From positions 9,340 through 73,339 of the forward strand of contig JBGPCK010000001.1 in NCBI GenBank assembly GCA_041481715.1: a DNA stretch of 64,000 nucleotides. The letters are read 5' to 3'. The notes beneath the pieces were generated by a model. It was not told the origin of the DNA. It ran no database searches and was given only the letters and a program-made list of their open reading frames with translations. Positions within the stretch are counted from its first letter, which is position 1; each line of letters begins with the position of its first letter. Position numbers and translations under genes: made by a program. Source of the DNA: Thermoanaerobaculia bacterium. GTDB lineage: Bacteria > Acidobacteriota > Thermoanaerobaculia > UBA5066 > Gp7-AA6. Shown here piece after piece: positions 1-64,000 of this stretch.

Positions 1-897
1 GGGCTGCGCCGCCAGAAGGCTCTGCAGGAACAGGGTCTCGCCCCGCAAGCCGATCTCGATCTGGCGCAAGCCAACTACGACTCGGCCAAGGCGGCCGTGG
101 CCCAGGCCGAGGCGTCGCTCCGACAGGCGGAGACGGATCTGCGAAACAGCAAGATCGTCGCGCCGATCGACGGCGTCGTGGTCGATCGTGAGTACGACGT
201 CGGCCAGAGCGTTGCGGCATCCTTCCAGGCGCCCACGATCTTCACGATTGCGCAGGACCTGACGAAGATGCAGGTCTCCGCCGACGTCTCGGAATCCGAC
301 ATCGGGATGTGCAAGGTGGGGCAGCCCGTCCGCTTCACCGTGGACGCTTACCCCGAACAGATGTTTCGGGGGACCATCTCGCAGATTCGCCTGAACGCGA
401 CGGTCAACCAGAACGTCGTGACCTATCCGGTCATCATCGATGTTCCGAACCCGGAGCTCGCTCTGCGTCCGAACATGACGGCCAACGTCTCCATCGATGT
501 CGCGGTGGTCAAGGACGCGCTGCGCGTTCCCAACGCCGCGCTCCGGTGGCGCCCGGAGGAGAAGGAGGCCGTTTCCTCCTCCTCGCCGGAAGAGCGAGCG
601 GCGAAGAGCGTCGGCGAGAAGGGCCCGGCGGGCGCGATGAAACAGTTCGACCGCACGGCTGGCGGCAAACCCCGAAAGGCGGGCCAGATGGTGTACACGA
701 TTGCCGCGGGCGGCGTGGGAGAGCCGAAGCCGGTGGAAATCAAGCCGGGCATCACGGACGGACGATTCACTCAGGTCGTTTCCGGAGGCCTCAAGGAGGG
801 CGACACGGTCGTCGTCGGCCTCGTCACGTCGAAGGCGGATACGGGCGCCAGCCGGAATCCGGCCGCTCCGGGAGGTCCAGGCGGCCGGAGGTTCTGA
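1..897 (+). CDS. Efflux transporter periplasmic adaptor subunit (HlyD/MacA family), 5' partial
   Basis: Open frame runs from window start in frame with the ORF 97..897. C-terminal beta-barrel/lipoyl-like adaptor motifs (KIVAPIDGVVVDREYDVGQ, PNAALRWRP). Immediately upstream of ABC ATPase plus FtsX-type permease, i.e. macA-macB-like order. Confidence 0.8.
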   Translation, partial: GLRRQKALQEQGLAPQADLDLAQANYDSAKAAVAQAEASLRQAETDLRNSKIVAPIDGVVVDREYDVGQSVAASFQAPTIFTIAQDLTKMQVSADVSESDIGMCKVGQPVRFTVDAYPEQMFRGTISQIRLNATVNQNVVTYPVIIDVPNPELALRPNMTANVSIDVAVVKDALRVPNAALRWRPEEKEAVSSSSPEERAAKSVGEKGPAGAMKQFDRTAGGKPRKAGQMVYTIAAGGVGEPKPVEIKPGITDGRFTQVVSGGLKEGDTVVVGLVTSKADTGASRNPAAPGGPGGRRF

Positions 898-899
898 AG

Positions 900-1622
900 T
901 TGGACGTCATTCGGATCGAAGACGTCGTCAAGATCTATCAAATGGGCGAGGTCGAGGTGAGGGCGCTCGACGGCGTCTCGCTCTCGATCGCTCCCGGTGA
1001 GTTCCTCGCCGTCATGGGTCCCTCGGGCTCGGGCAAGAGCACCTTCATGAACATCGTCGGGTGCCTCGATCGCCCGACCTCGGGCAAGTACTTCCTCGAT
1101 GGTATAGACGTTTCGGGGCTCGGCCGCGACGAGCGGGCGGAAATCCGCAACGGGAAGATCGGTTTCGTGTTCCAGTCGTTCAACCTGTTGCCGCGGACAT
1201 CGGCGGCCGAAAATGTGGAATTGCCCCTGATCTATTCGTCCAATGGCCTCTCCGCGAGGCAGCGAAACGAGAAGGCCCGAGCTTGCCTGGCCGCCGTGGG
1301 GCTCGCCGGCCGCGAAGACCACCACCCGAGCCAGCTCTCCGGGGGGCAGCAGCAACGCGTGGCGATCGCGCGGGCGCTGATCAACGACCCGAAGCTCATG
1401 CTCGCCGACGAGCCGACCGGAAACCTCGACTCGAGGACGTCCGAAGAGGTCATTGCGGTTTTCCAGAAGTTGAACGAGGGTGGCCGAACGGTCGTGGTGA
1501 TCACACACGAGCCCGACATCGCCCAATACGCGAAGCGGATCGTGACGTTCCGGGACGGAAAACTGGTCGAAGATCGCCCCGTGGCCAGCCGGAGAGTCGC
1601 GGTGGCCTCGACACGGGCCTGA
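900..1622 (+). CDS. ABC transporter ATP-binding protein (MacB/LolD-like ATPase)
   Basis: Walker [10 protein letters not shown], signature [15 protein letters not shown], Walker [14 protein letters not shown]-loop VVITHE. Proposed TTG start right after adaptor stop. The upstream part of ORF 309..1622 is an out-of-frame overlap with the adaptor gene. Confidence 0.85.
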
Positions 1623-1632
1623 AGGGGAGCCC

Positions 1633-2850
1633 ATGCTCAAGTTCCTCACGATTCTCAAGGTGGGCCTCAAGGCGATCTCGCGCAATAAGATGCGCGCGAC
1701 CCTGACGGCCCTCGGCATCATCATCGGGGTGGCTTGCGTGATCGCGATGATCGGCGTCGGGCAGGGATCTCAGGCCGCGATCCAGGCGCAGATCTCGGCG
1801 CTCGGAACCAACTTCCTGATGATCTTCCCCGGTGTCGCGACGCAGTCGGGGGCGCGCATTTTTACGGGGCAGTCGACAATCACCGACGACGACGTGGCGG
1901 CGGTCCGGAACGAGTGCCCCGCGGTCGCCTACGTCTCTCCCGTATCCCGCTCCGCCGCGCAAGTGGTCGCGGGGAACCTCAACTGGGGAACGAGCATCCA
2001 GGGAGTCGGCGTCGAGTGGCCTTTCGTGCGGTCGTGGAACGTCGAGAAGGGCGCTTTTTTCGGAGACTCGGAGATCCGCGCCGCCGCAAAGGTATGCGTG
2101 CTCGGTTCGACGGTCGCCGACTCCCTATTCGGGGCGCAGGACCCGGTCGGCCAGATGGTTCGGATCAAGAACTTCCCCTTCCGCGTGGTCGGCGTGCTCG
2201 AGACCAAGGGGGGAAGCACGATGGGACAGGACCAGGACGACGTGGTCGTGGCTCCCTACACGACGGTGATGCGGCTCCTCAAGGGATCCACGAAAATCGA
2301 CATGTTCATGGCCTCGGCGGTCTCCCAATCGGCGGTCGAGGAGGCGCAGAAGGAAATCGAGGCGCTGCTGCGGCAGCGGCATCGACTCCAGCCCGGGCAG
2401 GACTCCGACTTCATGATCCGGTCACAGCAGGAGATCGCGCAGACCGCCGATCAGACCTCGAAGACCCTTTCGCTGCTGCTCGCCTCCGCGGCTTCGATCT
2501 CGCTCTTGGTCGGAGGGATCGGGATCATGAACATCATGCTCGTCTCGGTGACCGAGCGGACCCGGGAGATCGGCATCCGCATGGCGATCGGGGCCAAAGG
2601 CCGCGACATCCGCATGCAGTTTCTCATCGAGGCGCTGACGCTTTCGATCGCCGGCGGAGTGATCGGCATCGCCCTCGGTACGGGCGTCTCGAAGTTCATT
2701 GCCGTGAAGGCGCACTGGCCGATCTTGCTGTCGCCCGGGGCGATCTTTCTCGCCTTCGGCTTCTCGGCCGTCATCGGCGTGTTCTTCGGCTTCTATCCGG
2801 CCCAGAAGGCCTCGCGCCTCGACCCGATCGAGGCGCTTCGCTACGAGTAG
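1633..2850 (+). CDS. ABC transporter permease, MacB/FtsX family
   Basis: 405 aa. N-terminal TM helix, large periplasmic MacB_PCD-like domain, C-terminal FtsX 4-TM region ([31 protein letters not shown]). 10 nt after the ATPase stop. Confidence 0.85.
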
Positions 2851-2876
2851 ACCCGCCTGCGGCGTTACAATCTTCC

Positions 2877-4535
2877 GTGCCTTCTCGACCTGCGTTCGAG
2901 AGTCTCCGGCGGCGCCTCGATCCCCGCAGGAGGCTCGCGGCGCGTCTGTTCCTCTCCCTGATTCTGGCCTTCGCCGTTCCGGGGTCTCTGCTCGTGTTTC
3001 TGCTGGAGCGGCGCCTTGCCGCGCTGGGGAATTCCTCGGATCTGCGTCGAGACGTGGCCGTTCTCTTCGCGGGCTTGCTCGTGCTGGCACTCGCCGCGGT
3101 GTTCTTGGTTTCCCGGAGCATCTCAGCCCCGATCCGCGGCCTCGTGAGTGTCGCGGAGGCCATCGGCCGGGACCGCGAACGCGAGGTCGAGGGACAAGAG
3201 CCCCGCGATGAGGTCGGGCGCCTGGCGGCGTCGATCGAGCGAATGGGACGCCGCGTCGAGAGGCGCGTCGAGACGCTCCACCGGCTGCATGAGTTCCTGC
3301 GCTCCGCACATCCGACGGCGGATCTGGCCGAGGTGCAGGCCCGCGCGACCGAGGCGATCGCCGCCTTCACGGGGGCCGAGAGGGTCTGGTTCTTCTTCCA
3401 CGACCCGGACACGAACCGCCTCGAGGCCGCCTGGCCCGGCTGGAACGTGCCGGAGGAGCTCGCGCGGGACCTGAAGGTCTCGGTCGACCAGCTCTCCATC
3501 GCGAGCATGGTCTTCCGGACAGGCGAAATCCACGTCTCCAACGACCTCGACCGCGACCCGTACTCGAATCCCAAGCTTCAGACGCTGGAGAACGCCTCGA
3601 ACGCCATTTTTGCACCGCTCAAGACGGAGGGGAAGGCGATCGGTGTCGTCGCGGCGACCAACCGCCCGGGCGGGTTCGGCCCCGAAGAAGCCGACGCACT
3701 CGTCATGTTTTCCGACGCCGCCTCGCTCTTGATCCAGAACGCCCGACTGTACCGAACGCTGACGGGAACGGTCGCGGAGCTGCAACGAGCCAGTCGCCTG
3801 AAGGACCACTTCCTGCAGAACGTGAACCACGAGCTGCGGACGCCGCTGACGTCGATCGTGGGTTGGACCGATCTGTTCGAGGAGGACCCGATCGAGCCGC
3901 AGACGTTGCAGCGCGGCCTTCGGCAGATCCGACAGTCCTCGCGGCTGCTTCTCGCCCTGATCGACGATCTGCTCGACCTGGCGCGGCTGGATCGTGGAAC
4001 GCTCACTCTGGACTGGAAGGCGGTGGCGATTGAAGACATCGTCGCGCGCACGATCGAGACGGTGCGCCTGATGGCCGAAGCGCGGGGCGTCACCCTCCTG
4101 CAGGCGCCGCTGCCCGACGAGATGCAGCCGGTCCGCGCCGATCCGCTGCGTTTGCAACAGGTCCTCTGGAACCTGTTCGTCAACGCGATCAAATTCACGC
4201 CCCGCTACGGGCGAGTGATCGTGCGGGTCGAGCGGGAGCCCGAGCGCTATCTGGTCAGCGTCGAGGACGACGGCGTCGGAATCCCGGAGAGCGAGCTGCC
4301 GCACGTCTTCGAGCGTTTCCGCCAGGTGGACGGTTCGGCCACGCGGCGACACCCGGGGATGGGGATTGGCCTTTCCCTTGCCCGCAACCTCGTCGAGTTA
4401 CACGGCGGCACGATCTGGGCGGAGAGCGCCGTGGGACAGGGAAGCCGATTCACGTTCAGCCTGCCGATCCGGCCGTGGCGGCGCAGCGCCGATGCGGAGG
4501 TGATGGCGGTCAGGGATTTATCGGACGAGGAGTGA
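2877..4535 (+). CDS. Sensor histidine kinase (TM-HAMP-GAF-HisKA-HATPase_c)
   Basis: C-terminal part of ORF 1734..4535. The first in-frame start after the permease stop is GTG at about 2877, followed by a TM helix. GAF-like region present. H-box NHELRTPLTSI, N box LWNLFVNAIKFT, G boxes DDGVGIP and GMGIGLSLA. No response regulator adjacent. Confidence 0.8.
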   Translation: MPSRPAFESLRRRLDPRRRLAARLFLSLILAFAVPGSLLVFLLERRLAALGNSSDLRRDVAVLFAGLLVLALAAVFLVSRSISAPIRGLVSVAEAIGRDREREVEGQEPRDEVGRLAASIERMGRRVERRVETLHRLHEFLRSAHPTADLAEVQARATEAIAAFTGAERVWFFFHDPDTNRLEAAWPGWNVPEELARDLKVSVDQLSIASMVFRTGEIHVSNDLDRDPYSNPKLQTLENASNAIFAPLKTEGKAIGVVAATNRPGGFGPEEADALVMFSDAASLLIQNARLYRTLTGTVAELQRASRLKDHFLQNVNHELRTPLTSIVGWTDLFEEDPIEPQTLQRGLRQIRQSSRLLLALIDDLLDLARLDRGTLTLDWKAVAIEDIVARTIETVRLMAEARGVTLLQAPLPDEMQPVRADPLRLQQVLWNLFVNAIKFTPRYGRVIVRVEREPERYLVSVEDDGVGIPESELPHVFERFRQVDGSATRRHPGMGIGLSLARNLVELHGGTIWAESAVGQGSRFTFSLPIRPWRRSADAEVMAVRDLSDEE

Positions 4536-4629
4536 TCCGGTGCCCAAGGTTTCGGATGGGACAGGGGATCGGGAGAGGGAGAAACGGGATCGCCCGATCT
4601 CCCCGTCACCATCTCTCCGTCGTTTTTTC

Positions 4630-5307
4630 CTAACCGGAGGCCGCCGGCAAGCCGGTTCCCTTAAGCAGATCCTTGACTATGACGGCCGTCTCCTCCTTGC
4701 CGGGCACGCAGAGATTGGGATCCTTCTCCTTGCCCGAGGCCAGAGCGGCGGCGTACCCCTCGCAGTCGTAGCCGCAGGCGGTGCAGTCGGTCTGGGCCAT
4801 CGCCGCGTAGAGCTTGAGGGTCAGATCGCCCCCTTTGGCCATCTCCATTCGGCGGGGAAGCGGGATGGTTTCGTCGTGGAAAGCCGGTGCTTCCTTCTTC
4901 ACCCTCGGGGCCGCGGCGACGTCCTCCTCCGGCCGGCCGCTGTCCACCCACTGGCCGTAGGAGAGACAGTTGGGGCAGATGAAGGCGTAGTCCCAACCGA
5001 CGGGCAGGAACTTGGCCGGCGTGCGGTAGACGTAGAGGGGGGTGAAGTCCTGAGGGCAGGCCGGGGCTTCGCGCTCCTGAGCGTCGAGGACCATGGTCTT
5101 GACGTGCGGACGGGAAAAGACGATCTGCTTGGGTTTCTGGTCGAACCGGAACATCTCCCCCCTCGGGCAGACCATCACGACTTGCGGCTTGTAGACCCGC
5201 TCGACGAAGAAGGAGCGCATCGGAATGTCGTGCGCCGGACAGAGAGGGGGGGCGTCCTTCCAGAAGGCGGACACCAGCGTCGATTTCTGGGTGAGTGACA
5301 ATTGCAT
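4630..5307 (-). CDS. Cys-rich hypothetical protein with C-terminal RnfB-like putative Fe-S motif (CxxCGxxxCxxxAxA)
   Basis: 225 aa ORF with strong GC3 bias typical of real genes here. Motifs CPNC and DCTACGYDCEGYAAALASG. No confident family assignment. Confidence 0.5.
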   Translation of the reverse strand: MQLSLTQKSTLVSAFWKDAPPLCPAHDIPMRSFFVERVYKPQVVMVCPRGEMFRFDQKPKQIVFSRPHVKTMVLDAQEREAPACPQDFTPLYVYRTPAKFLPVGWDYAFICPNCLSYGQWVDSGRPEEDVAAAPRVKKEAPAFHDETIPLPRRMEMAKGGDLTLKLYAAMAQTDCTACGYDCEGYAAALASGKEKDPNLCVPGKEETAVIVKDLLKGTGLPAASG

Positions 5308-5340
5308 GAGGGAATTATAACTATCGCTATCAGCTGAAAG

Positions 5341-5982
5341 TTAGATCGCGACAAACGGATTGAGCCGCCGCTCTTGCTCGATGGTCGTTCCCGGCCCGTG
5401 CCCGCAGACGACCGACAGATCGCCCGGCAGCCGGAAGAGCTTCTGCCGGATCGAGGCGAGGATCGCGTCGGTGTCGCCTCCCCACAGGTCGGTGCGGCCG
5501 ATGGAGCGGCGAAAGAGCGTGTCGCCGGAAAAGAGAATCGGGGTGTCTCCCTGGAGCTCGAAGCAGGTGGAGCCGGGCGTGTGCCCCGGCGTGTGAATCG
5601 CCCGCAGCGTGAACTGGCCGAAGGGGACGATCTCCTCGTCGGCCAGGGGCGCGTCGAGCGGGCGAGGCGGCTCTGCCGTGAGGCCGAAGAAGGCCGCCTG
5701 CTCGGGCAGCGCCTCGTAAAGGGGCCGGTCGGCGGGATGGAGCCGAATCGCGGCGCCCGTCGCCTCGGCGACCGCGCGCGTGGCGCCGATGTGGTCGAAG
5801 TGGGCGTGCGTGTGCAGCAATGCCACCGGACGCACGCTCGCCGCCGCAAGCGCCTCGAGGATCCGCTCGGGCTCGTCTCCCGGATCGATCACGATCGCCT
5901 CGCGCGCGTTCTCGTCCACGAGGATGGAACAGTTGCATTGAAGGGGTCCGACGGGAATCGTCTCGATCGAGGGGCCGCTCAC
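5341..5982 (-). CDS. MBL-fold metallo-hydrolase (hydroxyacylglutathione hydrolase/GloB-like)
   Basis: Metallo-beta-lactamase motif THAHFDH, downstream HTPGHTPGS, C-terminal GHGPGTT. 213 aa. Confidence 0.85.
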   Translation of the reverse strand: MSGPSIETIPVGPLQCNCSILVDENAREAIVIDPGDEPERILEALAAASVRPVALLHTHAHFDHIGATRAVAEATGAAIRLHPADRPLYEALPEQAAFFGLTAEPPRPLDAPLADEEIVPFGQFTLRAIHTPGHTPGSTCFELQGDTPILFSGDTLFRRSIGRTDLWGGDTDAILASIRQKLFRLPGDLSVVCGHGPGTTIEQERRLNPFVAI

Positions 5983-6056
5983 GCGCGAGCTCGCACTTTC
6001 CGAGAGTTACCCGATGATGGCCGGAGTGCTGGACGCCACCCTCAGGCGATCGCTCA

Positions 6057-6461
6057 TCATGGGTTGACCGCCACGGCCGTCTCTACGTCATGGCGCTCCC
6101 GGCGCTCCGGGCAGGCCCAGACCCGTTCCGGCGAAGCCAGGGCGAGCTGTACGGCCCACTCCTGGTTGTCCGGGCGCCGGTACTCGGATTGGAACAGCTT
6201 TCGCCGGCTTCTGGGCGTGAAGATCTCCCAGCGAATGTAGCCGAAGTCGACCGTGTCGCCGTGCAGATAGAAGGCGGGAATTCGCTCTCCCGCCTCGATC
6301 TCGCCCTGCCGCACCGTGATCGGACGAAACCCGTTGGCCAAGAGTCTCTCCTCGAACTCGGCCCGAACGGGCCGGCCCTGGTGACGCAGGCTGTGTCGGC
6401 CCCGCGCCACGCCGCGGCCGAGGATCAGGTCATCGAGCGCGGCCGCGAGCTCGGGCTCCAT
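6057..6461 (-). CDS. Hypothetical protein
   Basis: 134 aa ORF with high GC3 codon bias, protein-like composition. The overlapping plus-strand ORF 6090..6710 is Arg/Pro-rich and looks like a shadow. No family recognised. Confidence 0.4.
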   Translation of the reverse strand: MEPELAAALDDLILGRGVARGRHSLRHQGRPVRAEFEERLLANGFRPITVRQGEIEAGERIPAFYLHGDTVDFGYIRWEIFTPRSRRKLFQSEYRRPDNQEWAVQLALASPERVWACPERRERHDVETAVAVNP

Positions 6462-6489
6462 CCAACGATCTTAACGCGCCGGGGGCGAA

Positions 6490-6969
6490 ATGCCCTTAGA
6501 CTGCTTCTGCGTGCTCTCCGAGCAGCTCATTCATTTTTCTCTCGCTCTGTGGGTCGGGGGCACGCTCGTCGCCGTGATGTGCGCGCCGGTGCTTTTTCGA
6601 GGCCTCACGTCGCGCGATCAGGCGGGAGACCTCTTCGACGAGATCCTGCGACGCTTCGAAGCGGTCAAGCACGTGCTTTCTTTGGCCCTCGTGATCGGCG
6701 TGTTCGTTGAGCTCGAGCAGCGGGGCCGGCTGGAGGGACCGGGAATCGCGTCCGGTGTCGCCATCTTCCTGGCCGTGGCGACCAACGTTTACCTCTCGAT
6801 GGTGCTGCGGCCCCGGATGAAGTACTTCCGGATGAAGGCCGGCTCCTTCGACACGGCCGAGCCGGGCAACCCCTGGAAGGCGAAGTTCGACGGGTTGCAC
6901 CGGCGGTCCGTTCGGGTCCTCGTGCTCGGTTGGATCGCGGCGGCGGTGGCGCTGGCTCTCAGAGGGTGA
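6490..6969 (+). CDS. Hypothetical integral membrane protein (4 predicted TM helices, DUF4149-like)
   Basis: 159 aa, alternating hydrophobic segments (LALWVGGTLVAVMCAPVLF, LSLALVIGVFV, VAIFLAVATNVYLSMVL, VLVLGWIAAAVALAL). Confidence 0.5.
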   Translation: MPLDCFCVLSEQLIHFSLALWVGGTLVAVMCAPVLFRGLTSRDQAGDLFDEILRRFEAVKHVLSLALVIGVFVELEQRGRLEGPGIASGVAIFLAVATNVYLSMVLRPRMKYFRMKAGSFDTAEPGNPWKAKFDGLHRRSVRVLVLGWIAAAVALALRG

Positions 6970-7011
6970 GTGGGGAATGGTTGATGGCGAAGGGGAGCCG
7001 AGAGGCGCAGG

Positions 7012-7392
7012 CTAGGTCTCGAGTTGCGCGATCAGGTCGATCTCCAGAAGCGCCCCTTTGGGAAGCGCGGCAACGGTGACCGTAGATCGGGCCGGCCGGT
7101 GCTCGCCGAAGCGGCGAGCGTAAACGGCGTTCATCGCGGGGAAGTCTTCCGCGCGGGTGAGGTAGACCGTGGTCTTCACGACGTCGGCGAGCGTTGCTCC
7201 CGACTCACGGAGCACGGCCTCCAGGTTGTCGAGGATCCGCTCGGTGGAAGGCTCGACGCCGCCCGCGACGAGCTCTCCCGTGGCGGGGTCTAGGGGAATC
7301 TGTCCCGAGGCGAACAGGTACCCGCCTGCGGCCACGGCCTGCGAGTAGGGGCCGATCGCCTTTGGGGCCCCTTCGGTCGCGATGAATTTCAT
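7012..7392 (-). CDS. ridA: RidA family reactive-intermediate deaminase (YjgF/TdcF)
   Basis: 126 aa. Family-typical N-terminus (TEGAPKAIGPYSQAV), C-terminal PARSTVTVAALPKGALLEID. Confidence 0.9.
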   Translation of the reverse strand: MKFIATEGAPKAIGPYSQAVAAGGYLFASGQIPLDPATGELVAGGVEPSTERILDNLEAVLRESGATLADVVKTTVYLTRAEDFPAMNAVYARRFGEHRPARSTVTVAALPKGALLEIDLIAQLET

Positions 7393-7432
7393 GGGAGGAG
7401 TTTAAGGTCTAGCGCTGAGGGTTCAAAGTCGC

Positions 7433-7957
7433 TTAGGCCTGGTCCTCGAGAACGGCGATGTAGGGCAGATTCCGGTAGCTCTCGGAAAAGTCGAGGCCGT
7501 ATCCGACGACGAAGTGGTCGTCGATCGAAAAACCGAGGTAGTCGACCGGAATCGCGGAGTTGCCGTCGATGCGCTTTCTCAGGAGGGAGCAGATCTTGAT
7601 CGATTTCGGCCGCCGCGTGCCCAGGATTTCGACGATCTTCTCGAGCGTGCGGCCCGTGTCGACGATGTCTTCGACGATGAGGATTTCTCGGCCTGCGACG
7701 TCCGTCGTCAGGTCGCGCTGGAGCTGGACGTTGCCGGAGGACTTCGTGCCCTTCCCGTAGGAGGAGACCTGGAGAAAATCGACGGCGACGGGCGTCTTCA
7801 TCCTCTTGGCCAGGTCACAAAGGAAAAAGACGGACCCCTTGAGGATCCCGACGAGCAGGAGCGGCCGCCCGTCCTGGTCCCGGTCGATCTGAGCGGCCAG
7901 GCGCGCAACGCCTTCCTGGAGGGTCGCCGCGTCGATCAGAGTTCTCCCTAGGCGCAT
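7433..7957 (-). CDS. hpt: Hypoxanthine phosphoribosyltransferase
   Basis: 174 aa. PRPP-binding motif ILIVEDIVDTGRTL. Conserved LLVGILKGSVFFLCDL and DYLGFSIDDHFVVGYGLD. Confidence 0.9.
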   Translation of the reverse strand: MRLGRTLIDAATLQEGVARLAAQIDRDQDGRPLLLVGILKGSVFFLCDLAKRMKTPVAVDFLQVSSYGKGTKSSGNVQLQRDLTTDVAGREILIVEDIVDTGRTLEKIVEILGTRRPKSIKICSLLRKRIDGNSAIPVDYLGFSIDDHFVVGYGLDFSESYRNLPYIAVLEDQA

Positions 7958-8020
7958 TCACCTACCTGACCCGAAGCCGTCGGGGCGGCGCTACAATGAC
8001 CGTTTACCGGAAAAGCCGCG

Positions 8021-9502
8021 ATGTCCGTCGAAAAGCAGCAGCTTCTGCATGAAGACTATATCCGGCTGACGGAGCGGTTCAAGGCCCTTTGGACCTTTCA
8101 CCAGTTCCTGCGTGGCATCTGCAAGACGTTCTCGTCGCAGGCGCCAGAGTACGGGACCGACTTCAACGGGCTGTACGAGGAGGTCAAGGCCGTCGGGGCG
8201 AGCCTCAACACGGCGGCGCCGGAAGCGGTGTCCCGCAGCATTCAGGGCCTCTTCGGGCGCCTGGACGCCGTGGCGGCCGAGCTGCGCGACACGGATCGGC
8301 AGATTTCGCCGTCCTTCGTCCGCCGTTTCTTCGACAAGATCCGTCCGCAGGACGAGAAGATCGCCTTCTACCTGCTGCGCTACTACTTCTCCCAGCCGGA
8401 CGTGGACGAGGACGTCATCGACAAGGTCGATTTCCTCGCCACGGTCGCCGCGACGGGCAGGCCCGAGCCCAACGCCACGGCGTCCCGCCCCCGCAGCGCC
8501 ATCCGCCAGCTCTTCGAGTCCGTCACGGCGGCTTCCGTGTGGCCTCGGATCGAGATCGGAATGACGCCGGCGGTGGTCCGGGCCTTCGACGAGCTCGCGA
8601 GCGACGTGACGCAGGCGCGGGAGTTCGAGCAGCTTCTGACCGAGAGGTTGCTCAACAACGCGCGGACCATGAAGCGCCGTGTTGCGACGGGACTAGCGGA
8701 CCCGGACATCCTGACGGCCGTCGCCTGGTGCAACCTGACGACGCGGTCCGTCTTCCACCGCCTCTACGAAAAGGAAGAAAGACGTCTCGACGAGGCCACG
8801 GGCCACATCGCCGACCTCGAGCGGGAGTTGACGCGAGGAGGCGACGACGCGGCGGCGCCGCAGGAGTTTCGCCGGTTCCGTGAGTCGCGGGTGCGCTTCG
8901 ACCAGCTTGCGACGGAGAACAACCTGCGCGCCCAGCACATCATGGAGTTGAAGCTCGTCATCGGGGACGTGCTCGAAAAGTTCGACATCTCGGAGCTCGC
9001 GGCCGAGGACATCGACGAGGCCCTGGAGCTGGTCGAGGAGGTGGACGCGAGCTCCGAGGACGAGAGTTTCTGGCAGCCCTGTCTCGACCGCATTCTCGAG
9101 CCTGTCGGGCGGGCGGCGGGCGGAGGCGCCCCGGCTGGCGGCGGCACGGGCCTGGCGGCTCTCCGGCTCGAGACCTGGGAGCTTTCCACGGCGCGGCGGA
9201 CAGTGTCTAGCGGAGAGCCTCCGTCGGAGGCCGATCGGACCCTTCTGCGGGCGGCCGCCTTGCGGGTCCGCGCCGAAGAGCAGGCGGAGGCGCTGAGACG
9301 GGCCCGCGAGGGGAGCGCCGTCCCGGATCTGGTTCGGGCCGCGCGGGCGACGCTCGCCCGATGCGAGCCGATCGAGGCGGCGCTCGAGCACATGGGCCTG
9401 GAGAGCCGCGGCTCGGAGGAGGCGCGCACTTGGAATCGCTCGCGGCAGCGCCTGCGCACGGCGAGCTCCGAGCTCTGGCTGGAGGTCGATCAGAGGACGT
9501 AG
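8021..9502 (+). CDS. Hypothetical protein (structured N-terminal domain plus Ala/Arg/Glu-rich C-terminal region)
   Basis: 493 aa ORF divergent from hpt. First ~230 aa have a balanced protein-like composition (YLLRYYFSQPDVDEDVIDKVDFLATVA). The C-terminal half is low-complexity/coiled-coil-like. No recognised family. Confidence 0.55.
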   Translation: MSVEKQQLLHEDYIRLTERFKALWTFHQFLRGICKTFSSQAPEYGTDFNGLYEEVKAVGASLNTAAPEAVSRSIQGLFGRLDAVAAELRDTDRQISPSFVRRFFDKIRPQDEKIAFYLLRYYFSQPDVDEDVIDKVDFLATVAATGRPEPNATASRPRSAIRQLFESVTAASVWPRIEIGMTPAVVRAFDELASDVTQAREFEQLLTERLLNNARTMKRRVATGLADPDILTAVAWCNLTTRSVFHRLYEKEERRLDEATGHIADLERELTRGGDDAAAPQEFRRFRESRVRFDQLATENNLRAQHIMELKLVIGDVLEKFDISELAAEDIDEALELVEEVDASSEDESFWQPCLDRILEPVGRAAGGGAPAGGGTGLAALRLETWELSTARRTVSSGEPPSEADRTLLRAAALRVRAEEQAEALRRAREGSAVPDLVRAARATLARCEPIEAALEHMGLESRGSEEARTWNRSRQRLRTASSELWLEVDQRT

Positions 9503-9603
9503 GTGAGGCTGGTCGAACGTAGGGGAGAGTACCCGCGACCGGCTTCCTGCCTCCTGCGTCCGGTGTCCGGCGTTGCGGCTTCCTCCCCGTATACTCCCCG
9601 GTC

Positions 9604-11169
9604 GTGAAGGAAGACCCACCCGGAGAGGCTCCGGCCGAGCAAGCTCTGATCGAAAACCGCCGCCGCAATCTCGAGGACATTCGGCGGCTCGCCGGCGATG
9701 TCTACCCATTCGGGTTTGCCCTGACGTCGACCGTTTCGGAAATCGCGAGGACGCACCGGCAACGGTCGGGCGTCGAGCTCGAGAGCGAGGCAACCCATGT
9801 GGCGACCGCCGGTCGGATCCTGGCTCGACGCACGCAGGGCAAGGCCGGTTTTCTGGATCTTTCCGACGGTGTGGAGCGCCTGCAGGTCTACATCCGCAAG
9901 GACGCGGTGGGGGACACGGGTTGGGAGCTCTATCGGGCCCTGGATCTGGGCGACTGGATCGGAGTTTCCGGCGAGATCTTCAAGACGAGGACGGGGGAGC
10001 TCACGGTCAAGGCTCGCGAGATCGCGTTTCTCGCGAAGTGCCTCCGGCCTCTGCCGGCGAAATGGCACGGTTTGAAGGACGTCGAGCTCCGCTACCGGCA
10101 GCGTTATCTCGACCTGGCCGTCAACGCCGATTCGCGCGGCGTCTTCGAGCTGCGGTCGAGGGTGGTGCGCTACTTGCGGCGCTTCCTCGATGAGCGGGGC
10201 TTCCTGGAAGTCGAGACGCCGATGATGCAGGCGATCCCGGGTGGCGCACGCGCGCGGCCCTTCGTGACGCATCACAACGCGCTCGACCTCGAGCTCTTCC
10301 TGCGTGTCGCGCCCGAGCTGTTCCTGAAGCGGCTCATCGTCGGCGGAATGCCGAGGGTCTACGAGCTCAACCGCAATTTTCGAAACGAGGGGATCGGGTG
10401 GCGGTGGAATCCCGAGTTCACGATGCTCGAGTTTTACCAGGCCTTTGCGCGCGCGAGCGACTTGATGGCGCTGACCGAAGAGATGCTCTCCGGCCTCGTC
10501 CGGGAGGTCACGGGAACAACGAGCACGGCCTGGGGCGGAGCGACGATCGACTGGGCGCCGCCCTTCCGGAAAGTGACGATGCGGCAAGCTGTTCTCGACG
10601 CTACCCGCGAGGACCCGCGCGGCGCGGTGCGGCCCGAGGAGCTCGAAACCGCCGAAGGACTGCTCGCCGCCGGGCGGAGATTCGGCGTCGAGGCACCCGA
10701 CCGATTTGCCGGAAGAAAGGGCAAGCTCTTAGCCGAGCTCTTCGAGGCGACGGCGGAGGCGCTGCTCGTCCAGCCGACCTTTCTCCATGAGTTCCCGACG
10801 GAGATCTCTCCGCTCTCCAAGCAGGATCCGGCCAACCCCGAATGGGTGGACCGCTTCGAGCTCTACGTGGGCGGCATGGAGATCGCCAACGGTTTTTCCG
10901 AGTTGAACGACCCGCACGAGCAGGCGGCCCGATTCCGGCAGCAGGCAGAGGAACGCGCGGGGGGGGATCTCGAAGCGCCGCCCTACGACGAGGAGTATGT
11001 CCAGGCGCTCGAGTACGGCATGCCGCCAACCGCCGGCGAGGGGGTCGGCGTCGACCGGCTGACGATGCTCGTGACGGATCGCCACTCGATCCGCGACGTG
11101 ATTCTGTTCCCCCTCCTGAAGCCCCGGGGGCACGGGACAGGCGAGGACGAGGCGCCCGGCGAGGAGTGA
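9604..11169 (+). CDS. lysS: Lysine--tRNA ligase (class II)
   Basis: N-terminal OB-fold anticodon-binding region (RILARRTQGKAGFLDLSDG..LQVYI). Class II motifs FLEVETPMMQ, RNEG, ELNDP..Q. 521 aa with an acidic C-terminal tail. Confidence 0.9.
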   Translation: MKEDPPGEAPAEQALIENRRRNLEDIRRLAGDVYPFGFALTSTVSEIARTHRQRSGVELESEATHVATAGRILARRTQGKAGFLDLSDGVERLQVYIRKDAVGDTGWELYRALDLGDWIGVSGEIFKTRTGELTVKAREIAFLAKCLRPLPAKWHGLKDVELRYRQRYLDLAVNADSRGVFELRSRVVRYLRRFLDERGFLEVETPMMQAIPGGARARPFVTHHNALDLELFLRVAPELFLKRLIVGGMPRVYELNRNFRNEGIGWRWNPEFTMLEFYQAFARASDLMALTEEMLSGLVREVTGTTSTAWGGATIDWAPPFRKVTMRQAVLDATREDPRGAVRPEELETAEGLLAAGRRFGVEAPDRFAGRKGKLLAELFEATAEALLVQPTFLHEFPTEISPLSKQDPANPEWVDRFELYVGGMEIANGFSELNDPHEQAARFRQQAEERAGGDLEAPPYDEEYVQALEYGMPPTAGEGVGVDRLTMLVTDRHSIRDVILFPLLKPRGHGTGEDEAPGEE

Positions 11170-11230
11170 ACACTCTCACCGGCATCCCGAGCGGCCTCCG
11201 CGGGACATTCCGAATGACACGAGAGAGGCC

Positions 11231-12415
11231 GTGAGCTTCGAGTCCTTCGTCGCCCTGCGCTACCTCGCGGCGTCGCGCAAGACGGCGCACGTCGCCCTGA
11301 TCTCGACGATCTCGATCCTGGGGCTCGCGGTCGGTGTGGCGGCGCTCGTCATCTCTCTGTCGCTCTTGTCCGGCTTCCAGGACCGCATCCGCGCGCAAAT
11401 GGTCGAGCGCAGCCCGCACCTGACGGTCTCGCCGGAGCAGGGCGCGAGCCTCGCGGACCCGGAGCGCGTGCGACAGGTGCTCGCTGGCCTCGCCGGGCTG
11501 CTGGCCGTCGAGCCCGTGATCGAGGGGCGCGGCTGGATGTCCCCTTCGGCCGGGGGCACGGCGATGCCCGTGCGCTACCGCAACGCGCCCGTCGCAAGCC
11601 TCGCCGCCGTTTCCGGCTCGGAGGAACCGCCGGTTCGCGTTGCGGCTTCCGTTGGCTTCCGGATCGGAGTCGGCGTGGGGGAGTCCGTGCGCCTGACCTC
11701 CGCGCGCACGCATCTGTCGCCGATCGGCCCGATTCCCGTATCGGTCGCGCTCCGGGTCGCGGAAGTTTCCCGCCGGGGCGCCCTGGAGAAGTCACCGGAG
11801 GTGGAGGTCCCCGAACCCGTGGCGCGCGTTCTCTCCGGGATGCCAGCCGGCGCGCGCGCCTACGAAGCGCGGCTGGCCGATCCGACCGGCGTCGACCGCG
11901 CGCGCCGAGACGTCGCCCGGCGCCTCGGGACCGGATACCGGGTCGAGACCTGGAAAGACAGGAACGCTCCGCTCTCCTTTGCGCTCGGCCTGGAGAAGCT
12001 CGTCATCTTCGCCACGGTCGCCCTCGTGATCCTGGTCGCGGCATTCAACATTGTTTCGAACGTCGCGCTGCTGGTCGTGGAGAAGAAGCGGGATCTGGGC
12101 GTCTTCGCTACCATGGGCGCCGCTCCCCGGTCGCTCGCCCGCATCTATCTGATCCTCGGCGCCGCGATCGGAGGAATTGGAACGATCGGCGGCCTCGCTC
12201 TGGGCGTCACCGCGTCGCTCGTGCTCGACCGGTTCCATCTGGTCCCGCTTCCGGCGGACGTGTACCTGTTCACCCACGTCCCCTTTGCCGTGCACCCGCG
12301 GGACGTGCTTCTGGTGGCGGTCTTCTCCTTCGGGACGGCGCTTGCCGCTGCGGTGCTGCCTGCTCGCGCCGCCGCTCGCATTGCGCCGGGGGAAGCCGCG
12401 GAGCTGTCACGATGA
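11231..12415 (+). CDS. Lipoprotein-releasing ABC transporter permease LolC/LolE family
   Basis: 394 aa. Family N-terminus FVALRYL..S, N-terminal TM, periplasmic domain, FtsX C-terminal TM bundle. Followed by lolD. Confidence 0.85.
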   Translation: MSFESFVALRYLAASRKTAHVALISTISILGLAVGVAALVISLSLLSGFQDRIRAQMVERSPHLTVSPEQGASLADPERVRQVLAGLAGLLAVEPVIEGRGWMSPSAGGTAMPVRYRNAPVASLAAVSGSEEPPVRVAASVGFRIGVGVGESVRLTSARTHLSPIGPIPVSVALRVAEVSRRGALEKSPEVEVPEPVARVLSGMPAGARAYEARLADPTGVDRARRDVARRLGTGYRVETWKDRNAPLSFALGLEKLVIFATVALVILVAAFNIVSNVALLVVEKKRDLGVFATMGAAPRSLARIYLILGAAIGGIGTIGGLALGVTASLVLDRFHLVPLPADVYLFTHVPFAVHPRDVLLVAVFSFGTALAAAVLPARAAARIAPGEAAELSR

Positions 12416-12496
12416 GATCCTCGGCTGTCTGTCATCGATTCTCGGTCTTGAGCGCGGCGTCGGAACCGAGAACCGGAAGCTGAAGACGGAAAACCG

Positions 12497-13198
12497 ATGA
12501 CCGTCCTGGCGATCAAGGCGGAGAATCTCTCCAAGACTTACGCCGGCGAGGCAGCGCCGGTGACGGTCTTCCGGAACCTCTCCTTCGAGCTTCCTGCGGG
12601 AGTCTTCGCCGCGGTCATGGGGCCGTCGGGCGTGGGCAAGTCGACGCTGTTGCACCTGCTCGGCGGGATCGACCGCCCCAACGCCGGGCGCGTCGAGGTG
12701 TTTGGCGCGGCGCTTGGGGAGATGCCGGCTGCCGAGCGCGCGCGGTTTCGAAATGAGCGCGTCGGCTTCGTGTTCCAATTCCACCATCTGCTGCCCGAGT
12801 TCACCGCCGAGGAAAACGTCGCTTTTCCGCACCGCATCGCGGGACTGCCGGCCGGAGAGGCGCTGCGGCGGGCGCGGTCGCTGCTGGCACGGGTCGGCCT
12901 CGCCGACCGCGGCGGTCACCGCGCGCGGGCCCTCTCCGGTGGCGAGCAGCAGCGCGTTGCCATCGCGCGGGCGTTGGCGCGGGATCCAGGCCTGCTGCTG
13001 GCCGACGAACCCACGGGCAACCTCGACGCGGAATCGGCGGCCCGGGTCTTCGACTTGCTGGAAGGCCTACACCGGGAGCGGGGCATGAGCACGGTGCTGG
13101 TGACACACAACCCCGATCTAGCGAAGCGCTGTGATAAAATTTTCCTCATGTCCCGGGAAGGAATCTCTCCCGCGCCGGGTTTCGCGGGGCGGGTATAG
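12497..13198 (+). CDS. lolD: Lipoprotein-releasing system ATP-binding protein
   Basis: Walker A GPSGVGKST, signature [15 protein letters not shown], Walker [13 protein letters not shown]. 233 aa directly after the LolC/E permease. Confidence 0.9.
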   Translation: MTVLAIKAENLSKTYAGEAAPVTVFRNLSFELPAGVFAAVMGPSGVGKSTLLHLLGGIDRPNAGRVEVFGAALGEMPAAERARFRNERVGFVFQFHHLLPEFTAEENVAFPHRIAGLPAGEALRRARSLLARVGLADRGGHRARALSGGEQQRVAIARALARDPGLLLADEPTGNLDAESAARVFDLLEGLHRERGMSTVLVTHNPDLAKRCDKIFLMSREGISPAPGFAGRV

Positions 13199-13231
13199 GC
13201 CCAGCCCATATGGCCTGCGTGCCCGCCAGCG

Positions 13232-15664
<2,433 letters not shown>

Positions 15665-15864
15665 CTTCTCGGCCTGAGAACCCGTCCCTTTCGGGTGCCG
15701 CGGGCAAGTAATCTCGCGAACTCGGCTCTCGTTTCCCTCCCAACTGAACGTTTGCTCCGGACAGGGAACAAGTTAGGCTAGCGCTTCGTTCGAACGGGGA
15801 GCACGATGAGGAGAGCGGCCGGGAAGATTCGGGTAGAGCGCGGCACGTCCTGCCGGAGCGCGGA

Positions 15865-18378
15865 TTGAGGAGATTCCCGGTGCCGGCCGGCCTCCTCGCG
15901 GCCGGCCTCTTCTGCGCCGCGGCCGCCGCGGCCCAGGCTCCCACTCCTCCGCCCGAGCCCGTCTCGACCCCCGCGAACCTCGCGCCGACCCCGGCCCCCG
16001 CCCCCGTGGCATCGAGCCGGGCGGGGGAGATCCTCGTGGGCATCCGCGTCGTGGGCTACCAGACGGTCTCGCCCGACACGGTCGCCCATTACCTCGGCAT
16101 CAAGGTTGGCGACCCTTACGACCCGGAGGCCATCCGGTCGCACTTCCACACGCTTTGGGACGTGGGCCTGCTCGACAATGTGACGATCGAAGCCGAGCAC
16201 GGACCGCAGGGCGTCACCCTCGTGGTGTCAATCGAGGAGCGGCCGACGATTACCGCGATCGACTTCGTGGGAAACAAGAAGATCACGACCTCTCAAATCA
16301 AGGATCGTCTCAAGGAAGAGAAGATCGAGGTTCGCGGCGGCTCGCCGCTGTCGCTGCGGGAGATCGCCCGCGTGCGCTCGGTGATCTCCGACTACTACCT
16401 CGAGCAGGGGTACCGCAGCGTCAGCGTGGACTTCCGCATCGACGACATCTCGAAGACGGAGAAGAAGGTCGTCTTCACGATCGACGAGGGAGACAAGATC
16501 AAGATCGCGTCGATTCAGTTCCAGGGCAACAAGGTCTTTCGGGCCTGGCAGCTGCGAAACGCGATGAAGAAGACGAAGGTCGACACCCTCTGGCGTGTCT
16601 TCTCGGAGAACACGACCTACAGCCAGGCCAACTACGAGGCGGACGTCGAGAACATCAAAGGCGTGTACCACGCGAAGGGATACAAGGACGTCGTCGTTAA
16701 GGATCCGATTCTCGACGTCTACGTTAAGAATCCGAAGGCCAACCCGAAGAAGTTGAAGCGGGCGGTCCACATCACGATTCCGATCGTGGAAGGAGAGCAA
16801 TTCTTCGTCAACGAAATCCGGGTCGTGCGAGTCGATCAGTCGGGCAAGGCGACCGAAGAGAGCTCGGCCATGGTGTTCCCGCAGAAGATGATTCTCTCCA
16901 AGTTTTGGGAGCTCGCCCCGGGAACGGTTCTAAACCGCGATCGGCTCATCGAGGCCCTTTCCCAGGTCGAGTCCATCTACAAGTCCAACGGGTACATCTA
17001 CTGGTTCGCCGATCCGACCTACAAAGAGGTGGGCAACCACCGAGTGGACATCGAAATTCACATCTTCGAAGGAGAGAAGTTCTATCTCGGCCGGTTCGAG
17101 GTCAAAGGCAATACCAATACGCGGGACAAGGTCATCCGCCGGGAGTTCGCCCTGGACGAGGGCGCCGTGATGAACATGGACGCGGTGAAGCGCAGCCTCC
17201 AGAAGCTCCAACAGCTCGGCTACTTCAAGGTCTCGGAGGAGCCCGATTTCAGTGTGCGTCCGGATGACAAGAAGGTCGACCTCACGCTCAAGGGACAGGA
17301 GACTTCGCGCAACGAGGTCCAGTTCGGCGCCGGTTACTCGGCCGTCGACAAGTTCTTCGGCCAGTTTTCCTTTCAGACGCGCAATTTCCTCGGCCGCGGA
17401 GAGATCCTGGCTGCTTCGGCGCAGATCGGGGCGATCTCGAGCTTCTATGACGTTTCCTACACGATTCCCTGGTTCCTGGACCGCAACCAGTCGCTCGGCT
17501 TCTCGATCTACCGCCGCACGGCCAACTATCTCAACATCGACGAAAAGCGTCAGGGGACGAGCGTCTTCTACGGCCGGGGGATCAGCCTCTTCGACTCCTG
17601 GAACCTGCTCTACCAGTACGAGAGCGTCAAGGCGAACTACCCGGTGCGCGGGGCGCCGGTGCCGCCCGGCCAGCCCATTCCTCCCGACAAGCTCACCGCA
17701 ACCTACGGCAAGACCTCCTCGTTCACGCCGGCGTACCGCTACGACAGCCGCAACGACCCGTTCGACCCAACGGGGGGCCGACGGACGTTCGCGAGCCTTC
17801 AAATCGCCGGTGGCGTCCTCGGGGGAACCGACTATTTCTTCAAGCCGATCCTCGGGGGCACGATCTACATTCCGGTCCGGTTTCCGCGGCACGCCTACAT
17901 CGCCGCGAACCTGGAAGGCGGATGGGTGGCGAACTACGGGGGTCACGGCATCCCGATCTTCGAGCGCTTCCAGCTCGGCGGAGAGCAGAGCCTGCGCGGC
18001 TTCCAAACCGGATCGATCCTGCCGCTTCAGAAGAACAACGAGGTCTTCACCGACTCGCTGGGCCGCATTCTCGGCGGCAACAAGTTCTGGGTGCTGAATC
18101 TTGAATACACGTTCCTGCAGTTCGGCCCCGGAAAGTTGCTCGCCTTCGCGGATCTGGGAAATACCTACTTCGACAGCCAGTCCTTCAATCCGGCCGACTT
18201 CCGCTACTCGGTCGGCGCCGAACTGAGGATCTTCCTGCCCATCTTCCAGGCGCCCCTGCGCTTCATCTATTTCTTCAATCCGGTGCTCGTGCAGCCGATC
18301 GACCAGTTCGGCTTCCCCATTTCCAGCTTGAAGGAGAAGAGCTCCGGCTTTCTCTTCTCCATCGGGCGTACGTTCTAG
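15865..18378 (+). CDS. bamA: Outer membrane protein assembly factor BamA
   Basis: 837 aa. Signal peptide, five POTRA-like repeats, C-terminal Omp85 beta-barrel ending in an aromatic residue (..SIGRTF). Followed by skp-lpxD-fabZ-lpxA, the canonical context. Confidence 0.9.
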   Translation: MRRFPVPAGLLAAGLFCAAAAAAQAPTPPPEPVSTPANLAPTPAPAPVASSRAGEILVGIRVVGYQTVSPDTVAHYLGIKVGDPYDPEAIRSHFHTLWDVGLLDNVTIEAEHGPQGVTLVVSIEERPTITAIDFVGNKKITTSQIKDRLKEEKIEVRGGSPLSLREIARVRSVISDYYLEQGYRSVSVDFRIDDISKTEKKVVFTIDEGDKIKIASIQFQGNKVFRAWQLRNAMKKTKVDTLWRVFSENTTYSQANYEADVENIKGVYHAKGYKDVVVKDPILDVYVKNPKANPKKLKRAVHITIPIVEGEQFFVNEIRVVRVDQSGKATEESSAMVFPQKMILSKFWELAPGTVLNRDRLIEALSQVESIYKSNGYIYWFADPTYKEVGNHRVDIEIHIFEGEKFYLGRFEVKGNTNTRDKVIRREFALDEGAVMNMDAVKRSLQKLQQLGYFKVSEEPDFSVRPDDKKVDLTLKGQETSRNEVQFGAGYSAVDKFFGQFSFQTRNFLGRGEILAASAQIGAISSFYDVSYTIPWFLDRNQSLGFSIYRRTANYLNIDEKRQGTSVFYGRGISLFDSWNLLYQYESVKANYPVRGAPVPPGQPIPPDKLTATYGKTSSFTPAYRYDSRNDPFDPTGGRRTFASLQIAGGVLGGTDYFFKPILGGTIYIPVRFPRHAYIAANLEGGWVANYGGHGIPIFERFQLGGEQSLRGFQTGSILPLQKNNEVFTDSLGRILGGNKFWVLNLEYTFLQFGPGKLLAFADLGNTYFDSQSFNPADFRYSVGAELRIFLPIFQAPLRFIYFFNPVLVQPIDQFGFPISSLKEKSSGFLFSIGRTF

Positions 18379-18498
18379 GGCCATCCCCCGGGAATGCCCC
18401 CCTTGTTGCCGGCTGTTGCCCGGCCCGCGTTTTTTGCTAGTATTCGCCGTTCTTCCCCGCGGAACGGACTCCCGTGGGGGACAGAAGGAGTCAGAAGA

Positions 18499-19125
18499 AT
18501 GAAGCGCATCCTGCTCTCGCTCGTCGCGGCCGGCGTGACGGTGGTTGCGTCGGGTCAAGCCACGGCCCCGCCCCCCGCGGCGGCGGCGCCGCCCGGGTCG
18601 CTCAAGATCGCGGTGATCAACGTTGATCGGCTCGTGACGGACTCGGCTCTCGGCAAAGAGGCGTTCGCGCGCGTCAAGAAGCTCGCCGACCAGAAGAAGG
18701 AGGAGGGGGAGAAGCTGACCAAGGAGCTTCGCGACATGGAGCAAAAGCTCGCCGACCAGGGGGCCTCGCTGGCCGACGACAAGAAGGACGCGCTTCAGAA
18801 GCAGTACCAGGAGAAGGCAATCGCCTTCAAGCGCTTCCAGGACGACGCGCAGCGGCAGCTCGAGGAGGCCCAGAAGAAGGAGCTCGAAGAGCTCCAGAAG
18901 CGGGTCATGCCCGTCATCGCGCAAATCGGCAAGGAGAAGAGCTACACGCTGATCTTCAACAAGTTTCAGTCGGGCCTGGTGTACGCGGACGAAGGGTCGG
19001 ACATCACCGATGAAGTGCTGAAGCGCTTCAATACGACGGTCGCGATGCCGGCCCCTGCCGAGAAGCCCGCGGCTCCGGGCGCTGCCGGTGCGCAGCCAAA
19101 GCCGACGCCCAAGAAACCTTCCTGA
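18499..19125 (+). CDS. skp: Periplasmic chaperone Skp (OmpH family)
   Basis: Internal ATG with GGAG RBS upstream gives MKRILLSLVAAGVTVVASGQA signal peptide. Lys/Glu/Gln-rich coiled-coil body typical of OmpH. The longer ORF from 18394 is probably not translated. Confidence 0.8.
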   Translation: MKRILLSLVAAGVTVVASGQATAPPPAAAAPPGSLKIAVINVDRLVTDSALGKEAFARVKKLADQKKEEGEKLTKELRDMEQKLADQGASLADDKKDALQKQYQEKAIAFKRFQDDAQRQLEEAQKKELEELQKRVMPVIAQIGKEKSYTLIFNKFQSGLVYADEGSDITDEVLKRFNTTVAMPAPAEKPAAPGAAGAQPKPTPKKPS

Positions 19126-19141
19126 GCTTGAAGGCCGGAGA

Positions 19142-19165
19142 CGGGAGACGTAATGGCGTCTCCCG
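19142..19165 (+). terminator. GC-rich 9-bp perfect inverted repeat (CGGGAGACG-TAATGG-CGTCTCCCG) 17 nt after skp stop; possible terminator/attenuator hairpin (no U-tract)
   Basis: Read directly in sequence at 19142-19165 inside the 276-nt skp-lpxD spacer. Confidence 0.3.
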
Positions 19166-19400
19166 TGTCACCATCGGCCCCGTCCAACCGACTCGCCCTC
19201 TAGCAGGTTGCTGAAGACATGGTGTGGAGCGGCGTTGCGAGCGCCGCCGCAACCCCTTGGGGCGGCTGGCCTTTTGCTCGCGGCGACCTCAAGTCTCATG
19301 AGAAACTCCCGACGCGATTGCATGCTCGCCGCGAGTTGCAAAAGACCAGCCGCGACGCCCGCGTCCATTTTTCAGCACCCTGCTAGTACTATCCGCCCCG

Positions 19401-20522
19401 GTGAAGACCGCCAAGCGGACCGGATCGCGCCCCCGGCGGGTCCCAGAGCGACAGGGCCGACACTCCTTCACACTGGCCGAAGTGGCCCGTGTCGTCGGTG
19501 GGCGGGTCTCCGGTGATCCGAAGCGGGTCTTGACGGGACTGCGTGGCCTCGATCAGGCAGGCCCGGAGCATCTCTCCTTTCTCTCGGACCCACGGCGCGC
19601 CGGGGAGGCGCGGGAAAGCCGCGCGGGGGCCCTCCTCGTCCCGTCGGAAGAGGCGGCCGGCGGGCGTCCTGCCGTGATCGTCGCCGCGCCCCTGCAGGCT
19701 CTCGCGGCGTGTCTCGAGGCGTTCTTTCCTCAGCCGCGGACCACACCCGGTGTCGCGCGAGGGGCCCACGTCCACCGGACCGCCCGGCTCGGCAGGGGGG
19801 TTTCGGTCGCCGCCGGCGCCACGGTCGGACCTCGAGCTCGCATCGGCGCGCGCACGGTCATCGGACCGGGCGCGTACGTCGGTCCGGACACCGAGATCGG
19901 AGAGGACGGGCTCCTGCACGCCAATGCCGTGGTGTACGCGGGCTGCCGGATCGGCGCACGGTGCGTGCTGCACGCGGGCGCGGTGATCGGCTCCGACGGA
20001 TTCGGGTACGTCTGGGACGGGCAGCGCCATCGGAAGATCCCGCAGGTCGGGATTGTGCGCCTAGAAGACGACGTCGAGGTCGGGGCCAACGCGGCAATCG
20101 ACCGCGCGACTCTGGGCGAGACGGTGGTCGGGCGCGGAACGAAGATTGACAACCTCGTCCAGGTCGGCCACAACGTTCTGATCGGCGAGCATTCCCTACT
20201 CTGCGGGCAGGCGGGGGTGGCGGGGTCGACGCGCATCGGTCGAAGGGTCACCCTGGCGGGCCAGGCGGGTGTCGCGGACCACGTAACGATCGGGGAGGGC
20301 GCGATCGCGACGGCGCAGTCGGGAATCGTGACCGGAGCGAAGGTCGCGGCCGGAGCGGTGGTCTCCGGCATGCCGGCGGCCCCGCACCGCGAGTTCTTGA
20401 AGCGCGCAGCCTGGGTGGCGCGACTTCCGGAGCTCGCGCGCCGAGTGGAGCAGCTGGAGCGGCGGCTGGCCGAGGCCGGCAAAGGAGGGAGCCCGTGGAG
20501 CTCGGAATCGGCGAGATCCTGA
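19401..20522 (+). CDS. lpxD: UDP-3-O-(3-hydroxyacyl)glucosamine N-acyltransferase
   Basis: Left-handed beta-helix hexapeptide repeats throughout. LpxD N-terminal region (FTLAEVARVVGG). True start may be downstream of 19401 (typical LpxD is about 340 aa). Confidence 0.85.
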   Translation: MKTAKRTGSRPRRVPERQGRHSFTLAEVARVVGGRVSGDPKRVLTGLRGLDQAGPEHLSFLSDPRRAGEARESRAGALLVPSEEAAGGRPAVIVAAPLQALAACLEAFFPQPRTTPGVARGAHVHRTARLGRGVSVAAGATVGPRARIGARTVIGPGAYVGPDTEIGEDGLLHANAVVYAGCRIGARCVLHAGAVIGSDGFGYVWDGQRHRKIPQVGIVRLEDDVEVGANAAIDRATLGETVVGRGTKIDNLVQVGHNVLIGEHSLLCGQAGVAGSTRIGRRVTLAGQAGVADHVTIGEGAIATAQSGIVTGAKVAAGAVVSGMPAAPHREFLKRAAWVARLPELARRVEQLERRLAEAGKGGSPWSSESARS

Positions 20523-20932
20523 AGATCCTGCCGCACCGCTATCCCTTTCTGCTCGTGGACCGCATTTTGGAGCTCGAAGCGGGCAAGCGCGTCGTGGGGA
20601 TCAAGAACGTCACCTACAACGAGGAGTTTTTTCAGGGGCACTTCCCCGGAAACCCCGTGATGCCGGGCGTACTCATCATCGAGGCGATGGCCCAGGTGGC
20701 GGGAGTGGGGCTGCTCGGAACGGTGCCGGACCCCGCCAAGAAGCTCCTCTACATGGCGGGCGTGGACCGCGCGAAGTTCCGGCGGCCCGTGGTCCCGGGA
20801 GACCAGCTGCGCCTGGAGGCGGAGATCGTGTCGCTCCGGATGCGGACGTGCAAGTGCCGCGCGCGGGCCCTGGTGGATGGGACGCTCTGTGCGGAGGCGG
20901 AGCTGATGTCCGTTCTGGTGGATCGTCCTTGA
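20495..20932 (+). CDS. fabZ: 3-hydroxyacyl-ACP dehydratase
   Basis: 145 aa. Hotdog fold motifs ILPHRYPFLLVDRI and FFQGHFPGNPVMPGVLIIEAMAQ. Confidence 0.9.
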   Translation: MELGIGEILKILPHRYPFLLVDRILELEAGKRVVGIKNVTYNEEFFQGHFPGNPVMPGVLIIEAMAQVAGVGLLGTVPDPAKKLLYMAGVDRAKFRRPVVPGDQLRLEAEIVSLRMRTCKCRARALVDGTLCAEAELMSVLVDRP

Positions 20933-21708
20933 CGACCGCGGTTCATCCGACCGCCCTCGTCTCGCCGGACGCCGAGCTCGCCGAGGACGTCACCGTAGGG
21001 CCTTACGCCGTCGTCGGTCCGGAAGTGCGCCTGGGCCGCGGCACGTCGGTCGGCGCGCACGCCCACCTGCAGGGGCCAGCGACGCTTGGCGAGGAGAATC
21101 GGATCTTCCCCTTCGCCGTCGTCGGGTTCGACCCGCAGGACCTGAAATACCGGGGAGAGCGGACACGGCTCGCGGTGGGCTCCCGCAACGTCTTCCGGGA
21201 GTTTTGCACGATCCACCGAGGCACGATCGGTGGCCGCGGCGAGACGATCATCGGGGACGAGAACCTGTTCATGGCCTACAGCCACGTCGCGCACGACTGC
21301 CGGATCGGCTCGCGGTCGGTTCTCGCCAACTACGTCGGTCTGGCCGGCCATATCGACGTCGGGGATTGCGCCTTTCTGGGCGCCTACGTCGGCTGTCATC
21401 AGTTCATCCGCGTCGGGAACCACGCCTACGTCGGCGCGTTCACCGTGATCCGCCAAGACGTGCTCCCGTACTGCAAGACGGACGGTGTCGAGGCGAAGAC
21501 CTACGGAATTAACACCATCGGTCTGAAGCGTCGGGGCTTCACGCCTGAGCGCCTGGAGGCCCTGGAAAAGGCCTATCGGATCCTGGTCCGGTCGAAGCTG
21601 AACACCAGCCAGGCCCTCGAGCGGATCGAGGCCGAACTGGCGGGGCACGAGGACATCGAGTACCTCGTCCAATTCATCCGCGAGGGTCAGCGGGGATTTC
21701 ACAAGTGA
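20929..21708 (+). CDS. lpxA: Acyl-ACP--UDP-N-acetylglucosamine O-acyltransferase
   Basis: TTG start overlapping fabZ stop by 4 nt. Hexapeptide repeats plus C-terminal helical domain (KTYGINTIGLKRRGF). Confidence 0.9.
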   Translation: MTTAVHPTALVSPDAELAEDVTVGPYAVVGPEVRLGRGTSVGAHAHLQGPATLGEENRIFPFAVVGFDPQDLKYRGERTRLAVGSRNVFREFCTIHRGTIGGRGETIIGDENLFMAYSHVAHDCRIGSRSVLANYVGLAGHIDVGDCAFLGAYVGCHQFIRVGNHAYVGAFTVIRQDVLPYCKTDGVEAKTYGINTIGLKRRGFTPERLEALEKAYRILVRSKLNTSQALERIEAELAGHEDIEYLVQFIREGQRGFHK

Positions 21709-21790
21709 CGCTCGAGTGTCGTCCCGGGCGACGCGGGGAGTCGGCGGTCCTACGGCGGGAGCCTGATTCTCCGGCGCCGGGCCCTCCCGA

Positions 21791-22756
21791 ATGACCTTGC
21801 AGACTCCCGTCCGCCTTGCGGTGGTCGGGGTGGGACACCTCGGACGTCAGCACGCAAGGGTCGCGGCGGACCTGCCGGGCGCACGGCTCGAGGGCGTTCA
21901 CGACCACAACGAGGGTCGCGCGCAGGAGGTCGCTCGCGAATACGGCCTGGAGGTTCTCCCGGACCTCGAGTCCGTGGCACGGCGCGCGGAGGCCGTGATT
22001 GTGGCCACTCCCACGGCAAGCCACGCCGAGATTGCCGCCTTCTTTCTCGAGCGGGGACGGGACGTCCTGATCGAGAAGCCGATCACCGTCACGGTCGCCG
22101 AGGCGGACGACCTCCTGGCCCGAGCGCGCGCGGCCGGCCGCATCATCCAGGTCGGCCATGTGGAACGCTACAACCCGGCGGTGGAGGCTGCCTTCCGCCT
22201 TCTCTCACAGCCCCGCTTTGTCGAGGTGCACCGGCTGGGGGCTTTCACGGGACGGAGCCTCGACGTGGATGTCGTGCGGGACTTGATGATCCACGACCTG
22301 CAGATCGTCGGGGAACTGGTGGGGCGGCCGGTGACGGAGATCCGGGCGGCAGGGCTCCCGGTCTTGACGGCGCAGTTGGACATCGCCAACGCCCGGATCG
22401 CGTTCGAGGGAGGCTGCGTAGCGAGCCTCACGGCTTCGCGGGTTTCGCCGGAGAAGACCCGCAAGTTCCGTGTTTTCGCTCCCTCGCTCTACGTTTCGAT
22501 CGACATGCTCACCCGCTCGGCCACCGCCTTTCGGTTGTCCCACGAGCGGGGCACGCCGGAAGTATTACCGGTAGTGCTCCCGGTCGAGAAGGAGGAGCCT
22601 CTACGGCTAGAGCTCGCCGACTTCGTGCGCTGCGTGCGCGGGCGGGAGCAGCCCAGGGTTCCTGGAGAGGCCGGCCGCGACGCGCTCGCTCTCGCCGACG
22701 ACGTCTTGAAGGCGATCGAAGCGCACCGCCGCACGGTCGACGAGGAGCCCGTTTGA
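21791..22756 (+). CDS. Gfo/Idh/MocA family NAD(P)-dependent oxidoreductase (possible GnnA-like UDP-GlcNAc 3-dehydrogenase)
   Basis: Rossmann N-terminus VRLAVVGVGHLGRQHA and EKP motif LIEKPITV characteristic of the family. 321 aa immediately downstream of lpxA. Confidence 0.8.
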   Translation: MTLQTPVRLAVVGVGHLGRQHARVAADLPGARLEGVHDHNEGRAQEVAREYGLEVLPDLESVARRAEAVIVATPTASHAEIAAFFLERGRDVLIEKPITVTVAEADDLLARARAAGRIIQVGHVERYNPAVEAAFRLLSQPRFVEVHRLGAFTGRSLDVDVVRDLMIHDLQIVGELVGRPVTEIRAAGLPVLTAQLDIANARIAFEGGCVASLTASRVSPEKTRKFRVFAPSLYVSIDMLTRSATAFRLSHERGTPEVLPVVLPVEKEEPLRLELADFVRCVRGREQPRVPGEAGRDALALADDVLKAIEAHRRTVDEEPV

Positions 22757-23616
22757 CCGAGCCGGGCCGAATCGGCTTGATCGGGGGCAGTGGCGTCTAC
22801 GACCTTTCGGGGATCGAGGGCGTGCGCGAAGAGATCCTGGAGACGCCCTTCGGCTCGCCCGCGGACGCCTACATCACCGGGCGGCTGGAAGGGGTTCCCG
22901 TCGCCTTTCTCTCGCGCCATGGGCGCGGCCACCGGCTCTCGCCGTCGGAGATCAACTATCGCGCCAACATCTGCGGATTCAAGCTGCTCGGCTGCGACGC
23001 GATCCTCTCGGTCTCGGCGGTGGGGAGCCTGAAGGAAGAGCTTGCACCGCGCCAGGCGGTGATTCCGGATCAGTTCATCGACCGCACGCGGCACCGGGCC
23101 GACACGTTCTTCGGCAATGGGGTCGTCGCGCATGCGAGTTTCGCGGACCCCGTCTGCCCGGCCGCCGCGGAGGCTCTCGCAGCCGCGGCCCAGGCGAGCG
23201 GGCTTTCGGTGCGGCGAGGGGGGACCTACCTGTGCATGGAAGGACCGCCCTTCTCGACACGCGCCGAATCACGCCTCTATCGATCGTGGGGAGCCGACGT
23301 GATCGGCATGACGAATCTGACCGAGGCCAAGCTCGCCCGAGAGGCGGAGATCTGTTACGCGTCACTCGCCCTCGTGACCGACTACGACTGCTGGAGGGGG
23401 GCGACGAAGCCGGTAGCGGTCGAGAGGATCCTGGAGATCTTGCGGGAGAACTCGGCCGCGGCCCGTAGGGCCATTCGGGAGGCGGCGCGGCGGATGGATC
23501 GGAAACGTAACTGCGGCTGCCGCGACGCGATGCGTTACGCGGTCCTGACGGACCGCAAAGTGATCTCCGAAGAGGCGCGGAGGCGGCTCGAGCCGATCGT
23601 GGGCAGGTACCTGTGA
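22753..23616 (+). CDS. mtnP: S-methyl-5'-thioadenosine phosphorylase
   Basis: 287 aa. PNP/MTAP family motifs (IGLIGGSGVYDL, FLSRHGRGH, VIGMTNLTEAKLAREAEI). Confidence 0.85.
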   Translation: MTEPGRIGLIGGSGVYDLSGIEGVREEILETPFGSPADAYITGRLEGVPVAFLSRHGRGHRLSPSEINYRANICGFKLLGCDAILSVSAVGSLKEELAPRQAVIPDQFIDRTRHRADTFFGNGVVAHASFADPVCPAAAEALAAAAQASGLSVRRGGTYLCMEGPPFSTRAESRLYRSWGADVIGMTNLTEAKLAREAEICYASLALVTDYDCWRGATKPVAVERILEILRENSAAARRAIREAARRMDRKRNCGCRDAMRYAVLTDRKVISEEARRRLEPIVGRYL

Positions 23617-24626
23617 CAGAGGCGGCGCGCTCGAAGGGCCGCGTGATCGTCACCGGCTCGGTGGCGTTCGACTACCTGATGCGCTTTCCGGGGCATTTCG
23701 TGGAGCACCTGATTCCGGACCGCCTCAAACGCCTCTCGGTCTCCTTTCTCGTGGACGACATGCGCCGCGTGCCCGGCGGGTGCGGCCCCAACATCGCCTA
23801 TGGTCTGGCGCTGCTCGGTGAGCGGCCATTGTTGCTCGCCTCCGCAGGCACGGACGCCGCAAGCTATCGTGACGCCCTCGCTGCGGCTGGCGTCGACGTT
23901 TCCGGGCTCGTGCTGCATTCGGACGTCTTCACGGCCTCGTTTTTCGTCTCGACCGATCGGGACCAGAATCAGCTGGCGTCGTTCTACACGGGCGCGATGG
24001 CCCGCGCCCGAGACCTCTCGATCACCGATACCGGCGACACCGCGGCCTCACTCGTGATCGTCTCCCCAAACGACCCGGCCGCGATGGAGCGCTACACCCA
24101 AGAATGCCGGCGTCTCTCGATCCCCTTTCTCTACGACCCGAGCCAGCAGGTCGCGCGCCTCTCCGGCGAGGAGTTGCTCGCCGGGATCCAGGGTGCCGCA
24201 ATGCTCATCGTCAACGACTACGAGCTCGGAATCGTCTCGCAGAAGACGGGCCTGTCCCGCGACGCCCTGGAAGAGCTCGTGCCGGCGCTCGTGTCGACGC
24301 ACGGGGCCGATGGATCGACCATCTCGGTCTCGGGTTCCCGAGGCCGGCAGAGGTATGCAATTCCCGCCGCGCGACTGGAAGTGGAGGCGCTCGACCCGAC
24401 GGGAGTCGGCGACGCCTTCCGCGCCGGGTTGATCTGCGGAATGCGGCTCGGCCTCTCCTGGGAGGTTGCGGGAAAGATGGGGAGCGTGGCGGCTGTTTTC
24501 GGGCTCGAGGCGGTCGGTCCCCAGCCGCCGGCATACTCGATCCGCGACTTCATTTCCCGCTATGAGCGGAGCTTCGGGCCCGAGCCTTCCCTCGAAAAGC
24601 TCCGGAAACGGCCCTCCGCCCGATAG
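23613..24626 (+). CDS. PfkB-family carbohydrate/nucleoside kinase (adenosine kinase-like)
   Basis: 337 aa. Ribokinase-fold motifs (PGGCGPN; C-terminal DPTGVGDAF). Start overlaps mtnP stop. Confidence 0.8.
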   Translation: MTEAARSKGRVIVTGSVAFDYLMRFPGHFVEHLIPDRLKRLSVSFLVDDMRRVPGGCGPNIAYGLALLGERPLLLASAGTDAASYRDALAAAGVDVSGLVLHSDVFTASFFVSTDRDQNQLASFYTGAMARARDLSITDTGDTAASLVIVSPNDPAAMERYTQECRRLSIPFLYDPSQQVARLSGEELLAGIQGAAMLIVNDYELGIVSQKTGLSRDALEELVPALVSTHGADGSTISVSGSRGRQRYAIPAARLEVEALDPTGVGDAFRAGLICGMRLGLSWEVAGKMGSVAAVFGLEAVGPQPPAYSIRDFISRYERSFGPEPSLEKLRKRPSAR

Positions 24627-24678
24627 CGCCGGACAGCCCATCGCGCTACAATCCCCTCTCTTCCAAAGAGGTCGATCC

Positions 24679-25176
24679 TTGAGCAGCCGCCGGGCCCTCC
24701 CACGCGAGACTTCCTCCGCGCCGAAGGCGTGGGAGGGGAGCCTCGATGCTCGCGGGATGCGTTTCGGAATCGTCTGCGCCCGCTGGAACCCGACGATCAC
24801 CGAGGCCATGCTCCGCTCGGCACTGGAGGCGCTCCGGCGCCATGGCGCCCGGACCTCGGACATTACCCTCGTGCGCGTGCCCGGTGCTTTCGAGCTGCCC
24901 GCGGCCGTTCGGGCGCTCGTCCGCTCGCGCCGCTGCGACGCTCTGGCAATCCTCGCCGCCATCGTGCGCGGCGAGACCACGCATCACGAGGTCCTGGCGC
25001 ACGCGGTTGCCGGAGCTCTCGCCGCGCTTTCCGCCGAAACCGGCCTCCCGGTGGGGTTCGGCGTGCTGACGTGCGACACGATGGAGCAGGCCCGCAAGCG
25101 GGTCGCGAAGGGTGCCGAGGCGGTCGAGGCCGCTGTCGAGGTGGCAAACCTGCGCCGCGCGCTCGCCCGGAAGTAG
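24679..25176 (+). CDS. ribH: 6,7-dimethyl-8-ribityllumazine synthase
   Basis: Core WEGSLDARGMRFGIVCARWN aligns with lumazine synthase N-terminus. Start uncertain (TTG 24679 or ATG 24757). The ORF 24466.. upstream part is probably untranslated. Confidence 0.8.
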   Translation: MSSRRALPRETSSAPKAWEGSLDARGMRFGIVCARWNPTITEAMLRSALEALRRHGARTSDITLVRVPGAFELPAAVRALVRSRRCDALAILAAIVRGETTHHEVLAHAVAGALAALSAETGLPVGFGVLTCDTMEQARKRVAKGAEAVEAAVEVANLRRALARK

Positions 25177-25178
25177 CC

Positions 25179-25595
25179 ATGGGCGCCCGACGAAAGGCGA
25201 GAGAGCTCGCCCTCCAGATGCTTTACGAAAACGATGTCTCGGGCACCGAGCCCCGAGAGATGTTTGCCCGATCGTCGGACCTCCAGACGACCCCCGAGGG
25301 AACGCGCGCGTTCGCCGAGCGACTCGTCGAGGGCACGCTCGCGCACCGTGACGACCTGGACGCGATCATCTCGAAACAAGCGGACAATTGGCGCCTGTCG
25401 CGCATGCCCGTGGTGGACCGCAATATCCTTCGCTTGGCTCTTTTCGAGCTGCTCCACGAACCCGAGACACCTCATCCGGTTGTTATCGACGAGGCCCTGG
25501 AGATCGCCAAGCGCTTCTCGACGCCCCGCTCCTCGCAGTTCATCAACGGAATCCTGGACGGGGTCCTGAAATCCCGAGAGGCGGGCAGGGCATGA
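25179..25595 (+). CDS. nusB: Transcription antitermination factor NusB
   Basis: 138 aa, ATG 2 nt after ribH stop. Family N-terminus ARRKARELALQMLYE and C-terminal motifs. Classic ribH-nusB pair. Confidence 0.9.
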   Translation: MGARRKARELALQMLYENDVSGTEPREMFARSSDLQTTPEGTRAFAERLVEGTLAHRDDLDAIISKQADNWRLSRMPVVDRNILRLALFELLHEPETPHPVVIDEALEIAKRFSTPRSSQFINGILDGVLKSREAGRA

Positions 25596-26395
25596 AGGCA
25601 GGTCGGCGGCGGACGCTGGCGGCGGGTGTGCTGCTGGCAACGGCCCTCGCAGCGCCTGGGGTCCGCGCGGAAGAGCGGGCGGTCTATCTGGCGGAGGGAG
25701 AGGACATCCGTCTCTTCGACCAGTACGACAACGACGGTTATTCGCTCGCGGTGCAGCCCGGGGCCGGAGGATCGGTGGAGCTACGCGTGCGGGTGAGCGA
25801 CTCGCCTCTGGAGAGCGAGGCTCCGTTTCCGACGGGCGCCTCACGGGATTCCGCGCTGCCCTCCGCCCCCGAGCGGGACGCGTTTGCCGAGGAGGCGGCG
25901 CGCGGTAGCCGGCGGCAAACGGACGCGGTCTCCCGCATTCTGGTCGCTCTGGCCTCCCGGATTCGCTACGACCCCGACCGCCTCCGTCCACAGGGCCCCT
26001 CGGCGGTCTTCGCCTCAGGCCGGGCCGACTGCGTCGGCTTCTCGGAGCTCGCGGTCGACCTGCTGCGGCGCGTCGGGATCCGGACGCGCACCGTTCAGGG
26101 GATCGTCCGCACCGGTCCCGCCGAGCCGGCCCACGACGCGCGCATCGGCGGTTCCTACCATCGTTGGATCGAGGTGTATTACCCCGACCGCGGGTACGTC
26201 TTCTCCGACCCCTCGTCGTCGATCAACGGGGTCGATGCGCGCTACATCCCGTTTCGCGGAAGGCCGCTCGTGCGCCCGCGCTCGCTGACTCTGGTTTTCG
26301 TGGACCAGGCGGGAGAGCTCTCCTATGCGCCGGTCGCGGCGGGGCAGTCCACGCTGCGGGAGCGTCCCTCAGCGTCCCGCGGCGCGGCGCGCTAG
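25592..26395 (+). CDS. Secreted transglutaminase-like (Cys protease-fold) domain protein
   Basis: ATG overlapping nusB stop. Signal peptide MKAGRRRTLAAGVLLATALAAPGVRA. Transglutaminase core motifs GRADCVGFSELAVDLLRRVGI ... YHRWIEVYY ... FSDP (Cys-His-Asp). Confidence 0.7.
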   Translation: MKAGRRRTLAAGVLLATALAAPGVRAEERAVYLAEGEDIRLFDQYDNDGYSLAVQPGAGGSVELRVRVSDSPLESEAPFPTGASRDSALPSAPERDAFAEEAARGSRRQTDAVSRILVALASRIRYDPDRLRPQGPSAVFASGRADCVGFSELAVDLLRRVGIRTRTVQGIVRTGPAEPAHDARIGGSYHRWIEVYYPDRGYVFSDPSSSINGVDARYIPFRGRPLVRPRSLTLVFVDQAGELSYAPVAAGQSTLRERPSASRGAAR

Positions 26396-26434
26396 GGCTC
26401 TCCCGGTTTCGCGGGGCTCGGGACGTCCGGTAGG

Positions 26435-28927
26435 ATGGCGCCTCCCATGCCCGAGAAATACGACCACGCGGCAATCGAGGCGAAGTGGCAGCGTCATTGG
26501 GAAGAGACCCGGGCGGCCTTCGTGGACACTTCGGCGCCGGGGGACAAGTACTACATGCTCAACATGTTCCCCTATCCCTCGGGCAGCCGTCTGCACGTGG
26601 GACACGGCCGCAACTACATCCTGGGGGACGCCCTCTATCGATATCAACGCATGGGCGGCCGCCGCGTTCTGAACCCCATGGGCTGGGACGCCTTCGGTCT
26701 TCCCGCCGAGAACGCCGCCATCGCGAGCGGGACGCCACCGCGCGAGTACACGCTCGCCAACATCGCGCGCATGAAGGAGCAGCTGCGGTCGCTCGGGTTG
26801 CTCTACGACTGGTCCCGCGAGCTCGCTTCGTGCGATCCGTCCTACTACCGGTGGAATCAGTGGCTGTTTCTGCGGATGTGGGAACGGGGCCTCGCCTACC
26901 GCAAGCAGGCCCCGGTGAACTGGTGTCCGGGATGCCGCACGGTGCTCGCCAATGAGCAGGTCGTGGACGGGCGCTGCGAGCGCTCCGGGGATGCGGTGGA
27001 GATCCGCGACCTGACGCAGTGGTTCTTCCGCATCACGGACTACGCGGAGCGGCTGCTGGCGGGCCTCGACGCGCTGCCGTACTGGTCCGAGCGCGTGAAG
27101 ACGATGCAGCGCAACTGGATCGGCCGCTCCGAAGGGGCGGAGATCCGCTTCTCCGTCGACGGGTTCGCAGAGCCGGTCGTCGTTTTCACGACGCGGCCCG
27201 ACACTCTCTTCGGAGCGACGTTCCTGGCCCTCGCGCCGGAGCACCCGCTCTCGGGAGAGATCGCCCGCCGCGCGGGCGCAACCGAGGTTGCCGGCTTCAT
27301 CGAGCGCGTGCGCCGGGAGTCTCGACTCGAACGCGAGTCCGAGACGGCCGAGAAGGAGGGGCTCGACACCGGCGTCGCGGCGGTCCATCCGGGAACCGGA
27401 GAGCGGATTCCCGTGTGGCTCGCCAACTTCGTGCTCCCCGAGTACGGAACCGGGGCCATTATGGGCGTGCCGGCACACGACCAGCGCGACTTCGAGTTCG
27501 CACGCAAGTATCGCCTGCCCATCCGGCCGGTCTATCGGACTGCGGACGGGGATGTGGACCCCGCAGCGATGACGCAGGCGATCCCGCACGGCGGTGTGCT
27601 GGTTTCCTCAGGAGAGTGGAACGGAACGGCGGAAGGCGTCCAAGCGATCCGCCTCGCCGTCGCCTGGATCGAGGCGCGGCGGGCCGGCCAGGGGAAGGTC
27701 GGTTATCGGCTGCGCGACTGGCTCATCTCTCGCCAGCGGTACTGGGGCACGCCGATTCCGGCGATCCACTGCGGCGGATGCGGCGTCGTGCCCGTGCCGG
27801 ACCGCGACCTGCCGGTTCTGCTCCCGCAGGACGTGGCGTTTCGGGGGACCGAAGGGAACCCGCTTGCGCAATCGGAGAGCTTTGTCGCGACCTCATGCCC
27901 GTCCTGCGGCGGCCCCGCGCGACGCGAAACCGACACGATGGACACCTTCGTGGATTCCTCCTGGTACTACCTGCGTTTTCTCAACCCGCAGGACGACTCG
28001 CGCATGGTGGACTCGCAGCGTGCCCGCGCCTGGATGCCGGTCGATCAGTACATCGGCGGCATCGAGCACGCCATCCTGCACCTGCTCTACGCGCGGTTCA
28101 TCTGCCGGGTATTGAAGGATCTCGACCTCGTGCATCTCGAGGAGCCGTTCGAGCGGCTCTTCAATCAGGGGATGATCACAAGACTGAACCCCGCGACGGG
28201 CAAGATCGAGAAGATGTCCAAGTCGCGCGGGAACACCGTCTCGCCCGACGATCTCAGCGCCCGTTTCGGGGCCGACACCGTTCGCCTATACACGCTCTTC
28301 ATCGGGCCGCCCGAGAAGGAGTCGGAGTGGTCCGAGGACGGCGTGCTCGGGGCCTCCCGCTTCTTGAACCGGGTCAACGACGTTGCCGAGCGCGTTGCCG
28401 GACTGCCGGGCGATGGGAAGGCAGGGTCCGGGCCAAGGGTGACGCCGCTCACGCGGCTCGAGCATCGAACCATCCAGCGAGTCACCGAAGACGCGCAGCG
28501 ATTCCACTTCCATACCGCCGTCGCCGCCCTGATGGAGTTTCAGAGGGGGATTGCCGAGGCCCTGGAGGAGGGAACCGAGACGGCAGCCGCGATCCGGGGG
28601 TCGATGCGAACGCTTCTCCAGTTGCTGCACCCGATCGCGCCTCACTTGACCGAGGAGTGGTGGGAGCGGCTTGGGGGAGAGCGGTCCCTGCTCGAGACGG
28701 CCTGGCCCGCCTTCGACCGGGACCTCGCCACGAGCCCGCGCGTCACGCTCGTGGTTCAGGTGAACGGAAGGGTCCGCGGCAGGCTCGATCTCGAGCGCGG
28801 CGCGGCAGAGGCGGAGGCCGTGGCGCTGGCCCAGACGGACGACAGGATCCGCCCCTGGGTCGAAGGCAAGCAGATCAAGAGGGCGGTCTACGTGCCGGAC
28901 CGGCTACTGAATCTGGTGGTCCAGTGA
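26435..28927 (+). CDS. leuS: Leucine--tRNA ligase
   Basis: 830 aa. HIGH-type motif (HVGHGRNY), editing domain, KMSKS. Conserved LeuS N-terminus ([22 protein letters not shown]). Confidence 0.95.
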
Positions 28928-28950
28928 CGCGGAAAAGAGCCGACAGGCAG

Positions 28951-29538
28951 ATGCGCCGACGGGGAGATGGGGGGAATCGCCTTCTTCACGGCGTCTCCGT
29001 TTCACCCCGTGCTCGAGCCCGCAACTCGATCGCGGCGGTGTTTCTCCTGATCGCGACCGCCCTGGCGTCGACCGGGTGCGGCTACAGCCTCGCCGGTCGA
29101 AGCTCGACGCTTGCGCCTTCGATCAAGGTCATCCGGTTCCAGACGCTGGCCAACCAGACCTCGCTTGCGGGCGTCGAGCAGCGGCTGTCCGGGGAGATCG
29201 CCAGGGAGCTGGCCGCGCGGGGCCGCTTCCGCGTGCAAACGGAAGCCTCAGGCGCGGACGCCGAGCTCACGGGAGCGGTCACGCGCTTTGACTTCTATCC
29301 GGTGGCATTCGACCAGTCCGGCCTGGCGACGCAATATCAGGTAGCCGTAACCGCCCGTGTGGCCTTGAAGAGTCTGCCCGAGGAAAAACCGATCTGGGAA
29401 AACCCGGCCTACACGTTCCGGGAGAACTACAGCTTTCTCGGCGCCGGCTCTTACGTCGACCGCCAAAACGAGACGATCGACAAGGTGGCTGGGAAGTTCG
29501 CGGAGAGTCTCGTGTCGAGCCTGTTGGAAGGCTTCTAG
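28951..29538 (+). CDS. lptE: LPS-assembly lipoprotein LptE (RlpB)
   Basis: C-terminal part of shadow ORF 27019..29538. ATG at 28951 gives a lipoprotein signal with lipobox LASTG-C. Classic leuS-lptE synteny. Confidence 0.65.
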   Translation: MRRRGDGGNRLLHGVSVSPRARARNSIAAVFLLIATALASTGCGYSLAGRSSTLAPSIKVIRFQTLANQTSLAGVEQRLSGEIARELAARGRFRVQTEASGADAELTGAVTRFDFYPVAFDQSGLATQYQVAVTARVALKSLPEEKPIWENPAYTFRENYSFLGAGSYVDRQNETIDKVAGKFAESLVSSLLEGF

Positions 29539-29560
29539 GGACGCCGACGACGAACTCCGC

Positions 29561-29803
29561 TTACTTGGCCGCCTTTGCCAGGCGCGACTTGTAGCGCGCT
29601 GCGGCGTTGCGGTGGATGATCCCCTTCTTCCGGGCGATGTCGATTTCCGAAACCGTAGAGGGTAGGGCCTTGGACTTCTCCTTGCCCTCGGCGGTCCGGT
29701 AGGCCTTGACCGCGCTGCGCAGCCGCGAGCGCGCCCCCCGGTTGCGCTTTTGACGGCGCGCCGCCTGGCCGATGCGCTTCTCCGCGGATTTGATGTTGGC
29801 CAT
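29561..29803 (-). CDS. rpsT: 30S ribosomal protein S20
   Basis: 80 aa, MANIKSAEKRIGQAARRQKRN... typical S20. Confidence 0.9.
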   Translation of the reverse strand: MANIKSAEKRIGQAARRQKRNRGARSRLRSAVKAYRTAEGKEKSKALPSTVSEIDIARKKGIIHRNAAARYKSRLAKAAK

Positions 29804-29906
29804 TGTGACGGTTGACTCCTTCTGGATTCTGGATTCGGTTGACGCGGGTTGAGGAAACGGGGGCCGAGTCTACTCCAACTTGGGGAAGCCCCCCGCCTTC
29901 CGGCTT

Positions 29907-30743
29907 CTAACGGACCTCGACGCCCAGAGACTTGAGGCGCGCCCTCGCCAGCCGCGCCTCCTCCGAAGCGGGGTACTCGTTCAGGACGTACTGTAGCTGG
30001 ACCACCGCTTCCGCCTTCTGGCCGACCTCGAGCATCGCATAGCCCTTCTTGAGCAGAGCGGCCGCGGCCTTGTCACTCTTGGGCCACTGTTTGAGCAGCT
30101 TGTCGAAGTCGGCCACCGCCTCGGCGAATTTCTTCTGGGCGTAGTGGCACTCACCGATCCAGTACTCCGCATTGTCCGTGAGGTCGGTGTTCGGGTAGTT
30201 GCGGACGTAGTCCTCGAAACCCTGAATGGCCAGTGCGTACCGCCCTTTGGTGTAGTCGGTCGAAGCCGTGTCGTAGAGCTCGGCGGGAGAAGGGCCGCCG
30301 GCCGGAGGGGCAACGACGGCGGTGTCCACGGCCGGAGGGCCGGAAGCGCCGCCGGCCGGCGGCGCGGCGCCGGCCGCGGAGCCCCGCATTCGCGCCAGGT
30401 CTCCCTGCGTCTCGGCAATCTGCTGCGAAAGTTGGGAGAGGCGCCGGTTGGTGTCTTCGAGCTTCGCCTCGAGCTGCTCCATCTTGGTGGTCAGCTCCCC
30501 GAGCTTGACTCCCATGTCGGCGTTGGACTTGAGCAACTGCTGGGTCTGTTGCGACACGCTGGAGTTGAGCTTCGCGACCTCTTCCTTGCTCGAGGACTTT
30601 CGCTCGAGGGCCTGGATCTCCTTCTCGATGTCGTTCATCTGCCGGTGCAGACCCTCGATGTCGCTCGAGGACACGCAGGCCGTGCCGATCAGGAGCGGAG
30701 CCGCCGCGAGGACGAGGAAGTTACGTTTCGCGAGGCTGGCCAC
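29907..30743 (-). CDS. ybgF: Tol-Pal system protein YbgF/CpoB
   Basis: 278 aa. Signal peptide, N-terminal coiled coil, C-terminal TPR-like region. Last gene of the tolQ-tolR-tolA-tolB-pal-ybgF cluster. Confidence 0.8.
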   Translation of the reverse strand: MASLAKRNFLVLAAAPLLIGTACVSSSDIEGLHRQMNDIEKEIQALERKSSSKEEVAKLNSSVSQQTQQLLKSNADMGVKLGELTTKMEQLEAKLEDTNRRLSQLSQQIAETQGDLARMRGSAAGAAPPAGGASGPPAVDTAVVAPPAGGPSPAELYDTASTDYTKGRYALAIQGFEDYVRNYPNTDLTDNAEYWIGECHYAQKKFAEAVADFDKLLKQWPKSDKAAAALLKKGYAMLEVGQKAEAVVQLQYVLNEYPASEEARLARARLKSLGVEVR

Positions 30744-30744
30744 G

Positions 30745-31311
30745 CTACTTTGCCGTGATCACGAGATGGCCACGCCGATTCTTCGTCCAGCACCCCTCGG
30801 TCGAGTCCGTGCAGAATGGCCGCTCTTCGCCGTAAGAAACCGTCTTGACGCGGCCGGCGTCCAGCCCGAGCGAGACGAGGTAGTCCTTCGCGGAATTGGC
30901 GCGCCGCTCACCCAGAGCGAGGTTGTACTCGTTGGTCCCGCGCTCGTCGCAGTGGCCTTCGATCAGGATCTGAACGGTCGGATACTTCTTGAGCCACTCG
31001 GCGTCGGTGGCCAGCGCCGACCGCGCGTCGTCGCGCAGCTCATATTTGTCGTAGTCGAAGTAAGCGTCCTGAAGATAGCCCCTCTGGTTGAGGTCTTGAA
31101 TGGAGGCCGAGAGCACCTTCTGAGAGTCGTCGGTGATGGGTGCCGAGCTGACCGGGGGCGCCACCGGGGTGGCCGCGGCCGACGGCGGCGTCTCGGCGGG
31201 GCGCTTCTCCTGGGCAGACGTCGGGGGCTTCTTCGCGCAGGCGGAGACCAGCCAAAGAGTGCCCACGGCCACGATGGCCAGGGAGAACAGCCTGGAAAGT
31301 TTCCTCTTCAT
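30745..31311 (-). CDS. pal: Peptidoglycan-associated lipoprotein Pal (OmpA family)
   Basis: Internal ATG with GAGAGAGG RBS. Lipobox LVSA-C. OmpA C-like domain (TVQILIEGHCDERGTNEYNLALGERRA). Confidence 0.9.
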   Translation of the reverse strand: MKRKLSRLFSLAIVAVGTLWLVSACAKKPPTSAQEKRPAETPPSAAATPVAPPVSSAPITDDSQKVLSASIQDLNQRGYLQDAYFDYDKYELRDDARSALATDAEWLKKYPTVQILIEGHCDERGTNEYNLALGERRANSAKDYLVSLGLDAGRVKTVSYGEERPFCTDSTEGCWTKNRRGHLVITAK

Positions 31312-31424
31312 TCCTCTCTCCTTGTCGTTGCGGCAACGCTTCAAAACCGTGTCGGGCGCGCGAGGCGCCGCGCGGAGGATACAAATATAGCAGACGCGGC
31401 GGCTTCGCGAGCTTTCTCGCGCGA

Positions 31425-32747
31425 TCAGGGCACCCACACCGGCTGGCTATTGTTGCCCGCGTCGGTCAGCAGGCGTTTGTTCTTCCCGTCCACCGCGTCC
31501 ATCGTGTAGATCTGCGTCGAGCCGCCGCGTCGCGACTGGTAGACGATCTTCCCGCCGTCCGGCGACCAGGCGGGATGGGAGTTGGACCCCTCCGAGGTGA
31601 GCTGCACCGTCCGTCCCGTCGCCAGGTCCATCACGCAGATGTTGAAGTCTCCCTCGTTGCGGCACGCAAAGGCAATTCGGGAGCCATCCGGAGACCAGGT
31701 GCCTTCGTCGTTCCAGTTTCCCGCGAACACCAACTGTCGAGGACTCGTTCCCTCGGCTTCCATGATCCAGATCTGGGGCACGCCGGTCTGGTCCGAGGTG
31801 TACAAGATCTGGCGCCCGGTGGGAGACCACTCGGGTGCGGCTTCGAGGGAGCGCGTGTTGGTCAGGCGCCGCAGATTGCCGCCGTTGGCGCCCACGACGT
31901 AGACGTCGGTGTTGCCGCGCTGGGAGCCGGCGAACACGATCTGCGACCCGTCGGGGGAGAGCGCGGGGGAGGCATTCAGGTCGACGCCCGTCGGGACCTC
32001 CCGCTTGTCGCTGCCGTCCACATTCATCGAGTAGATCTGAGGGAACGTGTGCACGTACGATGTGTAGACGATCCGTCCCCCGTGGCCGTTGGGGTTGATC
32101 GAGAGGGACTTGTGGGCGGTCAACGGGTGGACGTTGCGCCCGTCGAAATCCATCGCGTAGATCTCCTTGTTCTTGTCCCGATCGGACACGAACGCGATCG
32201 TCGAGAGGTAAAGGCCGTCCTTGCCGGTAAAGTACTTGACGAGGTCGTTGGCCAGCGTGTGCGCGATGCGGGAAACATAGGAGGCGCCGCCGGAGTAGCG
32301 GCGTCCGAGGACCATCTTTCGTGACTTGAGGTCCCAGACGCGCCCCTCGATCGCCACGCGGTCGCCGGATACTTCCGCCCGCGTGTCGACCAGAATTTCC
32401 GCTCCTCCCGACAGCCACCGCTCACCGGCGTCCGGCGTCGTCGGGTCGCGCACACCCGCGGGATAAAGCGAGGGATCGGCGAGGACGAAGATGTCGGAGT
32501 ATTCGACGTCCGAGCGCAATGTTGCCGTGAACGGTTCGACGACCGCGGAGGTGAGCGCCGCCGCTCCCGACGAAAGCAGCTCCGGAACGGCCACGGACAG
32601 GCGGCGAACTCCCTCTTTGCGGATGGTGATCTCGAGCTCCTGCGGTGTGGCGGAAGGGGGCGGGGTGGGCTGCCGCGTCTGCGCCTCGACGCACGGCGAT
32701 GAGGCGAGGGCGTAGAAACCCAGAAGGAGAGCGAGGAGTCTTTTCAT
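31425..32747 (-). CDS. tolB: Tol-Pal system beta-propeller protein TolB
   Basis: 440 aa. Signal peptide, TolB N-domain, six-bladed propeller repeats (SPDGSRIAF, WSPDGGKIVY). Confidence 0.9.
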   Translation of the reverse strand: MKRLLALLLGFYALASSPCVEAQTRQPTPPPSATPQELEITIRKEGVRRLSVAVPELLSSGAAALTSAVVEPFTATLRSDVEYSDIFVLADPSLYPAGVRDPTTPDAGERWLSGGAEILVDTRAEVSGDRVAIEGRVWDLKSRKMVLGRRYSGGASYVSRIAHTLANDLVKYFTGKDGLYLSTIAFVSDRDKNKEIYAMDFDGRNVHPLTAHKSLSINPNGHGGRIVYTSYVHTFPQIYSMNVDGSDKREVPTGVDLNASPALSPDGSQIVFAGSQRGNTDVYVVGANGGNLRRLTNTRSLEAAPEWSPTGRQILYTSDQTGVPQIWIMEAEGTSPRQLVFAGNWNDEGTWSPDGSRIAFACRNEGDFNICVMDLATGRTVQLTSEGSNSHPAWSPDGGKIVYQSRRGGSTQIYTMDAVDGKNKRLLTDAGNNSQPVWVP

Positions 32748-32769
32748 TCGAGGGTCTCCGCAGTTGCGA

Positions 32770-33513
32770 TCATTCGAATGTGACCGTCAGACCCACGTAG
32801 GGTCCCGACCAGTCCGCCGGCAGCGGGGGGAAGGACGAAGCCAGCACGGCCCGCACCGCGGCACGATCGACGAACGGTAGCCCGCTCGACTTGATGATCT
32901 CGGCGTCGGCGACGGTTCCGTCCCGGTTGATTCGAAAATGCACCTTGGGCGGAACGGGAATCGTCTGTGTCGGCTTGAACCAGTTCGTCGACAGGGCGAT
33001 CTGGATCGCTTCGATGTAGTAGCCGTATCGGAAATCCGGCTGGTCGAACTGAGCGCCTCCGATCCCGGCGTTGCCCCCGGCGCCCGCCGCCGATTGCGCC
33101 GTGCCGCCGCCCTGTCCCTCTCCCGAGCTCGGCAGCGAGACCTCCGGCGCCCGGGGCGCCGTGGCGCGAGACGGGGGAGGCGGCGTCGGCTTCTTCGTCC
33201 TCTTCTCCTCTTTGGCCGGAAGAAGGACTGCCTTGTCCGATGGCGGAGGCGGCGCCTCCTCCGGTGGCTTCTCGATCTTCGGCTTGGCGGGTTCCGGCGC
33301 GGCCGCCTGCGCCGCCTCGGCGCGAATGGATCCCGCCGATAGGATGCGCACCGCCACGGCGCGGGGCGGCGCGAGCTGCAACGGCCGGGCGAGAGAGGAG
33401 ACGAAGAACGCTCCTAAGAGGGCAAGATGCAGCACGATGGCCAGCAGCACCCCGGCGGCCCACGGGAAATCTTCTTTCTCTTTTTCGGCGAGGATCGTTC
33501 CGACGGCGTCCAT
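32770..33513 (-). CDS. TolA-like energy-transducing protein (TonB C-terminal domain family)
   Basis: N-terminal TM anchor, Pro/Ala/Lys-rich spacer, C-terminal TonB_C-like domain. Located between tolR and tolB. Confidence 0.75.
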   Translation of the reverse strand: MDAVGTILAEKEKEDFPWAAGVLLAIVLHLALLGAFFVSSLARPLQLAPPRAVAVRILSAGSIRAEAAQAAAPEPAKPKIEKPPEEAPPPPSDKAVLLPAKEEKRTKKPTPPPPSRATAPRAPEVSLPSSGEGQGGGTAQSAAGAGGNAGIGGAQFDQPDFRYGYYIEAIQIALSTNWFKPTQTIPVPPKVHFRINRDGTVADAEIIKSSGLPFVDRAAVRAVLASSFPPLPADWSGPYVGLTVTFE

Positions 33514-33532
33514 GCGAAGAGCTACGGGAAGC

Positions 33533-33961
33533 TCATTTCCCCTTCTTCCCGCCCGTGTCCGTGATCATCCCGAGGTTCTCGATGCCCATGCGATTCAAAA
33601 TGTCGAGTGTCTCGACGACGGTTCCGTAAGAGAGCGCCCGATCCGCCTTGAGGAAGACCGTCCGGTCCTTCCGGGTCTTCAGGAACGCCCGGAGCCTCTC
33701 TCGCAAGAGGCCGCGGGCCACCGGAGTCTCGTTGATGTAGTAGGCCCCTTCCCGGGTGATCGACAGGATCACCGGATCCTCGATGGACGTGGGCAGGTTG
33801 GTCGTCGCGGTGCGGGGCAATGCCACCGACACGCCTTGGTGGAGCATCGGGGCCGTGACCATGAAGATGACCAGGAGCACGAGCATCACGTCGACGAGGG
33901 GAGTGACGTTGATGTCCGCGAGGTGGTCGTACGGGTCGCCGGTTTGGTGTTGGAAGGCCAT
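33533..33961 (-). CDS. tolR: Biopolymer transport protein TolR/ExbD
   Basis: 142 aa. INVTPLVDVMLVLLVIFMV motif. Follows the TolQ homologue. Confidence 0.9.
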   Translation of the reverse strand: MAFQHQTGDPYDHLADINVTPLVDVMLVLLVIFMVTAPMLHQGVSVALPRTATTNLPTSIEDPVILSITREGAYYINETPVARGLLRERLRAFLKTRKDRTVFLKADRALSYGTVVETLDILNRMGIENLGMITDTGGKKGK

Positions 33962-34068
33962 GAATTCTCTAGGCGGAAGGCGTCGGGCACGAGATGGGGA
34001 ATCGAGACGGCGAGATCCGGTCGGTTCTTCCGATCCGCCTCACCTCTCACGCCTCACGCCGGACGACC

Positions 34069-34845
34069 TCAGGTGAAGTTCCTTTCCGCCAAATTGATGA
34101 ACTCCAGGGCAAAATCCTCCATTCCCGCCCGCTGCATGCGCACCTTCCCCATGAAGTAGTTGTAGAAGATGAGAGCGGGAATGGCCGCCGCGAGGCCCGC
34201 GGCCGTGTTGATGAGCGCCTCGGAGATGCCGGGAGCGACCGCCGCAATCGACGTCGATCCGGTGTTTCCGATTGCGCGGAAGGACTGCATGATGCCCCAG
34301 ACGGTTCCGAAGAGTCCGATGAAGGGGCAGGCCGAGGCCGTCGTGGCGAGAAAGGTCATGTACTTGGTCAGGCGAGAGACCTCGGCCGTGATGGCCCTCT
34401 CGAGGGCGCGCTCGACCCCCGAGATGTTCTTGATCAGGAGCTTGCCTGCGCCGCCGGCAGTGACCGCCGGATCCTCGGGGCGGTTCGCCTTGACCTGGGC
34501 GTCCAACTCCGCGTAGCCCGCCCGGAAGAGGGTGGTCAGCGGCGTATCGGGCAACTGGCTGGCGATGCCGTTGACCTCGGAAAAGCGCTTGGACTTTCGG
34601 AAGAAGCCGATGAACTTGTCCGACTGGCGTGCCACGCGGCGCAGGCGGAGGAATTTGGCGAAAATAATGATCCAGGAGATGAGCGAAAAGAGAAACAGGA
34701 TGCCGAGAACGACCTTGGCCGCCGGCCCCGTCTCCCGGAAGAAGGCCAGGAGAGAGTTGCCGCCGGGAAGGTTTTCGCTGGAGATCGGCTGAAAAAGTGC
34801 CGCGACCATCCCGGAGGACCGTAACATACGCATGGGAGAATTCAA
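34069..34845 (-). CDS. tolQ: MotA/TolQ/ExbB proton channel protein TolQ
   Basis: 258 aa. 3 TM helices, conserved C-terminal channel region (GLFGTVWGIMQSF, AIPALIFYNYF). Confidence 0.9.
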   Translation of the reverse strand: MNSPMRMLRSSGMVAALFQPISSENLPGGNSLLAFFRETGPAAKVVLGILFLFSLISWIIIFAKFLRLRRVARQSDKFIGFFRKSKRFSEVNGIASQLPDTPLTTLFRAGYAELDAQVKANRPEDPAVTAGGAGKLLIKNISGVERALERAITAEVSRLTKYMTFLATTASACPFIGLFGTVWGIMQSFRAIGNTGSTSIAAVAPGISEALINTAAGLAAAIPALIFYNYFMGKVRMQRAGMEDFALEFINLAERNFT

Positions 34846-34850
34846 AGGGA

Positions 34851-36680
34851 ATGGGACTTCGCCTCGGACGCGTTCTTGTTCGCGTGACGGCGCGCGTGGC
34901 CGGTGTGCTGCTCGCCCTGGCGCTCGTGACGGCGCCGGGCGTGGCGGCGGCCCAGCCGTCCGAGATTCTGCCCGCCGACCGGGTCGCGGCCGGCATGAAG
35001 GGCTACGGCCTGACCGACCTCGGCGACGGAAAGGGCGTTCAGCGGTTCGACGTCGAGATCATCGGGACCCTCAAGCGTTTTGCTCCGGGGCAGGACATGA
35101 TCCTGGCCCGTGTCTCGGGCGCCGAGCTCGAGCGCTCGGGAATCATCGCGGGAATGAGCGGCAGCCCGATCTACATCGACGGCAAGCTCGTGGGAGCCCT
35201 CGCCTACGGATGGCCGTTCGCCAAGGATCCGATCTGCGGCATTACGCCCATTCAGAGCATGCTCGACATCCGCAAGGCGCCGGCCTCTCCGCCCGTTCCG
35301 ATCGCCGGTGCGGCCGTGTCGACCGGGAACCTGATCGCCGCGGTGCGCGACGGGCGATTCCGTGCTGGGCTCGACGCGCTTCTCTCGGCGTTCCAGCCGG
35401 CCACGGCGGGCGCGATGGCGCCTCTGCCGCTCCCGGTTTCCTTCTCGGGCGGCCCGGCCGCGGGCGCCTTGGTCGGTCGGCTCGCCGAGACCGCCGGCTG
35501 GATGGCGGTTCCCTCGGGCGGTTCGGCCACCGCGCCCCTCTCGGCGGGCACGCTCGAGCCGGGCTCGGCCATCGCGACGGTGCTCATGTCGGGAGACATG
35601 GACGTCGCCGCAACCGGCACGGTGACCTGGGTCGAAGGATCGAGCGTGCTCGCCTTCGGGCATCCGTTCCTGTCGATGGGGCCGGTCGACATGCCGATGG
35701 CGGAGGCGACAGTCCTCACCGTGCTTCCGTCCGTCTTTCGCTCCTTCAAGTTCGCGGCCACCGGGAGCACGTTGGGATCGATTTCCCAGGACCGCTCGAG
35801 CGGAATCCTGGGCAGCTTCGGCGCGCGAGCGACGATGGTCCCGGTGCGGGTGCGCCTCTCGTCGGACGACATCCCGACCCAGACCTTCCAATTCGAGGTG
35901 GTCCACAACTCGATGCTGACGCCCATCCTGGCGGCAGTCGCGATCGACAGCGTCCTGACGACGATTGAGAAACGAACGGGGGAACGCACCCTGGTCTGGA
36001 AATCGGCCATCCGGACCCCGGACCGCGTTATCCCGTGGGAAACGGTTTTCACGGGCCTCGCGGCGCGCGAGGAAGCCGTGGCTTCCCTGGCTCTCTTGAC
36101 GAACTACCTGATGGCGAACGAATTTCAGGATCTGACCATAACGGGCCTCGACGTGGACATCCGTCACTCCGACCGGCTGCAGAGTGCCCGCGTGGTCAAC
36201 GTGGAGGCGGACCGAGGGAAGGTTCGTCCCGGTGAGTCGGTCCCAATTCATGTGGATTTGGTCGACTTCCGGGGCGGCACCCGACGTGTCTCCCTGATGG
36301 TTCGGGTACCGCCCGACACCCCGCCGGGGCCCCTCACGGTCTTCGTCGGGGACGGCGCTGCGGCCACCGCCTATGACCTCGCGCTCTACCCACCGGACCC
36401 GCGGTCGCTGGCGCAAGTGCTCGACTTTCTCGCGCGGGTGCGGCCTCCGAACACCTTGAACCTCTTGGCGGACCGACGCGCCCCCGGCGCCGTCGTAGCA
36501 GGAGAGGCGCTTGCCGCGCTGCCCCCGTCTTTGGGCGCGGTGCTGCTCGATCGCGGCCCCGGCGGAAGCGGCGCGCCGGACCTCTCTTCGGTGCGCCTCG
36601 AGTCGCAATCGATCGAGCAACCGGTTCCCGTCACGGGCTCGGTGCACCTTCGGCTCGAAGTCCTGCCGAGACTTTTTTGA
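34851..36680 (+). CDS. Secreted peptidase S55 (SpoIVB-type serine protease) domain protein
   Basis: Internal ATG gives signal peptide MGLRLGRVLVRVTARVAGVLLALALVTAPGVAAA. Catalytic-serine block GIIAGMSGSPIYIDGKLVGALAYGWPF matches SpoIVB GMSGSP motif. Upstream part of ORF 34797.. overlaps tolQ. Confidence 0.75.
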   Translation: MGLRLGRVLVRVTARVAGVLLALALVTAPGVAAAQPSEILPADRVAAGMKGYGLTDLGDGKGVQRFDVEIIGTLKRFAPGQDMILARVSGAELERSGIIAGMSGSPIYIDGKLVGALAYGWPFAKDPICGITPIQSMLDIRKAPASPPVPIAGAAVSTGNLIAAVRDGRFRAGLDALLSAFQPATAGAMAPLPLPVSFSGGPAAGALVGRLAETAGWMAVPSGGSATAPLSAGTLEPGSAIATVLMSGDMDVAATGTVTWVEGSSVLAFGHPFLSMGPVDMPMAEATVLTVLPSVFRSFKFAATGSTLGSISQDRSSGILGSFGARATMVPVRVRLSSDDIPTQTFQFEVVHNSMLTPILAAVAIDSVLTTIEKRTGERTLVWKSAIRTPDRVIPWETVFTGLAAREEAVASLALLTNYLMANEFQDLTITGLDVDIRHSDRLQSARVVNVEADRGKVRPGESVPIHVDLVDFRGGTRRVSLMVRVPPDTPPGPLTVFVGDGAAATAYDLALYPPDPRSLAQVLDFLARVRPPNTLNLLADRRAPGAVVAGEALAALPPSLGAVLLDRGPGGSGAPDLSSVRLESQSIEQPVPVTGSVHLRLEVLPRLF

Positions 36681-36685
36681 GCCGA

Positions 36686-38851
36686 ATGCGGGGGGGCGTC
36701 ATCCTTCTCGCGGCGGGCCTCTGCCTGCCCGCGGGATCGCTCCCGGCAGCGGAGACACGCATCTGGGTCTCCGATTCCGCATCGGACTTCTCCGCCGGCG
36801 AGGCGCGCGGCGTCTCGGTGACCGGTGACGGCGCGCTCGCCCTTTCACGGGGCATCCAGCCCGTGGCCGGGATCGGTGAAGCCGCGATCTACGCGGTCAC
36901 CGAGGGCAAAGACGACACGATCTACCTCGGCACGGGGGACTCCGGGAAGATTCTGCGCGTGGCCGGCGGCCGGGCCGAGACCGCGGCGACGCTTCCGGAG
37001 AAGGAGATCACTGCGCTTGCCCTGGGAGCGGACGGAGCCCTCTACGCGGGCGCCTCCCCCGGGGGGAAGGTGTACCGCGTCTCGGGAGGCAAGGCGGAGG
37101 TCTATTACGAGACCGGTGCGAGATACGTCTGGGCGCTCGAGTTCGTGGGCTCCTCGCTCTACGTCGCGACGGGCTTGCCGGGGGAAATCCATCGCGTCGC
37201 GTCCGCGCGCAAGGGAGAGCGCGTCCACACGGCCTCTGATCCGCACGTCAAGACGCTCTTTCGGGATACGCAGGGTCGTCTCTGGGCCGGAACGGCGGGG
37301 TCCGGGCTGGTCCTGCGTCTCGAGCCTTCCGGATCCGTGTCCACCGTCTACGACTCTTCGAAGACCGAGATTTCCTCCATCACGCAAAGCGCGGACGGCC
37401 GCGTCTGGGCGGCGGCTGTGTCGGCGGAGGCCGCGCCGGGGGCTGGGGAGCCGATCAGCGCTCCGGTCGCGCTGCCGACGGGAAAGCCGGCGCGCGCCGC
37501 CGGCCGGGAAGACGATGAGGGCCGGGATAAGCCGGAAGTCTCCGTGAGCGTCTCCTCCGTTCGGGTCGCTCCGCCGCGGCCTTCGGGCAAGGGCGCCTAC
37601 TCCTCGGAGGTCGTGATCTTTCCCGACGACGAGCCGCCCCGTAGCGTCTGGTCGAGCACGGAGGAGCTTGTCTTCTCCCTCGAGCCGGCGGGCAACAAGG
37701 GCGACGTGCTCGCGGGGACGGGGCCGAACGGGAAGCTCTACCGGATCTCGAACGGCTCCTGGTCGCTCGACCGGACACTCGACGAGAAGCAGGTCACGGT
37801 CCTCGCGGGCAACGCCATCGCGACCAACGGCTCCTGCGCCGTCTACCGGCTCGTCGACGGTCCGCGCAAGGGCGAGTACGTCTCGGCGGTCAAGGACACC
37901 GGCCGCACGAGCCGTTTCGGAGCCTTCCGGTGGGAAGGCGAGATTCCATCCGGTGCCGATGTGGAATTCTCCTTCCGCTCGGGCGAGTCGCAGGTTCCCG
38001 ACGCCGCCTGGAGTGCGTGGTCCCCTCGGGTCGCGGCGGCGCAGGCCTCGAAGGTTGGCGCGCCTCCGGGCCGCTACCTGCAGTGGAAGGTTCAAATGAG
38101 CTCGGACGGGAAGGCGATACCGGCCATCCGACGCGCCGAGGCCGCGTACCGCAACCGCAACGCGGCGCCGGACATCGAGAGCTTGACCGCAATGGCGCCG
38201 GCAGAGGTTCTCGCGCGGGCCGCCGCGGGCGGCATGAACGTCTTCGAGACGCAGGCGCCGGACGAGAAGGGGATCTTCACGGGCCTGGAGGAGCCGAAGT
38301 CCGAGAGCGCGCCGCGCAAGCTCCTTCGGAAGGGATACCGCACGTTGACCTGGAAGGCGAGCGACCGGGATGGTGACGCCCTCTCCTACGAAATCCGGGT
38401 GCGGCCAGCCGGATCCGACCGGTGGGTCTTGCTGCGAAAGGATCTCAAGGAGTCCTTCTACGCTTTCGACACGACGTCGCTGCCCGACGGAGACTACGTC
38501 TTCCGCTTGATCGCTTCCGATGCCGAGGTCAATCCCGACGAACCGAAGACGGCCACGCGAGACTCTTCCCCCGTGCGGATCGACAACACGCCTCCGGTGA
38601 TCCGCCGCCTGGCCGCCTCGGGGGCCGCGCTGCGCCTCGAGGCCGCGGACGCGGGCTCGCCGATTCTCGAGGCCCAGTACAGCGTGGACGCCAAGGAGTG
38701 GGTGCGCATCGAGCCCGAGGACGGGCTCTCCGACTCGCCCTTGGAGACCTACACGATCCCGCTGGAAGGCGCGCGGCACGGGGCGTATGTGCTGGTTCGC
38801 GTGACGGACGCCGCGCGTAACGTCGCCGCAGCGAGCTTCACGGTCCCGTAG
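36686..38851 (+). CDS. Secreted beta-propeller repeat protein (hypothetical)
   Basis: ATG 5 nt after S55 peptidase stop. Signal peptide MRGGVILLAAGLCLPAGSLPAAE. Repeated blade-like motifs (DGALYAG, GKVYRV, GRLWAGT, DGRVWAA, GKLYRIS). C-terminal Ig-like region. Confidence 0.65.
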   Translation: MRGGVILLAAGLCLPAGSLPAAETRIWVSDSASDFSAGEARGVSVTGDGALALSRGIQPVAGIGEAAIYAVTEGKDDTIYLGTGDSGKILRVAGGRAETAATLPEKEITALALGADGALYAGASPGGKVYRVSGGKAEVYYETGARYVWALEFVGSSLYVATGLPGEIHRVASARKGERVHTASDPHVKTLFRDTQGRLWAGTAGSGLVLRLEPSGSVSTVYDSSKTEISSITQSADGRVWAAAVSAEAAPGAGEPISAPVALPTGKPARAAGREDDEGRDKPEVSVSVSSVRVAPPRPSGKGAYSSEVVIFPDDEPPRSVWSSTEELVFSLEPAGNKGDVLAGTGPNGKLYRISNGSWSLDRTLDEKQVTVLAGNAIATNGSCAVYRLVDGPRKGEYVSAVKDTGRTSRFGAFRWEGEIPSGADVEFSFRSGESQVPDAAWSAWSPRVAAAQASKVGAPPGRYLQWKVQMSSDGKAIPAIRRAEAAYRNRNAAPDIESLTAMAPAEVLARAAAGGMNVFETQAPDEKGIFTGLEEPKSESAPRKLLRKGYRTLTWKASDRDGDALSYEIRVRPAGSDRWVLLRKDLKESFYAFDTTSLPDGDYVFRLIASDAEVNPDEPKTATRDSSPVRIDNTPPVIRRLAASGAALRLEAADAGSPILEAQYSVDAKEWVRIEPEDGLSDSPLETYTIPLEGARHGAYVLVRVTDAARNVAAASFTVP

Positions 38852-38898
38852 GCAAGTCCACCGTCAACGGTCGACGGTAACTCCCTCATAATCGGGAC

Positions 38899-40563
38899 GT
38901 GCGCCCGCCGCCGACGATCCTCCTGGCAATCACCCTTCTCTCCGCCTGCCGCCCGAAGGAGGCCGGAGCCCCGAGCGGCGGCGTCGCTCGCATACCGACC
39001 CCACCGGCGAGCGGCTCCCTCAAGGGCGCCGCTGCGGAGAGCGGGACGCTGCGTCGGCGGCTCTTCGGCGAGCCCGGCACACTCAACGCCGTCCTCCAAA
39101 GCGACGTGCCCGAACAGCTCGTTCTGCAGTATCTCTCGCGAAACCTCTTCGACTTCGACTCCCGCATGAACCTCGTGCCGGGGCTGGCGGAGCGGATCGA
39201 GTTCTCGCCCGATGGTCTGGCCTGTACCATCTCTCTTCGATCGGAGGCGGTATGGGAGGACGGCACGCCGGTCACGCCGGCCGATGCGGTCTTCACCATC
39301 CGCAAGATCGCCGACCCGGGGACCGCGTCGCCCCTCTACAAGGCCCTCTTCCAGGAGCTGGTTTCGGTCGAGGAGGCCGGTCCGCGGTCGTTCCGGGCCC
39401 GATTCCGAGAGCCCTACGCGTACCGCGCGATGGCCTTCGCGATGCCGCTGCTTCCGGCGCGCCGCTTCGCGCGTCAAGCCTTCGAGCGCGCCCCGGACAA
39501 CCGAGCTCCGCTCTCCAACGGTCCCTACCGCCTCGTCTCGTGGAGGGCGCAGGAGTCGATCGCACTCGAACGCAACCCGCGCTACTGGGGGCCGCCCGGC
39601 CGCTTCGACCGGGTCTTCTTCCGGATCCTGCCCGAGAACTCCGTGGCCTATCGGGCTCTGCTCCAAGGGGACCTGGACGAAACCTGGATTGACGCGGCGC
39701 TCAAGCAACGCGCGGCGCAAGATCCGGCCTTTGCCGCATGCTGCCGCCTGGTCGAGTTTTACGACCTCGACTACAACTACATCGCGCTCAACGCCCGCCT
39801 CCCGTTCTTTGCCGACGCGCGCGCCCGCCGGGCCCTGACGATGCTGCTCAACCGGCAGTCGATCGCGCAAACCTTGTACGAGGGCTCGGCGCGGGTCATC
39901 TCGGGGCCCTGGGCGCCGGAGTCGCCGGCCTACGACGCGACGGTTGCGCCCCTCCCTTTCGATCCGAAGGAGGCCGCGGTCCTGCTCGAAGAAGCCGGCT
40001 GGCGCGACAGCAACGGCAACGGCATTCGGGACCGCAACGGCCGGGAGTTCGATTTCGAGCTGCTCGTTTCGGCGGGAAATACGATTGGGCGTCAGATCGA
40101 CGAGACGTTCGCCGCGGAGCTGGCGCGCGCAGGCGTGCGGGCCCGTGTGCGGACTCTCGAATGGGCGAGCTTCGTCGAGCGCCTGGATTCGGGCTCGTTC
40201 GAAGCCGCCTCGCTCGCCTCGAGTGCCTCCGACCCGAACCCGGACCCGTACCCTTACTGGCACTCCTCGCAGTGGCCTCCGCGGGGCTTGAACAGCGGCT
40301 TCTACCGCAACCCCGTCGCGGACCGGCTGATGGAGGAGGCGCGCCGCGAGCGGGATGAAAAGCGGCGAATCGCCCTGTTTCACCGGCTTCATCGCATCTT
40401 CCGGGACGACGCCCCGGCGATCTTCGTGGTCAACGCAACCAAGAAGTACGCGCTTTCGCGAGCTCTCGAGGGCGTCGAGACTTCGCCACTCGGGCCCTTC
40501 GGGATCTGGCCTGGGCCTCTGGCCTGGTCGATGCCGGCTGCGCCTGCCAGAGTCGCGCCGTGA
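38899..40563 (+). CDS. ABC transporter substrate-binding protein, peptide/nickel family (SBP_bac_5), lipoprotein
   Basis: 554 aa. Lipobox LLSA-C. Family motifs (SNGPYRLVSW, ERNPRYWG). Confidence 0.85.
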   Translation: MRPPPTILLAITLLSACRPKEAGAPSGGVARIPTPPASGSLKGAAAESGTLRRRLFGEPGTLNAVLQSDVPEQLVLQYLSRNLFDFDSRMNLVPGLAERIEFSPDGLACTISLRSEAVWEDGTPVTPADAVFTIRKIADPGTASPLYKALFQELVSVEEAGPRSFRARFREPYAYRAMAFAMPLLPARRFARQAFERAPDNRAPLSNGPYRLVSWRAQESIALERNPRYWGPPGRFDRVFFRILPENSVAYRALLQGDLDETWIDAALKQRAAQDPAFAACCRLVEFYDLDYNYIALNARLPFFADARARRALTMLLNRQSIAQTLYEGSARVISGPWAPESPAYDATVAPLPFDPKEAAVLLEEAGWRDSNGNGIRDRNGREFDFELLVSAGNTIGRQIDETFAAELARAGVRARVRTLEWASFVERLDSGSFEAASLASSASDPNPDPYPYWHSSQWPPRGLNSGFYRNPVADRLMEEARRERDEKRRIALFHRLHRIFRDDAPAIFVVNATKKYALSRALEGVETSPLGPFGIWPGPLAWSMPAAPARVAP

Positions 40564-41540
40564 TCCGCTACACGCTCCGGCGTCTGGCGCTCGCTGTGCC
40601 GACACTGGCGGGGATCGTCGTTCTGGTGTTCCTCCTTCTCCATCTGGCGCCGGGCAGCCCCGTCAGCGCGATGGGGGCGGAGTCGGGCCGACGTGTCTCG
40701 GCCCGCGCGGCAGAGGAGATGCGCCGCCAGTACGGGCTCGACCGGCCGCTGCCCGAGCGTTTCGGCGCCTGGATCGGCCGGATCGCGCGCCTGGATCTGG
40801 GCGAGTCCTTCGTCGATCGCCGGCCAGTGGGAGAGCGAATTCGGGAAGCACTGCCATACACGCTCCTGTTGAACGGGCTCGCCCTGCTTCTGACGCTCGG
40901 GATCGCGATCCCGCTCGGCGTCGCGGCGGGCGGGCGGCCCGAGGGCCCGCTCGACCGCGTGTCGGGCGTCGCCCTCTTCGCCCTGTATTCGCTGCCCTCG
41001 TTCTGGGCGGCCTTGCTTCTCCAGGCGCTCTTCTCGGTGCGTCTGCGGTGGCTTCCTCTCTACGGCGTGGCGTCCGACTCGGCACCAACGGGCCTGGGCG
41101 GACTGCTCGACCGGTTGGAACATCTGGCGTTGCCCGTGGTCTGCCTGACGTACGGCTCGCTCGCCTTCTTCGCGCGGCTGGTTCGGTCCGGCGTCGCGGA
41201 GATGCGGCAGCAGGACTTCGTTCTCGCGGCGCGGGCCCGGGGCGCCTCGGCCCGCCGGGCGCTCTGGGCGCATGCCTTCCGCAACGCACTCCTACCGCTG
41301 ATCACGCTACTCGGTCTGGTGCTGCCGGGGCTGCTTTCCGGCAGCGTCATCATCGAAAAGATCTTCGCCTGGCCGGGGGTGGGACGCCTCTACTTCGACT
41401 CCATCCTCGCCCGGGACTATCCGGTCGTGCTGGCGCTCTCCCTGCTCGGCGCCGTCGCGACGCTCGCCGTCACGCTGGCGGCGGACCTGGCCTACGCGCT
41501 TGCCGATCCCCGTGTCCGGGACGGCACGGAGGCCCGTTGA
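40560..41540 (+). CDS. ABC transporter permease (DppB/OppB-like)
   Basis: 326 aa. BPD_transp_1 signature region (LARARGASARRALWAHAFRNALLP). Confidence 0.85.
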   Translation: MIRYTLRRLALAVPTLAGIVVLVFLLLHLAPGSPVSAMGAESGRRVSARAAEEMRRQYGLDRPLPERFGAWIGRIARLDLGESFVDRRPVGERIREALPYTLLLNGLALLLTLGIAIPLGVAAGGRPEGPLDRVSGVALFALYSLPSFWAALLLQALFSVRLRWLPLYGVASDSAPTGLGGLLDRLEHLALPVVCLTYGSLAFFARLVRSGVAEMRQQDFVLAARARGASARRALWAHAFRNALLPLITLLGLVLPGLLSGSVIIEKIFAWPGVGRLYFDSILARDYPVVLALSLLGAVATLAVTLAADLAYALADPRVRDGTEAR

Positions 41541-42388
41541 GCGCCGCTCAAGAGCTCTCGGTCCCTCTAGCCCGGCCCCGCGCCGGGCTGCCCGGCAGCG
41601 GCGGGGTCGCTTTGGCCATCGTGGTTCTTCTGTGGCTCGTTGCCGCGATCTCTCCGCTCTGCGCGCGGCGCGCCGCCGAGATCCGGCTGGAGGAGCGCCT
41701 GGCCTCTCCTTCCGCGACTCACCCTTTTGGCACCGATGATCTCGGTCGGGACCTGCTCGCCCGAGTGGTGGTCGCCACACCGATCTCGCTCGCCATCGGC
41801 CTGACGGCGGCGGCGGTGTCTGTTCTCGTGGGGTTTGCCGTGGGGGCAAGCGCCGGCTACTTCGGCGGAGTGACGGATCTGGTGCTTTCGCGGCTCGTCG
41901 AAGTCGTGCTTTGCTTCCCGGTACTTTTCCTGCTGCTCGCGCTGGCGGCGTTCCTGCCGCCCTCTCCAACGGCGGTGATTCTCGCGATCGGCCTGACCAC
42001 GTGGCCCGGCGACGCGCGGTACGCTCGAGCGGAGGTCCTGAAGGTCAAGGATCTTGACTATGCGCGCGCCGCGCGCGCCGCCGGAGCCTCGGCTCCCCGT
42101 ATTCTGATTCGGCATCTGCTGCCCAACATCCTTCCGCCCCTGCTCGTTTCGGCGGCGTTCGGCGTGGCCTGGGCGATTCTGGCGGAAGCGGCGCTCTCGT
42201 TTCTGGGCGTGGGGCTGCCCGCCTCGACGACCTCCTGGGGCGGGATCCTTGCGGCGGCGCCGACCTACATCGAGGAGGCGTGGTGGATGGCGCTGTTCCC
42301 CGGCCTCGCCCTCTTCCTCACGGTCGCCGCCTATAATCTGCTCGCCGAGGGCTTGCGCTCGAGAACGGTCGGGCGGGGGAGGGGTTGA
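41537..42388 (+). CDS. ABC transporter permease (DppC/OppC-like)
   Basis: C-terminal part of shadow ORF 40355..42388. TTG at 41537 overlaps the upstream stop. EAA-like region (ARAAGASAPRILIRHLLPNILPPL). Confidence 0.8.
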   Translation: MSAAQELSVPLARPRAGLPGSGGVALAIVVLLWLVAAISPLCARRAAEIRLEERLASPSATHPFGTDDLGRDLLARVVVATPISLAIGLTAAAVSVLVGFAVGASAGYFGGVTDLVLSRLVEVVLCFPVLFLLLALAAFLPPSPTAVILAIGLTTWPGDARYARAEVLKVKDLDYARAARAAGASAPRILIRHLLPNILPPLLVSAAFGVAWAILAEAALSFLGVGLPASTTSWGGILAAAPTYIEEAWWMALFPGLALFLTVAAYNLLAEGLRSRTVGRGRG

Positions 42389-42867
42389 TGCCAAAACGTG
42401 TGGCGCTCTACCCGGGCTCCTTCGACCCGCTGACCAACGGTCACCTCGACATTCTCTCGCGTGCCCGGCGCCTGGCCGACAGCGTGGTCGTGGCGATTCT
42501 CGAGAACGACGCCAAGACGCCCCTCTTCTCGGTCCCGGAGCGAATCGCAATGATTCATGAGAACGTGGGAGCGGACCCCGCGGTCACCGTTCGCTCCTTC
42601 TCCGGCCTTCTGGTCGATTTCGCCAAGGCCTCGGGCGCCTCCTTGATCGTTCGGGGCCTGCGCGCGGTGTCGGACTACGAGTACGAGCTGCAGATGGCCC
42701 TGATGAACCGGCGCCTGTCCCCGGAGGTCGAAACGGTATTCCTGATGGCCAAGGAGGAGTACTCCTACGTCTCGAGCCGCCTGGTCAAGGAGGTGGCGCG
42801 GCTGGGCGGGGATCTTACCGGCCTGGTACCCGAGACCGTGCGGACGAGGCTGGTCGCCCTCTTCTGA
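42385..42867 (+). CDS. coaD: Phosphopantetheine adenylyltransferase
   Basis: 160 aa. YPGSFDPLTNGHLDI (T/HxGH) motif. Confidence 0.9.
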   Translation: MMPKRVALYPGSFDPLTNGHLDILSRARRLADSVVVAILENDAKTPLFSVPERIAMIHENVGADPAVTVRSFSGLLVDFAKASGASLIVRGLRAVSDYEYELQMALMNRRLSPEVETVFLMAKEEYSYVSSRLVKEVARLGGDLTGLVPETVRTRLVALF

Positions 42868-42895
42868 GGGCGTCCGTGGCCGTTCGCCCTTTCCT

Positions 42896-43300
42896 ATGCG
42901 AAGCGTCGAGATCGCTGTCCGCGTCCGTTACGCGGAAACCGACCAGATGGGAATCGTCTATCACTCCCACTATGCGGTGTGGTTCGAGATCGGGAGGACC
43001 GAGTTTTGTCGGGCGGGAGGGCTTCCATACCGCGAGCTCGAGCGCTCGGGGCTGCTCATCCCGGTGATCGGGTTGCAGTGCAAGTACCGGCGTCCAGCGC
43101 GCTACGACGACGATTTGCGAGTCCGAACGACACTTCCGGAGTTGTCGGCCCGCGGTCTCACTTTCGAATACGAGGTGCTCGACCGGGAGGAGCACGCAAT
43201 GGCCGACGGCTCCACGCGCCACATCTTCGCGGACATCCATGGCAAGCCGCGGCGCGCTCCGGAGAGCGTGCTCGCGACGCTCGAGAGATTTCGCGCGTGA
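42896..43300 (+). CDS. Acyl-CoA thioesterase, YbgC/4HBT hotdog family
   Basis: 134 aa. VRYAETDQMGIVYHSHY motif. Confidence 0.8.
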   Translation: MRSVEIAVRVRYAETDQMGIVYHSHYAVWFEIGRTEFCRAGGLPYRELERSGLLIPVIGLQCKYRRPARYDDDLRVRTTLPELSARGLTFEYEVLDREEHAMADGSTRHIFADIHGKPRRAPESVLATLERFRA

Positions 43301-43321
43301 GCGTTGGCGGGAATTGAGGAG

Positions 43322-44026
43322 CTACTTTCCCAGACTGTACCGCGCGATCGTCCAGAGAATCTTGTATCCCGCCTTGAGTGTGCCCGAGACCGTTCCGGTT
43401 ATTTTCGACACGCCGACGCGCCGCCGGTAGGACACCGGAACCTCCGCGACCGTGAGCCCGGCGCGCAGCGCCTTGACTTGCATTTCGGCCGTCCAGCCGA
43501 AGTTCGAGTCGCGCATGCCCAGGCGCCGGTACGCTTCCCACCGGATGGCCCGAAAGGGTCCAAGGTCCGTGTAGCGGTGGCCATAGAGGGCCTTCATCAG
43601 GAAGCAAGCCAGGGCGTTTCCCATCCGCGCCTGCGGCAGGAGGGCTCCCGGCTCCGCCCGACCCAGCCGCCGTGACCCAATGACGAGGTCGGCGCCGTCG
43701 GCGATCGCCTCGAGCAGAAGCGGCAGCTCATCGGGATGATCCGAGTAGTCCCCATCCAGAAAGACGACGACGTCGGGCGGCCGGGCCGCGAGCGCGGCGA
43801 TCCCGGCCAGGCACGCGCTGCCATATCCTTGCCGCGCCTCGCGCACGAGTCTGACCGGCAGCCCTCGGGCGATCTCGTCGGTGCCGTCGGTCGAGCCGTT
43901 GTCCACGACGATCACTTCCGACACCCTGTCGCGGGGCAGGTCGCCCACGACCAGGGGCAGCGAGTCGCGCTCGTTGAAGACCGGTATTATGACTGCCACG
44001 CGGGGCGGCGGATCACTCGATCTCAT
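43322..44026 (-). CDS. Glycosyltransferase family 2 (polyprenyl-phosphate sugar transferase, DPM1/ArnC-like)
   Basis: C-terminal 234 aa of ORF 43322..45037 starting MRSSDPPPRVAVIIPVFNE. DxD-type VVFLDGDYSD. The upstream remainder of that ORF is an alternate-frame overlap of the EamA gene. Confidence 0.8.
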   Translation of the reverse strand: MRSSDPPPRVAVIIPVFNERDSLPLVVGDLPRDRVSEVIVVDNGSTDGTDEIARGLPVRLVREARQGYGSACLAGIAALAARPPDVVVFLDGDYSDHPDELPLLLEAIADGADLVIGSRRLGRAEPGALLPQARMGNALACFLMKALYGHRYTDLGPFRAIRWEAYRRLGMRDSNFGWTAEMQVKALRAGLTVAEVPVSYRRRVGVSKITGTVSGTLKAGYKILWTIARYSLGK

Positions 44027-44937
44027 GGAAGCGGGCGCGCCGGAAGGCGCCCGGGGGAGAGCGACACCCCGAGGCCGGAGAGAATGAGAAGGGCCGCCCC
44101 CGCGCTCCGAAGCGTGAGCCGCTCCCCCAGCACGACGATCGCCAAGGTCGAGGCCATCAGGGGCTGCACGAAGATGTAGAAGGCGACGCGGGAGGCGTGG
44201 GTGCGCGCGAGGGCCCACGAGTTCCAGAAGTAAGGCAGCACCGTGCAGAAGACGATCACCGCCGCGAGGCTCGTCCATCCGACAGGGGAGACGTGCGCCC
44301 CGGAAAAGCGGGTGATGCTCGGGAGCGCCGCCAGGACGATCGGAAGGGTCCCATAGGTGAATATGCCGGATACGACCGTCAGGACGCGATAGCGCGCCAG
44401 GATGGGACGAGAGAGGACCAGGTAGAAGGCATAGGAGATTCCGTTGGCGATCAGCAACAGGTTGCCTCGGAGATAATCGTTGTGCCAGTCGAAGTTCTCC
44501 ACCCGGACCAGCAGGAAGGCTCCGGCGCCGGCGAGTAGCACGGCCGCGCCGGCGCGGGCCGTCATGCGCTCGCGTCCGAGCAGCGCCGCGGCGATCAACG
44601 TGTAGACGGGAATCATCGCCGTCAGAATCGTGGTGTTGATGGCGGTCGTCAGCGACAGCCCCAGGATGAAGAGCACCTGGTTGAAGGACACGCCGAGCAG
44701 GGCAAAGAGAAGAATGCCCCGGCGGTCCTCCCGGGCGATCGACTCGCTGGACGAGAGGCGGCGGAAGAGCGCCAGCAGGAGGGAGGCCGCAACCACCCGG
44801 AAGGCCGCCAGGGCCATCGCCGGGATGGTCTCCAGCGCAAGCTTGCCGAAAATGGGAAAGAAGGCGAAGCCCGTCTGCGCTCCGAGCAGTGCCAGGTGAA
44901 CCCGCCAGCCGTCGCCCTCGCGGGCCGGGAGGCTCAC
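44023..44937 (-). CDS. EamA/DMT-family transporter
   Basis: 304 aa, 10 predicted TM helices. Stop overlaps GT2 start. Confidence 0.8.
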   Translation of the reverse strand: MSLPAREGDGWRVHLALLGAQTGFAFFPIFGKLALETIPAMALAAFRVVAASLLLALFRRLSSSESIAREDRRGILLFALLGVSFNQVLFILGLSLTTAINTTILTAMIPVYTLIAAALLGRERMTARAGAAVLLAGAGAFLLVRVENFDWHNDYLRGNLLLIANGISYAFYLVLSRPILARYRVLTVVSGIFTYGTLPIVLAALPSITRFSGAHVSPVGWTSLAAVIVFCTVLPYFWNSWALARTHASRVAFYIFVQPLMASTLAIVVLGERLTLRSAGAALLILSGLGVSLSPGRLPARPLP

Positions 44938-45872
44938 GCGAAGGGAAGAGCCGATACGATGGCCGCGCGGTTCGAGTCGGTCTGCCAGAGGAGCCGTGTC
45001 CCCAGAGGAACGTCATGGAAGGCGAAGCCCAGTCCAATCGGGCCGAAGCGCGGTGAGACGACGGAGCTGGTCACGCGGCCCGCCTCGGTTCGATTGGACG
45101 CCTCCGGCGCTTCCCCGCGGCGAAGGACCGCGCCCGGTGGCAGCGGCCCGTCCGCGAATCGGTATCCGACCAGCCGCCGGTTCAAGCGCCCGTAGGTGCG
45201 GCGTCGGGCCACGATCTCCTGACCGACGTAGCACCCCTTCACCGTCGAGATCGCCGCCTCGAGGCCCGCCTCGTCGGGCAGGTTGCTTTCGTCGATATCC
45301 TGGCCGAATCGCGCCCGACCCGCTTCGACACGCAGGACCTCCGCGGTGACCGGATCGATCTGGACCGAGGCCTTCCGTTCGAGCAGAATCTCGATGGCAT
45401 CCCATCGGCCGGCCAAGACCAGCCACTCCATCGCGAACTCGTCCGATGCCGGCAACGGCAATCCCTCCGACGCGAGGTCTGTGAAGCGCGCCGCCTCGGG
45501 CCCGTACAGTCCGATCCGGATCAGCTCGTCGGAGCGGTCGGAGATCGTTACCTTCTGGAAGGCGGCGAACTTGCGGAGGTGCCCGAGGGCGGCCAGGCGC
45601 GAGGTGGCCGGCAGCAGCAGGCGGACGCGGTCGGGCATTCCCACCAGCCGGGCCACGAAGAGGAGTTTGCCCTTGGACGTGAGAGCCGCCGCGGGACGGG
45701 ATTCTCCCGAGGCAAGTCCGCGTAGGTCCTGTGTCAGCTGCCCCTGCAGGAAGCTCTCGCGGTCGAAACCTTCGATGTCCAGGACGGCCGAATTCCGTAC
45801 CCGGTGCGCCAATCCCTCTCGGGCCGCCCGGTATGCCGCAGAGACAGCCGTCGGTTCCACGGTGGTCCTCAC
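44934..45872 (-). CDS. YgfZ/GcvT-like folate-binding protein
   Basis: 312 aa. Aminomethyltransferase-fold regions (KVTISD..RIGLYGP; C-terminal KGCYVGQEIVARRRTYGRLNRRLVG). Confidence 0.75.
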   Translation of the reverse strand: MRTTVEPTAVSAAYRAAREGLAHRVRNSAVLDIEGFDRESFLQGQLTQDLRGLASGESRPAAALTSKGKLLFVARLVGMPDRVRLLLPATSRLAALGHLRKFAAFQKVTISDRSDELIRIGLYGPEAARFTDLASEGLPLPASDEFAMEWLVLAGRWDAIEILLERKASVQIDPVTAEVLRVEAGRARFGQDIDESNLPDEAGLEAAISTVKGCYVGQEIVARRRTYGRLNRRLVGYRFADGPLPPGAVLRRGEAPEASNRTEAGRVTSSVVSPRFGPIGLGFAFHDVPLGTRLLWQTDSNRAAIVSALPFA

Positions 45873-45932
45873 GCGGGTATTCTATGGGCCGTGGACTGCC
45901 CGACGCCGGCTCGGCCGACTATCGGCGAATCC

Positions 45933-46385
45933 TCACTTCGGCCCGATCTCGGCCCGGAGGTGCACCTTCGGCGCGTCGGCGATATCGATCGTCCGCATCC
46001 GCGTCGACACGCGGATGTCGTCGTCGAGCTTGTCGGCGTCCACGGTGTCGCTACGGTCGCTCGCCTTGAGCGTATTGCCGCTCTTGTCGAGCACCTCGAC
46101 CCAGAGCCGAATCTTGCACTTCACGTCGCCGCGGTTCTCGACGTTGAACTCCCACCAGAGCCAGGAGTGATCGCTGGGGTTTTCACGGCGCGCCTTCTCG
46201 ATGTCGTCGCGGTCGGGGTAGTTTCGCAGTTCGACGCTCAAGACCGAACAGCGGCCAGAGGTCCAGCCGAGTCGGGCCACGCCCGTGCGGGGAACCGGGA
46301 TCGTCTTCTCGAAGCTCTGCTGCGCAGCCGCGCCCACGCTCAAGGAGGCGCCCAGAAGAGCCAGGGTCAGGGTTCGGTTCTTCAT
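45933..46385 (-). CDS. Small secreted hypothetical protein
   Basis: Internal ATG gives MKNRTLTLALLGASLSVGAAAQQ signal peptide, ~150 aa. Remainder of ORF 45933..46616 upstream is probably untranslated. Confidence 0.5.
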   Translation of the reverse strand: MKNRTLTLALLGASLSVGAAAQQSFEKTIPVPRTGVARLGWTSGRCSVLSVELRNYPDRDDIEKARRENPSDHSWLWWEFNVENRGDVKCKIRLWVEVLDKSGNTLKASDRSDTVDADKLDDDIRVSTRMRTIDIADAPKVHLRAEIGPK

Positions 46386-46466
46386 GTTTGTACACTCCTC
46401 CGGGCGTATTATGATGGTGTGGACGAGCCGGAAGACCGCCCCGAACTGCATGTCATCGATATCTTC

Positions 46467-46691
46467 ATGATGTCGGTCAAATGCGGTAACTGCGATACTT
46501 ACCAGACTGTTGTCCGTTTCGCGAAGCAGGCGGAACGGAACGTCTATACGTACGAATGTGAGAATGAAACCTGCGATCCCAATGTGACGCGTACTCTGAT
46601 CGAAGTGCCGCGGCACCTCGACAATTCGACCCGCCGGGCCGAGGAATTACCGTACTTCGCGAAGGACGAGCCCGAGGAGGGCTCCGCTTGA
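46467..46691 (+). CDS. Small zinc-ribbon-like protein (CGNC..CENETC), hypothetical
   Basis: 74-aa C-terminal portion of shadow ORF 45804..46691 starting MMSVKCGNC. Locally AT-richer sequence with real-gene-like codon pattern. Two Cys pairs. Confidence 0.4.
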   Translation: MMSVKCGNCDTYQTVVRFAKQAERNVYTYECENETCDPNVTRTLIEVPRHLDNSTRRAEELPYFAKDEPEEGSA

Positions 46692-46793
46692 GCGTTGCGA
46701 TACGGAGTCGGCCCGGCTTTGAAAACTGCCTTCCGAGGCCCTGTGGCCATTGACGCGAGTTGCTCCACCTCTTCCAAACTCAGTCTCGCTGAA

Positions 46794-47258
46794 ATGCCTC
46801 CCGCGCCCGCTCTCGCCGAGGACCTGCTGGATCGGCTGCGGAAACGCCTGGCGGCTTCGCCGGCCCTGGCGCACTTGCACCCCACGCTCGAGGAGCTCGC
46901 AAGGGACTCCTGCGTCATCCGGCTTCCGTACCGGCTCGAGCTGACCAACGGCTCGGGCACGGTGCACGGAGGCGTTCTCGCGACGTTGGCGGACACGGCT
47001 GTGGCCTTCGCGCTCTCGACCAACTTCGACGGAAAGATGGGGTTCGCCACGGCGAACCTGACGATTCACTTCCTGGCCCGCGCGTGCTCGGATGTCCGAG
47101 CGCGGGCGCGGGTATTGAAGAAAGGCAGACGGATCAACGTAGGCGAGGTCGATATCACGGACGCCGGCGGACGGGCGGTCGCCCGGGCCCTCGCGACGTT
47201 CGTTCTGACGACCTCCGCGTTTGACTACGCGCCGGAAGGAAAAGAAAAGAATGATTGA
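46794..47258 (+). CDS. PaaI-family thioesterase (hotdog fold)
   Basis: Motif GTVHGGVLATLADTAVAFAL typical of PaaI/4HBT class II. Start uncertain (46695 or internal ATG 46794). Confidence 0.75.
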   Translation: MPPAPALAEDLLDRLRKRLAASPALAHLHPTLEELARDSCVIRLPYRLELTNGSGTVHGGVLATLADTAVAFALSTNFDGKMGFATANLTIHFLARACSDVRARARVLKKGRRINVGEVDITDAGGRAVARALATFVLTTSAFDYAPEGKEKND

Positions 47259-48201
47259 CGACACGATCCCCTTTCCCGCGGCGGAGAACGGTGAGGCCGA
47301 AAAGAAGGGGCGCCGGCGTCGCGGCGGAAGCCGCCGGCATAAGAGCCGACCGGCTCCCGTTGAGGAGGCGCGTCCGGCTCACGAGCATCTGACGCCCGCG
47401 GCAGCCGTCGTCGGCCCGGCGACGGCGCCCGTCAACGTCAACCCCGCGCCTCCGGCGCGGACCTCCGTTGACCAGCGGCTCTCTCTGTTCATCGATTTCG
47501 AGAACATCGCGCTCGGCGTCCGCGATGCGCAATACAAGAAGTTCGACATCAACCTCGTTCTGCAGCGCCTTTTCGAAAAGGGCCGGATCGTCTACAAGAA
47601 GGCCTACGCGGACTGGACTCGCTACTCGGAATACAAGCGGGAGTTTCACGAGGCCGCCATCGAACTGGTCGACATCCCGCAGCGCAACTACACGGGGAAG
47701 AACTCGGCGGACATCCGCATGGTCGTGGACGCGATGGATCTGGCGGCCTCCAAGTCGCACATCACGACCTTCGTGGTCTGCTCCGGCGACTCCGACTTTT
47801 CGCCGCTGGTTTCGAAACTCAAGGAGAACGACAAGGCGGTCATCGGCGTGGGGGTCAAGAACTCGACCTCGGATCTGCTGTTGTCAAACTGCGACGAGTT
47901 CATCTTCTACGAGGACCTCGTCCGGGAGACGCGTTCGCTGCCCTCGATCGAAAACTTCCCGGAGAAGAAACGCGAACTCTTCCGGCTGATGCTCGATTCG
48001 ATCCAGGCGCTGCAGCGCGAGAACTATGACGTGATCTGGGGCTCGATGGTCAAGCAGACGATGCAGCGCAAGCAGCCCTACTTCAACGAGTCCTACTACG
48101 GGTACCGCTCCTTCTCGGAGCTACTCGAGGACGCCGAGCGCCAGAAGCTGATTTCCATGAAGAAGGACGTGAAGAGCGGCGGCTACATCATCTCGATCTG
48201 A
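47251..48201 (+). CDS. NYN-domain (LabA-like PIN nuclease fold) protein with C-terminal OST-HTH/LOTUS-like domain
   Basis: ATG with AAGGAAAAG RBS, overlapping thioesterase stop. NYN core LSLFIDFENIA, FVVCSGDSDFSPLVSKLKENDKAVIGVG. C-terminal region resembles OST-HTH. Lower GC than flanks. Confidence 0.8.
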   Translation: MIDDTIPFPAAENGEAEKKGRRRRGGSRRHKSRPAPVEEARPAHEHLTPAAAVVGPATAPVNVNPAPPARTSVDQRLSLFIDFENIALGVRDAQYKKFDINLVLQRLFEKGRIVYKKAYADWTRYSEYKREFHEAAIELVDIPQRNYTGKNSADIRMVVDAMDLAASKSHITTFVVCSGDSDFSPLVSKLKENDKAVIGVGVKNSTSDLLLSNCDEFIFYEDLVRETRSLPSIENFPEKKRELFRLMLDSIQALQRENYDVIWGSMVKQTMQRKQPYFNESYYGYRSFSELLEDAERQKLISMKKDVKSGGYIISI

Positions 48202-48225
48202 GCAACGGACGTCCGCAGCGCGGGC

Positions 48226-49119
48226 TCAGCGGGTCAGGGTGACTGCGTCGGGTGCGCCGCCCTCGGGCCCGGAGATCGTCACCGGGAGCTGGAGCGTCAG
48301 GAAGTTGGCGGCTCCGCTGAGGTCCCAGACGAGATTCTGGAAGCCGCGCAGGGACGCGCCGGGGCCCGGCCGGATGACGCGGGAAAGTACGTCTTCGCCC
48401 CGCTTCGGGGCATAGGGCGGGGAAAAGAAGGCGTACGAGACAAAGCCCGACTCGTTGATCCCGGCCTGAATGAGATAGTCGGTCTCGAGCGATTCGACGA
48501 GGAGGTAGTGCGCGGGCGCGCCGCCGTGGCCGGCTCCCTCGAGCGCCCGCCACAGCCGTGTCCGCTCGGGCACCCAGCCGGGAAGCGAAAGGAAATCGAT
48601 CGAGAGGGCCGCGCCCGCCGGCTCTCCGGCCAGAGCCGCCGTGGCCTCCGTCAGGCGGCGTCCGCCGTCGGGCGTGATCCGATAGCCGGCTCCGGCTCCA
48701 CCGCGGCCTGGGTCCGTGAAGATGAGGCTTGCGGCGAGAATCCCGCCGTCGCGGCCGCTCTCGACGGAGACCTCCTTGAGGACGGGGCGGGGAGGATTCG
48801 TGCCGAGGATCTTGGAGACCTGGCCATGCCACCGGCCGGAGAGGTCGAGCGCGCCGGGAGTGGGAGCGGCAGCGGCCGGCGGGCCGGCCGATTCCGTGCT
48901 CCGGGAGGTCCGGCTAAGCCACAGGAGAGCGGCAAGGACAACCACCCCGGCCGCGGCCGCCAGCCACCGCGCACCGCGCGTCGCGGGGGGTTTCGTCGTC
49001 GGCACGGCGGGCGCCCCTTCCGCCGAGGGGGCAATGCCCGTGAGCGTTTCTCCGCAGCGCCGGCAGCGCTCGGCCGGGAACTGGCGGAAGCGGCAGCGCG
49101 GACAGACGATGGATGCCAT
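48226..49119 (-). CDS. Hypothetical membrane protein with N-terminal zinc ribbon (CPRC..CRRC) and extracytoplasmic domain
   Basis: 297 aa. Double CxxC at N-terminus, one TM helix (WLAAAAGVVVLAALLWL), then a globular domain. Confidence 0.5.
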   Translation of the reverse strand: MASIVCPRCRFRQFPAERCRRCGETLTGIAPSAEGAPAVPTTKPPATRGARWLAAAAGVVVLAALLWLSRTSRSTESAGPPAAAAPTPGALDLSGRWHGQVSKILGTNPPRPVLKEVSVESGRDGGILAASLIFTDPGRGGAGAGYRITPDGGRRLTEATAALAGEPAGAALSIDFLSLPGWVPERTRLWRALEGAGHGGAPAHYLLVESLETDYLIQAGINESGFVSYAFFSPPYAPKRGEDVLSRVIRPGPGASLRGFQNLVWDLSGAANFLTLQLPVTISGPEGGAPDAVTLTR

Positions 49120-49142
49120 GAAGAGAGTCTAGCGAGTCGTTT

Positions 49143-50198
49143 CTAGATCTCGCGGAAGAAAAAGCGGTCGAGCACGGACAGCCTCTGCCGGTCGAAGTCG
49201 GGCTCCATCAGCCACAGGGCCGCGACGATCGAGGAGGCGAGCGAGTTGCCGTCTTGCGGCGTGAAGCAAAAGCCCACGACCTCCCGGTCTCCGCTCAGGG
49301 TCACGGTGGGGGCCGCCACGACGGCCTGCGACAGAATGCGCCCGTAATACCCGTGGTCGCGCCCGAAGGAGAAGATCTGATTGGCGGATCGCTTTTCGGT
49401 GAAGGCGATCCGCCGGTTGGCGCGCAGCTTGTCGAGGGCCTTCTCGCGCGTGGTCGGGCGGTTGAACTCGAGATCGAACCAGAGCGAGTGCATGTACTGG
49501 GTGTTCAGCTTCATCGCCGAGGAGAAGAGCCTGGGCTTCCAGCCGATCGTCTCGAGCAGGCGCGAGGCGTCCCGGGCGTGGTGCGTTCCGTAAACCGGGT
49601 CGTCGTGCTTGCCGGCGGATGGAGCCGGAGCGAAGCTCGAATCTTGCGAGACGTCGTTGGAGCGGCGCATGCAAACGAAGCGGCCGCGCTCGAGTGCCGA
49701 GCCGCCCGCGCCGTTCTCCCCGAGTGTCTTGACGAGGGCGGCGATGTTGTGGGTATTGCAGGACACGATCTGGAGGAAGCGATCCTTCCCCTCCTCGAGC
49801 GCCTCATCGTTGATGCCCACCGCGTATGGCTTGCCGAAGCCAAACTCGCTGCCCTGCGCAAGGAATCCCCTGGGACCGGCGAGCTTCTCGTAGACCTTCT
49901 TGTTCTCGTTGCCGGCGGGCGTGCAGTCGATGACGACCGTCGCCCGCTCGAGGGCCTCCTGCGCCTCATAGGAGACCTCGTGGCCGAGCGCCTCGAAGTC
50001 GGTCTTCTTGTCCGGGTCGGCGGCGAGCTTGGCGCCGCGCTGGAGCAGGTGGTTGACCTTGGCGCGCTCGGTCGTCATCGGGGTGCGCTTGTGGAAGGTG
50101 ACCTCGTCGACGCCGAGGTGCTTGTTGAAGTCGGTGAAGAGACCGATCAGGGGCTCTCCGATCGTGCCGGTGCCGACGATGTGGACGACCTTCTTCAT
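49143..50198 (-). CDS. Type II (archaeal-type) glyceraldehyde-3-phosphate dehydrogenase family protein
   Basis: C-terminal 351 aa of ORF 49143..50843, start ATG with AGGAGA RBS. Rossmann VHIVGTGTIGE, block VIDCTPAGNENKKVYEKL, catalytic-Cys block QIVSCNTHNIAALVKTL matching archaeal GAPDH VSCNTTGL. Confidence 0.65.
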   Translation of the reverse strand: MKKVVHIVGTGTIGEPLIGLFTDFNKHLGVDEVTFHKRTPMTTERAKVNHLLQRGAKLAADPDKKTDFEALGHEVSYEAQEALERATVVIDCTPAGNENKKVYEKLAGPRGFLAQGSEFGFGKPYAVGINDEALEEGKDRFLQIVSCNTHNIAALVKTLGENGAGGSALERGRFVCMRRSNDVSQDSSFAPAPSAGKHDDPVYGTHHARDASRLLETIGWKPRLFSSAMKLNTQYMHSLWFDLEFNRPTTREKALDKLRANRRIAFTEKRSANQIFSFGRDHGYYGRILSQAVVAAPTVTLSGDREVVGFCFTPQDGNSLASSIVAALWLMEPDFDRQRLSVLDRFFFREI

Positions 50199-50252
50199 GG
50201 TTTCTCCTGTGAGCCGCCGGAACTCCCAACGCAAGGGCGCCAGAAGGATACG

Positions 50253-50927
50253 ATGAGAGCTCGATTTATCCAACGCGCGGGAGGGCCAGGCGTGGAAGGG
50301 CAGCTGCGGGCGTTCACGTTTCCGGGTCCGGAAGGCCCGATCGAGGGTCTCTGGAAGCAGGCGTCGGGTCACCTCGCGGGCTCGGCGGTCTTCGCGCATC
50401 CGCACCCGCTGCACGGGGGCACGCTCCACAACAAAGTCGTGTACCGCGCCGCGCGCGCGCTCTCGCGCGCCGGGTACGGGACCCTTCGCTTCAACTTTCG
50501 GGGCGTCGGACTCTCGGCCGGACGCTTCGACGATGGGCGCGGCGAGGCCGGCGACTTCCGGGCGGCCCTGTCGGAGGCCGAGCGCCGCGGCGGCCTGCCT
50601 CAGATCGCAGGCGGCTTCTCTTTCGGGTCGGCCGTGGCTCTGCGAGCGATCGCCGGCGACACGCGGGTGGCCGCCTACGTCGGAGTGGGCCTTCCGCTCG
50701 CGACCAAATCCGATCTCCCGCCGCGTCCAGAGGTCCCGGCTCTCTTCATCGTGGGGGAGCACGATGCCTTCGGGCCTCCCGGAGAGCTGCGCCGGTTCGC
50801 CATCGGTGCGGGGCGAGTCGTCGAGATTGCCGGAGCGGACCACTTCTTCGAGGGCAAGCTGCCGCTGGTCGAGGAAGCGATCACGCGATTCCTGGCCGAT
50901 CTTCCGGCCGCGGTGCCTGCGCCATGA
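50253..50927 (+). CDS. Alpha/beta hydrolase (GSAVFAHPHPLHGG prolyl-oligopeptidase-like/esterase fold)
   Basis: C-terminal 224 aa of shadow ORF 49254..50927. Nucleophile elbow GFSFGSAVA. C-terminal DHFF. Confidence 0.65.
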   Translation: MRARFIQRAGGPGVEGQLRAFTFPGPEGPIEGLWKQASGHLAGSAVFAHPHPLHGGTLHNKVVYRAARALSRAGYGTLRFNFRGVGLSAGRFDDGRGEAGDFRAALSEAERRGGLPQIAGGFSFGSAVALRAIAGDTRVAAYVGVGLPLATKSDLPPRPEVPALFIVGEHDAFGPPGELRRFAIGAGRVVEIAGADHFFEGKLPLVEEAITRFLADLPAAVPAP

Positions 50928-51502
50928 ATGATCTGCCGCCCCCGCTTTCCGAGGAGGCCCGGCTCGACCTGCTCCATCTCGCCCGCGGATCCCTCGAAGC
51001 GCATTTCCTCGGCGAACCGCCGCCCCGCCTTTCCTCCGACCGGGCGGAGGCGTTCGGAGTTGCGCGCGGCCTCTTCGTGACCGTCAAGCGGAATGGTCAG
51101 CTGCGCGGTTGCATTGGGACGCTGTCCCCCGAAGGAGACCTCACCCGCGTCGTCGCGGAGTTCGCTCGGCGCGCGGCGTTCGAGGATCCTCGCTTCCCGC
51201 CGCTCTCCCGCGACGAGCTGGCGGCGTGCGAGATCGAGATCTCCGTGCTGACGGCTCCGCAGCCGGCCGAGAATCTCGACGAGATCGTCATCGGGCGAGA
51301 CGGCTTGATCGTCGAGGGGCGGGGCCGGCGGGGATTGCTGTTGCCGCAGGTGGCGACCGAGTGGGGCTTTGGGCCGGCGCGATTCGTTCAGGAGGCCTGC
51401 CGCAAGGCCGGCCTGCCCCCGGACGCCTGGCGCGATCCCGAAGTGCGGCTCTGGAGGTTTCAGGCGGAGGTCTTCGGAGAGGAAGCGAGGCGCGACGCGT
51501 AG
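50924..51502 (+). CDS. AMMECR1 domain protein
   Basis: 192 aa. Signature GLFVTVKRNGQLRGCIGTL. Confidence 0.85.
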   Translation: MNDLPPPLSEEARLDLLHLARGSLEAHFLGEPPPRLSSDRAEAFGVARGLFVTVKRNGQLRGCIGTLSPEGDLTRVVAEFARRAAFEDPRFPPLSRDELAACEIEISVLTAPQPAENLDEIVIGRDGLIVEGRGRRGLLLPQVATEWGFGPARFVQEACRKAGLPPDAWRDPEVRLWRFQAEVFGEEARRDA

Positions 51503-52242
51503 AGCAACAGCGCCGCCGCGACGGCCGCGTTGAGGGAATCGACCGGCGGACGCATCGGAATCGTCAGGCGCCGGTCGAGAGATCGGTAGGCGCCCGCGGG
51601 TAGTCCCGTTCCCTCAGAGCCAATGACGAGTACCGAAGCAGCGGGTGGCGGCGCGAGGAAGGGGTCCTCACCCCCCGAGGAAACCGCGCCGCACAGGAGG
51701 CGTCCGGCCGCCTTCGCGTCGCGCGCGAAGGCCTCGAAAGCGACCCTGCCCGAGACGGGGAGGCGAAGCACGCTGCCTGCGCTGGCGCGCACGGCGCGCG
51801 GATGGAAAAAGTCCGCGGAGCCCGCGGCGGCCACCACACCAGCGCATTCCGTCGCCTCCGCGACACGGACGACCGCGCCGAGGTTGCCCGGATCCTGCAG
51901 GCCGAAGAGAAAGACGATCGGGCCGGAGCGGCCCAGGATCTCGGCGACCGGAACGTCGCGACGCCGGACCACGGCGAGCAAGTGCTGCGGTGTCTTCGAG
52001 TCGGCGAGGCGCTCGAGCACGGTCCGGGAGACGAGCCTCGGTCGCGCGGCGGACGCGGCTGCCAGCCTTCCGGGGCGCACACTCTCGTCGTGAAGGACGT
52101 GTTCGAGAGCGAGGCCCAGGGCGATCGCCTCGAGGATGGGCTTTTCGCCTTCGAGAAGGAAGTGCGTGTGCTCCTCGAGCGACCGGAGAATCTCGCGGAT
52201 GAGCGGATTCGACGGTGACTCGATGCCGGCCATTGCCCTCAT
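51460..52242 (-). CDS. TrmH-family (SpoU) RNA 2'-O-methyltransferase
   Basis: C-terminal ~260 aa of ORF 51460..52443. SPOUT motifs FLFGLQDPGNLGAVVRVAEA, VLVIGSEGTGL, IPMRPPVDSLNAAVAAAL. Confidence 0.75.
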   Translation of the reverse strand: MRAMAGIESPSNPLIREILRSLEEHTHFLLEGEKPILEAIALGLALEHVLHDESVRPGRLAAASAARPRLVSRTVLERLADSKTPQHLLAVVRRRDVPVAEILGRSGPIVFLFGLQDPGNLGAVVRVAEATECAGVVAAAGSADFFHPRAVRASAGSVLRLPVSGRVAFEAFARDAKAAGRLLCGAVSSGGEDPFLAPPPAASVLVIGSEGTGLPAGAYRSLDRRLTIPMRPPVDSLNAAVAAALLLYASRLASSPKTSA

Positions 52243-52258
52243 GCTATAACCCGCCGCG

Positions 52259-53455
52259 ATGAAGCGACCGCGGGCGAGTCTGCTCGCCGCCGTTGCGGTG
52301 GGAGCCGCTTCGCCGGGCTCGCCGCTCACCGCCCTCTGGACCTTCCCGGCCATGATCGGGTCGGCCTTCCTCGTCGCCTGGGGCGCCGAGGCGGCGGAGT
52401 TCCTCATGTCGCAGGGGCTCGCCCTCGCGGTGCTGGCGCTCATTCAGACGGCGCCGGAGTTTGCCGTTGAGGCGGTCATTGCCTGGAAGGCCGGCAAGAA
52501 CCCCGACATGGTGCACCTGGCGATCGCCAACTTCACGGGCAGTCTGCGCCTGCTGACCGGCCTCGGCTGGCCGATGATTTACGCGGTTGCCGCGTACTTC
52601 TCGCGCAAACGCCGGGGCCGCCCGGTCGGCACGCTGCGGCTCGTCGACGACCACGCGGTCGAGGTGCTGGGCCTGCTGCCGCCGCTGCTGTACTTCGTCA
52701 TCGTCTGGGCGAAGGGAAACCTGTCGCTCATCGACGCGGCGGTTCTGGCCCTCACGTACTTCGTCTACCTCGGCATCCTCCTGCGCATTCCGCCCCGCGA
52801 GGAAACCCTAGAGCAAGACGATGAAGTGCCGGCGGTTTCGCGCTGGGCGCTGTCTTTCACCGGCGCGAAGCGCTGGGCTGCGGTTCTGCTGCTCTTGGGC
52901 GGAGGCGGCGCGGTGATCTTTCTCGTCGCCGAGCCGTTCCTCAATTCGATGCTGGCGCTCGCGACCAGCTTCGGTATGTCGCAATTCGTCTTCATCCAGT
53001 GGGTCGCGCCCTTTCTCTCGGAGTTTCCCGAGAAAACCTCCGCCTTCGCTTGGGCCCGCCGCGTCACGCGTGCGCCGGTGGCGTTGATGAACATGGTGTC
53101 CTCCAACATCAACCAGTGGGGGATCCTTTCGGGTCTGCTCGCCGTCATCTATTGCTGGAGCCACGGGTCGACCGAACCGCTCCCCTTCGATGCCTTTCAG
53201 AGGAGCGAGATCCTGCTGACGATCCTGCAGGCGTTTCTCGGCTGGATGTTCCTCGCCTCGATGGATCTGGAGGCCTACGAGGCGGCCGGGCTCTTTGTAC
53301 TGTGGCTCATCCAGTTCCTGGTACCGTCCTCACGCCATGCGATGTTGTACGTTTACGGAGCATGGATCGCCTTGGAGGTCTCTCTGGTCGTCCTGGGCAA
53401 GAAGAAGATCACGGCTTTCGCGGCCTTCGCGAGCACGTGGAGGGGCCGGCGGTGA
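52259..53455 (+). CDS. CaCA-family cation/Ca2+ antiporter-like membrane protein
   Basis: 398 aa, about 10 TM helices. Alpha-repeat-like motifs GAEAAEF and APEFAVEAV. Confidence 0.7.
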   Translation: MKRPRASLLAAVAVGAASPGSPLTALWTFPAMIGSAFLVAWGAEAAEFLMSQGLALAVLALIQTAPEFAVEAVIAWKAGKNPDMVHLAIANFTGSLRLLTGLGWPMIYAVAAYFSRKRRGRPVGTLRLVDDHAVEVLGLLPPLLYFVIVWAKGNLSLIDAAVLALTYFVYLGILLRIPPREETLEQDDEVPAVSRWALSFTGAKRWAAVLLLLGGGGAVIFLVAEPFLNSMLALATSFGMSQFVFIQWVAPFLSEFPEKTSAFAWARRVTRAPVALMNMVSSNINQWGILSGLLAVIYCWSHGSTEPLPFDAFQRSEILLTILQAFLGWMFLASMDLEAYEAAGLFVLWLIQFLVPSSRHAMLYVYGAWIALEVSLVVLGKKKITAFAAFASTWRGRR

Positions 53456-54645
53456 GTCGGCCGCGGCTGTCGAAGCGGGCCGCCGCGCTCGCGCCATCCT
53501 CGACCGCGGCCGTGGCGCGGGCGGCTAAGGCCCTGGCGGCCTCGGGCGCGGACGTCGTGGACTTCGGCTTGGGCGAGCCGGACTTCGCCACGCCGGACTT
53601 CGTTGCGGAGGCGGGCACGGCCGCGATCCGGGCCGGACGCACCAAGTACACCGACGTCGCGGGGGAGCCGGCGCTTCGCGACGCGATCGCCGAGAAGTAC
53701 CGCCGAGAGCAGGGCGCCGAGTACTCCCGCGAGGACGTGGTCGTGACGGCCGGGGCCAAACAGGCGGTCTTCAATGCGTGCCAAGTTCTCTTTGAAGAGG
53801 GCGACGAGGTCGTGCTCTTTTCCCCGTACTGGGTGTCCTTCCCGGAGATGGTGCGCCTGGCGGGCGCAACGCCCGTCTTCGTCCCGACCGACCTCGATTC
53901 AGGCTGGCATGCGGCGGTCGAGCGGCTCGAGCGTGCCGCCGGCCCCCAGACGCGCGGCCTCATCCTGAACTCGCCGAACAACCCGACGGGGGCCGTGGCG
54001 CCGTCCGCGGAGATCGCGCGCCTGCTCGACTGGTGCGCTGCGAACGGCGCCTTTCTGATCTTCGACGAGACCTATGACCGTTTCCTGTACGAGGGACGGC
54101 GGCACGTCTCGGCGGCGGCGTTTCCCGAGCACCGAGACCGCGTCCTCGTGACGGGAGCGGCCTCCAAGACATACGCCATGACGGGCTGGCGGCTGGGATG
54201 GGCCGCGGGTCCACGCGACGTCGTCGCGGCGATGTCCTCCTACCAGAGTCACTCCACTTCGAACGCATCCTCGATCTCCCAGGCGGCCGTTCTGGCTGCG
54301 TTGCAGGATCCGCCGCAGACCGACCGTTCCGTTGCCGAGATGCTCGCGCACTACACACAGCGTCGAAAGGCGATGGTCTCGGGGCTCGAGAAGATCCCGG
54401 GCGTGCGCGCCACCTGGCCGGAAGGGTCGTTCTACGCCTTCGCGGAAGTTTCCGCGCTCATGCGGTCCAAGAGAATCTCGGGCTCGGCCGCCTTTTGCGA
54501 GCGCCTCCTGCGAGAGGCCCGCGTCGCCGCGGTGCCTGGAGACGCCTTCGGAAACGACGCATGCGTGCGGTTTTCGTTTGCGACAGGAATCGAGCGGGTC
54601 GAGGAGGGAATGCATCGCCTGGCGGCGTGGGCGGCCAAGAGTTGA
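53452..54645 (+). CDS. Pyridoxal phosphate-dependent aminotransferase, class I (aspartate aminotransferase-like)
   Basis: GTG overlapping the antiporter stop. Motifs GEPDF, NSPNNPTG, PLP-lysine block GAASKTYAMTGWRLGW. Confidence 0.9.
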   Translation: MSRPRLSKRAAALAPSSTAAVARAAKALAASGADVVDFGLGEPDFATPDFVAEAGTAAIRAGRTKYTDVAGEPALRDAIAEKYRREQGAEYSREDVVVTAGAKQAVFNACQVLFEEGDEVVLFSPYWVSFPEMVRLAGATPVFVPTDLDSGWHAAVERLERAAGPQTRGLILNSPNNPTGAVAPSAEIARLLDWCAANGAFLIFDETYDRFLYEGRRHVSAAAFPEHRDRVLVTGAASKTYAMTGWRLGWAAGPRDVVAAMSSYQSHSTSNASSISQAAVLAALQDPPQTDRSVAEMLAHYTQRRKAMVSGLEKIPGVRATWPEGSFYAFAEVSALMRSKRISGSAAFCERLLREARVAAVPGDAFGNDACVRFSFATGIERVEEGMHRLAAWAAKS

Positions 54646-54670
54646 CGGACTCGCCCTCCGGGTCCGGGCG

Positions 54671-55657
54671 ATGACCGCCCGCCTCGCGCTCCTGACCGGC
54701 GCGACGGGGTTCCTCGGAGGGCACGTGGCCCGCGCGCTTCTCGATGCGGGGTGGGGCGTGAGGGCACTGGCACGGACGGATCCGGCCCGCTCGGCGCTAC
54801 TCGGCGGCGTTCCCGTCGAGGTCTTCCCGGGAGACCTTTCCGCGTCGACCGACCTTGCCGCTGCCGCTTCGGACTGCGAGGCCATCGTGCACGTGGCCGG
54901 CGTCGTCAAAGCGCGCACGCTCGAGGAGTACCGCGAGGTCAATTTTCGAGGCACCGAGCGCCTCGTTGTGGCGGCCGGGCGCACGGTCCCAGCCGCGATG
55001 TTCGTCCAGATCTCGAGCCAGGCCGCCGCCGGGCCCGCCCGCGAGGGTCGCCCCGTCACGCCGGGAGACCCGCCCCGGCCTGTTTCCTGGTACGGCGTCT
55101 CGAAGCTCGAGGGAGAGGAGGCCGTGCGGCGAGCGTGGAAGGGGCCATGGATCGTGCTCCGGCCCGGAGTGGTCTACGGGCCGGGCGACCATGGGCTGCT
55201 GACCTACTTTCGGATGGCCTGCTCGGGGTGGCTGCCCGTGCCCGCGGCAAACCGGCGAATCCAGATCGGCGCCGCGGCGCCGATCGCCCTCGCTATCGCT
55301 CGGGCCGCGGGTCGGCGGGACCTGTCGGGCCGGACCGCCTTCCTCTGCGACCCGGAGCCGGTCACCGTGCGGCAGCTTGCAACTCTGGTCGCGCTCCTGC
55401 CGCCCAAGAGGGCGCGTCTCCTTCCCCTGCCCGACCCGCTCGTTCGCCTGGCGGGGCTTGCCGAGACTTGGCGCGAGATGCTGACGAAGAAATCTCGCCC
55501 TTTTAACGCCGACAAAGCTCGTGAAGTGCTTGCAGGAGAATGGCTTTGCCAATCGGGACTTCGGAGCGAACTCGAGCTTCCCGAGCCGTTTTCACTCGAG
55601 CAGGGGCTTCGGGACACCTTCGATTGGTACCGGCGGGAGGGCTGGTTGAATTTGTAA
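54671..55657 (+). CDS. NAD-dependent epimerase/dehydratase-family (extended SDR) protein; candidate ceramide-pathway reductase (CerR-like)
   Basis: C-terminal 328 aa of ORF 54332.. starting MTARLALLTGATGFLGGHVARAL (GxxGxxG). Catalytic YxxxK region (WYGVSKLEGE). Confidence 0.85.
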   Translation: MTARLALLTGATGFLGGHVARALLDAGWGVRALARTDPARSALLGGVPVEVFPGDLSASTDLAAAASDCEAIVHVAGVVKARTLEEYREVNFRGTERLVVAAGRTVPAAMFVQISSQAAAGPAREGRPVTPGDPPRPVSWYGVSKLEGEEAVRRAWKGPWIVLRPGVVYGPGDHGLLTYFRMACSGWLPVPAANRRIQIGAAAPIALAIARAAGRRDLSGRTAFLCDPEPVTVRQLATLVALLPPKRARLLPLPDPLVRLAGLAETWREMLTKKSRPFNADKAREVLAGEWLCQSGLRSELELPEPFSLEQGLRDTFDWYRREGWLNL

Positions 55658-55682
55658 AATTTGCTAAGATCCCCCAGAGTCC

Positions 55683-56951
55683 GTGACCTCTGAGGTGGGA
55701 GAAAGAATGACTAAGCTCGCGGCTGCGGCGGCCAGGAGGGGAGTGACGCGGTCCTCCCCGTTTTTCGACAAGTGCGACCGGTACGACAGGGCGAACCGGG
55801 CCCGGGAGGCGGGTCTCTACACCTTCTTCCGCCCGATCGAGTCCGCCCAGGACCCGGAGGTCACTCTCGGGGGCCGCCGCATGATCATGCTCGGCTCGAA
55901 CAACTATCTCGGCCTGACCAACCATCCCCGTGTCAAGGAGGCCGCGATCGAGGCAATTCGCAAGTATGGCTCCGGCTGCGCCGGAAGCCGCTGGTTGAAC
56001 GGCACGTTGGATCTCCACGTGCGGCTGGAAGAGCGCCTGGCCGAGTTCACGCGCAAAGAGGCGGCGCTGGTTTTCTCGACGGGATTCCAGGTCAACCTGG
56101 GAGTCATCTCCTGTCTCGTCGGAAAAGGCGACACCGTCTATCTCGACAAGCAGGACCATGCCTGCATCATCGACGGAGCACGGCTGTCCTTCGGCGACGT
56201 CTGCAAGTTCCGGCACAACGACACCCACGACCTCGAGCGTCAGATGAGAAACGACACCGACGCAAGGGGACGCTTCGTGGTGGTGGATGGCGTCTACTCG
56301 ATGGAAGGGGATATCGTGCCGCTTCCGGAAGTCGTTTCGGTGGCGCGACACTTCGACGCGGCTGTCATGGTAGACGATGCCCACGGAATCGGCGTGTTGG
56401 GCCAAACCGGCCGCGGCACGGCCGAGCACTTCGGCCTCGAGGAAGAAGTCGACCTCATCATGGGCACGTTCTCGAAATCGATGGCGTCCATCGGGGGCTT
56501 CATCGCCGGCGACGCGGTCGTAATCGATTTCATCAAACACAACGCTCGGACGATGATCTTTTCCGCGGCGCCGCCCCCGGCCTCGGTCGGCGCGGCGCTC
56601 GCCTCCCTCGAGATCATGGAACGCGAGCCGGAGCGCCGCGCGCGGCTCTGGGAGAACACGCGCTTTTTCACGGAGGGTCTGAAGGCGCTGGGCCTCGACA
56701 CCGGCGGCTCGGAAACGCCCGTCGTTCCCGTGGTGGTCGGGGAAGACCTCGCCGCCCTGGCCATGGTGAAGCGGCTCCACGAGGAAGGCGTCTTCGTCAA
56801 CTGCGTCTTGACTCCCGGGACCCTCCCCGGGCGCGCGCTGATCCGCACCTCGCTCATGGCCACCCACACGCGCGAACATCTCTCGCGCGCTCTCGAGGCG
56901 ATCGAGAAGGTGGCTCGCGAAGTCGGTGTTCTCCGGCCCGCGGTTGTCTGA
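55683..56951 (+). CDS. Alpha-oxoamine synthase family PLP enzyme (serine palmitoyltransferase / 8-amino-7-oxononanoate synthase-like)
   Basis: 422 aa. Motifs SNNYLGL, MVDDAHGIGV, PLP-lysine block GTFSKSMASIGGF. Confidence 0.9.
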   Translation: MTSEVGERMTKLAAAAARRGVTRSSPFFDKCDRYDRANRAREAGLYTFFRPIESAQDPEVTLGGRRMIMLGSNNYLGLTNHPRVKEAAIEAIRKYGSGCAGSRWLNGTLDLHVRLEERLAEFTRKEAALVFSTGFQVNLGVISCLVGKGDTVYLDKQDHACIIDGARLSFGDVCKFRHNDTHDLERQMRNDTDARGRFVVVDGVYSMEGDIVPLPEVVSVARHFDAAVMVDDAHGIGVLGQTGRGTAEHFGLEEEVDLIMGTFSKSMASIGGFIAGDAVVIDFIKHNARTMIFSAAPPPASVGAALASLEIMEREPERRARLWENTRFFTEGLKALGLDTGGSETPVVPVVVGEDLAALAMVKRLHEEGVFVNCVLTPGTLPGRALIRTSLMATHTREHLSRALEAIEKVAREVGVLRPAVV

Positions 56952-56973
56952 CCGCGCCACGACCTCCTCGCGG

Positions 56974-58110
56974 ATGAACGGCGCCCTGGCCCTCGAGAGG
57001 ATCGGCCGGAGCAAGAAGGAGCTCCACCGGTTCTTCGACGTCGCGGACCGGATCTACGCAGCAGACCCGAATTGGGTCGCCCCGCTGCGGGATGACATCG
57101 CGAAGGTCTTTTCTCTCGAAAACCCGTTCTTCCGGCACGCGGAGATGCAGCTCTTCGTGGCTCGGCGCGGCGGGGTCGATAAAGGACGGATCGCCGCCAT
57201 CCTGGACCGCAGCCACAACGAGTTTCATGGCGAACAAACCGCCTTCTTCGGATACTTCGAGTCGATCGACGACCCCGAAGTGGCGAGCCTGCTCTTCGAA
57301 GCGGCGGCGTTGTGGGCGCGGGAGCGCCGGATGAAGACGCTGCGCGGCCCGGCGAATCCGTCGCTCAACGACGAGGCGGGGCTATTGGTCGAGGGTTTCG
57401 ATTCCCCGCCCGTCCTGATGATGACGTACAACCCGCGCTACTACATCCGACTCTACGAAGGAGCCGGGTTTCGAAAGGCCAAGGACCTGCTCGCCTTCTG
57501 GTTCGACCTTGCTCCGGGTCCGCTCGAGCGCTTCGCGCGGATCAACGAGCGCCTGCGCCGGAACCCGAGTTTGCGGCTTCGGAAGGTCTCCAAGCGCAGC
57601 CTGAAGGCGGACCTGCCGAAGATCCGGGAGGTGTACAACGCCGCCTGGGAGAAGAACTGGGGATTCGTTCCGATGACGGCCGAGGAGATGGAGTTGATGG
57701 CCAAGCGGTTGAAGCCGCTGCTCGACAAGGACTTCCTCCAGATCGGTGAGATCGAGCGTTCGGACGGGACCTTGGAGCCGGTCGCCTTTCTGCTGGCCCT
57801 TCCCGATTACAACGTGGCGATGGCGCCCCTCAAGGGCCGCCTTTTGCCGTTCGGATGGCTGAAGTTCCTGCTCGGTATGAAGCGAATCCGAACCCTCCGG
57901 GTGCTGACCCTCGGGATCAAGAAAGAGTACCGGCTGCGCGGCTTCCAGTCGCTGATCTTCGAGGCGGGCCTGATCGAGTCGCTCGCGCGCAACTACAAAG
58001 GTGTCGAAGTCTCCTGGGTGCTCGAAGACAACGATCAGATGATCCGCGGGATGAAGATCTGGGGCGGGCGCGCCTACAAGACCTACCGGATGTACGAGAA
58101 GGAGATCTAG
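56974..58110 (+). CDS. GNAT-fold acyltransferase (FemAB/BioF2-like Acetyltransf_6); candidate bacterial ceramide synthase (bCerS-like)
   Basis: ORF 56926..58110. Internal ATG 56974 avoids overlap with upstream gene. ~380 aa, conserved-looking throughout (YNAAWEKNWGFVPMTAEE, LGIKKEYRLRGFQSLIFEAG). Confidence 0.7.
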   Translation: MNGALALERIGRSKKELHRFFDVADRIYAADPNWVAPLRDDIAKVFSLENPFFRHAEMQLFVARRGGVDKGRIAAILDRSHNEFHGEQTAFFGYFESIDDPEVASLLFEAAALWARERRMKTLRGPANPSLNDEAGLLVEGFDSPPVLMMTYNPRYYIRLYEGAGFRKAKDLLAFWFDLAPGPLERFARINERLRRNPSLRLRKVSKRSLKADLPKIREVYNAAWEKNWGFVPMTAEEMELMAKRLKPLLDKDFLQIGEIERSDGTLEPVAFLLALPDYNVAMAPLKGRLLPFGWLKFLLGMKRIRTLRVLTLGIKKEYRLRGFQSLIFEAGLIESLARNYKGVEVSWVLEDNDQMIRGMKIWGGRAYKTYRMYEKEI

Positions 58111-58980
58111 CCCGGAACCGTCGTCCTCCGGGTGAGTCGGTCGTAGATCCGGTCTCCCGCCGGCACGCCCAGGAAGGCAAGGGCGAGCCCCGCCAGCACG
58201 TCCACGACGTAGTGGTAGCGGCAGTAGACGGTCGAGAGGATCAATCCCGACCCGATCGGCAGCAGGAGCCAGAACAGCCCGCGCGCGCGACGGAACGCGA
58301 CGATCAGTACCACCGCCGCGATCATCGTGTGGCCGGAGGGAAAGACGTCGAATTTCGTTCGCTCGAGCGCGTTGATGGTCGTCGCGATGGCACGGGACAG
58401 GGGAGTCGTCTCGAGGACGACCGTTTGCTGCGAGGCCAGCGCGAAACGGGGGCCGAGCGCGGGGAGCAGGAAATATCCCGCGTACGAGACGAAATAGCAG
58501 AAAGTCAGCGTGAAAATGTAGCGGCGCGCCTCGGGCACGCTGCGGCGCCAGAGGAACGCTCCGAGCACGATCGAGATGAAGTAGTAGCTCGCGTAGCAGA
58601 GGTAGAGGAGGTCGGTGAGCCACGGCCGCACGGCGCGCTCGAGCCAGACCGTGACGTCCCGGCCGAAGAGTGCGCGGTCGGCTGCGATCAACAGGGCGTC
58701 CCGCACGGGTCCGCGTGCGGCCGCGATGAGGGGGCCCAGGCTTTCGAACACGAACGGGATGAAGGCGATGGGATAGAAATCGACGACGATGCGGATGGCG
58801 TTCGGGAGGCGGTCGGTGCGTCGAGCCAGGAAGACGATGAGTGCCACGAAGGCGCCCATCAGCGAGAAGCGCAGGAGGATCTCGCCGGGGTCCGGCAGCG
58901 CGCCGTAAGACACAAGGGTCAGCAACGAGAGGGCGAGCAGGGCGCCGAGGTTCAGAGCCTCGAGGGGGCGGACGCGCACG
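58107..58980 (-). CDS. PAP2-superfamily membrane protein with sphingomyelin/IPC-synthase-type motifs
   Basis: ORF 58107..59159. 6 TM helices. Motifs DVFPSGHT and CRYHYVVDVLAG (SGHT and HYxxDV of SMS/AUR1 D3/D4 motifs). Start uncertain: the 59159 TTG start would overlap the divergent nfeD start; GTG near 58980 or ATG 59129 are alternatives. Confidence 0.7.
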
Positions 58981-59025
58981 CGCGAAGTTATAGCGCGAGG
59001 GGGCGCTGCGATAGAATGGATTTTC

Positions 59026-60330
59026 TTGATCCAGAGGCTTTCCGCCGGCGTCCTTTTCCTTCTGCTGGAGGCGTCGGCCGCCCTATACGCCGCGGACGCG
59101 GCCGCCCCGCTCGTGCGGGTTGGACGCATCGATACTCCCGTGCACCCGGCCGCGGCCAACTACCTGTCCAAGCTGCTGCGGGAGGCGGACCGCGACGGCG
59201 CGAGTCTGGTCGTGCTCGGCCTCTCGACGCCCGGTGGACTTCTGTCCTCGACGCGAGAGATGACCTCGGCGATCCTCGGCTCGAAGGTTCCCGTCGCCAC
59301 GTTCGTCGCGCCTTCGGGCGCTCAGGCCGCTTCCGCCGGGTTCTTCCTGCTGATTGCCGGCGATATCGCGGCGATGGCGCCCGGAACCAACACCGGCGCG
59401 GCGCACCCGGTGGCGGGCGAAGGGCAGGAGCTTCCCAAGACGTTGAGCGAGAAGGTGGAGCAGGACGCGCGAGCCTTCATCCGCACGCTCGCGGCTCAGC
59501 GCGGCCGAAACCTCGAGAAGGCGGAGGCCGCCGTCTCGAAGAGCGTGTCCTACACGGAAACGGAGGCCAAGGAGTTGGGGTTGATCGAGCTCATCGCCCG
59601 GGACGTGCCGGATCTCGTCCGACAGCTCGACGGCCGCACGGTCAAGCGGGTGGGTGGAGGCACCGCCACCCTGCATCTAGCCAGGGCGCGGATCGAGACG
59701 CGGGAGATGGGATCGGTGGAAAAACTGCTCGGCGTTGTGTCCCACCCGAACGTGGCGTATGTCCTGTTTCTGTTGGGATTGGTGGGGCTCTACTTCGAGC
59801 TGTCCTCGCCGGGCGCCGTGCTTCCCGGCATCGTGGGCGGGATCGCGCTTCTGCTCGCCTTCTATGCTTTCTCCGTTCTGCCGGTGAACCTCGCGGGGCT
59901 TTTCCTCATCCTCTTCGGGATCGGCCTTTTCGTGGCGGAGGTCAAGGTCGTCAGCCACGGTCTGCTGGCGGCGGGCGGGGCCGTTGCGCTGGTCGCCGGT
60001 TCCCTCCTGCTCTTCACAGGTCGGGGGGGAGAGTCCGGGTACCGCGTGGACCTCGGAATCCTCCTGCCCTCGCTCGTGCTGGCCCTGGGCATCGTAGGGC
60101 TGCTGACCGCCCGGACGATCCAGGTTCGCCGCCGCCCAACGACGACGGGCGCCGCCGGGATGATCGGCGAGACGGGGCGGGTCGTCGAGACGTTCTCCGG
60201 CGGCAGCGGCCGCGTCCACGTTTTCGGCGAGTACTGGGACGCTCGGGGCCCGTCGGACCTCTCCCCGGGAGACTCGGTTCGGATCATTGAAGTCGACGGA
60301 TTGACGCTTCGAGTCGAACGGAGGACGTGA
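59026..60330 (+). CDS. NfeD-family membrane-bound serine protease (ClpP-class)
   Basis: 434 aa. Signal peptide, ClpP-like domain ([27 protein letters not shown]), central TM bundle, C-terminal OB-fold ([20 protein letters not shown]). Confidence 0.85.
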
Positions 60331-61088
60331 TGGGCGCCACATTTCCCGGACTTCTGGTTGCCGCTTTCATCGGACTGCTGCTGCTCTTCAAGTGGATCAA
60401 CGTTCTGAAGGAGTACGAGCGGGCGGTGACGTTCTGGCTCGGCCGTCTCTCCCGAGAGGCCAAGGGCCCGGGCCTCGTGCTCATTTTCTGGCCCGTCGAA
60501 ACCATGGTCCGCATCTCCATGCGCACGGTCGTGCACGACGTCCCGACGCAAGACATCATCACCCGAGACAACGTTTCGGTGAAGGTCAACGCCGTCGTCT
60601 ATTTCCGCGTCGTCGACCCGAACAAGGCCGTCGTTCAGGTGGAGAACTATCTCTATGCGACCTCGCAGCTGGCCCAGACGACGCTGCGCAGCATCCTGGG
60701 ACAAGCGTTGCTCGACGAGCTCCTGTCCGAGCGGGAGAAACTGAACGTGGCGCTCCAGAAAGTCATCGACGAGCACACGAGCCCCTGGGGAGTGAAGGTG
60801 TCGCTCGTAGAAGTGAAACAGGTCGACCTTCCGCCCGAAATGCAGCGCGCGATGGCCAAGCAGGCCGAGGCCGAGCGGGAGAAACGGGCGAAGATCATCC
60901 ACGCGGCCGGGGAGTTCGAGGCCGCCAACAAGCTCTCCGACGCGGCTGAGATCATCGGCCGGCAGCCGGCCACGCTGCAGCTCCGGTACCTGCAGACGTT
61001 GACCGAGATCGCCAGCGAGAAGAACTCGACGATCATTTTCCCGTTGCCGATCGAGCTTCTCAAGAACTTCATCGCGAAGGAAAAGTAG
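60327..61088 (+). CDS. SPFH/band-7 (stomatin-like) protein
   Basis: 253 aa. Start overlaps nfeD stop. SPFH core ([31 protein letters not shown]) and C-terminal coiled coil. Classic nfeD-stomatin operon. Confidence 0.9.
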
Positions 61089-61124
61089 CTTCAGACTTTG
61101 AGCTTCAGACTTTAAACTCCCCCT

Positions 61125-61748
61125 GTGCCCGAGTCCCAAAGTCATTACCAGCTCTCCTTCACGGCGAGGCAGGCGATGGCTTTCTTCGTCGTCTGCCTCT
61201 TCGCCTTGGGCCTGTCCTTTTTCTTCGGCCTGATGGCCGGGCTCTCGGGACGTCCGGGGCCCTCGGCCGCCGCGATGGAGACTCCGACACCGGCTTCGGA
61301 AGCGGCGAGCGGCGAAGGCGCGCCGGGATCCGTCGCGGCGACTTCGGAAACCCCGTTGACCGCGGAGAACAGTCGCGAATCGGCGACACCGGCAGGGGAG
61401 CCAACCGCCCCCGCAATCCTGCAGGCGTTCGCAGACCGTGCCGCGGAACCCACTCCGCAGGTTTCCGCCAAGCGGGCGTCGCCGGGCTTGGCCCCGGCTC
61501 CCCCCGGATCCGGCGTGTGGATCCAGGTCGCGTCGCTTGCCGCCCGCGGGGAGGCGGACGCTCTGGTCGTCCGGCTCTCCCGGCACGGCTACCGCGCTCA
61601 GACGGAAGCCGCCCAGAGCCCCAAGGGCAGGGTCTTCCGGGTGCGGGTCGGGCCATACCGCTCCGAGGAAGAAGCCACGCGGGCTGCGGAGAAGCTCCGG
61701 CGCCAGGAGAATATTCGGCAGACCTGGGTCGTGCGGGCGGGACGATGA
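61125..61748 (+). CDS. SPOR-domain protein (peptidoglycan-binding), membrane-anchored
   Basis: 207 aa. N-terminal TM (AMAFFVVCLFALGLSFFFGLMAGL), Pro/Ala/Ser-rich linker, C-terminal SPOR fold (WIQVASLAARGEADALVVRLSRHGY..FRVRVGPY). Confidence 0.75.
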   Translation: MPESQSHYQLSFTARQAMAFFVVCLFALGLSFFFGLMAGLSGRPGPSAAAMETPTPASEAASGEGAPGSVAATSETPLTAENSRESATPAGEPTAPAILQAFADRAAEPTPQVSAKRASPGLAPAPPGSGVWIQVASLAARGEADALVVRLSRHGYRAQTEAAQSPKGRVFRVRVGPYRSEEEATRAAEKLRRQENIRQTWVVRAGR

Positions 61749-62623
61749 GCGCTTTGCCTCCGGTCCGGGCGCCCGAGTGGATCCGTCGAAATCGGATTCG
61801 CCTTTCGCAGCTCCACGGGGTCAAGAGTCTGATGCGCAAGCAGTCGCTTTCCACCGTCTGCGAAGAGGCGCGCTGCCCAAACCGCGGCGAGTGTTTTTCG
61901 CGCGGGACGGCGACGTTTCTGCTGCTGGGCGACGTTTGCACGCGCGCCTGTGGTTTCTGTGACATCCCGACGGGCCGGCCGCTCCCGGTCGATCCGCTGG
62001 AGCCCGCGAGGGTCGCCGCGGCTGCGCGCGAGATGAGCCTCTCCTACGTCGTTCTGACCTCCGTCGACCGCGACGACCTGCCGGACGGGGGAGCGGCACA
62101 CTTTGCTGCGGCGATCGCCGCGGTGCGCCGGCTCGAGCCCGTCCCGGGCGTGGAGGTTCTGACGCCGGACTTCAAGGGGCGCTTCGATTCCGTGCGGGTC
62201 GTCGTCGAGGCCCGACCCGACGTCTTCAACCACAACGTCGAGACCGTGCCTCGCCTTTACTCGACGGTTCGGCGCGGCGCGAGACTCGACCGGTCGCTCG
62301 GCCTGCTCTCGGCCGCGAAGATCCTCGATCCAAAGCTGACGACGAAATCGGGCTTGATGGTCGGTCTGGGGGAGACGCCCGAAGAAGTGCTCGAGCTGCT
62401 CGGGCGGATGCGGGAAGCGCACATCGACATCGTGACGATCGGCCAGTACCTGCGCCCCTCGCGCGAGAACCTGTCGGTCGCCGAGTACGTGCATCCCGAG
62501 ACTTTCGACCGGTACCGCGAGGCCGGAGAGCGCCTCGGCTTCCTCCACGTTTTCGCCGGGCCATTCGTACGGTCGTCCTACCGTGCCGAGGAAGCGTTGC
62601 AGGCGGCGGGGGCCGGACGGTAG
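61745..62623 (+). CDS. lipA: Lipoyl synthase
   Basis: C-terminal part of ORF 61517.., ATG overlapping SPOR gene stop. Cys motifs CEEARCPNRGEC and radical-SAM CTRACGFC. C-terminal RSSY. Confidence 0.9.
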   Translation: MSALPPVRAPEWIRRNRIRLSQLHGVKSLMRKQSLSTVCEEARCPNRGECFSRGTATFLLLGDVCTRACGFCDIPTGRPLPVDPLEPARVAAAAREMSLSYVVLTSVDRDDLPDGGAAHFAAAIAAVRRLEPVPGVEVLTPDFKGRFDSVRVVVEARPDVFNHNVETVPRLYSTVRRGARLDRSLGLLSAAKILDPKLTTKSGLMVGLGETPEEVLELLGRMREAHIDIVTIGQYLRPSRENLSVAEYVHPETFDRYREAGERLGFLHVFAGPFVRSSYRAEEALQAAGAGR

Positions 62624-62642
62624 GCCCCTGACGCCGCCGTTG

Positions 62643-64000
62643 ATGCGCTCGAAGTGGACCACGCCTGCCGCGGGCGTATTGTCCGGCCTTTTGTTTGCAC
62701 TGGCCTTTCCTCCCTTCGAATGGGTCCTGCTGCTGCCTCTGGCTCTGGTGCCCTGGCTCGTGGCGCTCAACGGGGAGAGAGGCCGTGGGCACGCACTGCT
62801 GTCGGGCGTTCTCTTCGGGCTCGCCTACTGGTGCACCTCGATCCCCTGGATCGTCTACGTCGTGACGCGCTACGGCGGACAGAGCGGCGTGATGGGCATC
62901 GTGTGTCTCGTGATCCTCGCCGCGATCCTCGCGCAGTGGCCGGCGTTGGTGGCGTGGGGAATGGTGGCCGCGGCGCCGCCGGGCTCGCAACGGCGTCTCT
63001 CGGCGTTTCCCCTTCTCTGGGTGGCGTCCGAGCATGCGCGGTCGTTCGTGTACGGCGGATTTCCATGGAACCTCACGGGCCATGCCCTCTACCGGCATCC
63101 GATCTGGCTTCAGAGCGCGTCGGTGTGGGGTGTCTATGGCGTGGGAGGGCTGGTCGCGGCCGTGTCCTGTCTGCTCGCCGGGGCGGCCGGCAGTCGCCGG
63201 GGACGGCCGCTGTTGTGGGCCGCGGGTCTGGTTCTCGTCACGGGAGGTTTCGGAGCAGCGCGCCTCGCGCTGAAGGAAAGCGAAGACAATCCGCGAACCG
63301 CGGCTTTCCCTGCCGCGCTCTTGCAACCGAACGTGACGCAGGAGGCGCGGCTCGGGGGGAGCGCCGCGCAGGTCTATGAGGCCGTCATCGGACAGGCTCG
63401 CGCGGCGGCCGCGCAAGGGCCGAATCTGATCGTCATTCCGGAGTCGGCATTCCCCGTCTATTGGGATCAGAGCCCCACTTTGCGGCGCAACCTGTCCGAG
63501 ATCGCCGCACACTCGTGGGTGATCTTCAACGACATCGAGGAGGTTCCGGACGGCCGCTACTACAACGTGGCCCGGCTTCTCGGGGCGCGGGGTCTGATCG
63601 GGAGGCCCTATCGCAAGGTTCATCTCGTACCGTTTGGCGAGTACGTTCCATTGCCGAAGCTCTTCTTTTTCGCGCGTCAGGTCTCGACCGAGATCGGACA
63701 GTTCTCGGCGGCCGCGGAGCCGGCGACGCTCGGGGACGATGCCGCACAGATTGGCGTCGGCGTCTGCTACGAGATCATCTACCCGGGCCTGTCCCGAAAG
63801 GAGGTCGGCGATCTCGGGGCGAATCTCCTCGTCACCATCTCGAACGACTCCTGGTACGGCAAGGCCGGAGCGCAGGCGCAGCACTTCGCGGGAGCATTGA
63901 TGCGGTCGGTCGAGACGAAGCGGTATCTGCTGCGCGCGGCCATCACCGGCATTTCGGGAATCGTAGACGAGAAGGGCAGAATTGTCGGCGAGCTGCCACG
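62643..64000 (+). CDS. lnt: Apolipoprotein N-acyltransferase, 3' partial
   Basis: Open frame from ATG about 62643 to window end (not in ORF track because there is no stop). 8-TM N-terminal region, then CN-hydrolase domain (NLIVIPESAFP, YRKVHLVPFGEYVP, VGVCYEIIYP). Confidence 0.75.
   Translation, partial: MRSKWTTPAAGVLSGLLFALAFPPFEWVLLLPLALVPWLVALNGERGRGHALLSGVLFGLAYWCTSIPWIVYVVTRYGGQSGVMGIVCLVILAAILAQWPALVAWGMVAAAPPGSQRRLSAFPLLWVASEHARSFVYGGFPWNLTGHALYRHPIWLQSASVWGVYGVGGLVAAVSCLLAGAAGSRRGRPLLWAAGLVLVTGGFGAARLALKESEDNPRTAAFPAALLQPNVTQEARLGGSAAQVYEAVIGQARAAAAQGPNLIVIPESAFPVYWDQSPTLRRNLSEIAAHSWVIFNDIEEVPDGRYYNVARLLGARGLIGRPYRKVHLVPFGEYVPLPKLFFFARQVSTEIGQFSAAAEPATLGDDAAQIGVGVCYEIIYPGLSRKEVGDLGANLLVTISNDSWYGKAGAQAQHFAGALMRSVETKRYLLRAAITGISGIVDEKGRIVGELP

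What the first reader, a model, noticed from the sequence alone, without database searches (positions are those of the whole stretch)
21791..22756. Gfo/Idh/MocA oxidoreductase immediately downstream of lpxA in place of lpxB: possible GnnA-like UDP-GlcNAc 3-dehydrogenase (GlcN3N-type lipid A)
The cluster BamA-Skp-LpxD-FabZ-LpxA is canonical. In most bacteria lpxA is followed by lpxB, and in some by lpxI. Here a 321-aa Gfo/Idh/MocA NAD-binding oxidoreductase follows after an 82-nt gap, and then come MTA phosphorylase and a PfkB kinase. In Acidithiobacillus and Leptospira a Gfo/Idh/MocA enzyme (GnnA) next to lpxA oxidises the 3-OH of UDP-GlcNAc as the first step toward 2,3-diamino-2,3-dideoxyglucose lipid A with four amide-linked acyl chains. 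No DegT-family GnnB aminotransferase is visible in the window, so the assignment is tentative.
Basis: inference. Interest (0 to 1): 0.55.

Follow-up and report, generated by a model that had tools for sequence, protein, structure and literature searches.

The report
GnnA-type sugar dehydrogenase in lipid A operon
The gene after lpxA is a genuine relative of GnnA, the enzyme that starts conversion of the lipid A sugar into its 3-amino form, so this uncultured acidobacterium probably makes amide-linked lipid A, but the partner aminotransferase was not found, so this is a sound and fairly ordinary annotation.

Summary
A 321-aa Gfo/Idh/MocA ORF (21791-22756, +) lies 82 nt after lpxA in a bamA-skp-lpxD-fabZ-lpxA cluster. 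MTA phosphorylase and a PfkB kinase follow it with 4-nt overlaps.

The protein belongs to the GnnA subfamily:
- Its best solved relative by sequence (184 bits; next hit 84) and by fold (TM about 0.9; E 4e-35 against 3e-24) is A. ferrooxidans GnnA, the UDP-GlcNAc 3-dehydrogenase.
- It is 46% identical to the Desulfuromonas homolog that sits in lpxA-gnnA-gnnB-lpxB, but only 30% identical to a WbpB-type dehydrogenase.
- It keeps 64 of 65 family-conserved positions.
- It occupies the same slot after lpxA as authentic gnnA.

Across 84 loci from about eight phyla this family is embedded in lipid A clusters. A DegT/GnnB gene is adjacent in only 7.

No GnnB or lpxB occurs in the window, within 10 kb beyond either end, or in 80 related metagenome contigs, all of which keep lpxA-gnnA-MTAP. 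A genome-wide GnnB search was not possible.

Verdict: a new member of a known kind. GlcN3N-type lipid A is likely but unproven. Interest is low to moderate.

The parts
15880..18378 (+). bamA (Omp85 with POTRA repeats), first gene of the envelope cluster
   Evidence: Pfam POTRA and Omp85. Gene call taken from L001.
18499..19125 (+). skp/ompH periplasmic chaperone
   Evidence: Pfam OmpH, E 5.9e-28. Gene call.
19401..20522 (+). lpxD (UDP-3-O-acylglucosamine N-acyltransferase)
   Evidence: NCBIfam NF002060 at 376 bits and TIGR01853 at 342 bits, both above their cutoffs.
20495..20932 (+). fabZ (3-hydroxyacyl-ACP dehydratase); overlaps lpxD by 28 nt
   Evidence: Pfam FabA-like domain, E 3.6e-36.
20929..21708 (+). 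lpxA (acyl-ACP:UDP-GlcNAc acyltransferase); overlaps fabZ by 4 nt
   Evidence: NCBIfam NF003657 at 347 bits and TIGR01852 at 320 bits, both above their cutoffs. All solved LpxA structures match at 170-257 bits.
21709..21790 (+). 82-nt lpxA-gnnA intergenic spacer; no terminator-like or sigma-70-like site detected
   Evidence: Sequence read; promoter and terminator scan. In the relative L007 this spacer is only 4 nt, which fits co-transcription.
21791..22756 (+). GnnA-type Gfo/Idh/MocA oxidoreductase, predicted UDP-GlcNAc 3-dehydrogenase (the finding)
   Evidence: Best sequence and fold match is A. ferrooxidans GnnA. It is 46% identical to the GnnB-linked Desulfuromonas GnnA. K96 and H168 align with AfGnnA K91 and H164.
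22753..23616 (+). mtnP (S-methyl-5'-thioadenosine phosphorylase); 4-nt overlap with the gnnA-like gene; co-operonic, with no known role in lipid A
   Evidence: TIGR01694 at 300.7 bits, above its cutoff of 274.85. Adjacency is conserved in L007, L008, L011, L058 and nearly all of L102-L181.
23613..24626 (+). PfkB-family kinase of unknown substrate; 4-nt overlap with mtnP
   Evidence: Pfam PfkB, E 3.3e-30. Only weak NCBIfam hits, to ribose-1-phosphate and nucleoside kinases at about 55 bits, far below their cutoffs.

Best explanation
The ORF encodes an ortholog of GnnA, the NAD+-dependent UDP-N-acetylglucosamine 3-dehydrogenase. It is co-transcribed with lpxD-fabZ-lpxA. It oxidises the 3-OH of UDP-GlcNAc to the 3-keto sugar. 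A GnnB/WbpE-family (DegT) aminotransferase encoded elsewhere in the genome then converts that product to UDP-GlcNAc3N. LpxA N-acylates UDP-GlcNAc3N, so some or all of the lipid A backbone becomes 2,3-diamino-2,3-dideoxyglucose carrying amide-linked acyl chains.

Shown here: membership of the GnnA subfamily by sequence, fold and synteny, and placement in the lipid A operon.

Inferred: the substrate, the existence of the aminotransferase partner, and the resulting lipid A chemistry.
For: Sequence and fold:
- PDB sequence search: 7bvj/7bvk, full length, 183.7 bits, E 5e-53; the next hit scores 84 bits.
- The 7bvj sequence is 98-99% identical to Acidithiobacillus database proteins. The PDB title is 'UDP-N-acetylglucosamine 3-dehydrogenase GnnA from A. 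ferrooxidans'.
- The AlphaFold model has pLDDT 95. The top five Foldseek hits are all GnnA chains (TM 0.87-0.94, rmsd about 2 A, E 4e-35); glucose-fructose oxidoreductase follows at 3e-24.
- The best NCBIfam family is UDP-GlcNAc 3-dehydrogenase at 182.8 bits. Characterised AfGnnA scores only 162.6 bits on the same model.
- The target is 46% identical (249 bits) to the Desulfuromonas versatilis GnnA, which lies in lpxA-gnnA-gnnB-lpxB, and 30% identical (107 bits) to a WbpB-type dehydrogenase.
- It matches 64 of 65 columns that are at least 90% conserved across 85 family members, including K96 and H168.

Genomic context:
- It occupies the same position after lpxA as gnnA in Acidithiobacillus (L009) and Desulfuromonas (L010).
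- In 59 of 84 loci from about eight phyla the family lies within 10 kb of lipid A genes. The gene immediately upstream is LpxA or LpxI in 47, and LpxB is immediately downstream in 17.
- A neighbour-joining tree follows taxonomy, with GnnB-linked members nested among unlinked ones.
- Split gnnA and gnnB genes are documented in M. loti, a GlcN3N-lipid A organism.
Against: - No DegT/GnnB gene was found in the 64-kb window, in 10 kb beyond either end, or in the related loci of this lineage (4 genome loci and 80 metagenome contigs). Presence elsewhere in the genome could not be tested.
- In this lineage the gene is translationally coupled to mtnP and a PfkB kinase. That trio is conserved down to about 45% GnnA identity.
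- The conserved Lys and His are general catalytic residues of Gfo/Idh/MocA enzymes, so they do not fix the substrate.
- No lipid A structure was found in the literature for Acidobacteriota.
- GnnB and WbpE-type aminotransferases cannot be separated by score, so even a genome hit would need analysis of its context.
Confidence: 0.62

Rival explanations
1. It is a GnnA-family enzyme acting in the lipid A pathway, but without a DegT partner. The 3-keto product, or another lipid A precursor, could be handled by a different enzyme: a non-DegT aminotransferase, or a reduction that gives a 3-epimer. The lpx-linked family found in Acidobacteriota, Verrucomicrobiota, Nitrospirota and Gemmatimonadota would then have a role distinct from the A. 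ferrooxidans paradigm.
For: GnnB is adjacent in only 7 of 84 loci, all from Acidithiobacillus, Desulfuromonas or Methylococcaceae. No DegT-like hit at E<1e-3 lies within 10 kb in the other loci, nor in 80 metagenome contigs of the target lineage. Linkage to lpxA, lpxI or lpxB has persisted through several rearrangements.
Against: Genes do not need to be adjacent to work together; M. loti has split genes and GlcN3N lipid A. GnnB-linked and unlinked members interleave in the tree and share the same conserved positions. Acidobacteriota do encode GnnB/WbpE-family aminotransferases that lack a neighbouring Gfo dehydrogenase (Vicinamibacterales, L098). No alternative chemistry is known.
Confidence: 0.17
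2. It supplies UDP-GlcNAc3N, or a related 3-keto or 3-amino sugar, for a surface polysaccharide or O-antigen rather than for lipid A. This would resemble the WbpB/WlbA system or the archaeal UDP-GlcNAc 3-dehydrogenase pathway to 2,3-diacetamido sugars.
For: The best NCBIfam family is the archaeal UDP-GlcNAc 3-dehydrogenase used in acetamido-sugar synthesis. That model scores WbpB-type and GnnA-type proteins about equally. The GnnB-like aminotransferases of high-GC bacteria that I examined all sit in polysaccharide clusters.
Against: The target is only 30% identical to a WbpB-type enzyme, against 46% to a GnnB-linked GnnA. A second solved Gfo/Idh/MocA oxidoreductase, 3q2k, which I recall (unverified; the PDB table lists it only as 'oxidoreductase') to be the WbpB-type enzyme WlbA, scores only 28.8 bits. 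No WbpA, WbpD or WbpE, glycosyltransferase or flippase genes lie nearby. The operon partners are lpxD, fabZ and lpxA.
Confidence: 0.1
3. It works with the downstream MTA phosphorylase and PfkB kinase in nucleoside or (methylthio)ribose salvage, oxidising a sugar unrelated to lipid A.
For: The three genes overlap by 4 nt at each junction. The gnnA-mtnP(-pfkB) order is conserved in nearly every lineage relative with enough flank, down to about 45% identity.
Against: That adjacency is confined to one lineage, so it reflects a single evolutionary event. The family's linkage to lpx genes recurs across about eight phyla in three different arrangements. The closest characterised relative acts on UDP-GlcNAc. 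ribH and nusB follow in the same string, which suggests a housekeeping super-operon.
Confidence: 0.06

Closest known systems
GnnA of Acidithiobacillus ferrooxidans (PDB 7bvj/7bvk), UDP-GlcNAc 3-dehydrogenase
   Same: Similar length (313-aa native protein, 321-aa PDB chain; target 321 aa) and the same two-domain Gfo/Idh/MocA fold (TM about 0.9). The alignment is full-length at 36% identity. The EKP lysine and the DxxxH histidine are conserved. The gene lies directly after lpxA in a bamA-skp-lpxD-fabZ-lpxA cluster.
   Different: In A. ferrooxidans, gnnB (DegT) and lpxB follow immediately. Here MTA phosphorylase and a PfkB kinase follow, and neither gnnB nor lpxB lies within about 84 kb.
lpxA-gnnA-gnnB-lpxB clusters of Desulfuromonas versatilis and Methylococcaceae
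   Same: 46% identity to the D. versatilis protein, which its NCBI record names 'UDP-N-acetylglucosamine 3-dehydrogenase'. The upstream gene order is also shared: LysRS, a LolC/E-like permease, an ABC ATPase, bamA, skp, lpxD, fabZ, lpxA.
   Different: The window has ClpC inserted before bamA, and it lacks the gnnB-lpxB-msbA-waaA-lpxK continuation.
Split gnnA/gnnB systems of Rhizobiales (Mesorhizobium loti, Phyllobacterium, Oligotropha)
   Same: gnnA is not adjacent to gnnB, yet these organisms make GlcN3N lipid A. This is a precedent for an unlinked partner.
   Different: In those genomes gnnA is also separate from the lpx cluster, and both genes have been identified. Here gnnA stays in the lpx operon and gnnB has not been located.
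WbpB/WlbA-type UDP-GlcNAcA 3-dehydrogenases (2,3-diacetamido-2,3-dideoxy-uronic acid pathway)
   Same: The same superfamily and the same chemistry: C3 oxidation of a UDP-N-acetylhexosamine, followed by a DegT aminotransferase.
   Different: Only 30% identity (107 bits) to a WbpB-type protein taken from a WbpA/WbpB/WbpD/WbpE-type cluster (L100). The Gfo-DegT fusion proteins I found are WbpB-type, not GnnA-type.
Archaeal UDP-GlcNAc 3-dehydrogenase (NCBIfam NF040723)
   Same: It is the best-scoring curated family, and the alignment covers the full length.
   Different: The score is 182.8 bits against a cutoff of 450. Bacterial GnnA and WbpB proteins all score 160-220 bits on this model, so it is a sister group rather than the family of this protein.

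Membership tests
GnnA (UDP-GlcNAc 3-dehydrogenase subfamily of Gfo/Idh/MocA) | Two-domain Gfo/Idh/MocA fold with an N-terminal NAD-binding Rossmann domain | tested here: met
   Pfam PF01408 at 100 bits plus PF22725. AlphaFold model with pLDDT 95.
GnnA (UDP-GlcNAc 3-dehydrogenase subfamily of Gfo/Idh/MocA) | Closest characterised relative is A. ferrooxidans GnnA, clearly ahead of other Gfo/Idh/MocA enzymes | tested here: met
   Sequence: 183.7 bits against 84 for the next PDB hit. Fold: Foldseek E 4e-35 against 3e-24, TM 0.87-0.94.
GnnA (UDP-GlcNAc 3-dehydrogenase subfamily of Gfo/Idh/MocA) | Candidate catalytic residues Lys91 and His164 (AfGnnA numbering; recalled from the AfGnnA structural study, which the paper tools could not retrieve) | tested here: met
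   K96 and H168 align with them and are invariant in the family. These residues are common to the whole superfamily, so the test is weak.
GnnA (UDP-GlcNAc 3-dehydrogenase subfamily of Gfo/Idh/MocA) | Gene embedded in the lipid A cluster, directly downstream of lpxA | tested here: met
   Same slot as in L009 (Acidithiobacillus) and L010 (Desulfuromonas). Family-wide linkage to lpx genes in 59 of 84 loci.
GnnA (UDP-GlcNAc 3-dehydrogenase subfamily of Gfo/Idh/MocA) | A GnnB (DegT-family) aminotransferase partner in the same genome | tested here: inconclusive
   Absent from the window, from 10 kb beyond either end, and from all related loci of the lineage.
GnnA (UDP-GlcNAc 3-dehydrogenase subfamily of Gfo/Idh/MocA) | NAD+-dependent oxidation of UDP-GlcNAc at C3 | not testable with these tools
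   Needs an enzyme assay.
GnnA (UDP-GlcNAc 3-dehydrogenase subfamily of Gfo/Idh/MocA) | GlcN3N present in the organism's lipid A | not testable with these tools
   Needs lipid A mass spectrometry or NMR. No paper in the library links Acidobacteria with GlcN3N.
WbpB/WlbA-type UDP-GlcNAcA 3-dehydrogenase | Closest similarity to WbpB-type proteins, and a context containing WbpA, WbpD and WbpE | tested here: not met
   30% identity (107 bits) to the WbpB-like protein of L100, against 46% (249 bits) to GnnA. No such neighbours in the window.
Archaeal UDP-GlcNAc 3-dehydrogenase (NF040723 equivalog) | Score at or above the curated cutoff of 450 bits | tested here: not met
   182.8 bits. Characterised bacterial AfGnnA also fails, at 162.6 bits.
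Inositol 2-dehydrogenase IolG (TIGR04380) | Score at or above the curated cutoff of 355 bits | tested here: not met
   99.5 bits.
UDP-GlcNAc3N-selective LpxA (Leptospira type) | The neighbouring LpxA resembles Leptospira interrogans LpxA more than O-acylating LpxAs | tested here: inconclusive
   208 bits to 3hsq (recalled as L. interrogans LpxA; the PDB table gives no organism) against 217 bits to 1lxa (E. coli) and 257 bits to 4eqy. The selectivity residues could not be checked because the paper is not held. From memory, E. coli and A. ferrooxidans LpxA accept both substrates, so the LpxA sequence would not decide the matter anyway.

The most novel reading that the evidence does not exclude
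GnnA-type dehydrogenases are built into lipid A gene clusters across Acidobacteriota, Verrucomicrobiota, Nitrospirota, Gemmatimonadota and other phyla, almost always without an adjacent GnnB. In these lineages the enzyme may act without a DegT aminotransferase, either through a different amination route or through another modification at C3 of a lipid A precursor. That would define a previously unrecognised branch of the Raetz pathway.
Probability: 0.12. Interest if true: 0.65.

Novelty: new member of a known kind. Interest (0 to 1): 0.3.

Why it matters
If the assignment is right, Thermoanaerobaculia-like Acidobacteria make lipid A containing 2,3-diamino-2,3-dideoxyglucose, with amide-linked in place of ester-linked primary acyl chains. 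The wider survey suggests many other soil and sediment phyla do the same. In studied bacteria this chemistry makes the outer membrane more stable and lowers recognition by TLR4 and by antimicrobial peptides. I found no published lipid A structure for this phylum, so the gene gives a concrete prediction that can be tested. It also shows that automated annotation labels these proteins only as 'Gfo/Idh/MocA oxidoreductase' or 'predicted dehydrogenase', although a more specific name is justified.

Tried and rejected
**Searching for GnnB**
- tblastn of A. ferrooxidans and D. versatilis GnnB against the window gave one weak hit near 53.8 kb. It is an aspartate aminotransferase.
- The same search against all 20-kb genome loci found GnnB only in Methylococcaceae.
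- Exact look-ups of terminal window genes extended the view 10 kb past each end; nothing relevant appeared.
- A large homology search with AfGnnB returned only proteobacterial and Desulfuromonadales hits.
- A GnnB profile run against the 50%-identity representative library returned 150 hits, all at or above 434 bits. Twenty representatives with high-GC amino-acid composition were looked up. One was from Vicinamibacterales, in a polysaccharide cluster. Two others were WbpE-type. None was from Thermoanaerobaculia.
- A metagenome scan for close relatives that might still carry gnnB found 80 loci, all keeping lpxA-gnnA-MTAP.
- I considered a codon-biased DNA pattern scan for GnnB and dropped it, because hits could not be tied to this organism.

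**Other tests**
- The LpxA 'GlcN3N signature' gave no signal by similarity.
- The key papers (Sweet 2004, Robins 2009) are not held in the library.
- Rosetta-stone fusions between Gfo and DegT domains exist, but they are WbpB-WbpE type, not GnnA type.
- Neighbours of the gene in the sister subclade (TatD, GGDEF, inositol monophosphatase) were uninformative.
- The two class I/II aminotransferases in the window were rejected as partners. One is an aspartate aminotransferase and the other resembles serine palmitoyltransferase.

Full report
**Observation.** The ORF at 21791-22756 (+) is real. It encodes 321 aa from an ATG start and has GC3 of 0.83. Pfam finds the Gfo/Idh/MocA NAD-binding domain (E 1.9e-28) and the C3 C-terminal domain. 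MTA phosphorylase and a PfkB kinase lie downstream, each overlapping the preceding gene by 4 nt, and ribH and nusB follow. No terminator-like or promoter-like site lies in the gap. The identical protein occurs on six independent assemblies, including MAG GCA_041500045.1. The closest named homologs are from Thermoanaerobaculia, in the phylum Acidobacteriota.

**What the protein is.** Among solved structures the best sequence match is 7bvj/7bvk: full length, 183.7 bits, E 5e-53, with the runner-up at 84 bits. The 7bvj sequence is 98-99% identical to Acidithiobacillus proteins. The PDB title reads 'UDP-N-acetylglucosamine 3-dehydrogenase GnnA from Acidithiobacillus ferrooxidans' (also cited as GnnA in the preprint read). 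An AlphaFold model of the target (pLDDT 95) finds the five GnnA chains as its top Foldseek hits, with TM 0.87-0.94, rmsd about 2 A and E 4e-35. The next neighbour, glucose-fructose oxidoreductase, is at 3e-24.

The best NCBIfam family is the archaeal UDP-GlcNAc 3-dehydrogenase, at 182.8 bits against a cutoff of 450; IolG scores 99.5 bits. A control shows that this sub-cutoff score is normal for bacterial enzymes. Characterised AfGnnA scores 162.6 bits, the Desulfuromonas homolog 218.5, and a WbpB-type enzyme 175. That model therefore does not separate GnnA from WbpB. Pairwise comparison does: the target is 46% identical (249 bits) to the Desulfuromonas versatilis GnnA and 30% identical (107 bits) to a WbpB-type protein from a WbpA/WbpB/WbpD/WbpE-type cluster. 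Over 85 family members, the target matches 64 of the 65 columns that are at least 90% conserved; AfGnnA itself matches 55. The matched columns include K96 and H168, which align with AfGnnA K91 and H164. I recall those two residues as the proposed catalytic bases, but I could not retrieve the paper to confirm it.

**Synteny.** In Acidithiobacillus (L009) and D. versatilis (L010) the order is bamA-skp-lpxD-fabZ-lpxA-gnnA-gnnB(DegT)-lpxB. D. versatilis even shares the window's upstream genes: LysRS, a FtsX-type permease and an ABC ATPase. The target therefore sits in the ancestral gnnA slot. It does not replace lpxB. Rather, gnnB and lpxB are missing from this locus.

A scan of species-representative genomes gave 80 further loci. 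Of 84 non-redundant loci, 59 have a lipid A gene within 10 kb. The gene immediately upstream is LpxI in 31 and LpxA in 16. The gene immediately downstream is LpxB in 17, GnnB in only 7 (Acidithiobacillus, Desulfuromonas, Methylococcaceae), and MTAP in 4. No DegT-like hit at E<1e-3 lies within 10 kb in the other loci. A rough neighbour-joining tree, without bootstrap support, follows taxonomy. It places GnnB-linked members among unlinked ones, which fits a single orthologous family in which adjacency to gnnB varies.

**The missing partner.** Reference GnnB, LpxB, LpxK and WaaA find nothing in the 64-kb window. The single weak hit is an aspartate aminotransferase. Ten kilobases beyond each end also lack them. 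Complete genomes whose homologs are 72-79% identical keep the order lpxA-gnnA-mtnP-pfkB-ribH-nusB. So do essentially all 80 metagenome relatives, down to about 45% identity, and none has a DegT nearby.

GnnB orthologs are 53-58% identical across phyla, so one would have been detected had it been present in these stretches. I could not search the rest of the genome. Attempts through a profile search of representative proteins and cluster look-ups found a GnnB/WbpE-family aminotransferase in Vicinamibacterales, which belong to the Acidobacteriota; it has no Gfo neighbour. The other candidates were WbpE-type. Score alone therefore cannot separate GnnB from WbpE. Published cases such as M. loti show that gnnA and gnnB can be unlinked in organisms with GlcN3N lipid A. 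The LpxA sequence is equally similar to all solved LpxAs and gives no signal.

**Mechanism.** The most likely reading (about 0.6) is that the enzyme oxidises UDP-GlcNAc at C3 with NAD+, that an unlinked GnnB-family aminotransferase makes UDP-GlcNAc3N, and that LpxA and LpxD then build an amide-linked backbone. Family membership and operon placement are shown here. The substrate, the partner and the product are inferred.

There are three rivals:
- A lipid A role that does not involve GnnB (about 0.17). This is supported only by the rarity of adjacent gnnB.
- Supply of a 3-amino sugar for a polysaccharide (about 0.1). The lpx operon context and the distance from WbpB argue against it.
- A role with the MTA phosphorylase and PfkB kinase in salvage (about 0.06). 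The deeply conserved, translationally coupled trio supports it, but that trio is confined to one lineage, whereas linkage to lpx genes recurs across phyla.

**Novelty and verdict.** GnnA homologs next to lpxA have been known since the enzyme was first described. This is a new member of a known kind, in a phylum for which I found no lipid A chemistry. The wider pattern is worth a note: GnnA-type genes are built into lipid A clusters in many poorly studied phyla, mostly without gnnB alongside. It does not change the ordinary nature of this locus.

Noticed in passing
window 53452-59159: A possible bacterial sphingolipid or ceramide-type cluster. It holds an aspartate aminotransferase (53452-54645), an SDR/epimerase-like reductase (54671-55657), a serine palmitoyltransferase-like alpha-oxoamine synthase (55707-56951; NF047600 at 557 bits against a cutoff of 640), a 378-aa ORF with no Pfam or NCBIfam match (56974-58110), and a PAP2_3 membrane protein on the minus strand (58107-59159).
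   Followed up: partly
window 22753-24626; also L007, L008, L011, L058, L102-L181: MTA phosphorylase and a PfkB kinase of unknown substrate are translationally coupled to the gnnA-like gene through 4-nt overlaps. The gnnA-mtnP(-pfkB) order is conserved down to about 45% GnnA identity in this lineage. No functional reason for the linkage is evident.
   Followed up: partly
L012-L090 (for example L013:9117-9986, L034:8976-9917, L054:9075-9959): In Terriglobia-type Acidobacteriota the order is fabZ-lpxA-lpxI-gnnA-like, often followed by a TonB-C-domain protein. In Verrucomicrobiota, Nitrospirota, Gemmatimonadota, Zixibacteria, Eisenbacteria and Hydrogenedentota the gnnA-like gene directly precedes lpxB. 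Only 7 of 84 loci have an adjacent gnnB.
   Followed up: yes
P0409, P0441, P0454, P0470, P0498: Natural fusion proteins of 690-770 aa join a Gfo/Idh/MocA dehydrogenase to a DegT aminotransferase. Their dehydrogenase halves are WbpB-type (213-238 bits) rather than GnnA-type (84-124 bits).
   Followed up: partly
window 9604-18378 compared with L010:1-5151: The order LysRS, LolC/E-like FtsX permease, ABC ATPase, bamA is shared with Desulfuromonas, but the window has a ClpC-type AAA+ chaperone (13232-15664) inserted before bamA. LptE (29038-29538), a YfiO/BamD-like TPR lipoprotein (29907-30743), TolB (31425-32747) and a TolQ/ExbB homolog (34069-34845) lie further downstream, so the region is rich in envelope-biogenesis genes.
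   Followed up: no
window 8021-9502 (+), 49143-50843 (-), 48226-49119 (-): Three sizeable ORFs (493, 566 and 297 aa) with coding-like GC3 have no Pfam domain at E<=1e-5.
   Followed up: no
L098:10001-11119 (Vicinamibacterales-like contig): A GnnB/WbpE-family DegT aminotransferase (441 bits to the GnnB profile) stands alone in a cluster of glycosyltransferases, a carbamoyltransferase and GDSL lipases. No Gfo/Idh/MocA dehydrogenase lies within 10 kb, so its 3-keto-sugar supplier must be encoded elsewhere.
   Followed up: partly

Follow-up and report, generated by a model that had tools for sequence, protein, structure and literature searches.

The stretch of DNA analysed here (the window, 64,000 nt, from a Thermoanaerobaculia bacterium) carries two adjacent genes on the forward strand, which we designate A and B (Table 1). 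Gene A starts with the ATG at 34851 and ends with its stop codon at 36680, which gives 609 aa in the list of open reading frames; a longer alternative ORF, starting from the GTG at 34797, would run into tolQ. Both ORFs are real, as the initial annotation had stated, and the ATG of gene B at 36686 lies 5 nt past the stop of A. An alternative start of B, the TTG at 36677, overlaps the TGA stop codon of A as TTGA (4-nt overlap). Translational coupling of A and B is plausible from either the gap or the overlap. The export signals claimed for the two products are likewise predicted from their sequences, that of B being a hydrophobic leader at the N-terminus.

Table 1. Coordinates of gene A, gene B, their predicted parts and the flanking genes (positions are those of the window)
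Feature	Position	Strand	Basis or description
Gene A	34851..36680	+	ORF, 609 aa; predicted exported S55-related serine protease, permuted, without PDZ domain
A, signal peptide, residues ~1-35	34851..34955	+	Sequence reading: basic N-region, hydrophobic helix 14-27, AAA/QP motif
A, barrel 1, residues 45-141	34983..35273	+	Corresponds to C-terminal barrel of chymotrypsin fold; final helix 134-141
A, linker/insert, residues 142-237	35274..35561	+	Mostly helical, variable; AF2 secondary structure, pLDDT 53-88
A, barrel 2, residues 238-340	35562..35870	+	Corresponds to N-terminal barrel; invariant columns, strand order in model
A, C-terminal region, residues 341-609	35871..36677	+	Alpha/beta and beta-sandwich domains, family-specific; confident AF2 model
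Gene B	36686..38851	+	ORF, 721 aa; predicted exported propeller/Ig-like partner
B, seven-bladed beta-propeller, residues 25-390	36758..37855	+	Strand pattern of model; disordered insert 250-302
B, beta-sandwich, residues 394-502	37865..38191	+	Model; SG...PD..WS.W motif conserved in 37 homologues (27-37% identity)
B, two Ig/FN3-like domains, residues 551-719	38336..38842	+	Model; sub-threshold Big_3_3, fn3, Big_13
Tol-Pal cluster (cpoB, pal, tolB, tolA-like, tolR, tolQ)	29907..34845	-	Pfam; divergent context, outside the module
Family-5 solute-binding protein, two ABC permeases, coaD	38899..42867	+	Pfam

The AF2 model of A (pLDDT 83.5, pTM 0.82) predicts two barrels and has low confidence in the N-terminal helix of the signal peptide region. 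Barrel 1 comes straight after the signal peptide, with no barrel before it. It contains the GMSGSPIY block (residues 101-108, nt 35151-35174), in which Ser103 (nt 35157-35159) is aligned to Ser378 of SpoIVB. The linker that follows shows little conservation in the family alignments. In barrel 2, His271 (nt 35661-35663, within AFGHPF) stands after the third strand and Asp314 (nt 35790-35792) between the fifth and the sixth strands. A Pfam search with residues 341-609 matched no known family; relatives with 30-40% identity keep this region from end to end.

The initial annotation had assigned the GMSGSP block to peptidase family S55, and the match to S55 and clan PA is genuine. Protein A scores 36.7 bits (E 5.9e-9) against the Peptidase_S55 profile PF05580, above the gathering cut-off of 25, the match being confined to residues 59-130 (profile positions 130-201 of 210). 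The SpoIVB structure 9lnf is reached with an E-value of 1e-6 by a single sequence (phmmer) and of 2e-10 by the family profile (hmmsearch). A Foldseek comparison of the model of A with the same structure gives a probability of 1.00; the probabilities for SpoIVB, MarP and DegS are 0.99-1.0, over one barrel. With hhalign, barrel 1 matches SpoIVB residues 328-396 at a probability of 96-97%. The Ser barrel of A is thus homologous to that of SpoIVB.

Only 11 columns are invariant among 117 family representatives (~30-40% identity). They include G101, S103, G104, S105 and P106, and the only polar residues among them are Ser103, Ser105, His271 and Asp314. By strand order in the model, His271 and Asp314 occupy the positions of His57 and Asp102 in the N-terminal barrel of chymotrypsin. 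A GTxT-x(8-12)-GH motif is found in 112 of the 117 family members and occurs once in SpoIVB, where it ends at the catalytic His236; it arises in 0.2% of shuffles (p about 0.002). There is also a weak match between residues 300-323 of A and 276-299 of SpoIVB. Barrel 2 searched alone gave no significant sequence match, and a mean-field coupling analysis (Meff 247) placed inter-barrel pairs near the expected interface, yet with no overall enrichment.

Since the order of the residues in A is Ser-His-Asp, the fold would be a circularly permuted chymotrypsin fold, a topology for which we found no report in the literature on clan PA. In such a fold, Ser103, His271 and Asp314 may be brought together in space, as at the interface of the two six-stranded beta-barrels typical of clan PA, and A is a putative active protease.

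The description of A as "SpoIVB-type" goes too far. To our knowledge, the single characterised member of S55 is SpoIVB of Bacillus subtilis (MEROPS S55.001), a sporulation protease. SpoIVB is an exported signalling protease that acts upstream of sigma-releasing intramembrane proteolysis. A shares with it the homologous Ser barrel, the GxSGxP nucleophile motif and the GTxT...GH motif around the His, and this part of the description stands. The rest does not: against the SpoIVB equivalog model TIGR02860 A scores 34.3 bits, below the cut-off of 305.25; Pfam and NCBIfam searches found in A no PDZ domain of the kind that stands before the protease domain in S55; and the barrels are reversed, the catalytic-type His following the Ser by 168 residues instead of preceding it as in S55. 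The invariant Asp314 of A is at the canonical Asp102 position, where SpoIVB has Asn290 according to hhalign and residue count; the SpoIVB triad is non-canonical in the crystal structure (PMC12502668). Unlike SpoIVB, A carries at its C-terminus ~270 further residues that are specific to its family, and it has a conserved propeller partner. Its host is a non-sporulating diderm, and the neighbours of A-B are Tol-Pal, ABC importer and coaD genes, not a sporulation context with sigma-K checkpoint genes as in Firmicutes.

For gene B, the initial reading as a protein with propeller and Ig-like parts was borne out. B matches Reg_prop (PF07494) with 38 bits (cut-off 20.4), and its AF2 model (pLDDT 79.8) shows the three successive parts listed in Table 1. 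The best Foldseek matches are the periplasmic sensor domains BT4663 and BT4673 of Bacteroides hybrid two-component systems, with E-values between about 1e-10 and 1e-11 (best 2e-11). B resembles them in the Reg_prop repeat and in the order of propeller followed by Ig-like domains. It differs in having one propeller instead of two and an extra beta-sandwich. It also has no transmembrane segment, no kinase, receiver or AraC/DNA-binding modules and no Pfam match to Y_Y_Y, and it ends at residue 721 after the two Ig-like domains.

Full-length relatives of A (~600 aa) form 6,437 clusters at 50% identity (E<=1e-3) in Thermoanaerobaculia, other Acidobacteriota and Latescibacteria, and are usually named "SpoIVB peptidase S55 domain-containing protein" in databases. 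A genome survey has widely detected S55 in acidobacteria (PMC8841776). The view that an S55 domain is unusual in a non-sporulating diderm is thus contradicted both by the size of the family, a routine annotation, and by published data. We found no experimental study of any member of the A family in the literature.

The association of A with B is kept far more often than chance would allow. Of 68 evaluable distant loci, in which the identity of A is down to 30-38%, 54 have B as the next gene after A on the same strand. The pair also occurs in Latescibacteria in an unrelated neighbourhood; the expectation that the two genes stay together in relatives was thus confirmed. The gap between them ranges in relatives from 0 to several hundred nt, and two family clades have no adjacent B. 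No third gene is conserved with the pair across the loci. The two proteins may bind each other.

The wider window contains bamA, lpxD and Tol-Pal genes, which makes it an envelope region. The whole Tol-Pal cluster, in which tolQ was recognized as MotA_ExbB and the tolA-like gene as TolA/TonB_C-like by Pfam, is located upstream of A in divergent orientation. On the other side, the binding-protein gene follows B after 48 nt with no terminator-like site between them, and the later junctions are 4-nt overlaps. By this gene spacing, A-B are probably co-transcribed with the peptide-type ABC importer and coaD.

A different linkage appears in distant relatives. Directly downstream of B, 16 of 38 evaluable distant A-B loci have an RpoE-type ECF sigma factor and a membrane anti-sigma factor. 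The sigma factors are orthologous and RpoE/SigW-like, the anti-sigma factors are single-pass proteins with a zf-HC2 domain (ZAS-type), and the linked loci belong to at least two clades with unrelated outer flanks. A GGAAC-N16-GTCTAA promoter, autoregulatory, is conserved at the sigma genes. It is absent upstream of A, so the linkage is not explained by A-B being transcriptional targets of the sigma factor. It could, however, be inherited synteny. No sigma/anti-sigma pair was found in the window, nor at a distance of up to 6 kb in 80 loci of related Thermoanaerobaculia; for this genome, any such target is therefore extrapolated from homologues of ~35% identity.

Taken together, we regard A-B as a candidate cell-envelope proteolysis module, comprising an active permuted protease and a sensor or adaptor, that performs regulatory cutting and has an anti-sigma target in much of the family. 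We put this reading at a rough probability of 0.45, i.e., somewhat short of even odds. Both proteins would be exported to the envelope. A would be a serine endopeptidase of the S55/clan-PA lineage with chymotrypsin-type barrels in swapped order: the Ser103 barrel first, then a ~95-residue linker, the His271/Asp314 barrel and the ~270-residue family-specific C-terminal region. B would most likely be non-enzymatic, acting as a sensor, an adaptor or a substrate-presenting partner, and A would most likely cut an envelope protein site-specifically, as regulation and not as bulk digestion. As to the substrate, the gene linkage points to the periplasmic domain of the zf-HC2 anti-sigma factor as a probable target for a large share of the family, possibly through a site-1 cut. 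With such a target, A would be a counterpart of DegS and of SpoIVB in its role upstream of intramembrane proteolysis.

Known pathways offer partial parallels. As in DegS-RseB-RseA-RpoE and PrsW-RsiW-SigW, many relatives of A adjoin an RpoE/SigW-like sigma factor and a ZAS-type anti-sigma factor with an autoregulated GGAAC...GTCTAA promoter, and A is a predicted periplasmic clan-PA serine protease. The separate periplasmic protein B could gate cleavage like RseB or the PDZ domain of DegS. The differences are that A is S55-like and not S1C, has no PDZ domain and no membrane anchor beyond the signal peptide, that B is unrelated to RseB, and that the sigma/anti-sigma linkage is absent in this genome. 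Prc-NlpI, CtpA-LbcA and tricorn also combine a periplasmic serine protease with a non-catalytic repeat protein or propeller that selects or funnels substrates. None of them is related to A-B in sequence: Prc and CtpA have the S41 protease fold and TPR lipoprotein adaptors, and tricorn carries its propellers and the protease in a single fused polypeptide.

The first two of these systems are the model for an alternative tied to Tol-Pal, in which A with its adaptor B would act in division or in the upkeep of the envelope by degrading peptidoglycan hydrolases or proteins of the outer membrane and the periplasm. The starts of A and tolQ are divergent and only ~40 nt apart, the arrangement is kept in 80 related Thermoanaerobaculia genomes as well as in two of the distant loci, L107 and L158, and the surroundings are envelope-related. 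However, these 80 genomes are syntenic over the entire stretch between cpoB and coaD, so the adjacency there says little on function. Most distant A-B loci have no Tol-Pal genes nearby, and no peptidoglycan-related gene is linked to the pair. The adjacency to Tol-Pal, which had been taken as part of the picture, is lineage-specific, with tolQ beside A in only those two distant loci; A-B is not a Tol-Pal component, and we consider this alternative unlikely. Another possibility is that A-B digests extracellular or periplasmic proteins for nutrition, the products being taken up by the adjacent importer. The short terminator-free distance to the binding protein and two permeases fits this, as does the same gene order in distant loci L086, L087, L153 and L158, and cultured Thermoanaerobaculia grow on proteinaceous substrates. 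Yet the transporter is linked in only ~5 of the 68 distant loci, of which all except L153 belong to the same branch of the tree as the window, and the transporter cluster lacks ATPase genes. Moreover, ~160 recovered loci each have one A gene, conserved over its full length and in a core-gene setting, unlike typical scavenging proteases, and SpoIVB-type enzymes are specific endopeptidases (PMC12502668). A nutritional role thus appears quite unlikely.

It could also be that B is the enzyme, a propeller of the lactonase or lyase type, and that A has no catalytic activity and serves as a scaffold. Some sources do label B "sugar lactone lactonase YvrE" or "streptogramin lyase", and its propeller resembles virginiamycin B lyase (TM 0.8, target-normalised). 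But the Pfam matches to SGL (17, cut-off 26.3) and Vgb_lyase (28, cut-off 50) are far under their thresholds, the positions conserved between B and 37 homologues (27-37% identity) are for the most part Gly, Pro, Trp or Asp residues belonging to the structural repeats, and Ser103, His271 and Asp314 of A are invariant across the family. We consider this very improbable.

The reading of A-B as a regulatory proteolysis module can be taken one step further. In Acidobacteriota, Latescibacteria and relatives, the pair may constitute a hitherto unrecognised device that feeds signals to RpoE-type ECF sigma factors: B, with its likeness to a sensor propeller, would detect an envelope cue and license A, as a permuted protease of the SpoIVB family, for the site-1 cut in the anti-sigma factor. 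This more specific proposal is rather doubtful.

The family represents a large uncharacterised S55-related branch in non-sporulating diderms, with a different domain order, canonical-looking Ser/His/Asp residues and a propeller protein as its constant partner. Specialists in protein evolution and proteases would be interested in a chymotrypsin fold that is circularly permuted. If the sigma/anti-sigma link is functional, A-B would be a candidate for the site-1 protease and the sensor that serve envelope-stress signalling in Acidobacteriota, one of the major phyla of soil and little studied so far. If the pair is truly such a signal-input device, SpoIVB-type signalling proteolysis would not be an invention of sporulation but an older and wider means of sigma control.

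Both ORFs of the gene pair lie where the initial annotation placed them (see the table): gene A, which encodes an exported S55-related serine protease, and gene B, which encodes an exported propeller/Ig-like protein. B could alternatively start at TTG 36677, overlapping A's TGA as TTGA. The N-termini of A and B are alike, with a basic stretch, then a hydrophobic stretch and an Ala-rich leader. Pfam confirms the Tol-Pal genes upstream, and a binding protein, two permeases and coaD downstream. A through coaD are likely a single operon, because the spacings are short (5 nt, 48 nt, then three 4-nt overlaps) and no terminator-like site was found between A and coaD in the window. The likely starts of tolQ and A are approximately 5-40 nt apart; therefore both divergent promoters must lie within the adjoining coding regions. 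A consensus scan found no sigma-70-like promoter.

Positions of the features discussed (nucleotides of the window or of a locus, L, of an A homologue outside it; residues for the modelled domains of B)
Feature	Location	Strand	Remark
Gene A	window 34851-36680	+	ORF, ATG to stop, 609 aa
Gene B	window 36686-38851	+	ORF from ATG, 721 aa; start 5 nt past A stop
Likely tolQ start	window 34809 or 34845	-	
TolA-position protein	window 32770-33513	-	
ABC importer cluster	window 38899-42867		
Core envelope and housekeeping block	window 13232-21708		
ClpB-type AAA+ chaperone	window 13232-15664		
BamA	window 15865-18378		with POTRA repeats
LpxD	window 19401-20522		followed by ORFs probably FabZ and LpxA
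GFO_IDH_MocA family member	window 21791-22756		lpx region
GFO_IDH_MocA oxidoreductase	L081 6814-7803		Latescibacteria; just upstream of A homologue
GFO_IDH_MocA	L083 3168-4151		Pyrinomonadaceae; ~3.8 kb upstream of A homologue, three genes between
ORFs without Pfam family	window 8021-9502, 45933-46616, 48226-49119, 49143-50843		
Sigma/anti-sigma pair	L164 11922-13246		convergent to B
Sigma/anti-sigma pair	L165 11038-12377		convergent to B
Sigma/anti-sigma pair	L166 11255-12606		convergent to B
B seven-bladed propeller	residues 25-390		disordered insert 250-302 (window 37433-37591)
B beta-sandwich	residues 394-502		
B disordered linker	residues 510-547		window 38213-38326
B two Ig/FN3-like domains	residues 551-719		

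The GMSGSPIY block (A residues 101-108) had been taken as a mark of peptidase family S55, and Pfam Peptidase_S55 does match A at 36.7 bits (cut-off 25), although only at residues 59-130, i.e., profile positions 130-201 of 210. The SpoIVB equivalog model gives 34 bits against a cut-off of 305. The sole sequence match in the PDB is 9lnf, the structure of the sporulation protease SpoIVB, which is the only characterised S55 member (E 1e-6 for A alone, 2e-10 for the family profile). After the SpoIVB sequence had been checked against chain 9lnf_A, Ser103 of A was aligned to SpoIVB Ser378 with an hhalign probability of 96-97%.

The initial annotation considered S55 unusual in a non-sporulating diderm, which proved incorrect. 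A search of 1.84 billion representative proteins yielded 6,437 family clusters (50% identity) at E<=1e-3 and 2,185 at E<=1e-30, and a comparative-genomics paper describes S55 as widely detected in acidobacteria (PMC8841776). Most clusters are about 600 aa long and match A over the full length at 33-40% identity. Named members come from Thermoanaerobaculia, Pyrinomonadaceae, other Acidobacteriota and Latescibacteria, and many are already annotated as “SpoIVB peptidase S55 domain-containing protein”; databases know the family only as a domain match. The literature searched contained no experimental work on A's branch and no description of the family architecture, a fixed B partner or a sigma/anti-sigma linkage. 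A defense or phage origin of A-B was rejected, as there were no PADLOC or PHROGs matches.

The AlphaFold2 model of A, built from 138 homologues, is confident (pLDDT 83.5, pTM 0.82). It begins with a signal helix. Barrel 1, which bears Ser103, has six strands and a helix at its end (residues 45-141); a linker (142-237) that is largely helical and poorly conserved leads to barrel 2 (238-340), and a C-terminal part of about 270 residues follows, with alpha/beta and beta-sandwich domains and no family match. Foldseek comparison with the PDB gave probabilities of 0.99-1.0 for SpoIVB, M. tuberculosis MarP and DegS, each match spanning just 107-125 columns, that is, one barrel. Among 117 representatives (29-66% identical to A) 11 alignment columns are invariant: G101, S103, G104, S105, P106, G115, A116, G238, G248, H271 and D314. 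Of these, only Ser103, Ser105, His271 and Asp314 are polar. In barrel 2 of the model, His271 comes after strand three and Asp314 lies between strands five and six; given this order, we read them as the probable counterparts of His57 and Asp102 in the N-terminal barrel of chymotrypsin.

In SpoIVB, His236 is N-terminal to Ser378 (PMC12502668), whereas the order in A is Ser, His, Asp. From this difference we conclude that A, which has no PDZ domain, is a predicted circular permutant of the S55/clan-PA fold. The literature searched contained no description of a circularly permuted clan PA protein. Two sequence comparisons link barrel 2 with the N-terminal barrel of SpoIVB. A motif of near-invariant family residues, GTxT-x(8-12)-GH, is present in 112/117 members; its single occurrence in SpoIVB ends exactly at the catalytic His236, and it turned up in only 0.2% of composition-matched shuffles. 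In addition, A 300-323 weakly matches SpoIVB 276-299 (hmmsearch E 0.005 in a one-sequence search; hhalign score reached by 2/200 shuffles). The sequence signal of barrel 2 comes only from these local matches and the motif test: searches with A residues ~225-340 or 131-609 found no PDB or Pfam match, the family profile found only the Ser-barrel stretch in the PDB, and global hhalign to the N-terminal barrel of SpoIVB was no better than shuffles. In a mean-field coupling analysis (540 sequences, Meff 247) some pairs joined residues 117-125 to 283-318, which is at most suggestive, as inter-barrel pairs were not enriched overall.

A thus shares the nucleophile and histidine motifs of SpoIVB and differs from SpoIVB proper in PDZ domain, domain order, equivalog score and sporulation context. 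It would work like an S55/clan-PA protease. It may even be the more orthodox enzyme, because its invariant Asp314 falls opposite SpoIVB Asn290 (by residue count on the hhalign alignment) and a non-canonical triad was reported for the SpoIVB crystal structure (PMC12502668).

The model of B (pLDDT 79.8) bears out the earlier description of a propeller and Ig-like protein, and Pfam Reg_prop scores above its cut-off. In structure, B best matches (E ~1e-10 to 1e-11) the periplasmic sensor domains of BT4663 and BT4673, two hybrid two-component systems of Bacteroides; unlike these systems, B has no transmembrane or cytoplasmic part. Across 37 homologues (27-37% identity), conservation falls mainly on Gly, Pro, Trp and Asp residues with a structural role. 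Our reading is that B is a scaffold for binding or sensing and not an enzyme. Its two disordered segments (pLDDT <50) are nearly invariant in Thermoanaerobaculia and variable or absent in distant homologues. They were therefore set aside as general cleavage or docking sites, and could serve for docking or processing in that lineage.

The order cpoB-pal-tolB-tolA-tolR-tolQ, then divergent A-B-binding protein-permeases-coaD, is syntenic in 80 genomes of Thermoanaerobaculia and other Acidobacteriota. Since the whole stretch is syntenic, conservation of A-B there says little by itself. The pair was nevertheless found to be kept in more remote relatives: a B homologue lies directly downstream of A on the same strand in 54 of the 68 evaluable distant metagenome loci (A 30-38% identical), and the arrangement is the same in one Latescibacteria contig with unrelated neighbours. 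The distant loci lacking an adjacent B belong to two clades of the tree. No third gene is conserved with the pair across the distant loci. GFO_IDH_MocA proteins recur near A homologues and also in the window; this may be a coincidence. Elsewhere in the window, four ORFs of 226-566 aa have gene-like third-position GC and no Pfam family at E<=1e-5.

In each of three distant members that were looked up, genes for an ECF sigma factor and a zf-HC2 anti-sigma factor run convergent to B. With profiles built from these three, an orthologous pair was found immediately downstream of B in 16/38 evaluable distant A-B loci (13 further convergent cases, e.g. L091, L111, L121, L140 and L163) and upstream of A in one more. 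The linked loci represent at least two clades with differing outer flanks. The sigma factors resemble RpoE, SigW and SigM; their anti-sigma partners cross the membrane once and have a periplasmic domain of about 100 residues. In L164 the anti-sigma factor has a sub-threshold TonB_C-like C-terminus; in the window, the TolA-position protein has a TonB_C/TonB_2 domain at its C-terminus and a linker rich in Pro, Ala and Lys. About 50-110 nt upstream of 15/17 linked sigma genes lies a GGAAC-N16-GTCTAA-type promoter, the classic mark of RpoE autoregulation known from the E. coli sigma-E regulon (in L095 and L166 it was missed by the strict pattern and found by a looser scan). It is absent upstream of A, both at the linked loci and in the window, so control of A-B by the neighbouring sigma factor does not account for the linkage.

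Our preferred reading, to which we give a probability of about 0.45, is that A and B form a regulatory module in the envelope, a two-protein unit for site-specific proteolysis. A bolder version, in which A is a permuted site-1 protease of the SpoIVB family and B its dedicated sensor in ECF signalling, is doubtful. No sigma/anti-sigma pair is within reach of A-B in the window or the 80 close relatives. It is unlikely that the pair is an envelope-remodelling protease and adaptor associated with Tol-Pal: the adjacency pointed out initially is kept in the syntenic close relatives, yet tolQ adjoins A in only two distant loci. A nutritional protease supplying the adjoining importer is still harder to credit. 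The importer cluster, a family-5 binding protein and two permeases with no ATPase genes, joins coaD by 4-nt overlaps in a layout kept in related genomes, and a transporter or coaD lies beside A-B almost only in the window's own tree branch (sole exception L153). Finally, an inactive A with an enzymatic B is most improbable; in structural comparison virginiamycin B lyase does match B, over the propeller only, but Pfam lactonase and lyase families score far under their cut-offs.

In the preferred module for regulatory proteolysis, B would sense or present and A would cut, and the likely substrate in many lineages would be the anti-sigma partner of an RpoE-type sigma factor. Such a role would resemble that of DegS with RseB, or of SpoIVB upstream of SpoIVFB.
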